Part shown: positions 1 through 32,774 of the stretch, piece by piece | How the letters are laid out: every line of letters starts with the position of its first letter | Numbering within the stretch: the stretch's first letter is position 1 | Assembly: GCA_015163845.1 (NCBI GenBank) | Contig: JAAOII010000113.1 | Span: 1 to 32,774 of the forward strand | Direction of reading: 5' to 3' | Length of the DNA: 32,774 nt | From: Candidatus Portiera sp. | GTDB lineage: Bacteria > Pseudomonadota > Gammaproteobacteria > CBDBNL01 > JAAOII01 | The notes under the pieces: model-generated | The model's database searches: none | Told to the model about the DNA's origin: nothing | The model's input: only the letters and a program-made list of their open reading frames with translations | Made by a program: the position numbers and the translations under genes

Positions 1-2
1 GT

Positions 3-578
3 CAAAGCATAATTAAAGAGTTCAACCAAGGCATAACTGATGAAATGTCTAAACTACACATGAGTTGTCGTTTCGCTACCAAGTTTGCCTATAAAGAAAA
101 TCTTGCTCCTTCAGGAGATAGTGATGTGGAGTTCTTATTGTCAACCAGCCCCAGTGGTAAATTGCTACCTCTCAAAGATATTGCTTCGGGTGGTGAATTA
201 TCTCGAGCATCCTTAGCTATTAGCAAAGTTGTTGCCCAGAACTCACAAGTCCCTTGTTTAATCTTTGATGAGGCAGATAGCGGCATAGGAGGCAAGATAG
301 CCGCAAGAGTAGGGCAAAGTTTGGCTGAGTTAGGTAAGGATGCACAAATTATTAGCATAACCCATCAGCCGCAGACAGCTGTCTATGCTGACAATCATTA
401 TGCAGTGGCTAAGTCCCATGATGGCACTACTACTATTAGCAAGATTAAACTTCTCAATCAAGAAGAGCGACTTGAAGAAATTGCTAGAATGCTCAGTGGC
501 GAGAAGATGGAACAAGATGCCCTTGATTATGCAACCAAGATGATAGACCAAGCAATTCTCAATGTTGATAGACACTAA
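3..578 (+). CDS. recN: DNA repair protein RecN, C-terminal part (5' end lies outside the window)
   Basis: Frame 3 is open from the window edge. The translation shows the SMC/ABC signature region ASGGELSRASLAI, Walker-B-like LIFDEADSGIGG, ISITHQPQ, and the typical EIARMLSGE tail. Confidence 0.9.
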   Translation, partial: QSIIKEFNQGITDEMSKLHMSCRFATKFAYKENLAPSGDSDVEFLLSTSPSGKLLPLKDIASGGELSRASLAISKVVAQNSQVPCLIFDEADSGIGGKIAARVGQSLAELGKDAQIISITHQPQTAVYADNHYAVAKSHDGTTTISKIKLLNQEERLEEIARMLSGEKMEQDALDYATKMIDQAILNVDRH

Positions 579-591
579 TATAAAACCAGAA

Positions 592-1326
592 ATGCATAGT
601 TTTATCCGACTGTTCAATAATGACTTTTTAAGCCAGCCGTTAATTGCCAAGCGGAAGGAGATTTGGCGTAATAAAGAAGATGCTCCACGTGAAAAGCTTA
701 TGAAAAAGGGAGTTGAGTTCCTTAGCGACAGTGAACTACTAGCTATTTTTCTAAGAGTTGGTTATAAAGGTAAAAATGTTATGGAATTAGCTCAAGACGT
801 TATTGCCACCAAGGGCTTATCTTGGCTACTCACTGCAAACTCTAAGGAGTTCTGTGACTATAAGGGCTTGGGACCGTCACACTATGTGCAATTACGTGCG
901 GTTATGGAGTTGGCAAGACGCTATCTAGAGGAGGTAATGTTACGTCAGTCCGAATCACTTAACTCACCAACTAAGATAAAAAACTTCCTCTGCCACCGCT
1001 TAGGTGATAGCACACGGGAAGTATTTGCTTGCCTGTTCATGGACAACAAGAATAGAGTTATAGAATACAAAGAACTTTTCAGTGGCACCATTGACTCTGC
1101 CAATGTCTATCCACGCGAAATCATTCGCCATGCTTTGCAAGTAAATGCTGCTGGTTTGGTGGTAGTTCATAACCATCCTTCAGGATCGGTCAAACCAAGT
1201 GTGGCAGACAAGCATATAACTGGAGTCATAAAGGATGCTTGCGAATTGATGGAAATTCGCCTGCTGGATCATATAATCGTTAGTGGCAACAAGTCATTAT
1301 CCTTCCTAGAAGACGGCCTTTTATAG
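592..1326 (+). CDS. radC: RadC/YicR-family JAMM-motif protein
   Basis: Conserved N-terminal PREKLMKKGVEFLSDSELLAIFLRVG and C-terminal JAMM motif VVHNHPSGSVKPSVAD. The ORF opens at 562, overlapping the recN stop; ATG 592 is an equally plausible start. Confidence 0.9.
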   Translation: MHSFIRLFNNDFLSQPLIAKRKEIWRNKEDAPREKLMKKGVEFLSDSELLAIFLRVGYKGKNVMELAQDVIATKGLSWLLTANSKEFCDYKGLGPSHYVQLRAVMELARRYLEEVMLRQSESLNSPTKIKNFLCHRLGDSTREVFACLFMDNKNRVIEYKELFSGTIDSANVYPREIIRHALQVNAAGLVVVHNHPSGSVKPSVADKHITGVIKDACELMEIRLLDHIIVSGNKSLSFLEDGLL

Positions 1327-1372
1327 TCCCCCTTATATAAATATCTAGTACAAATATTTAGAGCATCTTTTA

Positions 1373-2953
1373 ATGGTTAATAATAAAGTAAGAAGAAAGA
1401 CCAACTGGAAACCATATAATGAAGGGGAAAAGCATGATAAGTCCATGTGGGATTCTCCCAAAGATGGACCTCAAGTTCTTTATAAACAATTACCTATAGT
1501 ACTTCAAGTATTAAAGCAACATCACAATAAAAACAAACATACTATTTTTAAAGAAATTAATAAAAAATTTGAAGCAGAAGGAGCATCATCTCCGAGATTG
1601 AGTGATAGCAGAATAGGTACAATAATAGCACTTGGAAGAAAGTTAGGCCTAATCAAAAAGGAGAACTTTGAATTAACAAATGCTGGAATCACGAGCATCA
1701 GTGCAGATTATCTAAGCATAATTCAACAACAATATATTAAGTTGGTCTTTGATAATCCTATATTAAAGAATAGCAACGACATAGAAATATTTCCAATAAT
1801 TGCCCTAATGGAAATATTAATAGAAACAAATGATCTCAGTATTGAGGAGGTGGCTATCTTCATATTTTCTGAATTAAAAAATAGAGAACAAATACCTGAA
1901 ACGATTAAGAATATCTCTAAATTTAGAAAACTAGATAAAGAGTCACGAGAAGAACTTATTAATGACTTTAAACACACTCACAAGGGAAATATTACATTGA
2001 CTAAGGCATCTAGCGTAACATACTTGTTCAGCAATCTTTCAAGGATAAGTTTATTTTATGTTTATGATAAACGGATTAAGCTATCAAGCACAGATGAAGC
2101 AAAAAAGATTATAGAAAAATATAAAAACAAATCACACTTTAAATTTAAGGATCATGAACTGCTATATTGGGATGCCTATTATGGCAATACAGCAATTCAT
2201 TTTCCGCCTAAGGAAGTAACTTTTAAATTTGCAGATAATAATTTTGAGGCATATCTATTAATAAAAAATGATATCTATAAAACAGATCTAATTAAAGTAG
2301 AGGATGAAATAACTATTCCTGTTTTTGATGAGCTAACCAACATATTAGAAGTTTATAACTTGCAGTATGAAAATCAGCAATATGTTAAGAAATTTAAACC
2401 CTATGAAATAAAATCCGTAGAATTATTAGCACTTGAATTTAGTTCTCAATACCCCATAGCTGATCTATTAGAGTATTACAAAGGCAGTGAGATTTATCCT
2501 GTTTTGTCTAGGATGCTTCGTTACAAAGAAAGAAATGTAAACTCTAACTTAAGGGGTGGTAGATTTGAAAACTTAGTTTATGAGTTTCTAAAAGAAGGAC
2601 TCACTTCTATGAAGGTTAATTGGAACGGCAGGATTGACAAAGATGGAATAGCTAAACCAGCAACTGGCGGACAATCAGATATAGTGGTAGAAAGCAATGA
2701 GTATTTTTATGTCGTTGAGACAACTACGATGAAGCACCGCTCAGGCATAGAAAGTGCTGAGACATTCAGTTTATCTAGACATGCCAAGGAGTTTCTTGAT
2801 AAAGGTAAAAAAGTTAAGATAGTGCTCATCGCCCCGGTAAAATATCAATCTATAACTAATGATATGGAGCGGATGGTTTCTAATTTAGGAATAGAATATC
2901 AGAGTATTGATATAGACGAATTAATTAGCAGCCACGGCAAAATTTTCATCTAG
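1373..2953 (+). CDS. Putative type II (IIS-like) restriction endonuclease, possibly AlwI-like family
   Basis: A 526-aa Lys/Asn/Ile-rich ORF, convergent with the adjacent methylase gene and overlapping its 3' end by 33 bp. The C-terminal ~130 aa has a PD-(D/E)XK-like pattern (GGQSDIVVE ... YVVETTTMK). Size plus two companion methylases recalls AlwI/MlyI/PleI-type enzymes. The family call is from memory and was not searched. Confidence 0.55.
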   Translation: MVNNKVRRKTNWKPYNEGEKHDKSMWDSPKDGPQVLYKQLPIVLQVLKQHHNKNKHTIFKEINKKFEAEGASSPRLSDSRIGTIIALGRKLGLIKKENFELTNAGITSISADYLSIIQQQYIKLVFDNPILKNSNDIEIFPIIALMEILIETNDLSIEEVAIFIFSELKNREQIPETIKNISKFRKLDKESREELINDFKHTHKGNITLTKASSVTYLFSNLSRISLFYVYDKRIKLSSTDEAKKIIEKYKNKSHFKFKDHELLYWDAYYGNTAIHFPPKEVTFKFADNNFEAYLLIKNDIYKTDLIKVEDEITIPVFDELTNILEVYNLQYENQQYVKKFKPYEIKSVELLALEFSSQYPIADLLEYYKGSEIYPVLSRMLRYKERNVNSNLRGGRFENLVYEFLKEGLTSMKVNWNGRIDKDGIAKPATGGQSDIVVESNEYFYVVETTTMKHRSGIESAETFSLSRHAKEFLDKGKKVKIVLIAPVKYQSITNDMERMVSNLGIEYQSIDIDELISSHGKIFI

Positions 2954-3637
2954 TGCAGCGACACGTTCTTTAGCGTCTTGGCAGAATTGTTCATCTAATT
3001 CAAAACCTATATATTCCCTACCTAAAGCTTTACAGGCAACTGCCGTAGTCCCATAGCCCATAAAAGGATCTAAAACAATACTCTTATCGGGGAAGCATTG
3101 CAAAATATCAGTTACCATCTTTTCTGGGAATTGTCTTGTGTGGTTAACATTTGTCCCCACTGGCCTCCATTCTTGCCAGTTAAAGACATCACTATGCTTT
3201 ATTATGTTATTTAATTTAGTAGTTTTTAATTTGGTTAGCCAATAGATCCTTTCAGTGAAAGGATAAAATCTGATTTTATCAAAATTTTGACTTCTATTTA
3301 TCCAAACTATTTCCTGCTTAATTATAAAGTCGGTCTTGAATAACCACTCATAAGGAGAAATTTGTTTGCCATCTTTTATCCTGTTTTTATGATTATAAAA
3401 AAATGAGCCGTCATCTTTTAGTACTCTAAATATTTCTTGAATAACTTTAATTTGCCACTCTTGATATTCATTTTCTGGCATAGCATCTTTATATGATGAA
3501 TGGAGTTTAGTGCCTGTATGATGGTTATTCCCTAAGTTGTAGGGGGGAGATGTTATGGCAAGGTCTATGGAATTATCTTTGAGTTGTCCAAGACCTTCAA
3601 GAACATCAAGGCAGTAGATATCATTTGTTGCTAACAC
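2921..3637 (-). CDS. DNA methyltransferase, N6_N4_Mtase family, beta-class motif order (N4-C or N6-A)
   Basis: Motif IV DLAITSPPYNLG lies near the N-terminus and SAM motif I VLDPFMGYGTTAVA near the C-terminus. The GTG start overlaps the upstream methylase stop by 7 nt (GTGTTAG). Confidence 0.9.
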   Translation of the reverse strand: MLATNDIYCLDVLEGLGQLKDNSIDLAITSPPYNLGNNHHTGTKLHSSYKDAMPENEYQEWQIKVIQEIFRVLKDDGSFFYNHKNRIKDGKQISPYEWLFKTDFIIKQEIVWINRSQNFDKIRFYPFTERIYWLTKLKTTKLNNIIKHSDVFNWQEWRPVGTNVNHTRQFPEKMVTDILQCFPDKSIVLDPFMGYGTTAVACKALGREYIGFELDEQFCQDAKERVAALDENFAVAAN

Positions 3638-4857
3638 TTCTGCAAATATACTAAGCTTTCTCTTAATTTTTCTGAGTTAGTGATCTTTTTTTGTTGCTGA
3701 GGGCTAGTATTCAATTTCCGGGCGACATCTAATTTGATGCACTTAAACCCCATACTCTCTCCTATGACGGCTAATATTTCATCCGTTGGTATAACAACTC
3801 TACCATAAGCAGAATTACCTACGATAATAACACAATGCCCTCCCTTTTTTAATACCTTGTGAACATTGCGAAGGACCTTCTGCATATCTGAGAAATAACT
3901 ATCCACCATGTCTGGTATCTTTGGACTCCAAATATCTTGATGTCTAATAGCAGTGATATATTTCTGTATCATCTGCATGCCTTTTTCTGGCACAATTTCT
4001 TTGTTTAGATGGGAGGTTAAGCTGCTATTTCTAATATTCTTTAGATCAGAGTATGCATTTACAAAACCACCAAACCATAATTCAACCTTATATATCTCTG
4101 TATAATCAAAACAATTTAAGTAAGGCGGGGAAAAGACACTAAGTGCTGCAGAGTTTTTGTGTTCTTCTAGGAAATCACTAGCAATATTTCTACAATCTCC
4201 AAATACCACTTTATTGTTAGAATCTGCAACTTGACCATCTACTATATCTTCCAGCATTTGTTCAACTTTATTAGAGAATGCTGTAATAAATTGCTCTGGT
4301 TTCTTCCTTGGCGGATATCTCAAACCATTACCATCCTTCTTAGCAAAACCACATCTCTCAAGAACCGATAAAAATGCGATCAAGTAAAAGTTTCTAATTT
4401 TCTCATCTCGTATTCCTAAGATAACTTGGCGATATCTTAAAATACTATCTAATTGACTGCCAAAAACTTTATCAGCAATAGACAATCCAACTCTCTGAAC
4501 CTTTTGGACTTTGGATGATCTGTTTTTGATGATACTTTTATATTTATAAATCTTCTGGATACTTGATGAATCATAAGTGGCAATCTTTGTTTTTGTAAGA
4601 GTATAAAGGAATGGATTGACTTCAAACCCTAAAAAGTTTATGCCTTTTTCCTTTGCTGTTAACAAAGTAGTTCCGCACCCACTGAAAGGATCAAAGACCT
4701 TACCTTCTTTTATTTTTAACTCGCTCATCAAGTCGCTTACTAATTTAGAGGAATAACCTTCCTTTAAATTAAACCAACTATGGATTGGCAAATTCATATT
4801 TCCTGAAAAATTAACTAGGTTGCCATACTCGGGCTGGGAAGTGATAGGGATGTGCAT
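3631..4857 (-). CDS. DNA methyltransferase, N6_N4_Mtase family, alpha-like motif order
   Basis: Motif I VFDPFSGCGTTLLTA comes first, then a spacer of roughly 180 aa, then motif IV LSVFSPPYLNCFDY. It is a 408-aa protein in the same operon as the 238-aa methylase. Confidence 0.85.
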   Translation of the reverse strand: MHIPITSQPEYGNLVNFSGNMNLPIHSWFNLKEGYSSKLVSDLMSELKIKEGKVFDPFSGCGTTLLTAKEKGINFLGFEVNPFLYTLTKTKIATYDSSSIQKIYKYKSIIKNRSSKVQKVQRVGLSIADKVFGSQLDSILRYRQVILGIRDEKIRNFYLIAFLSVLERCGFAKKDGNGLRYPPRKKPEQFITAFSNKVEQMLEDIVDGQVADSNNKVVFGDCRNIASDFLEEHKNSAALSVFSPPYLNCFDYTEIYKVELWFGGFVNAYSDLKNIRNSSLTSHLNKEIVPEKGMQMIQKYITAIRHQDIWSPKIPDMVDSYFSDMQKVLRNVHKVLKKGGHCVIIVGNSAYGRVVIPTDEILAVIGESMGFKCIKLDVARKLNTSPQQQKKITNSEKLRESLVYLQKC

Positions 4858-5184
4858 ATTAAATAATATTATAGGTCATTTTTTCTGATTTTGATTCTTT
4901 CAGGTTTTCTATTGGTATGAAAAGTGAGAGTAACTTGATAGTGAGTGAGAAAGATGCCCTAAATAGACGAAATTAAAAATTTTGATTTTATTGCAAAAAT
5001 ATTCAATTTACGACCTAAATAAATATTTTATGCTAATCTGCAATTAATGATATTAGTTAATTTAGAAAACATTAGAGATTGAAATGGACGTTATAACTCC
5101 ACGCATTCTTGGTATAACAAACGTTAAAAATGTTTTCTTAACAATCTTATATCATATTATTATTTACAAACAAGGAAATTAATT

Positions 5185-6735
5185 ATGACAGAACATGAAA
5201 ATAAATTAGAATCTAAAGATTTTATTAATATAGCAGGAAAAGGATTCACTGAAGATTATAGTGTAGCAGATTTCAATGCTATAGGAGCATCTATGATAGG
5301 TGATGGTAGTAGCATTGATAGGGCAGATTGGAGTATAGCAGCAGGATATACCTATTTGGGACAGTTCATAGATCATGATATAACCCATACAAATGGTGAA
5401 GAAAATAGAAATACTGCTCAGTTGGACTTAGATAGCTTATACCCCAAGAATGAAAACGACACAACAATAAAAGATGGTAAATTCCTCTTGGGAGATCATG
5501 GAGGTTCAAATATAGGAGGAGACCTTCGCCGCGATATTAATTTCCATGCAATGATTCCAGACCATCGTAACGATGAGAATATTATTATTGCATCTATTCA
5601 TCTAACTTTCCAAAAGTTTCATAATATTTTAGTTAATCAAGGGAATAGTTTTAATCAGGCAAAAGTAATAGTTATGGATCATTACCATGCAATAGTAGCA
5701 TATGATTTTGTCCGTAAGTTAACTGATCTTAACCAGGACCAAATATCTAATATTATTGATAGACAAGAAAAAAGATTTATCTACACAGAAGATATGGTGA
5801 GAATGAACGGAGGTCCTTTCATACCTACAGAGTTCTCTGGTGCTTGTTATCGTTTTGGCCATACCATGGTGCGTTCAAACTATGATTTCAATGATAATTT
5901 TTCGAAGGGCACTCTTTCCAAACCTCCTCTATTCTTTGGCTTTCCAGGTGGAAGACCTGACTTCAATCTTGTTGGAAGTGATGGAAAACCTTTCCCAACA
6001 AGTGATGCGCGCAGCCATAAAATCACTTCTGTATGGGTATTATCTGGTACTGCAACTTTGTTCGAAGGTGGTAAAAAACTTCAGTCATTAGAAAGGTTTT
6101 TTGAAAAAGGAAAGAATAAAAGAAATTCAGCCGGAGTTATTGATACAAATTTATCCGATGTGATGGGAAATCTTCAAGTAAGTAAGACAGCAAAGAAAGA
6201 CACGGTCTTAACGGATATTGATAAGTTTAATATAGCATCAAGAAATTTACAAAGAGGACAATCTCTTGGATTAGTTAGTGGTCAAGAATTTGCCCAATTC
6301 GTAAAAGAAAAAAGTAAGGGAAAGGTAAACCCATTGTCTGATGAAAAAATACAAGAGGTTATAGAAAACTTAGCTTCTAGATCTGAAGAAAAAATTTCTG
6401 ATGCATTAAAGAAAAAATTAATATCAAATACTCCTCTATGGTTATATACCTTGGCAGAGGCAGAAGCAGCAGAGGTAGGAACAGGAGCACGATTAGGTCC
6501 CATAGCAAGTAGATGTGTTGCCGAAGTGATATTAGGACTCTTAATGGATGATACTATGAATGTTGACTCCATTAGGAATACTAGTCAATCTAGAAAGAAT
6601 GCTCCATATAATCTAAATGAGCCAAATGAGCCAAATAAATGGAAATCTTCTATAATTCAAAACAAAGAAGCAAGAGATATAGAAATGCTTGATATCATTA
6701 AATTTGTCAATAAAAATCATAATAAGGTGCTCTAA
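5185..6735 (+). CDS. Animal-type heme peroxidase (peroxidase-cyclooxygenase superfamily), no signal peptide
   Basis: Distal-site motif GQFIDHDITHT, the Arg/Glu motif PDHRNDEN followed by IHLTFQKFHN (GDxRxNE...HN pattern), and proximal-His motif ACYRFGHTMV. The N-terminus MTEHENKLESKDF is hydrophilic. An AAGGAA Shine-Dalgarno sequence lies 8 nt upstream of the ATG. Confidence 0.85.
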   Translation: MTEHENKLESKDFINIAGKGFTEDYSVADFNAIGASMIGDGSSIDRADWSIAAGYTYLGQFIDHDITHTNGEENRNTAQLDLDSLYPKNENDTTIKDGKFLLGDHGGSNIGGDLRRDINFHAMIPDHRNDENIIIASIHLTFQKFHNILVNQGNSFNQAKVIVMDHYHAIVAYDFVRKLTDLNQDQISNIIDRQEKRFIYTEDMVRMNGGPFIPTEFSGACYRFGHTMVRSNYDFNDNFSKGTLSKPPLFFGFPGGRPDFNLVGSDGKPFPTSDARSHKITSVWVLSGTATLFEGGKKLQSLERFFEKGKNKRNSAGVIDTNLSDVMGNLQVSKTAKKDTVLTDIDKFNIASRNLQRGQSLGLVSGQEFAQFVKEKSKGKVNPLSDEKIQEVIENLASRSEEKISDALKKKLISNTPLWLYTLAEAEAAEVGTGARLGPIASRCVAEVILGLLMDDTMNVDSIRNTSQSRKNAPYNLNEPNEPNKWKSSIIQNKEARDIEMLDIIKFVNKNHNKVL

Positions 6736-6816
6736 AACAAACCAGATGGGATAATTAATAGAGAAACTTTATTCTTACAATATATTTAACTAGCTGTTTA
6801 TTTGTAATAAAAAGGT

Positions 6817-7329
6817 ATGAATAACACAGAATCATTATTAAATAATAATCCTAAGGTTAAGCTACTCTGGAAGCATGAGTCAAAGCTCATGAGTTTATGC
6901 GGGAAACCGATGGGTGGTAACAAGGGGAAGTTCATGTCCATTTATGCTACTACAATAGGCAATAAAATATACATGCCAAAGGGTTGGTGGGATATTGTTG
7001 ATGAGCAGCAAAGACTTATTTTATTACGTCACGAATTAATCCATGTTAAACAAATGGCAAAATACTCGGTTCCTATTTTCTTTTTCTTGTATATATTTGT
7101 TCCATTTCCTATAGGCATTGGATACTTTCGTGCCAAGTTTGAAAAAGAGGGCTATGCTGAAACCTTGAAAGCACAGTATGAATATTGGGGTGAGAGTAGC
7201 ATCACGTCTATTGAATGCCGGGAATGGATTATTGAACAGTTTGTTGGATCTGCTTATGGGTGGATGTGGCCTTTCAAGAAGTCCATGCACAAATGGTATG
7301 ATAAAACTATCCAAGAAATTCTACATTAG
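6817..7329 (+). CDS. DUF4157-like HExxH zinc-metallopeptidase-fold protein with one central hydrophobic segment
   Basis: YATTIGNKIYMP ... LILLRHELIHVKQ matches the remembered DUF4157 pattern (T.G..I.. then LxHELxHVxQ). A hydrophobic stretch VPIFFFLYIFVPFPIGIGYF follows, then EKEGYAE as a possible third ligand. No signal peptide. Confidence 0.5.
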   Translation: MNNTESLLNNNPKVKLLWKHESKLMSLCGKPMGGNKGKFMSIYATTIGNKIYMPKGWWDIVDEQQRLILLRHELIHVKQMAKYSVPIFFFLYIFVPFPIGIGYFRAKFEKEGYAETLKAQYEYWGESSITSIECREWIIEQFVGSAYGWMWPFKKSMHKWYDKTIQEILH

Positions 7330-7412
7330 TGTTTGTTGATAGCATTATGAATATAGCATAGCTTTGCAATAGCAACGAATTACAATTAATAAGCAACCAA
7401 GAGGAAATTACT

Positions 7413-7850
7413 ATGCTAAATAAACTAATAGAACCCTTAGCCAAAGGAGTATTTGGCTTGATAGACAAACTTCATTTGTCTAAGCAGGAGAAGTTACAGT
7501 TCAAAGAAAGAATGCAATCAATGGTGCTGGATCATCAAAAGGAAGTAGAGAAAACTCTCCAAGAGCAAGCTCGTTCTACTGCTGATATCATAGTAGCTGA
7601 AGTTAAGCAAGATGATAAGTATACTAAAAGAGCCAGACCAACAGTTATATATGTAGGTATTATATTAATCATCTGGGGCTATGTTATTGCCCCTCTACTC
7701 AATGGTTATTATGGTGCAGGCATTGTAATTGAAATACCTGATTTCTTTTGGCATTCTTGGGCTGCTATTGTTGCAGTTTATGCTGGTGGCCGTAGTTATG
7801 AAAAGAGTAAGAAACTAATTCCTGGTTCAGATTCAGAAGGAGTGGGATAA
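7413..7850 (+). CDS. Holin-like membrane protein (resembles the GTA_holin_3TM family)
   Basis: A charged coiled N-terminal half (QEKLQFKERMQSMVLDHQKEVEKTLQEQARSTAD) is followed by KRARPTVIYVGIILIIWGYVIAPLL and further hydrophobic helices. The stop overlaps the amidase start (TAATG). AGAGGAA Shine-Dalgarno upstream. Confidence 0.5.
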   Translation: MLNKLIEPLAKGVFGLIDKLHLSKQEKLQFKERMQSMVLDHQKEVEKTLQEQARSTADIIVAEVKQDDKYTKRARPTVIYVGIILIIWGYVIAPLLNGYYGAGIVIEIPDFFWHSWAAIVAVYAGGRSYEKSKKLIPGSDSEGVG

Positions 7851-8542
7851 TGGTTGATAAGATAGTTAACGTAAGCAAACTTAATATTAGAAATTATCCC
7901 AAAGGATCTTTGCAGGGATATATCAAATCTGGAACTGAAGTAGAGGTATTTGAAGAAAAGAGTGGTTGGTCAAAGATAAAAACAACTGCATGGGTAATGA
8001 GCGATTATCTGCGCGATCTTCCAGAATCAGAAACTGTGAGTGGTGAAGTTATAAAGAGAATTGTAATCCACTGCTCAGCTACAAAACCAGATTATAATGC
8101 AACTGCAGAGGATATTAAGAAATGGCATACCGACCCCGTATTCAAAGGTGGACGAGGTTGGTCTCGTGCTGGCTATCATTGGGTAATAGAACGTGAACCA
8201 TGTCGTGTGGTGCCGTTGGTAGCTATGAATGATGACGAAGTTTTAGAATCATGGGAAATATCTAATGGAGTTAGAGGGTATAACAAGGACTCCATCCACG
8301 TCTGCTATGTTGGTGGATTAAATGAAAAGGGACGTCCCGCTGATAATATAACTCCTGAGCAAACAGAGGAATTAGTTGCATTATTGCAATCTTTAGTTCA
8401 AACTCGCCCAAACTTACAGCACATTGTTGGGCACACTGATCTTTACCCACTAAAGGCATGTCCATCATTTGATGTTGCAAAGTTTCTACATAAGAATCTT
8501 TCGCAGGATTTGGCTAAGAAGTATGCTTTACCTTTAAGATAG
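7850..8542 (+). CDS. N-acetylmuramoyl-L-alanine amidase (Amidase_2/PGRP/T7-lysozyme type) with N-terminal SH3 domain; endolysin-like
   Basis: SH3-like LNIRNYPKGSLQGYIKSGTEVEVFEEKSGWSKIKTTAWV. Amidase_2 motifs IVIHCSAT, AGYHWVIE, IHVCYVGG and IVGHTDLYPLKACPSFD (His/His/Cys zinc site pattern). Confidence 0.85.
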   Translation: MVDKIVNVSKLNIRNYPKGSLQGYIKSGTEVEVFEEKSGWSKIKTTAWVMSDYLRDLPESETVSGEVIKRIVIHCSATKPDYNATAEDIKKWHTDPVFKGGRGWSRAGYHWVIEREPCRVVPLVAMNDDEVLESWEISNGVRGYNKDSIHVCYVGGLNEKGRPADNITPEQTEELVALLQSLVQTRPNLQHIVGHTDLYPLKACPSFDVAKFLHKNLSQDLAKKYALPLR

Positions 8543-8571
8543 CTGAAAATAACTGAAAATAGTTTAAGAAA

Positions 8572-8817
8572 ATGCAGTCATTAATACAACTATTACAAAA
8601 AAGAACACTGGACAATAAATATTTCCCGCAGATAGTTTACTCTGGTTGTGCTCTGGCAATATACACCTTTATGCTAATACCAATATCAGGTCTAGCCGGA
8701 TTAACTCTTCCAGCAATAGCAGTAGCTGAGTCGCAGATATTCTGGGCTTCATGGTCTGTTTTAGTTGGTGGTGGCTCATTGCTGCGCTCTAAAATAAAAA
8801 TAAAAACATATGCTTAA
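8572..8817 (+). CDS. Small two-TM membrane protein (possible lysis accessory or antiholin-like)
   Basis: An 81-aa ORF with two hydrophobic helices (IVYSGCALAIYTFMLIPISGLAGL; IFWASWSVLVGGGSLL) and a basic tail, 30 bp downstream of the amidase. Function is inferred from position only. Confidence 0.4.
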   Translation: MQSLIQLLQKRTLDNKYFPQIVYSGCALAIYTFMLIPISGLAGLTLPAIAVAESQIFWASWSVLVGGGSLLRSKIKIKTYA

Positions 8818-8951
8818 ACTCAAATCAAAACCGCCATTTTTCAGAGGCATATTTATGCTGCCATGGCAATTATCATTATCCAAATTATTGGTTATTGCTG
8901 GTGCAGGAAACATACATAACATATTTAATTTAACCAACAAAAGATAACACA

Positions 8952-9914
8952 ATGCCAAAACAATCAACAATGACTAATAGATTTATGAATTATCCTATCA
9001 TAAAATGGATCATTGATAAATTTGATAAAATTAAGAAGAGGCCTTGGTTTATCAATTCTGCGCTTACCGCAGCATTATTGTGCTGGTTAACTTTAGTATT
9101 TTACTTCCCCAATGTTGTTAAATATGATAAAGAATTAGATGGTAATAAAGGTGATATTTTTAAATGGATTAGAGTGATCATAGCTGGAATATTTGTGATT
9201 TTTATACCCTTAATACTTTCTGAAAAAGGAACACGTCCAAAAAGCAAAATATTGACTAAGGAAAACTATATGCTGGTTTTAGTGCTTACTATAATCTTTG
9301 TAGTATTAACATTAGTTAGTGAGAATATTAGTGCTATTGTAGGGGCACTGCAAAATAGTAAGAATTGGCTGAGAGATGTTTTTTTTGAACTGGTTAATAA
9401 TGAGAAGGGACTTGCTCCATTTGCATGGACAACATTATTCTTAGTTGCAGTGGCTATCGCAGTTTTATCACACACTTTTTGGTGGTTTTTTACTGGGATT
9501 ATAGGAATTATTGTAGCAGCATTCATATTAATTGTTCCTCCAGTTGTTGAAGGTATTCAGCCCAATGAAATGAATTGGGTGATAAACATATTAGTTATAT
9601 TAGCGAGTGGGGTGGTGTTACCTTTCATGGTGGTTAAAGAAATAACAGAAAAAGACAAGATTAAAATGAGCGGGAGTACATTAGTTTCTATTGGCATAAA
9701 ATCTCTTGCTGTGCCCGCCTTGGTGTTTACTTTCATTTCTACTAGTCCTAATTTTAATAATGACACTCCTCAGATAGAATCTAATACAACGATAGACAAT
9801 TCTACTGGAAGTATAGAGAGTATAGAAAAGATTATAGATAACCATACTTATGCCTTTCAAGGACAGTTCCATATTGAGTTTAATAGAGATTTAAAGGACA
9901 GAATTATTATCTGA
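8952..9914 (+). CDS. Polytopic inner-membrane protein of unknown function
   Basis: A 320-aa ORF with at least 6 long hydrophobic segments and a hydrophilic Asn/Ser/Thr-rich C-terminal ~60 aa. No recognisable motif. Confidence 0.5.
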   Translation: MPKQSTMTNRFMNYPIIKWIIDKFDKIKKRPWFINSALTAALLCWLTLVFYFPNVVKYDKELDGNKGDIFKWIRVIIAGIFVIFIPLILSEKGTRPKSKILTKENYMLVLVLTIIFVVLTLVSENISAIVGALQNSKNWLRDVFFELVNNEKGLAPFAWTTLFLVAVAIAVLSHTFWWFFTGIIGIIVAAFILIVPPVVEGIQPNEMNWVINILVILASGVVLPFMVVKEITEKDKIKMSGSTLVSIGIKSLAVPALVFTFISTSPNFNNDTPQIESNTTIDNSTGSIESIEKIIDNHTYAFQGQFHIEFNRDLKDRIII

Positions 9915-10038
9915 TGGCACACGACATCTAGTTAAACACTGGTTTATTAACCTAGTTGTATTAGTTTAATAACATTATTATGAACCAAGATTTTGAGCTT
10001 TTAACCTTGTTTATATTATAAAAAATAAGAGTTAGATT

Positions 10039-11112
10039 ATGAGTGATTTTTTTGAGATTGATTTTTTAAATACTGGGTCAAGGCAAAGCGGCGATGCCAT
10101 TACGTTAAGATATTCAATTAATGGCAAGATTAGAATCCATGTGACCGATGGTGGATTTCAAGATACTGGGAATTTGATAATAGAACATATAAACGAACAT
10201 TATAATTACCCAAGTCGTATTGATGCTATTATAGTAACTCATTCTGACAATGATCATACGGGAGGATTAGCTAAATTATTTGATGAATATGAAATTGGTG
10301 AGCTTTGGATGTTAAGACCATGGCAATATGCTGAAGAATTAATTGCAAGATTTCCTCGGTTTACTTCTATTGATAACCTTAAAAAACGAATGAAAGACAT
10401 TTACCCTAATATAGCTACCTTGGAAGAACTTGCTGAAAAAAATAATGTGGCAATTATGGAACCATTCCAAAACTCTAAGATTGGATATTTTCATGTCTTG
10501 GCACCGTCTAAGGAGCATTATCTTGATCTTGTGGTTGAATCTGATAAAACACCAGAAGGGACTACTAAATCCATTTCTGAGGAGATGGGACAAATTGTCA
10601 ATAAAATTAAAAGTTTGATCATCTTTGCATGGGGGGTGGAACATTTTCCAGAAGATGATACGAGTCCCGAAAATAATATGAGCGTGATTCAATATGCCTA
10701 TCTATGTGAGAAGAAAGTTTTGCTAACTGGGGATGCAGGACGTGCCGCTCTTAATGAGGCGGCTGACTTTGCGCCAAGTACGGGGCTAGAACTCCCGAAT
10801 AGCTTTCACTGCATACAAGTACCGCATCATGGTTCAAGACACAATGTATCAACTGAAGTTTTAAACCGTTGGCTAGGCCTTGTATCTAAAGTTAATTACG
10901 AGGGTAACCTATCAACTGCAATTGTCAGTGCTGCAAAGGAAGATAAAGATCATCCAAGAAAGGCAGTTGTTCGGGCTTTTAATCACAGAAGAGCAAAAGT
11001 AATGTCTACAGCAGAATGTAGTGTGCGAAATCAGAGTCCCAATGCTCCAACTCGTGAAGGGTGGAGACCAGCAACCCCTCTTCCATATCCAGAAGCTCAA
11101 GAGAAATTGTAG
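10039..11112 (+). CDS. Metallo-beta-lactamase-fold hydrolase, ComEC C-terminal-domain-like
   Basis: HxHxDH-type motif IIVTHSDNDHTGG, then LLTGDAG and QVPHHGSRHN as in the ComEC/Rec2 MBL domain. No TM segments. Confidence 0.75.
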   Translation: MSDFFEIDFLNTGSRQSGDAITLRYSINGKIRIHVTDGGFQDTGNLIIEHINEHYNYPSRIDAIIVTHSDNDHTGGLAKLFDEYEIGELWMLRPWQYAEELIARFPRFTSIDNLKKRMKDIYPNIATLEELAEKNNVAIMEPFQNSKIGYFHVLAPSKEHYLDLVVESDKTPEGTTKSISEEMGQIVNKIKSLIIFAWGVEHFPEDDTSPENNMSVIQYAYLCEKKVLLTGDAGRAALNEAADFAPSTGLELPNSFHCIQVPHHGSRHNVSTEVLNRWLGLVSKVNYEGNLSTAIVSAAKEDKDHPRKAVVRAFNHRRAKVMSTAECSVRNQSPNAPTREGWRPATPLPYPEAQEKL

Positions 11113-11218
11113 TTATATATGCTGGGGGTGATTATTAATTCTAAATTAGTTATTAATATAACTCTGTTAGCTATAATTCTGTAGCTATAATGTCCTATAA
11201 TAATAAGAAAGAGAATAA

Positions 11219-11291
11219 GGGGCCATAGCTCAGCTGGGAGAGCATCTGCTTTGCAAGCAGGAGGTCGTCGGTTCGATCCCGTCTGGCTCCA
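11219..11291 (+). tRNA. tRNA-Ala (anticodon UGC)
   Basis: GGGGCCATAGCTCAGCTGGGAGAGCATCTGCTTTGCAAGCAGGAGGTCGTCGGTTCGATCCCGTCTGGCTCCA folds as a cloverleaf by hand. It has the G3:U70 Ala identity pair, anticodon loop TTTGCAA and T-loop GGTTCGATCC. CCA is not encoded. Confidence 0.95.
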
Positions 11292-11383
11292 TATATTTTT
11301 TTATTTCTTGATATTTTGCTAATATTTTTCTAGTATAGAAATTTGTATTTGCTTTTTATCAAAATTTATTATATAATGACACT

Positions 11384-11605
11384 ATGAAAAAAGACATTCA
11401 CCCCACACTAAATAAAATCACTGCAACCTGTTTTTGCGGCAATGGTAAATTTGAGTTACTTTCTACGCTCAAAGAGGACATATCTCTTGAGGTATGTGCC
11501 AAATGTCATCCTTTTTACACTGGCGAGCAAAAGATAATGGATAGAGCTGGTCGTGTAGAAAAATTCCAAAAGAGATTCGGCAAGAAACTCACATCTGGCT
11601 CCTAA
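11384..11605 (+). CDS. rpmE: 50S ribosomal protein L31
   Basis: MKKDIHPTLNKITATCFCGN ... VCAKCHPFYTGEQKIMDRAGRVEKFQKRFG closely follows the L31 consensus. Confidence 0.95.
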   Translation: MKKDIHPTLNKITATCFCGNGKFELLSTLKEDISLEVCAKCHPFYTGEQKIMDRAGRVEKFQKRFGKKLTSGS

Positions 11606-11666
11606 CAGCTATATCAATCTAGCTGCTTAGCAGCTCTACAAATTCCTTATTTAGGTGCATATTTTG

Positions 11667-12500
11667 ATGCCCTATACAAGTTCTTGCAGGTTTTTATATC
11701 TGTTATTGCTGAGCTTGTGCTCTGCTTTCTTTCCTATGTGGGCGGAAGCCCTAGCTGCAGATCTAGCTTCTGCAGATATTTGTGTTCCTCCAAAGCAGGG
11801 ATTGGTTGCTACAGATGTTAGATATGTAATAGACGGAGATTCTCTAAAACTTGCCAATGGGCAAGAATTAAGAATTATTGGCATAAACACTCCTGAGCAC
11901 GGAGATTTTTTGGCTGACAAAGCACGCCAAACCCTAAAGCAAAATCTACGTCAAGGAATCAATGGCGGAAAGAATAGCAAAATCAAAATCTATAGGTCCC
12001 TTGGTAGCGACAAACGTGATTCTTATGGCAGGATATTAGCACATTTATGGCTATTAGGTGATGATGGCCGTTGGACTAGCCCAGCAATTAATTTGTTAGA
12101 ACAAGGATTAGCATTCCACATTGCCATATTTCCTAATCTTGAGTATATATCTTGCTATGCTGCTGCAGAACAACAGGCAAAAACGGCTAAAAGGGGATTA
12201 TGGGATAACTGGCGACCACTGGCAGCATCTAGCAAGAAACTTAAACCAGGGTTTGCTTTTATTAAAGGAGATATAGTGGAAATAATTGATAAAGGTCGTT
12301 TTGGCAGTGAGTTAATAATGTCTGGTGGATCTATTGGTTTGTGGATACCAGCTAAATCCTATAAATTATTTGGTGGCAAGCACAAATTGAAAGCATTTAT
12401 AGGGCAGAGGGCTGTAGCACGCGGTTGGATATACAGATACAAAGATAACCGCAGGTTGCAACTACAAGTGTCTCATCCAGCCATGTTGGATTTACTTTAG
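11667..12500 (+). CDS. Secreted staphylococcal-nuclease (SNase/thermonuclease)-like protein
   Basis: Signal-peptide-like LYLLLLSLCSAFFPMWAEALA. SNase motifs VIDGDSLKL, ELRIIGINTPE and DSYGRILAHLW. The ORF track opens at GTG 11655; ATG 11667 is preferred. Confidence 0.75.
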   Translation: MPYTSSCRFLYLLLLSLCSAFFPMWAEALAADLASADICVPPKQGLVATDVRYVIDGDSLKLANGQELRIIGINTPEHGDFLADKARQTLKQNLRQGINGGKNSKIKIYRSLGSDKRDSYGRILAHLWLLGDDGRWTSPAINLLEQGLAFHIAIFPNLEYISCYAAAEQQAKTAKRGLWDNWRPLAASSKKLKPGFAFIKGDIVEIIDKGRFGSELIMSGGSIGLWIPAKSYKLFGGKHKLKAFIGQRAVARGWIYRYKDNRRLQLQVSHPAMLDLL

Positions 12501-13433
12501 CTATGCTGAGAAGTTTTTTTTCTTGGCGGCTTCTCTGGCAGCTAATTTTTCTCTGTGCACCTTCAATAATGTTTTCACCCACGGAGGAGTAGGAGGGATA
12601 GGGGCAAATTTAACACCTTCTGCCTTCCATTTTTTTGTCAATGCAGTCTGATCCGCTCTATATTTTTCAGGATCTTTACGCCTTTCTTCATCCTTCTTTG
12701 CCCGCCACCGCCGAGATTCTATCATCACTTCAGAACTTTCAATGGCATCTATCAATCTTTGTTTTTCCTTTTTGTCCATATTATCCCAAGATTCAGTATT
12801 GAACAATACATACTTATGTTTCGTGGTTTTCATGGATTTTATGGCTTTCGTAGATTTCATAGTGTCAATATTATACAACATTCCTTTATCTTGGACCTGG
12901 TGTTTACTTAATTCATGCCTAATAAGTGCCAGATAATAATTTGAACACTGCTTTGCTGTACATAATATAGGCACCTCATGGCCCTGTTGCAGAATTATTC
13001 TTATCATGTCTTGCATATTCGGTTCATTAACTAGATCTTTCATATTCCAAGTTACAAGATAATCAATTCCATAAAAGACCGCGCTTGCTAAAATTAGAGC
13101 ATCATTGCCTGCTTTTGGTCTAAACACTCCTTCATCCATAAACAAGCCAGCAAGTTCTTCAATTTCTGGAACAACTTCTAATACCTCCATGTCCTGTGTA
13201 AGTTTTATGCGGTTTTTAGCATTTTCTTTATTACCGTCAGAAATTTCATCATAAGCGGTCTCAGAAATTACTAGCTTTAATCCCTGCGTAGATTGCACCA
13301 ACTCCTGCACATCTTTCAAGATTTTATGGGATGAGCTTTTCAGCATTTCCATTTCCTCATTATCTAACTCTCTGGGAGCTGCTTCAGCATATCCTATGAT
13401 ATTGGCATCGAATGCTATTGATATTTTATTCAT
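12501..13433 (-). CDS. PIN-like domain protein with a long basic C-terminal extension
   Basis: Acidic residues are spaced as in PIN nucleases: IAFDANIIGY (Asp9), VISETAYDE, AGNDALILASAVF, and YLVTWNMKDL. The C-terminal ~120 aa is Lys/Arg/Glu-rich with APIPPTPPW. There is no adjacent antitoxin-sized ORF. Confidence 0.5.
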   Translation of the reverse strand: MNKISIAFDANIIGYAEAAPRELDNEEMEMLKSSSHKILKDVQELVQSTQGLKLVISETAYDEISDGNKENAKNRIKLTQDMEVLEVVPEIEELAGLFMDEGVFRPKAGNDALILASAVFYGIDYLVTWNMKDLVNEPNMQDMIRIILQQGHEVPILCTAKQCSNYYLALIRHELSKHQVQDKGMLYNIDTMKSTKAIKSMKTTKHKYVLFNTESWDNMDKKEKQRLIDAIESSEVMIESRRWRAKKDEERRKDPEKYRADQTALTKKWKAEGVKFAPIPPTPPWVKTLLKVHREKLAAREAAKKKNFSA

Positions 13434-13654
13434 ACTCTATACTTTATATGGGGGCATATTTTAAAAAATTAAGAGTTAAGTAATTAAACTTGCCTTTAAT
13501 CAAATAAAAATAATACGCTGATGAACTGAAGTAACCAGAATCATCACTATACTCTAACCAAGATAAAAGGCAACCCCAGTGAAGCAAGAAGTTTCCATAA
13601 ATTAATTATTGGAATTGAATTGTTGGGAAGCTCCTATGGTAAAATGAACTAGCG

Positions 13655-15019
13655 ATGCGTAAAAGTAACTTTCATTTTCTTGACATTGAACGTGGTGATC
13701 CTCCTCTAATCCCTATGGACGAGCGGAGGGGCTCGTTTAAAGAAATTCATAGCGAATATCAGCAGGATAAGGCAGCAGTTCAGGCAGAGAGATGCCTAGA
13801 TTGCGGTATTCCTTACTGTGAATGGGCATGCCCCGTGCATAATTATATCCCCAACTGGCTTGAGCTAGTGGCTAAAGGGCAGATATTCCGCGCCGCAGAA
13901 CTTTGCCATGAGACCAACAGTTTGCCTGAAGTATGTGGCAGAATTTGTCCTCATGACCGCCTATGCGAAGGTGCCTGCACTCTAAATGATGGCTTTGGAG
14001 CTGTCACTATAGGTTCAGTAGAAAAACACATAACTGATACTGCTTTTGCTTTGGGTTGGCGACCTGATTTATCAAAAGTAAAGCCAACTGGTAAGAAAGT
14101 TGCCATAATAGGAGCTGGTCCTGCTGGTCTTGCCTGTGCCGACATAATGCTACGTGGCGGCGTCAAAGCAACCGTTTTTGATAAGTATCCTGAGATTGGT
14201 GGATTACTTAACTTCGGCATTCCGCCATTTAAACTAGACAAGCAAGTTCTTGATCTACGGCGTAAAATTTTTGAGGAAATGGGTGCAGAGTTTAGGATGA
14301 ATACTACAATCGGTAAAGACATAATGATGGAAGAATTATTAGCAGAGTATGATGCACTATTCTTGGGCATGGGCACTTACAAATATGTAGATGGTGCTTT
14401 ACCCGGTATGGACTTGAATAATGTTTACATGGCATTACCTTTTTTGATTGGTAATATCAATAAGGTGCGAGGATATGATGAGGGAACTGAGTTTATTAAT
14501 ATGGAGAATAAGCGGGTGATTGTATTGGGGGGTGGCGATACAGCTATGGATTGTAACCGCACCAGTATTAGACAAGGAGCAAGATCTGTCATTTGCTGTT
14601 ATCGTCGCAATGAGTCAGATATGGCTGGTTCGCTCAAAGAAGTAAAGAATGCTCGAGAAGAAGGAGTCATTTTTAGATTTAACTTACAACCAACCGAGAT
14701 ATTAGAGAGTGCTGGTGGGATATCAGTCAAGTTCCAATATACGGGAGAAGAAAAACAAGGCAAAGATTCCGAAGAGCAAATTATTGAAGCAGATGCTGTG
14801 ATACTTGCTTTTGGTTTTCGTCCTAATCCACCAGAATGGTTGAAAGAGCATAAAATATCCATTCACGAGGATGGTCGGGTTAAGGTGAATGACAGCCACC
14901 AAACAGACAATCCTAAGATATTTGCAGCAGGAGATATGGTCAGAGGCGCCGATCTGGTTGTAACCGCCATAGCTGATGCCCGCGAAGCAGGACAGCAAAT
15001 GATTAATTATATTAAATAA
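13655..15019 (+). CDS. gltD: Glutamate synthase small-subunit (GltD)-like NAD(P)H-dependent FAD/Fe-S oxidoreductase
   Basis: Two Cys clusters CLDCGIPYCEWACP and CGRICPHDRLCEGAC. Dinucleotide folds VAIIGAGPAGLACA and VIVLGGGDTAMDC. C-terminal IFAAGDMVRGADLVVTAI. No gltB lies next to it. Confidence 0.85.
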   Translation: MRKSNFHFLDIERGDPPLIPMDERRGSFKEIHSEYQQDKAAVQAERCLDCGIPYCEWACPVHNYIPNWLELVAKGQIFRAAELCHETNSLPEVCGRICPHDRLCEGACTLNDGFGAVTIGSVEKHITDTAFALGWRPDLSKVKPTGKKVAIIGAGPAGLACADIMLRGGVKATVFDKYPEIGGLLNFGIPPFKLDKQVLDLRRKIFEEMGAEFRMNTTIGKDIMMEELLAEYDALFLGMGTYKYVDGALPGMDLNNVYMALPFLIGNINKVRGYDEGTEFINMENKRVIVLGGGDTAMDCNRTSIRQGARSVICCYRRNESDMAGSLKEVKNAREEGVIFRFNLQPTEILESAGGISVKFQYTGEEKQGKDSEEQIIEADAVILAFGFRPNPPEWLKEHKISIHEDGRVKVNDSHQTDNPKIFAAGDMVRGADLVVTAIADAREAGQQMINYIK

Positions 15020-15049
15020 TAATACAAAATTTGTATTAAAATATTAAGC

Positions 15050-15817
15050 GTGAAGAAAGATTCCGTAGCCCACATAATAGTAGTTACCTTAGCAGTATGT
15101 TTTGTCTGTTCAATTGCTGTATCTATGGCAGCAGTCCTGTTACGCGATCAACAAAACATCAATAGTGAATTAGCAAGAAAACGTAATATTCTAATAGCGG
15201 CTAATGTCATTGATCCACAAAAAGTAACTCCAGCTGAAGTAGAAGATATATTCAGTCGCGCTGAAGTTAAATTGGTTGATTTACAGGAAGGAAGTTTCAT
15301 TGATGAGGCAGATTCTCCCATAGACATTTCCACCTATGACCAAAGGAAAGCTGAGGGTGATCCGCAGTTATCCATGGATCTTAACTCCAAACAGGACATT
15401 GCTTCCATCAGCAGACGTGAGAGATATTCATTGATTTACTATATCAATAATGGAGATAAGACCTCTGCTATTTTCCCCATACGCGGCTATGGCTTATGGT
15501 CAACATTACGAGGATATTTGGCATTGAGCACTGCTGACTACAATACCATTGTTGGAGTTACATTTTACGAACATGCTGAAACTCCCGGCTTGGGTGGTGA
15601 GGTGGATAATGAGGATTGGAAAAATCAGTGGCGTGGTAAAAAATTATTCAGTGATGATGGCAGTTCTACTATTCAGCTAACACGCACTGCCTCTGGTTCT
15701 GACAATCAAGTAGATGCTCTTTCAGGAGCAACTCTTACATCTAATGGAGTTAATAACTTGATTAACTTCTGGTTTGGTGAATTGGGATTTGGCGATTTAA
15801 TTAATAAACTTAAATAA
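15050..15817 (+). CDS. nqrC: Na+-translocating NADH:quinone oxidoreductase subunit C
   Basis: Collinear with Vibrio NqrC as I remember it: one N-terminal TM helix, YDQRKA, YYEHAETPGLGGEV and the FMN-attachment site LSGATLTSNGV. GTG start. Confidence 0.9.
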   Translation: MKKDSVAHIIVVTLAVCFVCSIAVSMAAVLLRDQQNINSELARKRNILIAANVIDPQKVTPAEVEDIFSRAEVKLVDLQEGSFIDEADSPIDISTYDQRKAEGDPQLSMDLNSKQDIASISRRERYSLIYYINNGDKTSAIFPIRGYGLWSTLRGYLALSTADYNTIVGVTFYEHAETPGLGGEVDNEDWKNQWRGKKLFSDDGSSTIQLTRTASGSDNQVDALSGATLTSNGVNNLINFWFGELGFGDLINKLK

Positions 15818-15834
15818 ATTTGATAATAAGCAGT

Positions 15835-16974
15835 ATGAAATATATAAAAGATAAATTGACTAGGGATATATTAGAACCAGCTGGCATCAAGATAAATGGC
15901 AAAGAGGTCTGGGACCCTCAAATTAAAAACGACAAAATATTCAGCAGAATTGCAAAACAGCAATCCTTAGGTCTTGGCGAGGCATACATGGATGGCTGGT
16001 GGGAATGTAATAATTTGGAAGAGTTCTTTTATAGAATACTTTCATCATCAATGAACGACAAAGATAATAATCTAGACGGGCGCCCCAAGGGATTTTTTGA
16101 AGGACTGATATATCGTTATATGCCGCTTCTAGTAAACCAGCAGACCTTCAAACGTTCCACAAAAGTTGCCTATGAACATTATGATGTTGGCAATGATGTT
16201 TATGACTTAATGCTCGGCAAGGATATGCAATATACTTGTGCTTACTGGCAAGAATCCGAAACCCTTGACGAAGCACAACATAATAAATTAGATCTTATTT
16301 GCCGTAAACTTAAACTTAAACCAGGCATGGAAGTTTTAGAATTGGGTGGTGGTTTTGGCGGTTTAGCTCGGTTCATGGCAAAGAACTATGGCTGTTCTGT
16401 TACTGTCTATAACATTGCTCGCGAGCAAATTAAACGTGCGCAAGAGTTAACTGCAGGGCTAAAAGTCAAGATCATTGAGTCGGACTATCGTAATGCCATG
16501 GGAGTTTATGATCGTGTCGCTGCTATAGGTCTGGCTGAACATGTGGGTTTCAAGCATTACCGGACTCTAATGGAAAAGGCCTATTCATGCTTGAAAGATA
16601 AAGGATTATTTATCATTCAGACCAATGGTTCCAATAATACCATGCACCACTATGAGCCGTGGATGGAAAAGTATATTTTTCCCAACAGCATGATCCCCTC
16701 AGCTAAACAACTATCTATTGCTAGTGAAGGATTGTTTATGATGGAGGACTGGCATGTGATGAGCGGCAACTACTACAAGACCTTAATGTCTTGGTATGAC
16801 AATTTTGTCAAAGAGTTCCACAAGATCAAAGATAAATATGATGAAAGATTCTATAGAATGTGGTGTTACTATTTGTTGTTTTCTGCCGCAAGCCATAGAA
16901 GTCGTAGTGTTCAGTTATGGCAGCTAGTCTTGTCAAAAAACAATGTGGGCGTCCCCTATGTTTCCGGAAGATAA
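15835..16974 (+). CDS. cfa: Cyclopropane-fatty-acyl-phospholipid synthase family (CMAS) methyltransferase
   Basis: LGLGEAYMDGWWEC N-terminal motif, YDVGNDVYDLMLGKDMQYTCAYW, SAM site VLELGGGFGGLARFMA, and IFPNSMIPS. ATG 15835 is preferred over the in-frame TTG 15820 of the ORF track. Confidence 0.9.
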   Translation: MKYIKDKLTRDILEPAGIKINGKEVWDPQIKNDKIFSRIAKQQSLGLGEAYMDGWWECNNLEEFFYRILSSSMNDKDNNLDGRPKGFFEGLIYRYMPLLVNQQTFKRSTKVAYEHYDVGNDVYDLMLGKDMQYTCAYWQESETLDEAQHNKLDLICRKLKLKPGMEVLELGGGFGGLARFMAKNYGCSVTVYNIAREQIKRAQELTAGLKVKIIESDYRNAMGVYDRVAAIGLAEHVGFKHYRTLMEKAYSCLKDKGLFIIQTNGSNNTMHHYEPWMEKYIFPNSMIPSAKQLSIASEGLFMMEDWHVMSGNYYKTLMSWYDNFVKEFHKIKDKYDERFYRMWCYYLLFSAASHRSRSVQLWQLVLSKNNVGVPYVSGR

Positions 16975-16998
16975 GAAGAATAATAATATAATACAACT

Positions 16999-17673
16999 AT
17001 GAAAACCACAGACGTTCTATTTGATCCAGTATTCAGTAAAAATCCTATAGCATTACAGGTGCTGGGAATATGCTCTGCACTTGCAGTTACTGGCAATTTA
17101 CGCATTACTTTGGTAATGTGCTTGGCAGTGATTTTAGTAACAGCATTTTCCAACTTTTCCATTTCATTAATTCGCAACTACATTCCTACCAACATACGTA
17201 TCATCATCCAGATGGTAATTATTGCTTCGCTGGTAATAGTAGTAGATCAAATCCTCAAGGCCTATGCTTATGAAGTGAGTAAGCAACTATCGGTTTTTGT
17301 GGGATTAATTATCACCAACTGTATTGTCATGGGGCGGGCTGAAGGTTTTGCCATGCAAAACCCTCCTTTTATTAGCTTTGTTGATGGTATTGGCAATGGT
17401 TTAGGTTACAGTGTGTTGTTGATTGCGGTTGCAATATTGCGCGAACTCTTCGGTTCTGGGTCATTACTAAACTTCTCAATACTACCTTTAGTGAAAGATG
17501 GTGGCTGGTATGTGCCAAATGGCTTGATGTTGCTCCCTCCAAGTGCCTTCTTCATTATTGGATTTATTATATGGGGATTACGCAGTTGGAAAACCGAACA
17601 GGTTGAAGTAAAAGATTTCTCTATAATGCCACATAATGGTATGAATGCAGGTATTTCTAAGGCAGGTTCATAA
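16999..17673 (+). CDS. nqrD: Na+-NQR subunit D
   Basis: [17 protein letters not shown] and [17 protein letters not shown] are hallmark NqrD/RnfE motifs. Polytopic. Confidence 0.92.
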
Positions 17674-17681
17674 AGATTATT

Positions 17682-18293
17682 ATGTTTGAAGAATATCTAA
17701 GTTTACTCCTCAAGGCAATATTCGTAGAGAATATTGCACTGGCTTTCTTTTTAGGCATGTGCACTTTCATAGCCATTTCCAAGAAAATTTCAGCAGCTAT
17801 AGGTTTAGGCATTGCTGTTGTTGTAGTGCAAGCAATCACAGTCCCAGCTAATAACTTAATCTTCACCTATCTACTAAATGATGGTGCTTTGGCATGGATG
17901 GGTTTTCCATCAGTGAATTTGTCTTTCTTGGGCTACCTCAGCTACATAGGAGTTATAGCCGCCATAGTGCAAATATTAGAAATGTTCCTTGACAGATATG
18001 TTCCTGCTCTCTATAATGCCTTAGGAATTTTCTTGCCTTTGATAACAGTTAATTGTGCTATTTTGGGAGGTACTTTGTTTATGGTGGAGAGGGATTATGA
18101 TTTTGGTGAGAGTGTAATCTATGGAGTTGGTTCAGGAGTTGGTTGGGCTTTGGCAATAGTAGCTTTGGCTGCTATCCGCGAAAAGCTCAAGTATAGCGAT
18201 ATTCCTGCAGGCCTACAAGGTTTAGGTATAACTTTTATGATAGTGGGTCTAATGTCGCTAGGTTTTATGTCATTTTCAGGCATCCAGTTGTAA
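17682..18293 (+). CDS. nqrE: Na+-NQR subunit E
   Basis: [24 protein letters not shown] and [13 protein letters not shown] match NqrE/RnfA. Confidence 0.92.
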
Positions 18294-18297
18294 AAAA

Positions 18298-19521
18298 ATG
18301 CAAGAAGTCATATTAGGAGTAATTTTCTTCTCCGTCATAGTTCTAGTTCTCGCGTTCATAATTATTGGTGCTAGATATTTATTAGTCAGTAGTGGCGATG
18401 TCAAGATTGGCATTAACAGTGATGATGCAAAGTCACTTGTAACTTCCGCTGGTTCCAAACTTCTGCAAACACTGGCAGCCAATAATATATTTCTTTCTTC
18501 CGCCTGTGGTGGCGGTGGCACCTGTGGTCAATGCAAATGCATAGTCCATTCTGGTGGCGGATCTGCTTTGCCCATAGAAGAGGGTGTTTTTAATCTTGCA
18601 GAGTTGAGACAGGGCTGGCGTCTTTCTTGCCAGACCCCAGTTAAGCAAGATATGCAAATAGACATTCCCACTGACGTATTTGGTGTGCGTAAATGGGAAT
18701 GCGAAGTTGTCTCAAATAATAATGTAGCCACTTTCATCAAAGAATTAGTGCTTAAATTGCCTGAAGGTGACGAAGTTGATTTTAAGGCAGGAGGATTTGT
18801 GCAAATGGAAGTTCCCCCTTACCAAATGGATTACAAGACCATAGATGTTGCCAGTGAGTTCACTTCGGACTGGGATAGATTCAAGTTTTGGGACTTAAGT
18901 GTTAAATCACCAGAAACAGTTATTCGTGCTTACTCCATGGCAAACTATCCACAAGAAAAAGGCATACTCAAGTTTAATATTCGCATAGCAACGCCTCCTC
19001 CCGGAACTAACCTTTCTCCGGGCATTGTTTCTTCTTATGTGTTTAACTTGAAACCAGGAGACAAGCTTACAGTATTTGGCCCCTTCGGTGATTTCTTTAT
19101 CAAAGATACTACAAGCGAGATGGTATATATTGGCGGTGGTGCAGGCATGGCACCTTTAAGATCACATATATTTGATCTGTTTAAGAGCCGCACTACTAAT
19201 AGAAAGATTAGTTATTGGTATGGTGCTCGTAGCTTAAGAGAACTATTTTATAGTGAAGAGTTTGAAGAATTATCTAAGAATCATGATAATTTTTCATGGA
19301 ATGTTGCTATGTCTGATCCTTTGCCTGAAGACAATTGGAAAAGTTATACTGGATTTATTCACCAAGTTGTCTATGAGAATTACCTGAAAAATCACCCTGC
19401 ACCAGAGGATATAGAATATTACCTTTGTGGACCACCCATGATGAATTCGGCAGTGCAACAGATGCTTGATGATTTAGGTGTTGAACCAGAGAATATTGCC
19501 TTTGATGATTTTGGGGGATGA
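18298..19521 (+). CDS. nqrF: Na+-NQR subunit F (2Fe-2S ferredoxin / FAD / NADH domains)
   Basis: N-terminal TM helix, 2Fe-2S site [18 protein letters not shown] site [17 protein letters not shown], and the canonical C-terminus IAFDDFGG. Confidence 0.95.
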
Positions 19522-19583
19522 CTTTGGGGGATGACTTTAATGTATGACTTGGGGAGTAAAATCATTAAACACATAAACACTAG

Positions 19584-20441
19584 ATGATCAAGTCACGCAA
19601 TTCAGCCCTTGTTCTTATTTTTGCCGTTGCTTGTGTATTACTGATTCCTTTAGCACTAATGCTATTGGTTCCGGCTACCAACCATCAATTATTCTTATAC
19701 ATTAATCATCAAGGGGCAATTCTACCTGATGCTGTATGGGCTAATATAACTTTGCTCGGAGACGGGCTATGGGCTATGGGCTTTATGTCCATAATCATTT
19801 TTATTGCTAATTCTAAAGAACCCGCAAATACTCCCCCCCTCTGGGCAAGAACCTTGGCTTGTGCAACTGTGTATGGAGGAATTTGCTTAGGTATTGTGGT
19901 GCAACTGCTTAAGCAAAGCTTGGATGTTTATAGACCAAGTAAAGTTTTCTCCGCCACAGATATTAATATCATAGGCGAACCATTATCTTTTCATAGCTTT
20001 CCTTCTGGGCATAGTGCGACGATATTTTATATGTTGGCTATCACATTAGCATACCTAGTGCATCACTTTTCTATCAAGTCACTGATGTTAAATCTTAGAC
20101 AAATTATCTTAGTTAATTTATTAATATTTGCCGCGGCTATTATTGCAATATCTCGCATCACTACAGGGGTGCATTTCCCGGCAGATATTCTGGCTGGTTC
20201 ACTATTGGGTTGGTTGTTTGGTTGGGCCAGTGTAACTCTTTTATACAATAAGTTAAGGTTCGGATCAATTGTTACTGCTGTGGCACTGGCTTTGATCGGC
20301 TTGGCATCCATTCTGCTATTTTTCCATGACTCGCAGTTACCTCAAGTTGAACTATTAACCCTTGGCAGCGGCATAATATTTACACTATTCTCTGCAATCA
20401 ATTTATATAATCTAGCATTAAGACAAATAAGTAAAGAATAA
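19584..20441 (+). CDS. PAP2-family membrane phosphatase (PgpB/LpxE/LpxF-like)
   Basis: The three PAP2 motifs are present: KQSLDVYRPS, PSGHS and SRITTGVHFPADILAG. Multiple TM helices. Confidence 0.8.
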   Translation: MIKSRNSALVLIFAVACVLLIPLALMLLVPATNHQLFLYINHQGAILPDAVWANITLLGDGLWAMGFMSIIIFIANSKEPANTPPLWARTLACATVYGGICLGIVVQLLKQSLDVYRPSKVFSATDINIIGEPLSFHSFPSGHSATIFYMLAITLAYLVHHFSIKSLMLNLRQIILVNLLIFAAAIIAISRITTGVHFPADILAGSLLGWLFGWASVTLLYNKLRFGSIVTAVALALIGLASILLFFHDSQLPQVELLTLGSGIIFTLFSAINLYNLALRQISKE

Positions 20442-20488
20442 TCTCAGATATTCACCCACATCTATCTGTAAACCTACTAGTTAAAATT

Positions 20489-21223
20489 ATGAAAAACTTA
20501 CTATTAATTGTGTTGTGTAGTTTATTATTAACCTCCATGCATCTTATGGGGGAAGACCTAGAAAAACAGTTAGAGCCATTCACCTGGAGTTACGACATTA
20601 CTTATAATACTGGCAAGACAACCTACAAAGGAACTGGTTCCTATGCCTTAGCTAAAATTGATAAGAGTGCGGAGAAAAATAAAAAGAATAAAAAGAAAAG
20701 CAAGAGATTAAACTATCCAGAAAATGCCGAATACACTTTTACTGCTTCCATAGAAACAACTAGCAAGACCTTTTCTTCAACTGATACCTCATGGATAATT
20801 AGAGACGCTGCCCATTATATAGTGCCTCTACAAAGGACACAAAAATTTGTCATTCTTGGTTTTCCGCGTAAAAAGAATTATCCCCTGACACCACCAACCG
20901 AAGGTGGCTATTACGATGAAATATCAGTGGTCCTCTTCCTCCAGAATCAAATCAAGCAGTATGCTAAGGGTAAAAGTAAAACCAAGGCATGGAAGGTATG
21001 GTTAGCAGACCGCAATAAAGAGGAGTCCTATAGATTGATAGAGGATCAAATCATAACAACTTCATTGGGGCAACTAGATTGCTATGTTCTCATGAAAGAA
21101 GACAAGAATAACAAAAGGAACTTTAAGGTATGGCTGACAAAAGATGATCTATACATTGCTAAGGTAGAACAGACCGATAGGAAAAGAAAAACTTTAATGG
21201 AAATCAACTCTAATGTGTTATAA
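20489..21223 (+). CDS. Secreted or lipoprotein-like hypothetical protein (possibly DUF3108-like)
   Basis: Signal peptide MKNLLLIVLCSLLLTSMHL, and a Lys-rich insert KNKKNKKKSKR. The DUF3108 resemblance (KVWLTKDDLYIAKVEQ near the C-terminus) is a weak memory-based guess. Confidence 0.4.
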   Translation: MKNLLLIVLCSLLLTSMHLMGEDLEKQLEPFTWSYDITYNTGKTTYKGTGSYALAKIDKSAEKNKKNKKKSKRLNYPENAEYTFTASIETTSKTFSSTDTSWIIRDAAHYIVPLQRTQKFVILGFPRKKNYPLTPPTEGGYYDEISVVLFLQNQIKQYAKGKSKTKAWKVWLADRNKEESYRLIEDQIITTSLGQLDCYVLMKEDKNNKRNFKVWLTKDDLYIAKVEQTDRKRKTLMEINSNVL

Positions 21224-21260
21224 TGTGGTTATGAGATTACCTTTTCATTATATAAACACT

Positions 21261-21830
21261 ATGAAACTGCCTGTGATTTTAGCGGCAGTTTTTACCTTTA
21301 CTTCTTTTCCAATTATGGCAAACGACGATACAATTAAAATTGAACCAACTCCAAAGAACAAGGTCTATGCTATTCAGCGTAGCACTGATGAATGGAAGAA
21401 GATGCTAACTAGCTTTGAATATAACATCCTCATAGATAAGGGGACAGAACATGCCTTTAGTGGTGCACTGGACAAAGAGAAGAGGAAGGGCATCTATTAC
21501 TCACGAGCTACAGGGCAACCTCTATTCAGCTCCGACCACAAATATGACTCAAGAACTGGCTGGCCTAGTTTTTGGCGTCCCATAGAAGGAGAAGCCATTG
21601 ACTATTATTCAGATAATGGCCTATTCTATGTTAGAACTGAGGTAACTGATAGTTCCAGTGGAGCTCATCTTGGACATGTTTTCAAAGATGGTCCCAATCC
21701 AACAAGACTTAGGTACTGTGTTAATTCCGCCTCATTAATATTTGTTGCGAAAGGTGAAGAACCCCCACAGATAGTTAAGGATTATGCGGAAGAATACGGG
21801 GCATCATCGCCAATTCCTAAAAAATCCTAA
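21261..21830 (+). CDS. msrB: Periplasmic peptide-methionine (R)-S-oxide reductase
   Basis: GWPSFWRP, HLGHVFKDGP and RYCVNSASL are MsrB motifs. ATG 21261 gives the signal peptide MKLPVILAAVFTFTSFPIMA. The ORF track opens earlier, at 21213. Confidence 0.85.
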   Translation: MKLPVILAAVFTFTSFPIMANDDTIKIEPTPKNKVYAIQRSTDEWKKMLTSFEYNILIDKGTEHAFSGALDKEKRKGIYYSRATGQPLFSSDHKYDSRTGWPSFWRPIEGEAIDYYSDNGLFYVRTEVTDSSSGAHLGHVFKDGPNPTRLRYCVNSASLIFVAKGEEPPQIVKDYAEEYGASSPIPKKS

Positions 21831-21831
21831 A

Positions 21832-21933
21832 CAGCCGACCGCAATCAGACCGCAATCAGACCGCAATCAGGCCGCAATCAGACCGCAATCAGGCCGCAAT
21901 CAGACCGCAATCAGACCGCAATCAGACCGCAAT
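21832..21933. repeat. Tandem 11-bp repeat CAGACCGCAAT (G/A variant CAGGCCGCAAT), about 9 copies
   Basis: Read directly. After the degenerate first unit (21832-21845), units of exactly 11 bp run from 21846 to 21933; two carry the A-to-G variant. The tract starts 1 nt after the msrB stop. Confidence 0.95.
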
Positions 21934-21941
21934 ATAGTCAG

Positions 21942-22019
21942 CTACTATTATAAATAATTAGCTAAAGCTACTATTATAAATAATTAGCTAAAACTACTAT
22001 TATAAATAATTAGCTAAAG
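21942..22019. repeat. Tandem 26-bp repeat CTACTATTATAAATAATTAGCTAAAG, 3 copies
   Basis: Units at 21942-21967, 21968-21993 (last base A) and 21994-22019. The array abuts the argB stop codon at 22020-22022. There are no spacers. Confidence 0.95.
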
Positions 22020-22835
22020 CTAATATATAGCGGTGCCGGCAACTTCGCCATTAAGGACATCACTAATGACATTACGAGTTGTCCCATTGACAACCACAAT
22101 CCGCTTAACTCCCTGATCTAAAGCATCTCTCATTGATAGAATTTTGGGGATCATACCATCAGTTACTATTCCCTGTTCTATGAGTCCATCTATTTGGTCG
22201 CGAGATATCTGATTAATCACTTCCGAGTCAGCATCCAACACACCATCTTGGTCGGTCATATAGAATAGATAGTTGGCTTTATAACTGACAGCTATTGCAG
22301 CGGCAGCCCAGTCGGCATTGACATTATACTCCAGTCCATTGACTAGATCATGGGCAACAGGAGCCATAACTGCAATTTGTCCATTCAGTCCAAGGATGGG
22401 CTTGCTATCAACCGCTTTGCCGACTCTGCCAAGTTTTACTCTTTTTGCGTCATTCCCCTCACTATACTCCCCACTATTCAAGTCATTATCAAGCGGAGCA
22501 CTAAATAGGACTTGTGTTTGCTTGCCATAAATAACTTCACCGCCTTTCTTTTTAATGGCCTCAGCAAGTTCGCTATTGACTTCATCACATAAGACCCTTG
22601 CTACTATTTCCATGGTTGCATCGTCTGTAACTCTTTGTCCTTGATGAAACTTCGGACTAATACCAGCATCCTTTAGTGCTTGGTTGATTCTCATACCCCC
22701 ACCATGGACTAAGATGACTTGGGCACCCAACTTTTGTAAAGCAACTGCCTGCCGACTTATATCATCCAAGCAATCTGCATCATCAATATTTTTGCCACTC
22801 AGCTTTATCACCAAGGTGGCATTCTCTAGTTTCAT
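22020..22835 (-). CDS. argB: Acetylglutamate kinase
   Basis: Collinear with E. coli ArgB as remembered: VIKLSGK, VILVHGGG, NVNADWAAAAIA and GIVTDGMIPKI. Confidence 0.9.
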   Translation of the reverse strand: MKLENATLVIKLSGKNIDDADCLDDISRQAVALQKLGAQVILVHGGGMRINQALKDAGISPKFHQGQRVTDDATMEIVARVLCDEVNSELAEAIKKKGGEVIYGKQTQVLFSAPLDNDLNSGEYSEGNDAKRVKLGRVGKAVDSKPILGLNGQIAVMAPVAHDLVNGLEYNVNADWAAAAIAVSYKANYLFYMTDQDGVLDADSEVINQISRDQIDGLIEQGIVTDGMIPKILSMRDALDQGVKRIVVVNGTTRNVISDVLNGEVAGTAIY

Positions 22836-22846
22836 GTTATTTTATT

Positions 22847-22918
22847 GAGATTGAGATTGAGATTGTGTTTGCGTTTGTGTTTGTGTTTGCGTTTGCGTTT
22901 GCGTTTGCGTTTGCGATT
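22847..22918. repeat. Hexanucleotide microsatellite: (GAGATT)x3 then (GYGTTT)x8 plus GCGATT
   Basis: Read directly; 12 consecutive hexamers fill almost the whole 81-bp spacer between the PMM stop (22917-22919) and the argB start (22833-22835). On the coding strand the tract reads (AAACRC)n(AATCTC)3. Confidence 0.95.
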
Positions 22919-24329
22919 AAAGTTTGCTTGCTTCTAAATTTGTCAGATCAAGTTGCGGAGCCGCTGCTGATAGTTGGATGATAAAACTATCTATGATGCG
23001 ATTCAGTGCTGCATTATTATCAGCTTCAAAACGTAATACTAAGACCGGGCTGGTGTTTGAGGCACGCACCAATCCCCAGCCATCTGCATATTCAGCACGC
23101 ACACCGTCAATTTCAATAACTTCCTGTGCTGCAAACTTGTCTTTGTTTTCCCGTATTTTGTCAATCACTACAAACTTTTCCTTCTCGGTGGTGTGCAAGT
23201 TAATCTCAGGAGTGGAGATTCTATCAGGATAGGCAGACAGCAGACCACTTAGATCACTCTGCTTTTTATCCATTATGTTGAGCAATTTTACTCCTGCCAG
23301 CAGGGCATCGTCACTCTTAGGCCAGTTCTCGGCAAAGAAAATATGCCCACTCATTTCACCAGCGAGCAATGCTCCCGTCTCTTGCATTTTGCGTTTTATA
23401 AGAGAGTGCCCAGTATTCCACATAACCGGCTCTCCGCCATTTTCCTTGATGACCTTTGCCAATAATGAAGAACACTTCACATCATAAATAATTGGTGTCC
23501 CTGGATGACGGCTTAGTAGATCTTCTACTAGGAGCATTAAGAAGCGATCAGGAAAGGTAATCTCTCCTTGATTGGTTATGAGCCCCAAACGATCACCATC
23601 ACCATCAAAAGCTAAACCAGCATCAGCATTAAGTTCACGCACCTTGGCTTGTATCTCCACTAAATTCTTAGGGTTACCTGGATCTGGATGGTGATTAGGG
23701 AAATTGCCATCTACTTCGCAGTAAAGTTCAGTCACCTTACAACCAAGGTTGCGATAGAGTTGCGGGGCACACATCCCAGTAACACCATTACCGCTATCAA
23801 CTACTATATGATACTCGCGGCTAAGTTTAATCCCAGCAGTCAATGCCTCTAGATAGATAGGCAGGAAATCTTCTTGACGCATTTTGCCGACTATTGTATC
23901 AGTTGGGAAGTTTTCATTAACTATATTATGATAGAGTTGTTCTATGCCATCCAATGCAACTGACTCCGTATCTAACAACATTTTGCAGCCATTATAATTT
24001 TTTGGATTATGACTACCGGTTATCATTATTCCCGCATCTGCTTGTAATTTGCTTACTGCAAAATATAGGCAAGGTGTGGGCACCATGCCTATGTCTATGA
24101 CATCAATAGCGGATGCGACCAAACCATCAATCAAGCCCTTGCTTAAAGATGGGGAAGATAACCTACCGTCACGTCCAATAATAATGCTTGATAGACCCTT
24201 TTTATGCATTTCTTGAGCATAGGACTTACCGAGTAGAGTAAATAATTCTGGTGTTAGTTGTTCATCTAGGATGCCGCGTATGTCATAGGCACGAAATACA
24301 TCTTTAGGTATTTGTTGCTGCTTGTTCAT
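22917..24329 (-). CDS. Phosphomannomutase/phosphoglucomutase (AlgC/ManB type)
   Basis: Active-site Ser loop MITGSHNPKNYNGCKM, metal loop AFDGDGDRLG, sugar loop GEMSGH, and RASNTSP phosphate loop. Confidence 0.9.
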   Translation of the reverse strand: MNKQQQIPKDVFRAYDIRGILDEQLTPELFTLLGKSYAQEMHKKGLSSIIIGRDGRLSSPSLSKGLIDGLVASAIDVIDIGMVPTPCLYFAVSKLQADAGIMITGSHNPKNYNGCKMLLDTESVALDGIEQLYHNIVNENFPTDTIVGKMRQEDFLPIYLEALTAGIKLSREYHIVVDSGNGVTGMCAPQLYRNLGCKVTELYCEVDGNFPNHHPDPGNPKNLVEIQAKVRELNADAGLAFDGDGDRLGLITNQGEITFPDRFLMLLVEDLLSRHPGTPIIYDVKCSSLLAKVIKENGGEPVMWNTGHSLIKRKMQETGALLAGEMSGHIFFAENWPKSDDALLAGVKLLNIMDKKQSDLSGLLSAYPDRISTPEINLHTTEKEKFVVIDKIRENKDKFAAQEVIEIDGVRAEYADGWGLVRASNTSPVLVLRFEADNNAALNRIIDSFIIQLSAAAPQLDLTNLEASKL

Positions 24330-24349
24330 TAAGTTAAGTAGGTTAAGTG

Positions 24350-25423
24350 TTATGTTAGTTGATTATAAGATTTACGAGTTGTATTAATAAACTCTCGCCA
24401 AGGCAAAGGTTGATTGCCCAACAGTATATTCTCTTTGGCTATGACGGTTACCAGTTTGATATACTGGAAGAGGGCGACATAACCCTGCCACAATGTATTG
24501 CTTGGATGATACATATGCGGTGGTTCACCCATTACAGAGTTTAGTTCTACCACTTTAAAATTTTTCCCCGCCTGCAAATCCTTTTCACTAAATGCCAAGA
24601 TATCATAGCGGCCTATGAAGAATCCAGGATAGCCCTTGCTCAGAGCATCAATCTTATTAGATAGGTCCTGAGTTATGAGGTTGCGGGAGTCGTTAAAAAT
24701 AGCTCCACGCGAGTGAGTGCCTATCTCTACCAGTTTAAATTCTTCTTCTTTTGCTGGCACCCAGTCCAATTTATCTTTATGTTTAGCCAAGTGCACTTTA
24801 TACATTATGCAGGCGCGAGGATGTTTCATTATGAGGTGCTTTAGATTATTGACACCATCTCCTTGTAAAAAGATTGAATCCTTGCGACCCAAAGAAAAAA
24901 TCCAACCCTTATCCTCATTGGGCAACCTAGCATAATGAACACCATACTCTATGCCGGGAGTGAACTCTTGTAGCATATACAGAGCATCTTGATGTTTACT
25001 AAGCTTAGGAATATCTGCTAAACATTCTAATAGTTGTTCGCGACTATCAGCTAACTTAATATCCGCTCCTCTTTGACCTATCTGTGGTTTGACTATTATG
25101 GGGAACTTGAGTTCATGGAGTTTCATAAAAGCATCAGTTAATTTTGGCCAGTTATTTCTTTCTGCTTCTACCAAAGACAATGAGTTGGGAATATGTTCTG
25201 GGTATTTTTGTGCTAACTGGTTTAGGACCCCCACCTTAGGCGCTTGGAATATCCCTACCTTGAGCATACCCGGATTAGCAACTGAAAGCAGGCCTAGATA
25301 GCCATTTCTCCAGCACCTCCAAAGATAATAGATTATGCCTGGTGCATAGAATATGGCTGTGGGCCAAAACTCGTAATGAGTTATTTTGATCCAACGCGAG
25401 TATATCTTTCGTGTCAGATACAT
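24350..25423 (-). CDS. ATP-grasp family ligase with an N-terminal hydrophobic anchor
   Basis: FWPTAIFYAPGIIYYLW is a hydrophobic N-terminal segment. ATP-grasp pattern: IIVKPQIGQRGADIKL, LQEFTPGIEYGVHY, and FKVVELNSVMGEP (E-x-N metal site). Confidence 0.7.
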   Translation of the reverse strand: MYLTRKIYSRWIKITHYEFWPTAIFYAPGIIYYLWRCWRNGYLGLLSVANPGMLKVGIFQAPKVGVLNQLAQKYPEHIPNSLSLVEAERNNWPKLTDAFMKLHELKFPIIVKPQIGQRGADIKLADSREQLLECLADIPKLSKHQDALYMLQEFTPGIEYGVHYARLPNEDKGWIFSLGRKDSIFLQGDGVNNLKHLIMKHPRACIMYKVHLAKHKDKLDWVPAKEEEFKLVEIGTHSRGAIFNDSRNLITQDLSNKIDALSKGYPGFFIGRYDILAFSEKDLQAGKNFKVVELNSVMGEPPHMYHPSNTLWQGYVALFQYIKLVTVIAKENILLGNQPLPWREFINTTRKSYNQLT

Positions 25424-25445
25424 TCGTTAGAGTAGTTTGTTAAGA

Positions 25446-26270
25446 TCAATAAATTCTCTTGCGGTCGCCCATAAACATTTTATGCTGTCTATCGGATATG
25501 GCGGCAGAGTCATAGAGAATTAGGAAATCCAATGTTTTGAACTCTTTGTACATGCAGGGTTCGCCACACACACGGCATTTAAATCTTAAATAAAGGCTGA
25601 AGAGAGGAGGGATGACAGTATTGGTGATATCCACGGGCAATTTACGATACTCACATTTAGAATCCGGCAAGGCCTCAATCATTATGCTGTCATGATAGAC
25701 CTTCATTGCTTCCAGCAACTGAACATAGCCATTGGCATCTTGTGGGTTGCTACTAGGTATGGAATTACATCCCCAAAAATATCTGAGATTATTCTCAACA
25801 AGGCATATTGCCAAACCTTGCCACAGAACATGAAACACTTTGGAGTTGCGATGATTTGGTTCTATGCAGGCACGACTTACAGCCAAAGAACTCTTAAGAA
25901 TTTCTTCGGGCATTTGTGATAAATCATACCTATCAGATCCACAGAAATTCGTGCCGTTTTTGGCGATTTCATAATTTTGAATTCTATAAGTAGCGACAAT
26001 CTTATTGTTTTCTTTACTAACTACTATGAGTTGCAAAGCATCCGCATCAAAAGAATCAATGTCCATTTGCTTGTCATATGCAGAGTCCAGACCGACTGAC
26101 ATTTCTAAATTAAAGACCCTAAAGCGGAGCTTGAATACCTCCTCCAATTCTTCGGGGGTCTCAGCAATTTTGACTAGATACCTATTTGTTTCTGCCATGG
26201 GCGACTCGGCATTAAAGTTCTTAATGTGCCTAGTATTTGCCTCATCATGTATTCTTAATAAATTATCCAT
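25446..26270 (-). CDS. OlsB/FeeM-like N-acyl amino acid synthase (Acetyltransf_5-type GNAT), paralog 2
   Basis: IAETPEELEEVFKLRFRVFNLEM, DSFDADALQLIVV, IVATYRIQNY and PPLFSLYLRFKCRVCGEP follow the lyso-ornithine-lipid synthase-like pattern. Confidence 0.7.
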   Translation of the reverse strand: MDNLLRIHDEANTRHIKNFNAESPMAETNRYLVKIAETPEELEEVFKLRFRVFNLEMSVGLDSAYDKQMDIDSFDADALQLIVVSKENNKIVATYRIQNYEIAKNGTNFCGSDRYDLSQMPEEILKSSLAVSRACIEPNHRNSKVFHVLWQGLAICLVENNLRYFWGCNSIPSSNPQDANGYVQLLEAMKVYHDSIMIEALPDSKCEYRKLPVDITNTVIPPLFSLYLRFKCRVCGEPCMYKEFKTLDFLILYDSAAISDRQHKMFMGDRKRIY

Positions 26271-26365
26271 TTCCTTTAATCTATCTTGTTAATTAATCTA
26301 ATTGTTGTATTATCTGTAAGGTTTAAAAAGTATTTTAGCAGAAAATTAGCTGATTAGGTGAGTTA

Positions 26366-27148
26366 TTATTTTTTACCAGCAAAATATTCAACTACTCTTG
26401 ATGGTAATCTATTCACATCCAATAAAATTAGAAAAGTTATGGTCTTGAAATCACGATCAAAACAGGGATCACTGCATATAGTGCACTTGAATTTTAGATA
26501 GATGCTAAACAAAGGCGGCAAGGTCACTTGACTAATATCAGCAGTGCTCTCTTCATAGTCACACCGAAAGTCCTCCAGTGCCTTGAGACGGATCTTATCA
26601 TGATACACACCCATTTCATTAAACAACCTCACTAAGCCATTAGCATCTTGCTGATCGGTGCTCTGCACTGAACTACAACCGAAGAAATAGCGGACATTAT
26701 TCAAAAGCATTAGAGCTGCTAAGCCCTTCCACAACAGCCCCATCACTATGGAATTGCGATAAGGACGTGCCACGCAAGCACGGCTGGTCTCTATGCTTTT
26801 CTTTTGAATATCCATGGAAAATTTGCTGAAATCAAACCTTTCAGCACTGTAGAAACCATTGCCATTTTTTGCCATAGTGTAATTCTGCACTCTATAAGTG
26901 GCGATGACTTTATTGGTTTTACAATAGATGACAACTAGATGCACAAACTGGTCGTCAAAATCATCCATATCCAACCCTTTGCTAAACGAGCTATCCAGTC
27001 CTTCGCTCAATTCCAAGTTAAATACCTTGAACCTAAGCCGCAATGCCTGTTGTATTTCTTCTTCCGAGTCGGCAACCTTGACAACAAAATCCTCCTGCTC
27101 TATGAGCGGATTATTTATTTTGATAGGAACTTTATCGTTTAGTATCAT
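26366..27148 (-). CDS. OlsB/FeeM-like N-acyl amino acid synthase (Acetyltransf_5-type GNAT), paralog 1
   Basis: VADSEEEIQQALRLRFKVFNLEL, DDFDDQFVHLVVI, VIATYRVQNY and PPLFSIYLKFKCTICSDP. Clearly paralogous to the 25446-26270 product along its full length. Confidence 0.7.
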   Translation of the reverse strand: MILNDKVPIKINNPLIEQEDFVVKVADSEEEIQQALRLRFKVFNLELSEGLDSSFSKGLDMDDFDDQFVHLVVIYCKTNKVIATYRVQNYTMAKNGNGFYSAERFDFSKFSMDIQKKSIETSRACVARPYRNSIVMGLLWKGLAALMLLNNVRYFFGCSSVQSTDQQDANGLVRLFNEMGVYHDKIRLKALEDFRCDYEESTADISQVTLPPLFSIYLKFKCTICSDPCFDRDFKTITFLILLDVNRLPSRVVEYFAGKK

Positions 27149-27227
27149 TCCACTATTATATAGGACAATTAGCTATCTTTATGCTTAGCTAATAATTAGT
27201 AATAATCTATAATATGAATAGAAGATC

Positions 27228-27920
27228 ATGCTAACAATAGATAACTTAACTTGTACCCATAAAAGCGACTTAGTGCTTAAAGGTCTTAATCTCTCACTTG
27301 CCAAAGGAGAGATAGGTGCAATAATGGGCAATAATGGTGTTGGTAAATCAACCCTGTTGCAGGCAATTGCCGGGTTCATTAGCATAGATCAAGGATCCAT
27401 CTGTTTTGACGGGAATATTCTTTCCACGGCTAATTGGTTACAAGAACCAGCTAAACGTTCTGTCGGGATGGTATTCCAAGAGATGGCTTTATTCCCGCAC
27501 CTCAGTGCCGAGCAAAACTTGATCTTTGGTTTACAAGGATTACCAACTGCGACAAAGAAGGAAAGATTACAAGAAATTAGCCAGCTACTTCATTCTAACC
27601 ATTTGTTGGACAAATATCCCTATGAATTATCTGGCGGAGAACAGCAACGCATAGCCATAGGTAGAACCTTGGCTACTGCCAAACCCTTAATGTTGTTTGA
27701 TGAACCATTTGCTAAATTAGATGTGTCATTAAAACGAGAGCTATCATTTTCAGTTAGAGAGTATCTCCAACAACGAAATATCACGGCTATTTTTGTTAGC
27801 CATGATAAGACAGAGGCGATTAACATGTGTGACAAATTGGGAACCCTTGAAAAAGGCAACCTCAGCACTTGGCAAGATAAGCGTGAACTGGCCGTTGATA
27901 TGATGGACTTATTACCTTAG
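27228..27920 (+). CDS. ABC transporter ATP-binding protein (FbpC/PotA-like, lacks C-terminal regulatory domain)
   Basis: Walker A GNNGVGKST, Q-loop VFQEMALFPH, signature LSGGEQQR, Walker B LMLFDEP, H-loop VSHD. Only 230 aa. Confidence 0.85.
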   Translation: MLTIDNLTCTHKSDLVLKGLNLSLAKGEIGAIMGNNGVGKSTLLQAIAGFISIDQGSICFDGNILSTANWLQEPAKRSVGMVFQEMALFPHLSAEQNLIFGLQGLPTATKKERLQEISQLLHSNHLLDKYPYELSGGEQQRIAIGRTLATAKPLMLFDEPFAKLDVSLKRELSFSVREYLQQRNITAIFVSHDKTEAINMCDKLGTLEKGNLSTWQDKRELAVDMMDLLP

Positions 27921-29533
27921 AAGTGTTTTTCGCCGCGGGCAGCAGTTAAAGATCTATGCAGAACATAGAGAACTGGTATTCCAGTGAAGATAATAAGCAG
28001 GGCCGGTAAAGAGGCAAGTCCCAGTCGTTCATCACTGGCATATTGATAAGTAAAACTAGCCAAGGTCTCAAAGTTGAAGGGCCGCAAAATAAGCACTAAG
28101 GGTAATTCTTTAAGCAACTCAGCAAAGATTATTAGACAACTACTAATCAAAGCACCCTTAAGCAAAGGGAGGTGAATCTTGGTCAAAGAGGTGAAGGGCT
28201 TAAGGGCAAAAAGTTTTGTAGCCATTTCCATTGAAGGAGTAATCTGCACTAATCCATTGTGAATACTCCTATTAGCAGCTGGGATGAAGCGGATTGTATA
28301 GGCGAAGAGCAAAAGCATTATTCCACCTATTGCCCAATTATCAGGTAACCACTGATTCACCTTACTAAAAAACAATATACAAGTAAAGCCCAATAAAGTC
28401 CCAGGCAGAGCATAACAGATATTTATGCTTTGTCCAGCCACTTGCCAGAACTTAGAAAGACGCCGAGCAGAGTAGTTAATAAGTATGGCACAAACCAATA
28501 TTATGAAGATGGCGGCGATTATCAAAGTGAAAGTATTGACGAGTGCTGCTCCTAAATCTTGTAGGCGATCACCTCCGCCATCATCTCCATCACCTTTAAG
28601 AGCATGGAATGCCAAAAATCCTACTGGAACCAAAAATCCTATTGCTATGGGTAATAGACACCATAGCATACACAACATACTTGATACTGGCTGCAGACGT
28701 TTGATTCTCACCGGAATATGGCGACTTTGGTTTTCATATCTTTTGCGCTTGCTGAGTAGATAGGCCTCGGTTATCATTATCACCATAAGTGCTATGAGAG
28801 TTACGATAGCTAAACCAACTGCTCCATTAAAGTCACCCAGCCCCAACCACACCCTATAGATGCCGAGAGAAACAGTATTGATGGAATAATGATTGACTAG
28901 ACCAAAATCATTGATAATTTCAATAACAGCAAGTAGCAGACCGAAGCTAATGAATGGTAAAGCGATCGGCAAAGAAATGCGTTTGAATATTTGTAAGTTA
29001 CTAAGCCCCATGGTTTGTGCCGCCCAGACATAGTCCATTGATTGTTGTTTGAATGCTGCCAAAGAGAAGATATAAACATAGGGGTAGAAGGCTGCACCAA
29101 ATAGCAAAGATGCTACAGGGATGCCGTGAAATCCTGGGACTGTAGAAGAAAATATATCAGAATAGATAAACCCTGAAATATACACAGGACAGGCCAACGG
29201 CAGTATGAGTAGCCAGCTCAGATAAGATCGCCCATAGAAATTAAAGTTGGCAGTCAGCCAAGCACAAGAAACGCCCCACACCAAGCAAGCAAATCCACCA
29301 CCCAAGACCAGCAATAAAGTATTAGAGAGGTAGGGCGGGATATGATCTGTCAGCAATATAACCCAGTCACTCAATGGGATACTCAAAGAGAAGGCACCGA
29401 GTGCCAGAAGCGGAAAGAATATCAAACTAATCAGTAGCCCTAAAGGCAGAGCATAAGCCAATAGTTTCACTAGACGAAGCAAACGTTTTTTGAGTAGCCC
29501 GCGACTATTCAGTAATCTAGATATATCGGTCAT
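27917..29533 (-). CDS. Two-domain ABC permease, iron(III)/thiamine-type (FbpB-like)
   Basis: A 538-aa polytopic protein with two EAA-type loops (AAQTMGLSNLQIFKRISLP; MEMATKLFALKPFTSLTKIHLP), typical of duplicated BPD_transp_1 permeases. Confidence 0.85.
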   Translation of the reverse strand: MTDISRLLNSRGLLKKRLLRLVKLLAYALPLGLLISLIFFPLLALGAFSLSIPLSDWVILLTDHIPPYLSNTLLLVLGGGFACLVWGVSCAWLTANFNFYGRSYLSWLLILPLACPVYISGFIYSDIFSSTVPGFHGIPVASLLFGAAFYPYVYIFSLAAFKQQSMDYVWAAQTMGLSNLQIFKRISLPIALPFISFGLLLAVIEIINDFGLVNHYSINTVSLGIYRVWLGLGDFNGAVGLAIVTLIALMVIMITEAYLLSKRKRYENQSRHIPVRIKRLQPVSSMLCMLWCLLPIAIGFLVPVGFLAFHALKGDGDDGGGDRLQDLGAALVNTFTLIIAAIFIILVCAILINYSARRLSKFWQVAGQSINICYALPGTLLGFTCILFFSKVNQWLPDNWAIGGIMLLLFAYTIRFIPAANRSIHNGLVQITPSMEMATKLFALKPFTSLTKIHLPLLKGALISSCLIIFAELLKELPLVLILRPFNFETLASFTYQYASDERLGLASLPALLIIFTGIPVLYVLHRSLTAARGEKHF

Positions 29534-30282
29534 TAACTATTTGCCTTTGCTTTTAATTGTTTCTGTAATTGGGTTTGGAAGTGCCTATAGGACTTCTCTA
29601 TATATGAAGCCGCATCTGGTGTCTTGCAACTGGTCTCGCCATGGTCCACCTCAACCTTGCCAATTTTATGAGCCACGGCAATAGCGTCATCTTTGAGATA
29701 TTCTCCATAAGTACCAATGCTAATTAGTGTCCAATTCATTGAATATCTTGCCCAGTTAGCACTTGAGTGAATATCCTTCTCAATCTGTTGCAGATGACTC
29801 TTGAGTTGCTTTGATGGAATTCTCTGTGGATCTTGTGCCAAAATTGAAGAAATAATTGAAAAGCCCAAGCCACGTTTTATCTCATCTTTCTCATTGCATA
29901 ATTTACTTGGTAATTTATTTGCCTGCGGGTGCTGTGCAATAAGTTTACCCAACATTGAGATGTGTGTATAGCTCTTTAGTTGCTTAATCCAAGCAGTGAT
30001 TTCTTTCTCATCCATTACTTTGCCATCGCCAATTTTAAGTGCTAGATTACGGCAATCATAATTACCAGTGTTCCACAATTCTCTGGCTAGTTTATGGTCT
30101 GTGTCTATTCCATTGACGACTCTATTATTCTTGATAATGCTCTTGGCGAGCTTATCCAAGTTGGCAAAACTCACCCCATATACCTTATCAGGATCCGCTC
30201 CATGACGTGCATAGACCTTACAGTTTTGAGCTGTGCCAAGTGCTTTTAATTGTTTCTGTAATTCTATGAGTGTTTGCTGCAT
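29533..30282 (-). CDS. DNA_alkylation family (AlkD-like HEAT-repeat) protein
   Basis: The N-terminus LQKQLKALGTAQNCKVYARHGADPDKVYGVSFANLDKLAK and the helical-repeat character match my memory of the DNA alkylation repair enzyme family. Its stop overlaps the permease start (TAATG). Confidence 0.65.
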   Translation of the reverse strand: MQQTLIELQKQLKALGTAQNCKVYARHGADPDKVYGVSFANLDKLAKSIIKNNRVVNGIDTDHKLARELWNTGNYDCRNLALKIGDGKVMDEKEITAWIKQLKSYTHISMLGKLIAQHPQANKLPSKLCNEKDEIKRGLGFSIISSILAQDPQRIPSKQLKSHLQQIEKDIHSSANWARYSMNWTLISIGTYGEYLKDDAIAVAHKIGKVEVDHGETSCKTPDAASYIEKSYRHFQTQLQKQLKAKANS

Positions 30283-30446
30283 AAATATATTTTATAAGAC
30301 ATTTGCCATAAATTAGTAAGTATATTGATTCTATTAATTAGCATTTTTAGCTACACATACAAAGCCCTCCATCCTCCTATCTATGACCTTGCGTATGACA
30401 TTGCACAATATTAGTTACATCCGCTTTATTATGCTACAATTATTTT

Positions 30447-31946
30447 ATGACAACTTATGTTTTAGCACTAGACCAAGGAACTACCGCAAGTAGATCTTTG
30501 ATCTTTGATGCGAATAGCAATTTAGTAAGTTCGTCCAAAAAAGAGTTTACCCAGTATTTCCCCCAACCGGGAATGGTAGAGCATGATGCCAATGAGATAT
30601 GGGAAACTCAGCTATTCACCCTTCAAGATACTTTAGAACAAGCCAAATTGAAGTTGGCGGACATGGCTTGCATCGGCATAACCAACCAGCGTGAGACAAT
30701 CCTCTTGTGGGACAAAACTACTGGTGAACCTCTACATAACGCCATAGTATGGCAAGATAAACGCACCACGGACTTGATGGGGCATCTGCAAAAGTCCAAA
30801 GATATTATTACTTCCAAGAGTGGTTTGGTCGCTGATCCTTATTTTTCGGCACCAAAGCTCAAGTGGCTTTTAGACAATGTGCCTGGTGCTCGTGATAGTG
30901 CAGCCAAAGGAAATATTGCGGCTGGGACCATGGATAGTTGGTTGATCTATCGCCTCAGTGGCGGTAAGAGTTTTATCACAGATATCACTAATGCCTGTCG
31001 CACTATGCTATTCAATATTCATAGCTGCGAGTGGGATGATGAGTTGCTGGATATTTTTGAAATACCCAAGCAGATATTGCCAGAAGTTGTGACATCTTCT
31101 ATACCGCTGGATAGGGCACCAGTTACAGATGAGCAGACCTTTGGGGCAGCAATCCCCATTACTGGCATAGCTGGTGACCAACATGCAGCTTTGTTGGGGC
31201 AGAGTTGTACCGAACCAGGTATGATAAAGAATACTTATGGCACTGGTTGCTTCATGCTTATGAATACTGGTGACACTCCAATTCCAAGTAAGAATAATTT
31301 ACTGACTACCATCGCTTGGCAACTACCCGACTCTAAACCACAATATGCTTTGGAGGGGAGTATTTTTGTTGGCGGTTCAGTGATTCAATGGTTGCGTGAC
31401 GGTTTAGGTATAATCAAGTCGGCTGCTGAAATTAATGCTATAGCTGCCGAAGATAATGGCGGGGTATATTTTGTGCCAGCATTTGTTGGGCTTGGTTCAC
31501 CACATTGGGATGCAAAAGCACGCGGCACCATAATTGGTATTACTAGGGGCACCACCAAAGGACACATCGCAAGAGCAGCATTGGAGTCCATTGCATTTCA
31601 GTCGGTAGAATTAGCTGAGGCTATGCGAGGGGATATGGCTGAATTAGCTGGTGTAGAATCAAATGAGTTACGTGCTGATGGAGGAGTCACTGCCAGTGAT
31701 TTATTCATGCAGATTCAGGCCGACTTGCTTGGCACTGAAGTCAAGAAAGCCCATATTGAAGAGACCACTGCTTTGGGAGCTGCTTATTTTGCTGGATTGT
31801 CCATCGGTATATGGAAAGACCTAGATGAAATTAATGCCACTTGGCGAGCTGGTGCCAGCTACAAACCAAAATTAGGTGAGGAGGAAAAGGGCAAACTACT
31901 TGCTCGCTGGAAGGAAGCACTCAATAGGTCCAAAGAGTGGATATAA
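30447..31946 (+). CDS. glpK: Glycerol kinase
   Basis: YVLALDQGTTASRSLIF, GITNQRETILLWDK, AIVWQDKRT, GDQHAALLGQ, NTYGTGCFMLMNTG and ADGGVTASD. Full-length, FGGY kinase family. Confidence 0.95.
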   Translation: MTTYVLALDQGTTASRSLIFDANSNLVSSSKKEFTQYFPQPGMVEHDANEIWETQLFTLQDTLEQAKLKLADMACIGITNQRETILLWDKTTGEPLHNAIVWQDKRTTDLMGHLQKSKDIITSKSGLVADPYFSAPKLKWLLDNVPGARDSAAKGNIAAGTMDSWLIYRLSGGKSFITDITNACRTMLFNIHSCEWDDELLDIFEIPKQILPEVVTSSIPLDRAPVTDEQTFGAAIPITGIAGDQHAALLGQSCTEPGMIKNTYGTGCFMLMNTGDTPIPSKNNLLTTIAWQLPDSKPQYALEGSIFVGGSVIQWLRDGLGIIKSAAEINAIAAEDNGGVYFVPAFVGLGSPHWDAKARGTIIGITRGTTKGHIARAALESIAFQSVELAEAMRGDMAELAGVESNELRADGGVTASDLFMQIQADLLGTEVKKAHIEETTALGAAYFAGLSIGIWKDLDEINATWRAGASYKPKLGEEEKGKLLARWKEALNRSKEWI

Positions 31947-31963
31947 TATAACACGCAAGCATC

Positions 31964-32356
31964 TTGTCAGAATATTCATATAAAGGACTAAATGGTGAAC
32001 CCAGTCGCCGTTTCATTTCTGCTGCCCGTTGCCCCTCTTGTCAGAGAGAAGACACCTTATACTTCGTTGGTGAAATAGGAGGTGATCACGCCTGCATAGA
32101 GTGTGGCTATGACTCCAGTCGTCCAGCCGCAACTCATGCGGAGGCAGTCAAAATAATGGATGCTCCATCTAAATCATCCAAATCATCCAAATCATCCAAG
32201 CAATCTAAACCGTCTAAGCAACAGGGAAATACAAGTACAAGTACAAATACGAATACAAATGCAAATGCAAACACAAATGCAAACACGAATGGAGATTCTA
32301 CCCAACAGGATGGGGCGTTAGAATATCTTGGAGAAGATCTTGGAGAAGATGTTTGA
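31964..32356 (+). CDS. YheV-like zinc-ribbon protein with a long repeat-encoded low-complexity C-terminal tail
   Basis: RRFISAARCPSCQREDTLYF ... ACIECGY resembles the YheV/DUF2387 4-Cys ribbon. The tail is SKSSKSSKSSKQSKPSKQ, then NTSTSTNTNTNANANTNANTN, then LGEDLGED. The only in-frame start upstream of the ribbon is TTG 31964. Confidence 0.55.
   Translation: MSEYSYKGLNGEPSRRFISAARCPSCQREDTLYFVGEIGGDHACIECGYDSSRPAATHAEAVKIMDAPSKSSKSSKSSKQSKPSKQQGNTSTSTNTNTNANANTNANTNGDSTQQDGALEYLGEDLGEDV
32168..32350 (+). repeat. In-frame coding microsatellites: 9-mer AAATCATCC x3 (32171-32197), hexamer AAYRCN tract (32228-32290), 12-mer CTTGGAGAAGAT x2 (32327-32350)
   Basis: Read directly from the sequence. 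All periods are multiples of 3. Confidence 0.9.
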
Positions 32357-32441
32357 AAAGATATTGCAAAGAAGGCAGACAATCATTAAGATGATTAGCT
32401 GCTACATATAGTGCATGATATATCGCAAGATTAATCAAAAA

Positions 32442-32524
32442 TGCCCGAGGCCGGACTTGAACCGGCACGCCCAAAGAGCGCAAGATTTTAAGTCTTGTGT
32501 GTCTACCAATTCCACCACCCGGGC
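32442..32524 (-). tRNA. tRNA-Leu (anticodon UAA)
   Basis: The reverse complement is GCCCGGGTGGTGGAATTGGTAGACACACAAGACTTAAAATCTTGCGCTCTTTGGGCGTGCCGGTTCAAGTCCGGCCTCGGGCA. It has a 7-bp acceptor stem, anticodon loop CTTAAAA, a long variable arm and T-arm GCCGGTTCAAGTCCGGC. It is very close to E. coli leuZ as remembered. CCA is not encoded. Confidence 0.92.
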
Positions 32525-32563
32525 AATGATTGAATATATACATTATAAATTGAATTAAGCGTT

Positions 32564-32774
32564 TTGGAATTACTTTCTATAAAATTTTGGCAAAAATCTT
32601 TACTAATTGGTATTAAGGCGGCTTACCAGTTGATCAAATTGATGATACCAGTCGTAATATTGGTAAAAATCCTCGAAAGATTTGGCATAACCGACTACAT
32701 GGCACTGGCTATGGAACCACTAATGGAGGTAATCGGCTTACCTGCCTGGACTGCCATAGTATGGGCGGTGGCAA
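32564..32774 (+). CDS. 5' fragment of a membrane protein gene running off the window (possibly nucleoside-recognition/Gate-domain family)
   Basis: The frame is open from 32549 to the window end and is not in the ORF track because it has no stop. The translation is ...FWQKSLLIGIKAAYQLIKLMIPVVILVKILERFGITDYMALAMEPLMEVIGLPAWTAIVWAVA. The start is uncertain (TTG 32564, or ATG 32642). Confidence 0.35.
   Translation, partial: MELLSIKFWQKSLLIGIKAAYQLIKLMIPVVILVKILERFGITDYMALAMEPLMEVIGLPAWTAIVWAVA

Follow-up and report, generated by a model that had tools for sequence, protein, structure and literature searches.

A short bacterial heme peroxidase with probable lactoperoxidase-like activity in a variable genomic island of an uncultured gammaproteobacterium

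Gene locus and genomic island

The window, i.e., the whole stretch of 32,774 nucleotides analyzed here, belongs to the approximately 2-Mb genome (G000) of an uncultured gammaproteobacterium and contains a variable island with genes for restriction-modification, cell-wall targeting and lysis; a gene for a heme peroxidase is located in this island (Table 1). The peroxidase frame is the sole long one at its position and, as far as can be read from the sequence, the gene is intact. In agreement with the original prediction, it encodes a protein of 516 residues devoid of a Sec or Tat signal; a crude hydropathy scan revealed neither a hydrophobic N-terminus nor a transmembrane-like 19-mer anywhere in the protein. 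Since a ferrochelatase gene is found in the host genome, the host can make heme.

An AT-rich island with adjacent defence and lysis genes had been predicted as well and was recovered by base composition, with a GC content of 0.33-0.35 over positions 1001-7000, whereas the core part of the window has 0.39-0.45, and by PADLOC, Pfam and PHROG matches of the neighboring genes. PADLOC assigned the restriction-modification module as REase_II (E = 1.8e-36) and MTase_II (E = 5e-42 and 7e-72). The Pfam matches of the 170-aa HExxH protein lie under the cut-off, and its homologues in two related genomes (G001 and G002) and at sister locus L001 are usually found beside DUF5675/Tlde1-like genes. Holin and amidase are encoded on the same strand as the peroxidase and outside a prophage, with the holin start 678 nt after the peroxidase stop. 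The three genes of the lysis cassette also occur in relative G003, on their own between glyQS and rhodanese/RNase R, while only an amidase remnant is left in G002. In a sister strain, the same slot is occupied by a 9.2-kb block coding for lipase-like, DUF5675/Tlde1-like, fn3 and 1639-aa proteins. Promoter and terminator scans as well as repeat searches gave nothing above chance, no island-flanking repeats were found, and phage structural genes are absent from the window.

Table 1 Features of the peroxidase locus (positions within the window; roles of residues are predicted)
Feature	Position	Strand	Remarks
Type II restriction-modification module	1373..4857	.	REase 1373-2953 (+); MTases 2921-3637 (-) and 3631-4857 (-); divergent from peroxidase
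Shine-Dalgarno-like AAGGAA	5172..5177	+	7 nt 5' of peroxidase ATG; read directly from sequence
Heme peroxidase gene	5185..6735	+	516 aa, single domain, ATG start; peroxidase-cyclooxygenase superfamily, short bacterial type
Fast-diverging block 1, aa 1-122	5185..5550	+	Versus sister allele L001: dS 0.23, dN/dS 0.68
Distal motif GQFIDHD, aa 59-65	5359..5379	+	Gln60, Asp63, His64, Asp65; kept in 119-120/120 homologues
Putative Ca-binding loop TAQLDLDS, aa 77-84	5413..5436	+	Thr77, Asp81, Asp83, Ser84
RNDE (within HRNDEN, aa 127-132)	5566..5577	+	Distal Arg128; Glu131, potential second heme ester link
YRFGH, aa 222-226	5848..5862	+	Arg223 and proximal His226, each 120/120
Fast-diverging block 2, aa 228-400	5866..6384	+	Versus L001: dS 0.20, dN/dS 0.86
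IASRNLQRG, aa 350-358	6232..6258	+	Asn354 (predicted H-bond partner of proximal His), Arg357
9-bp x 2.4 tandem repeat (NEPNEPN)	6615..6636	+	TRF, 100% matches; within lineage-specific C-terminal insertion
170-aa HExxH protein	6817..7329	+	81 nt downstream of peroxidase; one hydrophobic helix; weakly DUF4157/eCIS_core-like
Orphan lysis cassette	7413..8817	+	Pfam and PHROG matches
3-TM holin	7413-7850	+	Pfam/PHROG
SH3 + Amidase_2 endolysin	7850-8542	+	Pfam/PHROG
81-aa 2-TM holin-like protein	8572-8817	+	
MBL-fold hydrolase, PADLOC candidate defence protein PDC-M48B	10039..11112	+	PDLC04676, E = 2e-158; right part of island
tRNA-Ala	11219-11291		Right of MBL-fold hydrolase gene; sole Rfam match

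Family membership and predicted fold

Membership in the peroxidase-cyclooxygenase superfamily, as claimed in the original prediction, is supported in agreement by HMM search, profile-to-PDB comparison, predicted fold and residue conservation. The protein matches the Pfam family An_peroxidase (PF03098) significantly, scoring 42.1 bits where 25 are required (E = 5.8e-11), the aligned part covering only residues 123-238 and thus just one fifth of the protein, while NCBIfam gave no match. A search of the PDB with the single sequence was barely informative (E = 0.27). A family profile was built from 120 homologues, all of which carry PF03098. With this profile, the cyanobacterial peroxidase CyanoPOX (PDB 8S6C) was retrieved as best match with an E-value of 5.8e-21 over positions 76-475, followed by eosinophil peroxidase (EPO), LPO and MPO with E-values from 1e-11 (EPO) to 1e-7, the aligned parts lying chiefly in the central helices, and by alpha-dioxygenase with just 3e-4. 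The AlphaFold2 model (pLDDT 82, pTM 0.89; residues 241-300 of low confidence) displays the mainly alpha-helical fold that the superfamily members MPO, LPO and COX have in common. In a Foldseek comparison of this model with the PDB, 8S6C again ranked first (E = 6e-10), followed by MPO, LPO and DdPoxA, and all top 50 matches are superfamily members; TM-scores to the solved structures reach only about 0.5. The protein is therefore predicted to fold as a peroxidase-cyclooxygenase domain with CyanoPOX as nearest solved structure.

Judging from its relatives, the enzyme belongs to a purely bacterial family that is large and known, yet almost unstudied, and it represents one more member of this family rather than a new type of system. 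Short bacterial relatives of the animal heme peroxidases abound, with 2,334 representatives matching at E <= 1e-10 after clustering at 50% identity, yet just a few of them (LspPOX, CyanoPOX and RbMPO) have been studied, in line with the earlier statement that bacterial members are sparsely characterized. The designation as eukaryote-like or animal-type holds for the Pfam name only, as the named relatives are bacterial without exception and the closest solved structure comes from a cyanobacterium. Likewise, the protein is indeed compact and leaderless, but this is the norm rather than a special trait: most family members measure 440-570 aa, and a signal peptide is missing from 119 of the 120 members examined (Sec-like N-terminus in none, Tat-like in one). 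Even those members bearing a C-terminal LysM domain are leaderless.

The taxonomic spread of the relatives over cyanobacteria, proteobacteria and actinobacteria equals that of Families 5-6, the short peroxicins and primordial bacterial peroxidases, including LspPOX of Lyngbya, described by Zamocky et al. 2015 (PMC4420034). With these families the present enzyme shares the short single-domain bacterial architecture, the X-R-X-X-E motif as defined in that study, the distal His and the proximal His-Asn pair. It may thus be placed in the short peroxicin/primordial peroxidase group, an assignment to Family 5 resting on the published description. Compared with Families 5-6 at large, it is found in a rare divergent subclade with 36-48% identity to the nearest relatives.

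Active-site residues and comparison with characterized peroxidases

The motifs GQFIDHD, RNDE and YRFGH are located where they had been predicted, and none of the heme-ligand residues is lost on proper alignment: Gln60, Asp63, His64, Asp65, Arg128, Glu131, Arg223, His226 and Asn354 are all present, each being conserved in 119-120 of the 120 homologues. In the distal motif, this applies to Gln60 (119), His64 (119) and Asp65 (120), with Asp63 as potential heme ester link, His64 as predicted distal histidine and Asp65 as predicted calcium ligand. Arg128 (120/120) is followed by Glu131 and Asn132 (119/120 each), and Asn354 is invariant, while Arg357 is found in 107 homologues. The segment TAQLDLDS, which we take to be the calcium-binding loop by analogy with MPO and LPO, is somewhat more variable (Thr77 in 102, Asp81 in 110 and Asp83 in 119 of the 120 homologues).

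CyanoPOX of Cyanobacterium sp. TDX16, a bacterial single-domain enzyme of 528 aa and the best profile and structural match, allows a residue-by-residue comparison (PMC11776367). Its Asp80, His81, Arg199 and Glu202 correspond to Asp63, His64, Arg128 and Glu131, and its Arg291, His294, Asn376 and Arg379 to Arg223, His226, Asn354 and Arg357. GQFIDHD aligns with CyanoPOX GQFLDHD, YRFGH with CYRVGH, and IASRNLQRG with LASLNIQRG (Leu372/Asn376/Arg379); the position of Arg223 is that of the propionate-contacting arginine, the residue roles in CyanoPOX being taken from the same publication (PMC11776367). Despite this agreement, identity in the structural alignment is only about 17%. CyanoPOX carries Asn77 where the present enzyme, like the mammalian ones, has Gln60 (PMC11776367), and it contains a segment of about 35 residues after the distal motif that is missing in the whole family studied here, whereas the present protein has loop insertions of its own at residues ~255-300 and ~466-486.

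Mammalian LPO, MPO and EPO share with it the fold, the Gln-x-x-Asp-His-Asp and Arg-x-x-Glu motifs, the proximal His with its Asn and the Ca loop, but the enzyme described here is bacterial and lacks a signal peptide. Moreover, the methionine for an MPO-type sulfonium link is absent: the residue after Glu131, at the position of MPO Met243, is Asn132, so that no such link is expected. RbMPO from Rhodopirellula baltica, likened here by its description, is a bacterial superfamily member as well and shows by its activity that an antimicrobial role has a precedent (PMC10204396).

Distribution and divergence of the peroxidase gene

The subclade of the peroxidase is rare, with three representatives among 1.84 billion proteins, and its 14 members are monophyletic (SH-aLRT 100). 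The gene is missing from the other genomes of the genus and family (G001-G005), and any homologue at all was found in only 4 of 60 relatives, which do not group with it. Because of this distribution, together with the monophyletic subclade and an island GC of 0.33 compared to ~0.40, the gene is regarded as accessory, horizontally acquired and strain-specific.

Comparison with sister allele L001 revealed two fast-diverging blocks covering 56% of the codons, with dN/dS values of 0.7-0.9 in contrast to 0.09 in the neighboring methylase (Fisher p = 2e-6). The catalytic residues of block 1 are unchanged between the alleles. Block 2 contains lineage-specific loop insertions, overlaps the low-confidence residues 241-300 and carries in-frame indels of 3, 39 and 12 nt; in all, six indels separate the alleles (3, 3, 6, 3, 39 and 12 nt), each of them a multiple of 3. 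The variable blocks are peripheral and evolve almost neutrally, which could mean relaxed constraint. Positive selection is unsupported, as dN/dS of 0.68-0.86 does not exceed 1. A diversity-generating retroelement or other targeted hypermutation was rejected, too: substitutions are dominated by transitions and lack an adenine bias, and the mosaic pattern continues beyond the gene, through the intergenic region and in the methylase. Such block-wise divergence fits recombination patches.

The 9-bp duplication near the C-terminus is real, since no such tandem repeat arose in 100 shuffled sequences, but it was formerly placed at ~6613-6630, slightly off its actual position (Table 1). Its reading as local repeat instability did not hold: the repeat is identical in L001, the only close allele. 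The surrounding insertion is missing from the other subclade members. A true length polymorphism is instead found in block 2, where the L001 allele carries a 24-bp x 3.5 repeat.

Gene neighborhoods across the family

Across the family, no operon partner is conserved. When the open reading frames of 80 genome loci were clustered and the 127 immediate neighbors compared with Pfam, no Pfam family occurred in more than three of these neighbors, and no lysis family was among the 25 commonest; Ser/Thr kinases recur near only ~11-15 family loci. Homologues of the neighbors in the window, including holin, amidase and HExxH protein, were found at none of the 80 genome loci, and 24 viral family loci yielded no holin, amidase or HExxH homologue, their sole match, a distant one, being to the methylase of 238 aa. 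A metagenome scan with the subclade alignment retrieved mostly the general soil family and no new subclade contexts. Within the subclade, one member (L096/L097) adjoins PDC-S31, HNH nuclease and SLATT_2 genes, another one GT4-conflict and BRCT genes, and further members adjoin MobC/NikA or Y1 transposase, while other contexts comprise a type I secretion system (T1SS), Ser/Thr kinases and Rieske proteins.

An origin as phage gene or moron was rejected, as PHROG gave no match for the peroxidase and none of 50,697 phage records was matched by tblastn. Structural matches in BFVD are giant-virus proteins only, and 24 IMG/VR contigs hold distant relatives of 25-30% identity.

Proposed function and alternative explanations

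Reading frame, fold, residues, distribution and pattern of evolution have been computed; heme binding, ester links, substrate and cellular location are what we infer. Taken together, the protein is probably a functional heme b-dependent peroxidase of the short bacterial branch with LPO-like (pseudo)halide oxidation, encoded by a horizontally acquired, strain-specific passenger gene. Its most likely function would be to oxidize iodide, thiocyanate or bromide with H2O2 in the manner of lactoperoxidase. In the proposed mechanism, His226, hydrogen-bonded to Asn354, would ligate the heme iron, while distal His64, Arg128 and Gln60 would cleave H2O2 to give Compound I, and a Ca2+ site formed by Asp65, Thr77, Asp81 and Asp83 would hold the distal helix. 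Asp63 and Glu131 appear suitably placed for autocatalytic, lactoperoxidase-like heme ester links. Both residues are almost invariant, but CyanoPOX contains non-covalent heme in the crystal despite the same Asp and Glu, so that ester links are not assured. Compound I would then oxidize iodide, thiocyanate or bromide, plus small aromatic donors, whereas chloride oxidation seems unlikely because the position of the MPO sulfonium methionine is occupied by Asn132. Since a signal peptide is absent, the enzyme would either act inside the cytoplasm or first leave the cell by a non-classical route; neither an H2O2 source nearby nor an export signal is found at the locus. Among the bacterial relatives, CyanoPOX prefers iodide as substrate (PMC11776367), and RbMPO oxidizes I-, SCN-, Br- as well as Cl- and is able to kill E. 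coli (PMC10204396); side reactions of the classical peroxidase or catalase type have been reported for both, too.

According to the original prediction, the choice between halide/thiocyanate oxidation and fatty-acid dioxygenation could not be read from the sequence. This stands insofar as the substrate is only inferred, yet both the residues and the profile scores favor halogenation of the LPO type over dioxygenation. A fatty-acid dioxygenase or cyclooxygenase-like oxylipin synthase would share the superfamily fold, and COX-2 and alpha-dioxygenase do occur among the fold and profile matches, but this reading is barely conceivable. Tyr222 is indeed found on the proximal helix, four residues ahead of His226; this -4 spacing is CyanoPOX-like, whereas COX and DOX carry their tyrosine at position -3. 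The profile, moreover, lies nearer to the peroxidases, CyanoPOX and EPO scoring far better than alpha-dioxygenase. The retained distal Gln, Asp, His, Arg and Glu together with the proximal Asn are typical of peroxidase families and, through Asp63, Glu131 and Asn354, argue against COX/DOX-type Family 4 (PMC4420034). A cytoplasmic antioxidant or one-electron peroxidase, which would remove, e.g., host-derived H2O2 via small organic donors without halogenation, is unlikely as well, but deserves more weight. It is consistent with the lack of Sec, Tat or transmembrane signals in this protein and of leaders in nearly the whole family, with the missing conserved neighbors, as expected for a stand-alone stress enzyme, and with the side activities of CyanoPOX and RbMPO. 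However, a gene absent from all close relatives does not belong to the core stress equipment, and the full halogenation-type site is kept, with its Ca site and the Asp and Glu residues suited to ester links, while LysM domains, Tat signals or an adjacent T1SS in some relatives point outside the cell. That the gene is a decaying or functionless passenger, open by chance and left as a moron-like relic in an island undergoing erosion, is very improbable. The high dN/dS over more than half of the codons compared to the methylase would fit such decay, as would the rarity of the subclade and the eroded elements in relatives, i.e., the amidase remnant of G002 and a disrupted HExxH copy in L001. Against it, both alleles are full length despite a dS of 0.2 over 56% of codons, all six indels are in frame, the catalytic residues are unchanged even in the divergent N-terminal block and the Shine-Dalgarno sequence is good, for which reasons the gene is considered to be kept intact.

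Other readings start from the genomic surroundings. The location among a restriction-modification system and PDC-M48B, together with the PDC-S31/HNH/SLATT_2, GT4-conflict/BRCT and MobC/NikA or Y1 transposase genes beside other subclade loci, might suggest an anti-phage effector, single-gene or island-encoded, that produces oxidants on infection and leads to abortive infection. Such a role is highly improbable: no PADLOC-DB 2.0 family matched the peroxidase at E <= 0.001, PHROG gave no match, a conserved partner is missing, other subclade contexts are unrelated, no paper joining animal heme peroxidases with phage defence was found in the library searched, and a defence-island location is weak evidence for any accessory gene. 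A preprint on phage resistance that mentions PF03098 concerns DUF4214 fusion proteins and is irrelevant here. More attention is due to release by lysis, in which the leaderless peroxidase, co-expressed with HExxH protein, holin, amidase and small holin-like protein, would leave the cell as type-10-secretion-like cargo by controlled lysis or holin-endolysin export and serve outside as oxidant-generating antibacterial or host-directed effector; this is considered rather unlikely. In its favor, all five genes are encoded on the plus strand with gaps of 81, 83, -1 and 29 nt and no terminator-like site between them, the cassette is found outside a prophage both here and in G003, the sister strain carries its 9.2-kb block in the same slot, and LysM-bearing family members are likewise leaderless. 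Precedents exist in lysis cassettes releasing leaderless toxins, namely Serratia and Salmonella chitinase and the Yersinia entomophaga toxin cocktail (PMC10847048, PMC10109510). As in these type 10 systems, an orphan holin and a peptidoglycan hydrolase are found beside leaderless candidate cargo genes with no recognisable prophage; different from them, the endolysin is of the Amidase_2/SH3 type, a second holin-like protein replaces a recognisable spanin, and the putative link between cassette and peroxidase is not conserved in relatives. In the neighborhoods described above, the association was in fact encountered in a single lineage, the G003 cassette has no adjacent cargo and G002 only its remnant, and a neighboring type I secretion system or Tat signals in other relatives imply different export routes. 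Release by lysis would add a delivery route to the halide-oxidizing peroxidase proposed here and leave its enzymology unreplaced. A wider version, doubtful at best, is a cassette-like effector island with a DUF4157-like HExxH gene after each cargo, in which the terminal holin-amidase-holin-like module releases leaderless cargoes and the peroxidase is an exported oxidant weapon.

Implications

As far as enzymology is concerned, this peroxidase copy adds little; its value rather is that of a useful case, being rare, recently transferred, strain-variable and located upstream of an orphan lysis cassette in a small genome that probably originates from a host-associated or marine bacterium. As a compact and presumably disulfide-poor protein, it may be an easily expressed halide-oxidizing biocatalyst. 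If the link to the cassette is real, it suggests how leaderless peroxidases, including the LysM-fused ones, leave the cell. The physiological role of short bacterial peroxidases has been stated as unknown (PMC4420034). Should the effector-island reading be true, the peroxidase would be a weapon against competitors or host and the first oxidative effector tied to lysis-type release, and short bacterial peroxidases would thereby be given a physiological role.

Identity, fold and active site

A single long frame at the peroxidase position encodes 516 aa and is preceded by a ribosome-binding site. Every motif named in the original prediction (GQFIDHD, RNDE and YRFGH) was found in it, together with two further hallmarks, a Ca-loop-like motif and IASRNLQRG. 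Pfam An_peroxidase matches the protein with 42.1 bits against a curated threshold of 25 (E 5.8e-11), the alignment being limited to aa 123-238; NCBIfam, PHROGs and PADLOC gave no match. In a search of solved structures with a profile built from 120 homologues, the best match, of nearly full length, was the cyanobacterial peroxidase CyanoPOX (PDB 8S6C; E 5.8e-21), followed by eosinophil peroxidase, lactoperoxidase (LPO) and myeloperoxidase (MPO) (E 1e-11 to 1e-7), alpha-dioxygenase (E 3e-4) and DUOX1 (E 5e-4). An AlphaFold2 model built from the same alignment (mean pLDDT 82, pTM 0.89) retrieved only superfamily members in Foldseek, with 8S6C first (E 6e-10), then MPO, LPO, DdPoxA, DUOX1 and COX-2.

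All nine heme and structural residues are present in the window protein. Asp63, Asp65, Arg128, Arg223, His226 and Asn354 are kept in 120 of 120 homologues, and Gln60, His64 and Glu131 in 119 each. These nine also correspond to the residues described for CyanoPOX (PMC11776367). With An_peroxidase matching above threshold and the heme-ligand residues kept, neither outcome that would have contradicted the original prediction occurred, and the assignment to the peroxidase-cyclooxygenase superfamily stands. Position 132, the site of the sulfonium Met in MPO, is Asn in 119 of the 120 homologues, and hence chloride oxidation of the MPO type is not expected from the sequence. One protein of the same subclade (P0005, locus L208) has Gln in place of the distal His (GQFVDQD) but is otherwise intact; it may be a non-catalytic variant or one of altered chemistry.

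Coordinates of the features discussed (window unless another contig or locus is named)
Feature	Position	Strand	Remark
RecN-like ATPase C-terminus	3-578		PADLOC model mad3, E 7e-19
Segment aligned with L001	3571-6962; L001 1-3436		mismatches per 100 nt: 0 in places, 14-24 in others
Divergent patches, 408-aa methylase	4071-4270; 4471-4670	-
Divergent intergenic region	4871-5184		entire
Peroxidase	5185-6735	+	516 aa
Ribosome-binding site AAGGAA	7 nt upstream of peroxidase ATG	+
GQFIDHD	peroxidase aa 59-65	+
TAQLDLDS	peroxidase aa 77-84	+	Ca-loop-like
HRNDEN	peroxidase aa 127-132	+
YRFGH	peroxidase aa 222-226	+
IASRNLQRG	peroxidase aa 350-358	+
9-bp tandem duplication	6615-6636	+	2.4 copies
HExxH gene	6817-7329; L001 3291-3584, 12868-13090	+ (window)	170 aa, weakly DUF4157/eCIS_core-like
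Holin, SH3-amidase, 81-aa protein	7413-8817; L203 (G003) 9499-10894	+ (window)	shared module
Polytopic membrane protein	8952-9914		320 aa, upstream of MBL hydrolase
MBL-fold hydrolase	10039-11112		end-to-end match to PDC-M48B, a candidate defence protein in PADLOC, E 2e-158
nqr region	13655-19521		unusual order
1639-aa protein	L001 5434-10353		beside lipase-like and Tlde1-like genes in strain-specific insert
HExxH/DUF5675 regions	L210 13407-18490; L212 9451-14002		related genomes G002 and G001

Distribution of the family

Of 8,000 candidates scored in a word-indexed search, 2,525 proved to be relatives, nearly all of them 440-570 aa long, all with PF03098 and, where named at source, called "heme peroxidase family protein". 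When all 1.84 billion representatives (50% identity clustering) were scanned exhaustively with HMMER, 3,618 matched at E<=1e-3; 2,334 of these reached E<=1e-10, and 123 reached E<=1e-30. The family occurs in Bradyrhizobium, Mesorhizobium, Actinoplanes, Nocardia, Nostocales, Acidobacteriota and Myxococcota as well as on rhizobial megaplasmids, and 535 of 600 pattern matches in species genomes were confirmed relatives. The description as eukaryote-like reflects only the Pfam label; the family is bacterial. Likewise, the protein is compact and leaderless as predicted, but both are traits of the family: among 120 members, a Sec-like hydrophobic N-terminus was never seen and a Tat-like motif once. 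A clear RRKFL Tat signal is present in one gammaproteobacterial relative. A few actinobacterial members carry a C-terminal LysM domain, still without leader; such fusions (P0025, P0034, P0037, P0098 and P0120, from Actinoplanes and metagenomes, with LysM after the peroxidase domain) are odd for a peptidoglycan-binding module and hint at non-classical export in the family. Distant members (25-30% identity) were also found on 24 viral-classed IMG/VR contigs (L099-L122), mostly of high GC, one being a giant-virus MAG (GC 0.25). In BFVD, an Orpheovirus heme peroxidase and a Yasminevirus alpha-dioxygenase share the fold.

The window peroxidase groups with its near-copy P0002 (81% identity) and twelve further proteins (36-48% identity) in a clade of SH-aLRT 100, which is rare, having three representatives at 50% clustering in the whole library. 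The host, an uncultured gammaproteobacterium, has a genome of ~2 Mb (1.28 Mb assembled at 72% completeness; relatives 1.9-2.3 Mb); the nearest named NqrF proteins, from Alcanivorax, Kistimonas, Halomonas and Endozoicomonadaceae, share 66-68% identity with its own. The peroxidase gene is absent from the two other genomes of the genus, from two more at family level and from one at order level, and a homologue of any kind occurs in only 4 of 60 relatives, each outside this clade, so that the gene is a horizontally acquired accessory one. Subclade members reside in settings unrelated to one another and often of mobile or conflict type, including MobC/NikA, a Y1 transposase, SLATT_2 with PDC-S31 and an HNH nuclease, BRCT with GT4-conflict, a type I secretion system, Ser/Thr kinases (three upstream genes in locus L005) and a Rieske protein. 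Among 127 immediate neighbours at 78 loci, no Pfam family recurs more than three times; Ser/Thr kinase genes, found no more than ~2 kb from the peroxidase in ~9-12 of the 80 genome loci (L013-L092), are the sole recurrent theme, and a weak one.

Allelic variation

L001, a 13-kb metagenome contig, carries the same locus at 91% nucleotide identity, with the methylase 98%, the HExxH protein 96% and the peroxidase 81% identical. Peroxidase divergence is block-wise: aa 123-227 and 401-516 are almost identical (dS 0.03), while aa 1-122 and 228-400 show a dS of 0.21 and a dN/dS of 0.78, compared with 0.09 for the methylase (Fisher p 2e-6). Targeted mutagenesis was rejected as the cause, since substitutions are ordinary and transition-rich and the patches continue into the methylase and the intergenic region; positive selection on the variable blocks is not supported, dN/dS being below 1. 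We read the pattern as recombination mosaicism combined with a weak constraint on the peripheral loops. Within the gene, each of the six indels has a length divisible by three and no catalytic residue differs, so reading frame and active site are under selection. The predicted 9-bp duplication is real (0 in 100 shuffles), but its supposed instability finds no allelic counterpart: NEPNEPN is the same in both alleles, inside a C-terminal insertion not shared by other members of the subclade. A true length polymorphism is instead the 24-bp repeat (GRPNFTID) in a low-confidence loop, with 3.5 copies in L001 and one in the window.

Genomic setting and possible release

The AT-rich setting was borne out, with a GC of 0.33-0.35 between 1 and 7 kb and of 0.39-0.45 in the part that carries housekeeping genes. 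The island runs from the recN C-terminus, radC, a type II REase and two minus-strand methylases to the peroxidase, then through the HExxH protein, a 3-TM holin, the SH3-amidase, the 81-aa two-TM holin-like protein and the 320-aa membrane protein (no match in Pfam, PHROGs or PADLOC) to the MBL hydrolase, tRNA-Ala, an SNase plus PIN-like gene and the nqr genes. The latter begin with a gltD-like gene, followed by nqrC, a cyclopropane-fatty-acid synthase gene and nqrD-E-F (Pfam). Given the radC neighbour and the recN-radC synteny kept in G001 and G002, the mad3 match most likely reflects generic SMC-ATPase similarity and not a defence gene. From the peroxidase through the 81-aa gene, all genes lie on the plus strand with short gaps and no terminator-like site was found, an arrangement that would allow co-transcription.

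Release of the peroxidase as an oxidative effector by a lysis cassette (type-10-like) draws its main support from the cell-envelope-targeting genes that occupy the peroxidase slot elsewhere. In L001, 9.2 kb inserted between peroxidase and HExxH gene, flanked by disrupted and intact HExxH copies, encode an fn3 protein, a 1639-aa protein (no Pfam match; no homologue in the window or sampled G001/G002 regions), an LCAT-like lipase and a DUF5675/Tlde1-like protein, the 3' end of whose gene shares 8 nt with the intact HExxH gene. DUF5675-like and HExxH genes alternate in arrays in G002 (~3 pairs) and G001 (at least one pair), and L001 has one such pair. The arrangement resembles a cassette array, with the HExxH gene perhaps serving as recombination repeat or as immunity or processing partner of each cargo. 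In G001 there are, in addition, a protein with an endolysin-type binding domain and two PHROG families of unknown function. The holin, amidase and 81-aa genes form a conserved trio, perhaps a lysis or export module that has been domesticated. In G003, which belongs to another genus, they stand by themselves between glyQS and rhodanese/RNase R, accompanied by neither peroxidase nor phage genes; G002 keeps an amidase remnant only. Over 74 aa, the 81-aa protein shares 35% identity with the C-terminal part of the holin, which it resembles. No association with lysis genes extends across the family: homologues of the window's holin, amidase and HExxH protein were found in none of 80 genome and 24 viral loci. 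The slot-based case is circumstantial, and lysis-mediated release seems improbable.

Proposed activity

The best-supported reading is a heme b peroxidase of lactoperoxidase type. H2O2 would generate Compound I at His64/Arg128/Gln60, above an iron ligated by His226-Asn354, with Ca2+ held by Asp65 and the 77-84 loop fixing the distal helix, and Asp63 and Glu131 may gain ester links to the heme. The enzyme would then oxidise iodide, thiocyanate or bromide in two-electron steps, or aromatic donors in one-electron steps. Heme binding, ester links, substrate, H2O2 source and location are what we infer here. A ferrochelatase is present in the host. Precedents exist: iodide is the best substrate of CyanoPOX, the crystal heme of which is non-covalent (PMC11776367), and halide oxidation and E. 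coli killing were reported for the bacterial superfamily member RbMPO (PMC10204396). The family comprises ordinary but under-studied enzymes, of which the window gene is a further member.

Follow-up and report, generated by a model that had tools for sequence, protein, structure and literature searches.

The DNA analysed in this work (the window, a contig of 32.8 kb) carries at positions 6817-8817 four genes that we tentatively interpret as a domesticated lysis cassette of phage descent, type 10-like but devoid of a spanin, and located on a recombining island of non-phage character. The conserved unit is composed of a zincin-like HExxH protein (MP170), a holin, an amidase with an SH3 domain and p81, a small membrane protein. 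The heme peroxidase gene directly upstream, which the first-pass annotation had joined with these genes in one export or suicide module, adjoins the cassette in this lineage only and might at best encode a cargo.

The five co-directional open reading frames of that annotation were verified on the + strand between 5185 and 8817, separated by 81, 83, -1 and 29 nt; the holin stop and the amidase start share one base in the TAATG read at 7848-7852, and no terminator-like sites were found between the five genes. The gene order of the window recurs unchanged in L001 and L002, independent Logan assemblies, which excludes an assembly artefact. The genes lie in a low-GC island of 9.7 kb (approximately 1373-11112) flanked by radC and tRNA-Ala, with a GC content of 0.32-0.38 over 1001-11000 and 0.37-0.45 in most other parts of the contig, the remainder of which has a housekeeping character (recN, radC, nqr, glycerol kinase, phosphoglucomutase and ABC transporter genes). 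The earlier observation that phage genes are missing nearby holds for the whole contig, in which no capsid, terminase, portal, tail or integrase genes were detected, and a repeat search revealed no att repeats within the bounded island.

Table 1. Coordinates of the features of the island in the window
Feature	Coordinates	Strand	Basis
Type II restriction-modification system (left part of the island)	1373..4857	REase +, two N6/N4 methyltransferases -	
Inverted repeat (27-nt arms, 81% complementary, 55 nt apart)	5047..5155		Repeat search
Heme peroxidase, 516 aa	5185..6735	+	Pfam An_peroxidase 42.1 bits (cut-off 25), 5.8e-11
MP170, zincin-like HExxH protein, 170 aa	6817..7329	+	Motif, sub-threshold Pfam
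Holin, GTA_holin_3TM family, 145 aa	7413..7850	+	Pfam 6e-21; phrog_3427 holin 1.9e-20
N-acetylmuramoyl-L-alanine amidase, SH3_3 + Amidase_2, endolysin type, 230 aa	7850..8542	+	Pfam; phrog_822 9e-44
p81, two-TM protein, 81 aa	8572..8817	+	Two hydrophobic segments
p320, orphan membrane protein, seven TM	8952..9914	+	Seven hydrophobic segments
MBL-fold protein, PADLOC defence candidate PDC-M48B	10039..11112	+	PADLOC
tRNA-Ala(TGC), right border of the low-GC island	11219..11291	+	ARAGORN

The restriction-modification genes match the PADLOC models REase_II (1.8e-36) and MTase_II (5e-42 and 7e-72) and Pfam N6_N4_Mtase. The inverted repeat is placed in the 327-nt intergenic region between the methyltransferase and peroxidase genes and is a possible operator. 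Downstream of the cassette, p320 has no match in Pfam, PHROG or PADLOC and is hypervariable among sibling strains (75% amino acid identity to its counterpart in contig L113, dN/dS 0.48), whereas its two flanking genes are 99.6-100% identical to those of L113; whether it belongs to the lysis module is uncertain. The MBL-fold protein, matched over its full length by PDC-M48B (2e-158) and also by an LmuA-like model (7e-23), has a counterpart of 100% identity in L113; it is a neighbour on the island and, as a member of the module, a candidate only.

Profile searches bore out the earlier family assignments An_peroxidase, GTA_holin_3TM, SH3_3 and Amidase_2. In the holin the hydropathy profile points to an amphipathic N-terminus, a strong transmembrane segment at residues 77-95 and a weaker one at 104-125; '3TM' is the name of the Pfam family. 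The residues H74, H195 and C204 of the amidase, which we take to correspond to the zinc ligands of T7-lysozyme-type amidases, are invariant across three orthologues. The p81 protein is a paralogue of the membrane region of the holin (32% identity to residues 67-133, BLASTP E 5e-8) that lacks its N-terminal half. It is common for an antiholin to be a membrane protein that is akin to the holin or encoded beside it (PMC7182436), and p81 probably tunes holin triggering as a candidate antiholin or co-holin. It has no lipobox; since no spanin or lipobox ORF was found on either strand within 6700-10050, disruption of the outer membrane is left unaccounted for.

The assignment of MP170 to DUF4157 could not be upheld, as its match to DUF4157/eCIS_core (19.6 bits, E 1e-3) lies below the Pfam cut-off of 22, and that to PhageMetallopep (6e-3) is also sub-threshold. 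The protein shares with both zincin families the HExxH...Q motif, small size and weak profile matches, and its RHExxHxxQ motif is consistent with a zincin of the DUF4157/eCIS_core type. R71-H72-E73-x-x-H76-x-x-Q79 and the sequence RAKFEKEGYAE are invariant across 16 sequences. Unlike the N-terminal domains of polymorphic and eCIS toxins, MP170 is free-standing and possesses a hydrophobic hairpin at residues ~84-104, and there is no eCIS locus around it. Its AF2 model (pLDDT 85.7) gave no significant match in PDB and BFVD, the weak ones being to selecase, BlaR1 and phage metallopeptidase domains.

The cassette recurs in related marine gammaproteobacterial contigs with 52-100% identity, p81 of L007 being lower: the holin, amidase and p81 are 100%, 99.6% and 98% identical in L113, 68%, 67% and 58% in L114, and 55%, 52% and 40% in L007, while in L006 a holin of 80% identity is followed by the contig end. 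In L006, L113 and L114 the holin gene is preceded by that for MP170, and p81 orthologues stand 3' of the amidase in L113, L114 and L007. All four genes are under purifying selection, with dN/dS of 0.07-0.25 at dS 0.6-3 (MP170 0.12-0.19, holin 0.07-0.20, amidase 0.12, p81 0.25). The linkage is frequent and not obligatory, since beside the MP homologues of L008 (5'-truncated amidase only), L010 and L122 the cassette is absent or degenerate. Members of the MP family have also been found in real phages and in Hsp70-type operons of Myxococcota, so the role of the family need not be specific to lysis.

What lies upstream differs between the relatives. In L114, L007 and L123 the block comprises three DUF2589 genes, a ~610-aa protein, a Zn-ribbon MP and a PG_binding protein; in L003, L006 and L122 it comprises an fn3 protein and a protein of 1,451-1,639 aa, together with either an LCAT lipase with a DUF5675/Tlde1-like protein or proteins of 220 and 398 aa. 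The blocks contain families acting on the envelope (PG_binding_1, DUF5675/Tlde1-like, LCAT-like lipase) and proteins of 1,100-1,640 aa, and no N-terminal leaders were seen in any of the upstream-block proteins by hydropathy scan. Because relatives place the cassette after different leaderless enzyme genes, it may release proteins by self-lysis. In L003 a frameshifted MP170 remnant without HExxH comes first; the 9.4-kb block follows and, after it, the start of an intact MP170 gene, an order that shows module exchange at the MP170 gene. Recombination inside this gene accounts for at least part of the exchange of upstream modules. The occurrence of MP170 follows that of the cassette or of DUF5675-type wall-enzyme genes and not that of the peroxidase; therefore it is not the cargo that it had been proposed to be but a conserved partner of the cassette and its anchor in recombination.

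The holin of the Rhodobacter capsulatus gene transfer agent (GTA) is the founder of Pfam GTA_holin_3TM, and its holin and endolysin are host-encoded apart from the capsid cluster, as here. The relatedness is at the family level only, no GTA structural cluster is evident in the window, and the organisms belong to different bacterial classes. Comparable in organization are the type 10 and other non-phage lysis cassettes, Serratia ChiWXYZ (SmaLC) and Yersinia entomophaga YenLC HolA-PepB-Rz/Rz1 (PMC10847048, PMC9527704), which likewise combine a holin and a peptidoglycan hydrolase of phage-lysis ancestry outside a prophage, near genes whose products lack a leader and can be very large, with lytic release from a subpopulation being plausible. 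The cassette described here differs in its hydrolase (SH3 + Amidase_2 instead of an L-Ala-D-Glu endopeptidase or muramidase), in two additional conserved parts (the HExxH zincin-like protein and the truncated holin paralogue), in an upstream region of 'dark matter' (a DUF2589 operon, giant proteins) or a peroxidase instead of chitinases or Tc toxins, and in that no dedicated regulator has been identified. The type 10-like logic suggested by the first-pass annotation stands as to a non-phage, conserved and selected pair following leaderless genes of envelope families; it is unsupported in that no spanin is present, so that a defining type 10 component is missing. The tight coupling of holin and endolysin and the second small holin-related membrane protein are shared with canonical phage lysis cassettes such as ICP1 TeaA/ArrA and lambda S105/S107 (PMC7182436). 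Here, by contrast, the putative antiholin is a separate paralogous gene 3' of the endolysin and not an alternative start, the cassette lies outside a phage, and there is no spanin.

The lysis genes and MP170 might instead be remnants or morons of a mobile element (a degraded prophage, satellite or tailocin-like element) retained by chance or after recent transfer, with the peroxidase as an unrelated neighbour having its own, possibly cytoplasmic, role. Holin, amidase and DUF5675 are indeed typical phage families, genes of the MP family are present in IMG/VR contigs (tail sheath, major head, terminase and portal genes being found in three of these taken together), the island has low GC and adjoins a tRNA gene, an rve transposase adjoins the L007 cluster, and the MP170 pseudogene of L003 and the truncated amidase of L008 show ongoing decay. 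We consider this explanation unlikely, because the bounded island has none of the hallmark phage genes or att repeats, the genes of the cassette are intact, strong purifying selection being seen between copies with saturated synonymous sites, and the cassette occurs in at least four different non-phage contexts; all genomes used are MAGs of uncultured organisms and the comparison contigs are mostly short (8-22 kb), the phage-free reading referring to that span. Furthermore, a search of IMG/VR gave neither holin relatives nor relatives of the 609-aa family, for the giant and ~610-aa proteins isolated phages and PDB sequences offered no match, and the closest relatives of the SH3-amidase in isolated phages or IMG/VR reach no more than 43% identity, in the catalytic domain only.

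A defensive role, in which the host would trigger lysis early in phage infection before progeny mature, with MP170 or the DUF2589 proteins of relatives as sensor or regulator, appears a little less probable still. It would agree with the purifying selection on the cassette and with its position between the type II restriction-modification system and the PDC-M48B protein, as well as with related loci containing GmrSD_C-like nucleases with multi-TM partners, a KAP NTPase, an M78 peptidase and an LmuA-like MBL protein; the adjacent peroxidase and p320 evolve fast, as is common in arms-race genes, and LidI of PLE, an island-encoded small membrane protein, provides a precedent for defensive acceleration of lysis (PMC7182436). 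However, location in a defence island is guilt by association, none of the five proteins matches a PADLOC model (nor do the DUF2589, 609-aa and 531-aa proteins), a sensor of a recognisable kind (STAND, cyclase, TIR or similar) was not detected, and the large enzyme genes directly 5' of the cassette (lipase, peptidoglycan enzymes, giant proteins) are left unexplained.

The peroxidase appears from its sequence to be a catalytically complete, short bacterial member of the peroxidase-cyclooxygenase superfamily. Its family profile matches solved structures (8s6c_A 5.7e-18; lactoperoxidase and myeloperoxidase ~1e-8), and like other short bacterial heme peroxidases such as 8s6c_A it retains the distal His/Asp/Gln (GQFIDHD motif), the Arg/Glu pair (R128/E131) and the proximal His (H226). 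It differs in belonging to a divergent small clade (nearest relatives P0002 only at 81%, the next at 46%) and in an unusually high dN/dS between sibling strains (0.70 at 81% amino acid identity, the divergence being limited to the first ~400 codons), which could simply result from relaxed constraint. Judged by inspection and Kyte-Doolittle scan, signal peptides are absent, as had been noted for the two upstream proteins; the argument for export drawn from this does not hold for the peroxidase, since a signal peptide is missing in 119 of its 120 nearest relatives, whatever their context. Three sampled relatives have no lysis genes nearby, their neighbours being T1SS genes with small peptides, kinases, or BRCT/GT4-conflict genes. 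The link of the peroxidase to the cassette, adjacency and probable co-transcription in one lineage, is weak. A dedicated system exporting the peroxidase and MP170, as first proposed, is therefore improbable: the completeness of the enzyme, its adjacency to MP170 with a short terminator-free gap and the LysM peptidoglycan-binding domains of several relatives, hinting at cell-wall action, speak for it, but the combination expected to be conserved across genomes is confined to this lineage, and in the sibling strain 9.4 kb is inserted between the peroxidase and the intact MP170.

We return to the domesticated lysis cassette. Non-phage holin/endolysin/spanin clusters have been described in which leaderless, even giant, toxins are freed by lysis of a subpopulation (PMC10847048). 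On our reading, a small recombining defence/variable island in a narrow clade of marine Gammaproteobacteria would keep the cassette as its conserved 3' module, the upstream module being reduced in the window to a single leaderless, fast-evolving peroxidase gene. In a subset of cells the holin would permeabilise the inner membrane and the amidase, presumably translationally coupled to it, would cut the wall; the ensuing lysis or leakage may release cytoplasmically folded proteins encoded upstream, and a released peroxidase could generate hypohalous acids in seawater.

The five open reading frames from the peroxidase gene to p81 were all found, co-directional on the plus strand, as the first-pass annotation had described them, and the sequence TAATG joins the stop codon of the holin gene to the start codon of the amidase gene with an overlap of one base. 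No terminator-like sites were found between the five genes, and the gene order was the same in two independent Logan assemblies. The last four genes, encoding the 170-amino-acid protein MP170, the holin, the SH3-amidase and the 81-amino-acid protein p81, are referred to below as the cassette; the peroxidase gene lies directly 5′ of it. They are part of a low-GC island (0.32-0.38) between approximately 1373 and 11112, bordered by radC on one side and tRNA-Ala(TGC) on the other and flanked on both sides by housekeeping genes (recN, hemH, L31, nqr and others). That the module stands outside any phage was borne out: Pfam and PHROG scans of the 32.8-kb window gave no integrase, capsid, terminase, portal or tail genes. 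No att-like repeats were found, the tRNA-Ala end having no direct repeat at the left island border, and no GTA structural gene cluster is present on this contig of the MAG, which NCBI lists as "Candidatus Portiera sp.".

Features of the island carrying the lysis cassette
Feature	Coordinates	Strand	Description
Type II R-M system	1373-4857	REase +, two methyltransferases -	complete-looking; 526-aa REase convergent with two N6/N4 methyltransferases (238 and 408 aa)
Peroxidase	5185-6735	+	516 aa; An_peroxidase
MP170	6817-7329	+	170 aa; R-HExxH-xxQ motif
Holin	7413-7850	+	145 aa; GTA_holin_3TM, phrog_3427
Amidase	7850-8542	+	230 aa; SH3_3 + Amidase_2, phrog_822
p81	8572-8817	+	81 aa; holin paralogue
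p320	8952-9914		seven-TM orphan protein
MBL (MBL-fold protein)	10039-11112		full-length match to PADLOC candidate PDC-M48B, 2e-158

The island recombines, as described below, and carries defence genes in addition to the cassette. The REase gene and the first methyltransferase gene of the R-M system overlap at their 3′ ends. Models of LmuA and of RT-associated MBL proteins match the MBL protein as well, and a PDC-M48A partner was not detected among its neighbours. In the divergent promoter region between methyltransferase and peroxidase there is a 27-nt inverted repeat (5047-5073/5129-5155, 81% complementary, arms 55 nt apart), a possible binding site for a regulator. Past tRNA-Ala and L31, the segment 11655-13433 holds a gene for a 281-aa protein resembling staphylococcal nuclease and a convergent ORF of 310 aa that matched no family; these genes may still be part of the variable region.

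Profile searches confirmed the families GTA_holin_3TM, Amidase_2, SH3_3 and An_peroxidase proposed from the sequence. The holin matched GTA_holin_3TM with an E-value of 6e-21, and its PHROG family is annotated as holin; the amidase matched phrog_822 at 9e-44, and three positions are invariant in it, which we take to be the zinc binders of T7-lysozyme-type amidases. A holin and a peptidoglycan hydrolase encoded with it, the pair expected of a type 10 secretion system, are present. The assignment of MP170 to DUF4157 fell short of Pfam's threshold: the eCIS_core/DUF4157 profile (PF13699) scored 19.6 bits (E 1e-3), below its gathering threshold of 22, although the HExxH..Q motif is present and invariant; PhageMetallopep matched with an E-value of 6e-3. 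The invariant motif is followed by a hydrophobic hairpin and an invariant RAKFEKEGYAE segment. The AlphaFold (AF2) model of MP170 is confident (pLDDT 85.7); nothing significant was retrieved with it by Foldseek from PDB and BFVD, a PDB profile search was also empty, and the weak matches were to minimal zincins (selecase, BlaR1) and phage "metallopeptidase domain" proteins.

The small protein p81 is a paralogue of the membrane region of the holin (32% identity to holin residues 67-133, E 5e-8) and lacks the N-terminal half. Antiholins are commonly holin-related membrane proteins encoded beside the holin (PMC7182436), and on this analogy we infer that p81 modulates the holin. It was also considered as a spanin or lipoprotein and rejected: no signal-like h-region precedes its conserved Cys, and its homology is with the holin TM region. 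No lipobox was found among the ORFs of 25-200 aa on either strand between 6700 and 10050, and a non-canonical outer-membrane disruptor may act in place of a recognisable spanin.

The peroxidase scored 42.1 bits against An_peroxidase (PF03098), above the cut-off of 25, and its family profile matched 8s6c_A (5.7e-18) and lactoperoxidase and myeloperoxidase (~1e-8) in the PDB. The heme pocket is conserved, with the distal motif GQFIDHD (Q60/D63/H64/D65), R128/E131 and the proximal H226, so that the enzyme looks catalytically competent. Its role as cargo of the cassette, however, is weakly founded. The sole close relative, P0002 (81% identity), is encoded on L003, a contig from a different metagenome, and remoter relatives (36-39% identity) have lysis genes nearby in none of the sampled loci, their neighbours being small peptides with a type 1 secretion ABC/HlyD pair, kinases and two-component genes, or BRCT and GT4-conflict genes; the linkage of peroxidase and lysis genes is therefore lineage-specific. 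The absence of a leader was taken in the first-pass annotation as a hint of export, but among the 120 nearest relatives 119 also have no N-terminal hydrophobic leader, and several of these carry fused LysM domains; leaderlessness is thus a family trait and no evidence for export through the holin. As a cargo, the peroxidase is opportunistic or lineage-specific at best. Among the relatives, P0025, P0034, P0037, P0098 and P0120 carry LysM peptidoglycan-binding domains and no signal peptide. At 7411-15736 of another comparison contig, L004, a 39%-identical peroxidase follows two ORFs of 42-43 aa beside ABC transporter and HlyD-type genes, an arrangement reminiscent of clusters for peptide modification or type 1 export.

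L003 comes from a sibling strain, because its upstream methyltransferase gene is 93-100% identical in nucleotides to that of the window. In L003 the peroxidase gene is followed by a frameshifted MP170 remnant without the HExxH region, then by a 9.4-kb block missing from the window (an fn3 protein, a 1,639-aa protein, a 37-aa ORF, an LCAT-like lipase and a DUF5675/Tlde1-like protein) and, at the contig end, by an intact MP170 start. L113, from the same metagenome as L003, is 96% identical in nucleotides to 6777-11248 of the window, with protein identities of 97% for MP170, 100% for the holin, 99.6% for the amidase, 98% for p81, 75% for p320 and 100% for MBL. This layout suggests that the window arose by deletion or L003 by insertion; in both cases the exchange went through recombination within MP170. 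Between the sibling strains the peroxidase (dN/dS 0.70, changes within the first ~400 codons) and p320 (dN/dS 0.48) are divergence hot spots in an otherwise near-identical background; p320 is a sharply bounded hypervariable gene, its flanking genes being 99.6-100% identical. Diversifying selection, mosaic recombination or relaxed constraint could account for this divergence.

Only 14 proteins of the MP170 family were retrieved from a collection of 5.8 billion proteins, the close members being encoded on marine gammaproteobacterial contigs. On L114 the cassette ends a compact co-directional operon that begins with two DUF2589 genes, a gene for a 609-aa protein, a third DUF2589 gene and one for a Zn-ribbon-MP (264 aa), and continues with a PG_binding/DUF5675-related 531-aa protein, the holin (68% identity), the amidase (67%) and a p81 homologue (58%). 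On L007 the DUF2589 core is again present, and a second MP paralogue and four inserted genes precede holin, amidase and p81. L006 encodes an fn3 protein, a protein of 1,451 aa that shares 35% identity with the giant of L003, two further proteins of 220 and 398 aa, MP170 (80%) and the holin (80%). L122 carries genes for a giant, for a DUF5675 protein and for an MP, with no holin within 5 kb; on L008 a 5′-truncated amidase alone remains of the cassette, and on L010 the cassette is absent within 10 kb. The MP gene almost always lies beside a DUF5675-type or PG-binding gene, often with frames overlapping by 4-8 nt. Genes for leaderless proteins, without a signal peptide by hydropathy scan, always lie upstream of the cassette, and their identity differs by locus. 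The four genes thus form a conserved, phage-derived lysis cassette that lies outside any phage and downstream of interchangeable blocks.

Three paralogous DUF2589 genes around one for a ~610-660-aa protein without Pfam, PHROG, PADLOC, PDB or phage match recur as a conserved operon at L114 3041-6989, L007 2936-6976, L008 1193-5132 and L123 784-4314. On L126 and L127 an AF_0414-family protein fills the slot between two DUF2589 genes. Profile searches of the PDB retrieved nothing for DUF2589 or the 609-aa protein, nor does the giant protein have a PDB match, and the poor AF2 model of DUF2589 (pLDDT 56) made a fold search meaningless. In the literature searched we found no functional work on DUF2589, PF11655 or PDC-M48. 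MBL was rejected as a link to DUF2589: a 357-aa MBL adjoins the DUF2589 cluster of L126, but it is LmuA-type and only remotely similar to that of the window. Proteins of ~130 aa with DUF5675 pair repeatedly with ~170-aa partners (60-65% identical between loci; L008 7073-8029 and 11685-12596, L122 6576-7483), which looks like a toxin-immunity-type or enzyme-partner array. A GmrSD_C-like (DUF1524-type nuclease) gene and one for a six-/seven-TM protein lie beside the cassette at L007 10675-12603 and L114 855-2986 and may form a two-gene defence unit.

An abortive-infection suicide module, the other reading offered at first, may explain the cassette. Its one support is the island context, namely the R-M and PDC-M48B neighbours, whereas none of peroxidase, MP170, holin, amidase, p81 and p320 has a match in PADLOC-DB 2.0, and neither has the DUF2589 operon. 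The cassette may also be the relic of a mobile element, in keeping with the phage ancestry of its families and local decay at some loci. Against distant orthologues (dS 0.6-3), however, dN/dS was 0.07-0.20 for the holin, 0.12 for the amidase, 0.25 for p81 and 0.12-0.19 for MP170, and such low values in all four genes indicate that the cassette is kept by purifying selection and is not decaying; the island is, moreover, bounded and phage-free. A prophage lysis module was rejected, as the capsid, terminase, portal, tail and integrase genes that it requires are absent from the window, L003, L007 and, in part, L114 (no structural phage genes by Pfam and PHROG in the L003 and L007 proteins, or by Pfam and PADLOC in the scanned part of L114). 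Tblastn against 50,697 phage records gave zero matches for MP170, the giant protein and the 609-aa protein, IMG/VR scans gave nothing for the holin or the 609-aa alignment, and relatives of the SH3-amidase in phage collections shared at most 43% identity, in the catalytic domain only.

The MP family extends further than the cassette. Approximately 457 relatives (~40% identity) are encoded in GTDB genomes, mostly of Myxococcota, where the context has nothing to do with lysis: in Kofleriaceae and Polyangiaceae a gene for an 876-aa Hsp70/DnaK-like protein lies directly 3′ of the MP homologue (L017 9668-13141; others in L011-L087), and in 36 Myxococcota loci an N6/N4 DNA methyltransferase gene lies ~5 kb upstream. 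Automated neighbourhood clustering of 77 Myxococcota loci was swamped by spurious ORFs in high-GC DNA. A further 25 relatives are on IMG/VR contigs, and three of these contigs, taken together, encode tail sheath, major head, terminase and portal proteins; the MP-bearing IMG/VR contigs have no other gene in common with the module of the window. These operons and phage contigs mark the MP zincin as a mobile accessory protein of several contexts, phages among them.

In lytic type 10 systems a subpopulation of cells is sacrificed to free leaderless and very large toxins (PMC10847048; review PMC9527704). Like these systems, the cassette combines a holin with a co-encoded peptidoglycan hydrolase outside a prophage; unlike them, its hydrolase is an amidase, it has no recognisable spanin, it contains two extra conserved parts, MP170 and p81, and its upstream genes are unknown. 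Of the type-10-like export first proposed, the conserved phage-derived holin-amidase set outside phage stands, while the absence of a spanin and the lineage-specific link to the peroxidase speak against it; that first interpretation is partly supported, and the locus is best read as a type-10-like orphan lysis cassette. By analogy we infer that regulated lysis by the cassette would free the proteins encoded upstream. More fully, and as a tentative proposal that we consider rather unlikely, MP170, holin, SH3-amidase and p81 would be the release (or suicide) engine of an undescribed modular system of marine Gammaproteobacteria. Recombination at the MP gene would exchange upstream blocks that encode leaderless proteins, and these proteins would reach the outside of the cell by spanin-independent programmed lysis, with MP170 and p81 as new lysis regulators. 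The blocks found to date are the DUF2589/~610-aa operon, proteins of 1,100-1,640 aa accompanied by a lipase and by Tlde1-like wall enzymes and, in the window, a predicted halide-oxidising peroxidase. The evidence is purely comparative and comes from MAGs of uncultured bacteria.

Lysis cassettes that bacteria maintain for their own use, as in type 10 secretion, have been described in a small number of enteric and insect pathogens and are now thought to free large folded toxins at the cost of some cells. In the literature searched we found no description of the architecture of the present cassette or of its link to blocks with DUF2589 or giant proteins. The eye-catching peroxidase is probably incidental to the cassette, which shifts attention to the four genes and the variable blocks upstream. 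If the proposal is true, it would extend the theme of own-use lysis to uncultured marine bacteria, in a variant that uses another hydrolase, lacks a spanin and has two conserved accessory proteins that are new, and would tie DUF2589 and the ~610-aa protein, as well as the giant proteins and the MP170 zincin, to a testable release mechanism.

Follow-up and report, generated by a model that had tools for sequence, protein, structure and literature searches.

How a second amino acid or an amine is joined to the head group of a bacterial aminolipid is the question raised by a compact gene cluster in an uncultured gammaproteobacterium. Aminolipids (ornithine, lysine, glycine, glutamine, Ser-Gly, Orn-Ser-Gly and ornithine-taurine lipids) are major phosphorus-free membrane lipids, some of which act as signals to host immune receptors. 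For their first amide and ester bonds, the genes are already known, and producers of the Ser-Gly lipid flavolipin include Bacteroides and Porphyromonas. Transfer of taurine to the carboxylate of ornithine lipid, which yields cerilipin in Gluconobacter cerinus, is ATP dependent, but its gene is unknown according to a 2026 review, and no ligase is named there for the second amino acid of the Ser-Gly and Orn-Ser-Gly head groups (PMC12971839). The window, the whole 32,774-nucleotide stretch of DNA analyzed here, carries two tandem OlsB-like N-acyltransferase genes (GNAT-A and GNAT-B) followed by a gene for an ATP-grasp protein.

Results

Organization of the locus. The original prediction described tandem GNAT genes, a 22-bp gap, an ATP-grasp gene, and then PMM/PGM and argB, all on one strand. 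Each gene was found at its predicted position on the minus strand (Table 1), with successive intergenic gaps of 95, 22, 20 and 81 bp, and the identities of PMM/PGM and argB held, as their Pfam and NCBIfam matches agree. A consensus scan upstream of GNAT-A found a promoter-like site, TTGTTA-17-TATTAT (27237..27209), that matched 9 of 12 consensus positions. Promoter-like sites in the region were no more numerous than expected from shuffled sequence, however, and thus the promoter evidence is weak. GNAT-B is preceded by a Shine-Dalgarno-like AAAGGA motif 4 nt upstream of its ATG, and no obvious Shine-Dalgarno motif was found at the start of the ATP-grasp gene.

Table 1. Features of the locus in the window
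Feature	Coordinates	Strand	Description
Divergent intergenic region, promoter-like site	27149..27237	minus	Upstream of GNAT-A; consensus scan
GNAT-A	27148..26366	minus	260 aa; heads the unit; PF13444 match
GNAT-B	26270..25446	minus	274 aa; paralog of GNAT-A; PF13444 match
ATP-grasp ligase	25423..24350	minus	357 aa; stand-alone member of a DedA-associated family
PMM/PGM	24329..22917	minus	Four PGM_PMM Pfam domains
argB (acetylglutamate kinase)	22835..22020	minus	TIGR00761, 175 bits versus cutoff of 151

The presence of argB had been taken as a weak hint that the head group is ornithine, and comparison with other genomes removed that hint. Adjacency of PGM and argB to the ATP-grasp gene is confined to the gammaproteobacterial lineage of the window and occurs in 0 of approximately 78 other loci; PGM adjoins it in L001, L002, L005, L006 and L037 only, and argB has the same lineage-restricted distribution. 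We judge that PGM and argB are not part of the conserved module and that their arrangement is lineage-specific synteny.

The two GNATs. Both proteins match Acetyltransf_5 (PF13444) well above the Pfam cutoff of 22.4 bits (GNAT-A, E = 4e-25, 88.9 bits; GNAT-B, E = 1e-22, 81.0 bits). They are 46% identical to each other over 248 ungapped residues (BLASTP, E = 4e-91), the predicted shared blocks RLRF/VFNLE, ATYR.QNY and PPLFS.YL.FKC were located in both, and all columns invariant across 12 family members are intact in both. They had been called OlsB-like, and that description is apt insofar as their best NCBIfam matches are the OlsB models, yet they fall far below the equivalog cutoffs of 320 (NF052555) and 350 (NF052554) bits, GNAT-A scoring 112 and 108 bits and GNAT-B scoring 104 and 90 bits, respectively. 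With scores of roughly 110 bits against cutoffs of 320 to 350, we conclude that the GNATs are not OlsB equivalogs. Moreover, the OlsB equivalog cutoff was reached by 0 of 12 members of the GNAT subfamily (best E value, 4e-41), and the window GNATs also fell below the cutoffs of the GlsB model (31 to 35 bits versus 300) and the OlsF model (56 to 60 bits versus 620). In a neighbor-joining tree, the GNAT-A clade has orthologs in L001, L002, L005 and L037, and the GNAT-B clade includes L007 and both copies from L006. The paralogs would have arisen by duplication inside the window's gammaproteobacterial lineage, and we infer a functional difference between them, probably in acyl or amino acid preference.

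The third protein is predicted to have an ATP-grasp fold. Pfam returned no match to the third protein at E ≤ 0.01, and NCBIfam gave only weak similarity to the RimK family (E = 3e-4, 20.4 bits; cutoff, 143). All of its NCBIfam ligase-model scores were at or below 21 bits, with no curated cutoff reached, and some of its homologs match PF08443 weakly. An AlphaFold2 model of the protein, however, had a pLDDT of 89 and a pTM of 0.87, and a Foldseek search of the PDB with it gave 254 matches at E ≤ 1e-3, of which the best 50 were all ATP-grasp enzymes. GshF, CphA1/2, Ddl and LysX were the best matches, at only 10 to 19% identity. The best profile matches were the G domains of cyanophycin synthetase 2 (CphA2) and CphA1, and the family profile matched CphA2 (E = 1.5e-8) in an alignment that pairs the KP-Lys motif and the Mg-binding E-x-N motif of the two. 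Among 19 family members, the corresponding residues, K112-P113 and E293-L294-N295, do not vary, and they align with the ATP/Mg motifs of CphA2. Thus, the predicted fold, the Foldseek matches and the motif alignment sustain the original assignment despite the absent Pfam match, and we regard the identity of the protein as a predicted ATP-grasp fold as solid.

The N-terminal segment. The protein had been predicted to be membrane anchored by a hydrophobic N terminus, and that description required revision. A classical transmembrane helix was not found (Kyte-Doolittle maximum, 1.15), and the N terminus is instead an aromatic-rich interfacial segment: residues 20 to 38 reach -9 kcal/mol on the Wimley-White interfacial scale, roughly 3 standard deviations below the protein mean. 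The segment (residues ~17 to 51) is conserved family-wide and stands where other ATP-grasp ligases have an N-terminal substrate domain. Its E-F-W-P...N-P-G signature is present in the window protein, with E18, W20, Y26, N50 and P51 invariant. The N terminus is better described as interfacial than as a membrane anchor, and the stronger evidence for a membrane connection comes from the fusion of its homologs to DedA.

A widespread family, mostly fused to DedA. Clustered at 50% identity, the family of the ATP-grasp protein comprises ~630 clusters (633 representatives at E ≤ 1e-30). In most members, a DedA/VTT membrane domain is part of the same polypeptide, and many of these also carry an α/β-hydrolase at the N terminus. 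These uncharacterized fusions are true homologs: they are 33 to 38% identical to the window protein over 93 to 99% of its length, including the N-terminal signature. Such a fusion is lacking in the window protein, one of ~17 stand-alone forms in 80 loci, and its open reading frame begins 4 to 5 residues ahead of the homology region. No DedA/VTT domain (PF09335) was found in its polypeptide, in the window or in six loci of its lineage. The DedA part of the fusions has as its best NCBIfam match, a weak one, the undecaprenyl-phosphate transporter UptA (50 bits versus a cutoff of 250). In databases, the fusions are named "VTT domain-containing protein" (NCBI) or "membrane protein DedA with SNARE-associated domain" (JGI), and RefSeq labels the Salinivibrio homologs "D-alanine--D-alanine ligase." Close relatives of the window protein all come from metagenome-assembled genomes (MAGs), and cultured carriers of homologs include Paracoccus denitrificans PD1222 (WP_011751140.1), Azospirillum sp. 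B510 (WP_247894514.1) and Salinivibrio proteolyticus (WP_269598830.1). A literature search found no publication describing the family or assigning a function to any member.

The GNAT/ATP-grasp pair is conserved. We sampled 80 loci from GTDB species that encode the ATP-grasp protein, 53 of which were informative (at least 5 kb of upstream sequence). An OlsB-like GNAT was near the ATP-grasp gene in 45 of the 53, in many phyla and nearly always upstream on the same strand, and none was found within ~7 kb in the other 8. The neighborhood is thus conserved elsewhere. The predicted GNAT-GNAT-ATP-grasp triad occurs in the closest genomes (L001, L005, L006 and L037), and a second GNAT copy is not essential to the arrangement, as L002 and L007 have one.

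The usual operon consists of the GNAT, an OlsA-like PlsC, a DinB-like gene and an NRDE/TANGO2-like gene, followed by the [hydrolase-]DedA-ATP-grasp gene; the place of the GNAT is taken by an OlsF-like bifunctional gene in Desulfobacterales-type loci. The operon PlsC best matches the lyso-ornithine-lipid O-acyltransferase OlsA (144 bits versus a cutoff of 300). The window lineage, uncultured Gammaproteobacteria with genomes of ~2 Mb, locally keeps just the GNAT(s) and the ATP-grasp gene, which directly adjoin each other, by 7 bp in L002 compared with the gap in the window given above. No PF01553 protein or homolog of the operon PlsC was found in the window or the six lineage loci. The predicted absence of OlsA is therefore true here but is a local peculiarity, as most related loci of other phyla carry an OlsA-like PlsC.

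A reverse check began from three GNAT homologs at 38 to 42% identity. Two of the three adjoin PlsC and a VTT-ATP-grasp gene, and the third (P0193 in L087) has PlsC with no detectable ATP-grasp gene. A 31%-identical GNAT lies beside pst/phoU/phoBR without an ATP-grasp gene. Conversely, no adjacent GNAT was found by distant ATP-grasp homologs in Leptospira-type MAGs, Paracoccus, Azospirillum, Salinivibrio and Komagataeibacter, which instead partner with DedA, DinB-like, NRDE or hydrolase genes, and DoxX is also among the core partners that persist without a nearby GNAT. Thus, in some lineages the ligase may act on something other than a GNAT product. Finally, the homolog on a plasmid of Komagataeibacter (Acetobacteraceae) is ~27% identical to the window protein and has no adjacent aminolipid gene.

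Discussion

What the trio does can be framed from the gene identities, fold, intact ATP/Mg motifs, conserved neighborhood and domain fusions established above, and from them we infer the ligase substrates, the direction of ligation, the membrane topology and flipping. We give about even credence to the reading, based on sequence, that the window trio is a pared-down form of a widespread aminolipid module, so far undescribed, in which the ligase would amidate the GNAT product at its head group. The GNAT step would yield an N-acyl amino acid (a lyso-aminolipid). The ATP-grasp enzyme, at the cytoplasmic membrane surface by way of its aromatic N-terminal segment, would then spend ATP on converting a carboxylate, most likely the free α-carboxylate of the lipid's amino acid, to an acyl-phosphate, to which a second amino acid (through its amine) or a compound such as taurine would be ligated. 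The product would be a lipo-dipeptide or a head-group-amidated aminolipid. Because no OlsA-type gene is nearby in the window lineage, that product may be a mono-acyl amphiphile and not a membrane-forming lipid. In most other lineages, the ligase is fused to DedA/VTT, a probable lipid flippase or scramblase, and the often-fused N-terminal α/β-hydrolase is probably extracytoplasmic, a combination of synthase, translocase and hydrolase with a logic like that of MprF and AcvB.

Several lines of evidence favor this reading. The fusions to DedA/VTT and hydrolase, together with the interface-seeking N terminus, point to a lipid substrate, and the recurrence of the GNAT/ATP-grasp pair in many phyla makes the ligase a candidate for the step in which a second amino acid or amine is attached. 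The chemistry is plausible: an acyl-phosphate mechanism is expected as common to the ATP-grasp superfamily, the nearest solved relatives all make peptide or amide bonds between a carboxylate and an amino acid amine, and the CphA1 and CphA2 G domains activate a chain-terminal backbone carboxylate. The window protein resembles the CphA1 G domain, CphA2, GshF, RimK, LysX and Ddl in fold and ATP/Mg motifs but differs from them in its low identity, its aromatic N terminus, its family's DedA and hydrolase fusions and its failure to reach any curated cutoff.

Which carboxylate is activated is harder to decide. An improbable alternative runs the ligation in reverse, such that a free amino acid carboxylate is activated and attached to a side-chain amine of the lipid, for example, the δ-NH2 of ornithine lipid or the ε-NH2 of lysine lipid, thereby changing head-group charge. 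The neighborhood and fusion evidence is identical for either direction, the structural neighbors Ddl and L-amino-acid ligases activate a free amino acid carboxylate, and, of the named models, those for the ornithine-specific OlsB come closest to the GNATs. Scores below the OlsB cutoffs, however, do not fix the head-group amino acid as ornithine, and in the CphA1/CphA2 G domains and RimK/LysX-type ligases it is the larger, anchored substrate whose carboxylate is activated. The order of the steps might also differ, with the ATP-grasp enzyme first producing a dipeptide or a modified amino acid in soluble form, for the GNATs to N-acylate. Many fold relatives (Ddl, GshF and L-amino-acid ligases) couple two free amino acids, and the gene linkage would fit this order too, since it again ends in a lipo-dipeptide, but we consider this order doubtful, as the DedA fusion, the interfacial N terminus and the helices that replace the substrate domain are hard to square with soluble substrates.

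The lipid itself might be another one. DedA, the DinB-like protein, NRDE/TANGO2, the α/β-hydrolase and DoxX persist without a nearby GNAT, as in Leptospira-type MAGs, Salinivibrio, Paracoccus, Azospirillum and the 8 GNAT-less informative loci, and the weak UptA match of the DedA part leans the same way. The substrate of the ATP-grasp/DedA protein could then be the head group of a phospholipid or an intermediate linked to polyprenyl phosphate, with the aminolipid link reflecting shared stress remodeling. We think this unlikely because the window lineage locally lacks all those partners and keeps only the tightly adjacent GNAT, the GNAT subfamily closest to that of the window shares its lineages with the ATP-grasp protein and adjoins it in two of the three members checked, and carriers with no nearby GNAT may have an OlsB or OlsF gene at another site in the genome. 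An ATP-grasp route (PF13535) to acyl-histidines has been cited in the gammaproteobacterium Legionella pneumophila (PMC11631085), a precedent for an ATP-grasp enzyme that is itself an N-acyl amide synthase, converting a fatty acid to an acyl-phosphate independently of the GNATs. We find that very hard to credit for the window protein, which matches neither PF13535 nor any other Pfam ATP-grasp domain and has peptide ligases as its nearest relatives; such an activity, moreover, would be redundant with two adjacent N-acyltransferases and would leave the conserved linkage unexplained. Finally, the idea that a housekeeping ligase (Ddl, RimK, GshB or LysX) sits beside the GNATs by chance is effectively refuted. 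It could appeal to the RefSeq name of the Salinivibrio homologs and to weak NCBIfam matches to RimK and LysX, but the protein groups with neither RimK nor Ddl. Such a grouping, like a neighborhood conserved nowhere else, would have refuted the original prediction, and neither was observed, so that its central idea stands while several of its details do not. The protein scores far under every curated cutoff (20 bits versus 143 for RimK), is distant from the Ddl, LysX, GshF and CphA structures, and has an N-terminal signature and fusion partners of its own in a nonrandom gene neighborhood.

How the proposed module relates to known systems depends on the step compared. GluB makes glutamine lipids and GlsB/GlsA make glycine lipids. 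Like the OlsB/OlsA, GluB and GlsB/GlsA pathways, the module begins with a PF13444 N-acyltransferase, and related loci add an OlsA-like PlsC-type O-acyltransferase; it differs from OlsB/OlsA in GNAT scores of ~110 to 140 bits against the OlsB cutoffs and in the lack of OlsA in the window lineage. The aminolipid pathways described to date are without the ATP-grasp ligase, DedA, DinB-like and NRDE-like genes added here (PMC12971839, PMC11631085). The steps that lead to cerilipin, add Ser to glycine lipid in flavolipin or build the Orn-Ser-Gly head group call for the reaction type predicted here, an ATP-driven amide formation on an aminolipid head-group carboxylate, and distant ATP-grasp homologs occur on plasmids of Komagataeibacter (Acetobacteraceae). 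Nothing places the family in G. cerinus, Bacteroides or Porphyromonas, however. Lastly, the fused homologs recall the aminoacyl-phosphatidylglycerol synthase-flippase MprF and AcvB/VirJ-type periplasmic hydrolases in joining a cytoplasmic synthase, a translocase and a probably outward hydrolase, a topology read from hydropathy. There is no sequence homology to MprF, which uses aminoacyl-tRNA and a GNAT-like fold whereas the window protein is an ATP-grasp enzyme, and the window protein itself has neither DedA nor a hydrolase domain.

Ultimately, the locus and its relatives supply a concrete candidate enzyme family for taurine transfer or second-amino-acid addition. More tentatively, the ATP-grasp/DedA/hydrolase family might be a widespread, unrecognized machine for ATP-driven aminolipid head-group extension and transmembrane transfer, an ATP-grasp counterpart of MprF and the enzyme type behind taurine transfer or dipeptide lipids. 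If so, the family would be a new class of lipid-modifying enzyme, the DedA domain would gain a defined lipid cargo, and the misannotations "D-alanine--D-alanine ligase" and "putative hemolysin" would be corrected.

Results

Five co-directional genes encoding two OlsB-like acyltransferase paralogs (GNAT-A and GNAT-B), an ATP-grasp protein, PMM/PGM and ArgB follow one another with gaps of 95, 22, 20 and 81 bp. The genes, their order, their strand and the 22-bp spacing were all as the original prediction had described. Rfam detected no regulatory RNA in the cluster region; its only matches in the rest of the window were two tRNAs. Promoter and terminator scans gave counts not above shuffled expectation and did not settle the operon structure.

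Features of the window and of homologous loci
Feature	Locus	Position	Strand	Details
GNAT-A	window	27148..26366	minus	260 aa; PF13444 (Acetyltransf_5), E 4e-25
GNAT-B	window	26270..25446	minus	274 aa; PF13444 (Acetyltransf_5), E 1e-22
ATP-grasp protein	window	25423..24350	minus	357 aa
PMM/PGM	window	24329..22917	minus	identity unambiguous
argB	window	22835..22020	minus	identity unambiguous
Low-GC stretch	window	1-11300		GC 0.33-0.36 vs 0.39-0.43 elsewhere in window
Animal haem peroxidase domain protein	window	5185-6735	plus	516 aa; PF03098, E 6e-11
tRNA-Ala	window	11219-11291
Respiratory-type genes	window	13655-19521	plus	Fer4_20/Pyr_redox_2, FMN_bind, CMAS, NqrD/E-like, NqrF-like
DUF2387 metal-binding protein	window	31964-32356	plus
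DinB-like and NRDE/TANGO2-like companions	L010	4055-5436
DinB-like and NRDE/TANGO2-like companions	L043	4845-5414
DinB-like and NRDE/TANGO2-like companions	L094	8102-9441
DinB-like and NRDE/TANGO2-like companions	L089	7506-8000
ATP-grasp family member labelled Ddl	L094	6926-8038		Salinivibrio proteolyticus plasmid NZ_CP114585.1
GNAT, PlsC, 201-aa and 665-aa genes	L087	9862-12461
Ferric-reductase-TM/Rieske fusion	L013, L022, L054, L074, L078, L079, L086

GNAT-A and GNAT-B align without gaps at 46% identity (E 4e-91), and both retain every residue invariant in a 12-member alignment of their subfamily. The best named relatives of both are OlsB ornithine N-acyltransferase models, at 90 to 112 bits against cutoffs of 320 to 350, with GlsB and OlsF models scoring below these; GNAT homologs from other phyla likewise match OlsB models best and below the cutoffs. 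By sequence, they are predicted members of the OlsB-like N-acyl-amino-acid synthase family, yet not OlsB equivalogs. Comparison of the subfamily with solved structures gave nothing close, only insignificant matches to AHL synthases. A neighbor-joining tree (no bootstrap) placed all gammaproteobacterial copies in a single clade split into A and B branches, and thus the duplication appears to have occurred within the window's lineage. Two copies are not essential, as one relative (L002) has the A copy alone and another (L007) the B copy alone.

The ATP-grasp protein has no Pfam match and is weakly similar to the NCBIfam RimK and LysX models. An AlphaFold2 model built from 19 homologs (pLDDT 89, pTM 0.87) was compared by Foldseek, and among the matches listed all were ATP-grasp ligases (GshF, cyanophycin synthetases 1 and 2, Ddl and LysX) at 10-19% identity. 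A profile of the family found CphA2 as its best match (E 1.5e-8), and this alignment brings the KP-Lys and E-x-N motifs into register; K112, R272, D274, E293 and N295 are invariant across the family. We conclude that the protein is a predicted catalytically intact carboxylate-amine ligase and the ortholog of no characterised ligase. A housekeeping identity as RimK or Ddl, which would have spoken against the original prediction, was rejected, as scores fell far below cutoffs and identity to solved structures was low. The N terminus had been called hydrophobic and membrane anchored. It lacks a classical transmembrane helix, but residues 20-38 form an aromatic-rich segment whose interfacial energy on the Wimley-White scale is -9 kcal/mol, about 3 SD under the protein mean.

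The ligase family comprises 633 representative clusters (E<=1e-30), and a genome scan with a 9-sequence family alignment as the query found it encoded in at least 539 GTDB species. Relatives that share 33-38% identity with the window protein are mostly proteins of 520-610 aa with an N-terminal DedA/VTT domain, and many homologs are triple fusions of 840-900 aa that join an alpha/beta-hydrolase, DedA and ATP-grasp. In a set of 80 loci, each from a different GTDB species, about 17 ligases stand alone, about 30 are fused to DedA and about 30 to hydrolase and DedA; carriers include Acidobacteriota, Rhodothermia, Calditrichia, Verrucomicrobiota, Planctomycetota, Gemmatimonadota, Desulfobacterales, Spirochaetota and Gammaproteobacteria.

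Co-occurrence of GNAT and ATP-grasp in other genomes, the check proposed with the original prediction, was found in 45 of the 53 ligase loci that had at least 5 kb of upstream sequence; no GNAT was found in the other 8. By chance, adjacency within about 7 kb would be expected at around 1%, a rough estimate rather than a computed value, since PF13444 genes number a handful per genome at most. The usual same-strand order is GNAT, PlsC, DinB-like, NRDE/TANGO2-like and [hydrolase-]DedA-ATP-grasp; DoxX and an M48-like gene often come next. The PlsC of these operons best matches the lyso-ornithine-lipid acyltransferase OlsA, and Desulfobacterales-type loci have a divergent OlsF-like bifunctional gene instead of the GNAT. 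In the reverse direction, two of three GNAT homologs looked up (38-42% identity) adjoin PlsC and a VTT-ATP-grasp gene. In the third (L087), PlsC is present, but a different, unannotated gene of 665 aa lies downstream; a more distant GNAT beside pst/pho genes also had no ATP-grasp.

Several further genes recur in these neighborhoods. The DinB-like (~175 aa) and NRDE/TANGO2-like (~260 aa) genes are the steadiest companions of DedA-ATP-grasp, even with no GNAT nearby. Directly 5' of GNAT in at least 7 loci lie a ferric-reductase-TM and Rieske fusion and a ~270-aa gene without a Pfam match, which may equip the operon for oxidising or hydroxylating lipid. In L087, where the GNAT belongs to the same subfamily, the 201-aa and 665-aa genes after PlsC have no Pfam or NCBIfam match and no ATP-grasp similarity, and they may be an alternative partner of GNAT and PlsC.

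Distant family members lack an adjacent GNAT. Leptospira-type MAGs carry DinB-like, DedA-ATP-grasp, DoxX and hydrolase genes; Paracoccus denitrificans PD1222 has separate ATP-grasp, alpha/beta-hydrolase and VTT genes; Azospirillum has a VTT-ATP-grasp fusion; Salinivibrio has VTT, ATP-grasp, DinB-like and NRDE genes; and Komagataeibacter has a stand-alone copy. Given these members and the 8 GNAT-less loci, we conclude that the invariant core is the ligase with DedA and that aminolipid synthase genes are a frequent, non-universal add-on. OlsB or OlsF may lie at another site in the genomes of GNAT-less carriers. We note that RefSeq labels the ligase "D-alanine--D-alanine ligase" on the S. proteolyticus plasmid and in other Salinivibrio records, which is probably a mis-annotation because the family is distant from Ddl and the gene is set in a DedA/NRDE context.

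The genomes closest to the window are complete gammaproteobacterial MAG chromosomes of 1.9-2.3 Mb that share the order GNAT(-GNAT)-ATP-grasp-PGM-argB. Neither the window nor six loci of its lineage contained homologs of OlsA-like PlsC, DinB-like, TANGO2/NRDE, alpha/beta-hydrolase, DedA or DoxX genes. Thus, the O-acyltransferase reported missing is indeed missing here, but it is usual in homologous operons elsewhere. GNAT is the sole partner retained beside the ligase, and the 22-bp gap of the window is 7 bp in L002. PGM and argB accompany the ligase in this lineage and in none of the other loci, and synteny in this lineage extends to the flanking GlpK, ABC-transporter and MsrB genes. PGM and argB were therefore rejected as functional partners, their adjacency being attributed to descent, and the hint toward ornithine once drawn from argB was not supported.

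Other parts of the window were also annotated. The low-GC stretch stops at tRNA-Ala and holds several mobile-element-like genes (RadC, two N6/N4 DNA methylases, a GTA-type 3TM holin adjoining an SH3/Amidase_2 endolysin-like gene, and a metallo-beta-lactamase-fold gene); it may be a prophage remnant or a tRNA-adjacent island. An animal haem peroxidase domain is unusual in a small-genome bacterium. Among the respiratory-type genes, whose order is the same in L001 of the same lineage, CMAS is a cyclopropane-fatty-acid-synthase-like methyltransferase (E 4e-66), and its position between FMN_bind and NqrD/E-like genes would place a lipid methyltransferase gene within an Nqr/Rnf-like operon. The DUF2387 protein has a long low-complexity tail (SKSSKSSKSSKQSKPSK... 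NTNTNANANTNANTN).

Discussion

We infer the function of the GNAT/ATP-grasp module, and all steps of its mechanism, as follows. The GNATs would N-acylate an amino acid, with acyl-ACP as the donor assumed from family analogy. The ligase would sit at the inner membrane face by its interfacial N terminus, which stands where an N-terminal substrate domain would normally be, phosphorylate a carboxylate with ATP and couple it to an amine. In CphA G domains, the nearest profile relatives, and in enzymes of the RimK/LysX type, it is the larger, anchored substrate whose carboxylate is activated, and a free amino acid is joined to it. We therefore favor a reaction in which the lipid alpha-carboxylate is activated and receives a second amino acid or amine. 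Hydropathy of the fused homologs suggests that a signal-anchor precedes the hydrolase and that several DedA helices precede the ligase. The hydrolase would then lie outside and the ligase inside, in analogy to MprF and AcvB-type hydrolases. Taken as a whole, extension by the ligase of a GNAT-made N-acyl amino acid seems to us about evenly poised between right and wrong.

What the ligase acts on might be otherwise. Ligation to the head group through a side-chain amine is unlikely in our estimation. The ATP-grasp might act on another lipid altogether, as the 8 informative loci and the distant members without an adjacent GNAT would allow, but in the window's lineage GNAT alone is kept beside the ligase, and we judge that reading to be improbable as well. 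That retention is our strongest single argument that GNAT product and ligase substrate are connected. A soluble dipeptide made first by the ATP-grasp and acylated afterwards is a rather doubtful order of events. Direct activation of a fatty acid has been reported for Legionella acyl-histidines (PMC11631085), but the window ATP-grasp does not match the Pfam family of that route, and we regard such activation as very improbable here. The favored extension of an N-acyl amino acid keeps the core of the original prediction, the linkage of GNAT and ATP-grasp, which withstood both the survey of conserved neighborhoods and the comparison with housekeeping ligases.

Two reviews of aminolipids, of 2024 (PMC11631085) and 2026 (PMC12971839), list OlsBA, OlsF, OlsHI, GlsBA, GluB, hydroxylases and one methyltransferase. 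The gene for ATP-dependent taurine transfer to ornithine lipid is not known, and no enzyme is named that builds Ser-Gly and Orn-Ser-Gly head groups (PMC12971839). We found no family description linking ATP-grasp/DedA/VTT to OlsB, aminolipids or N-acyl amino acid synthases in the accessible literature, and an earlier description elsewhere is possible. To judge from its genes, the module would be an aminolipid pathway with a candidate ATP-grasp modification enzyme not described before, and the question of which enzyme extends aminolipid head groups becomes a simple experiment.
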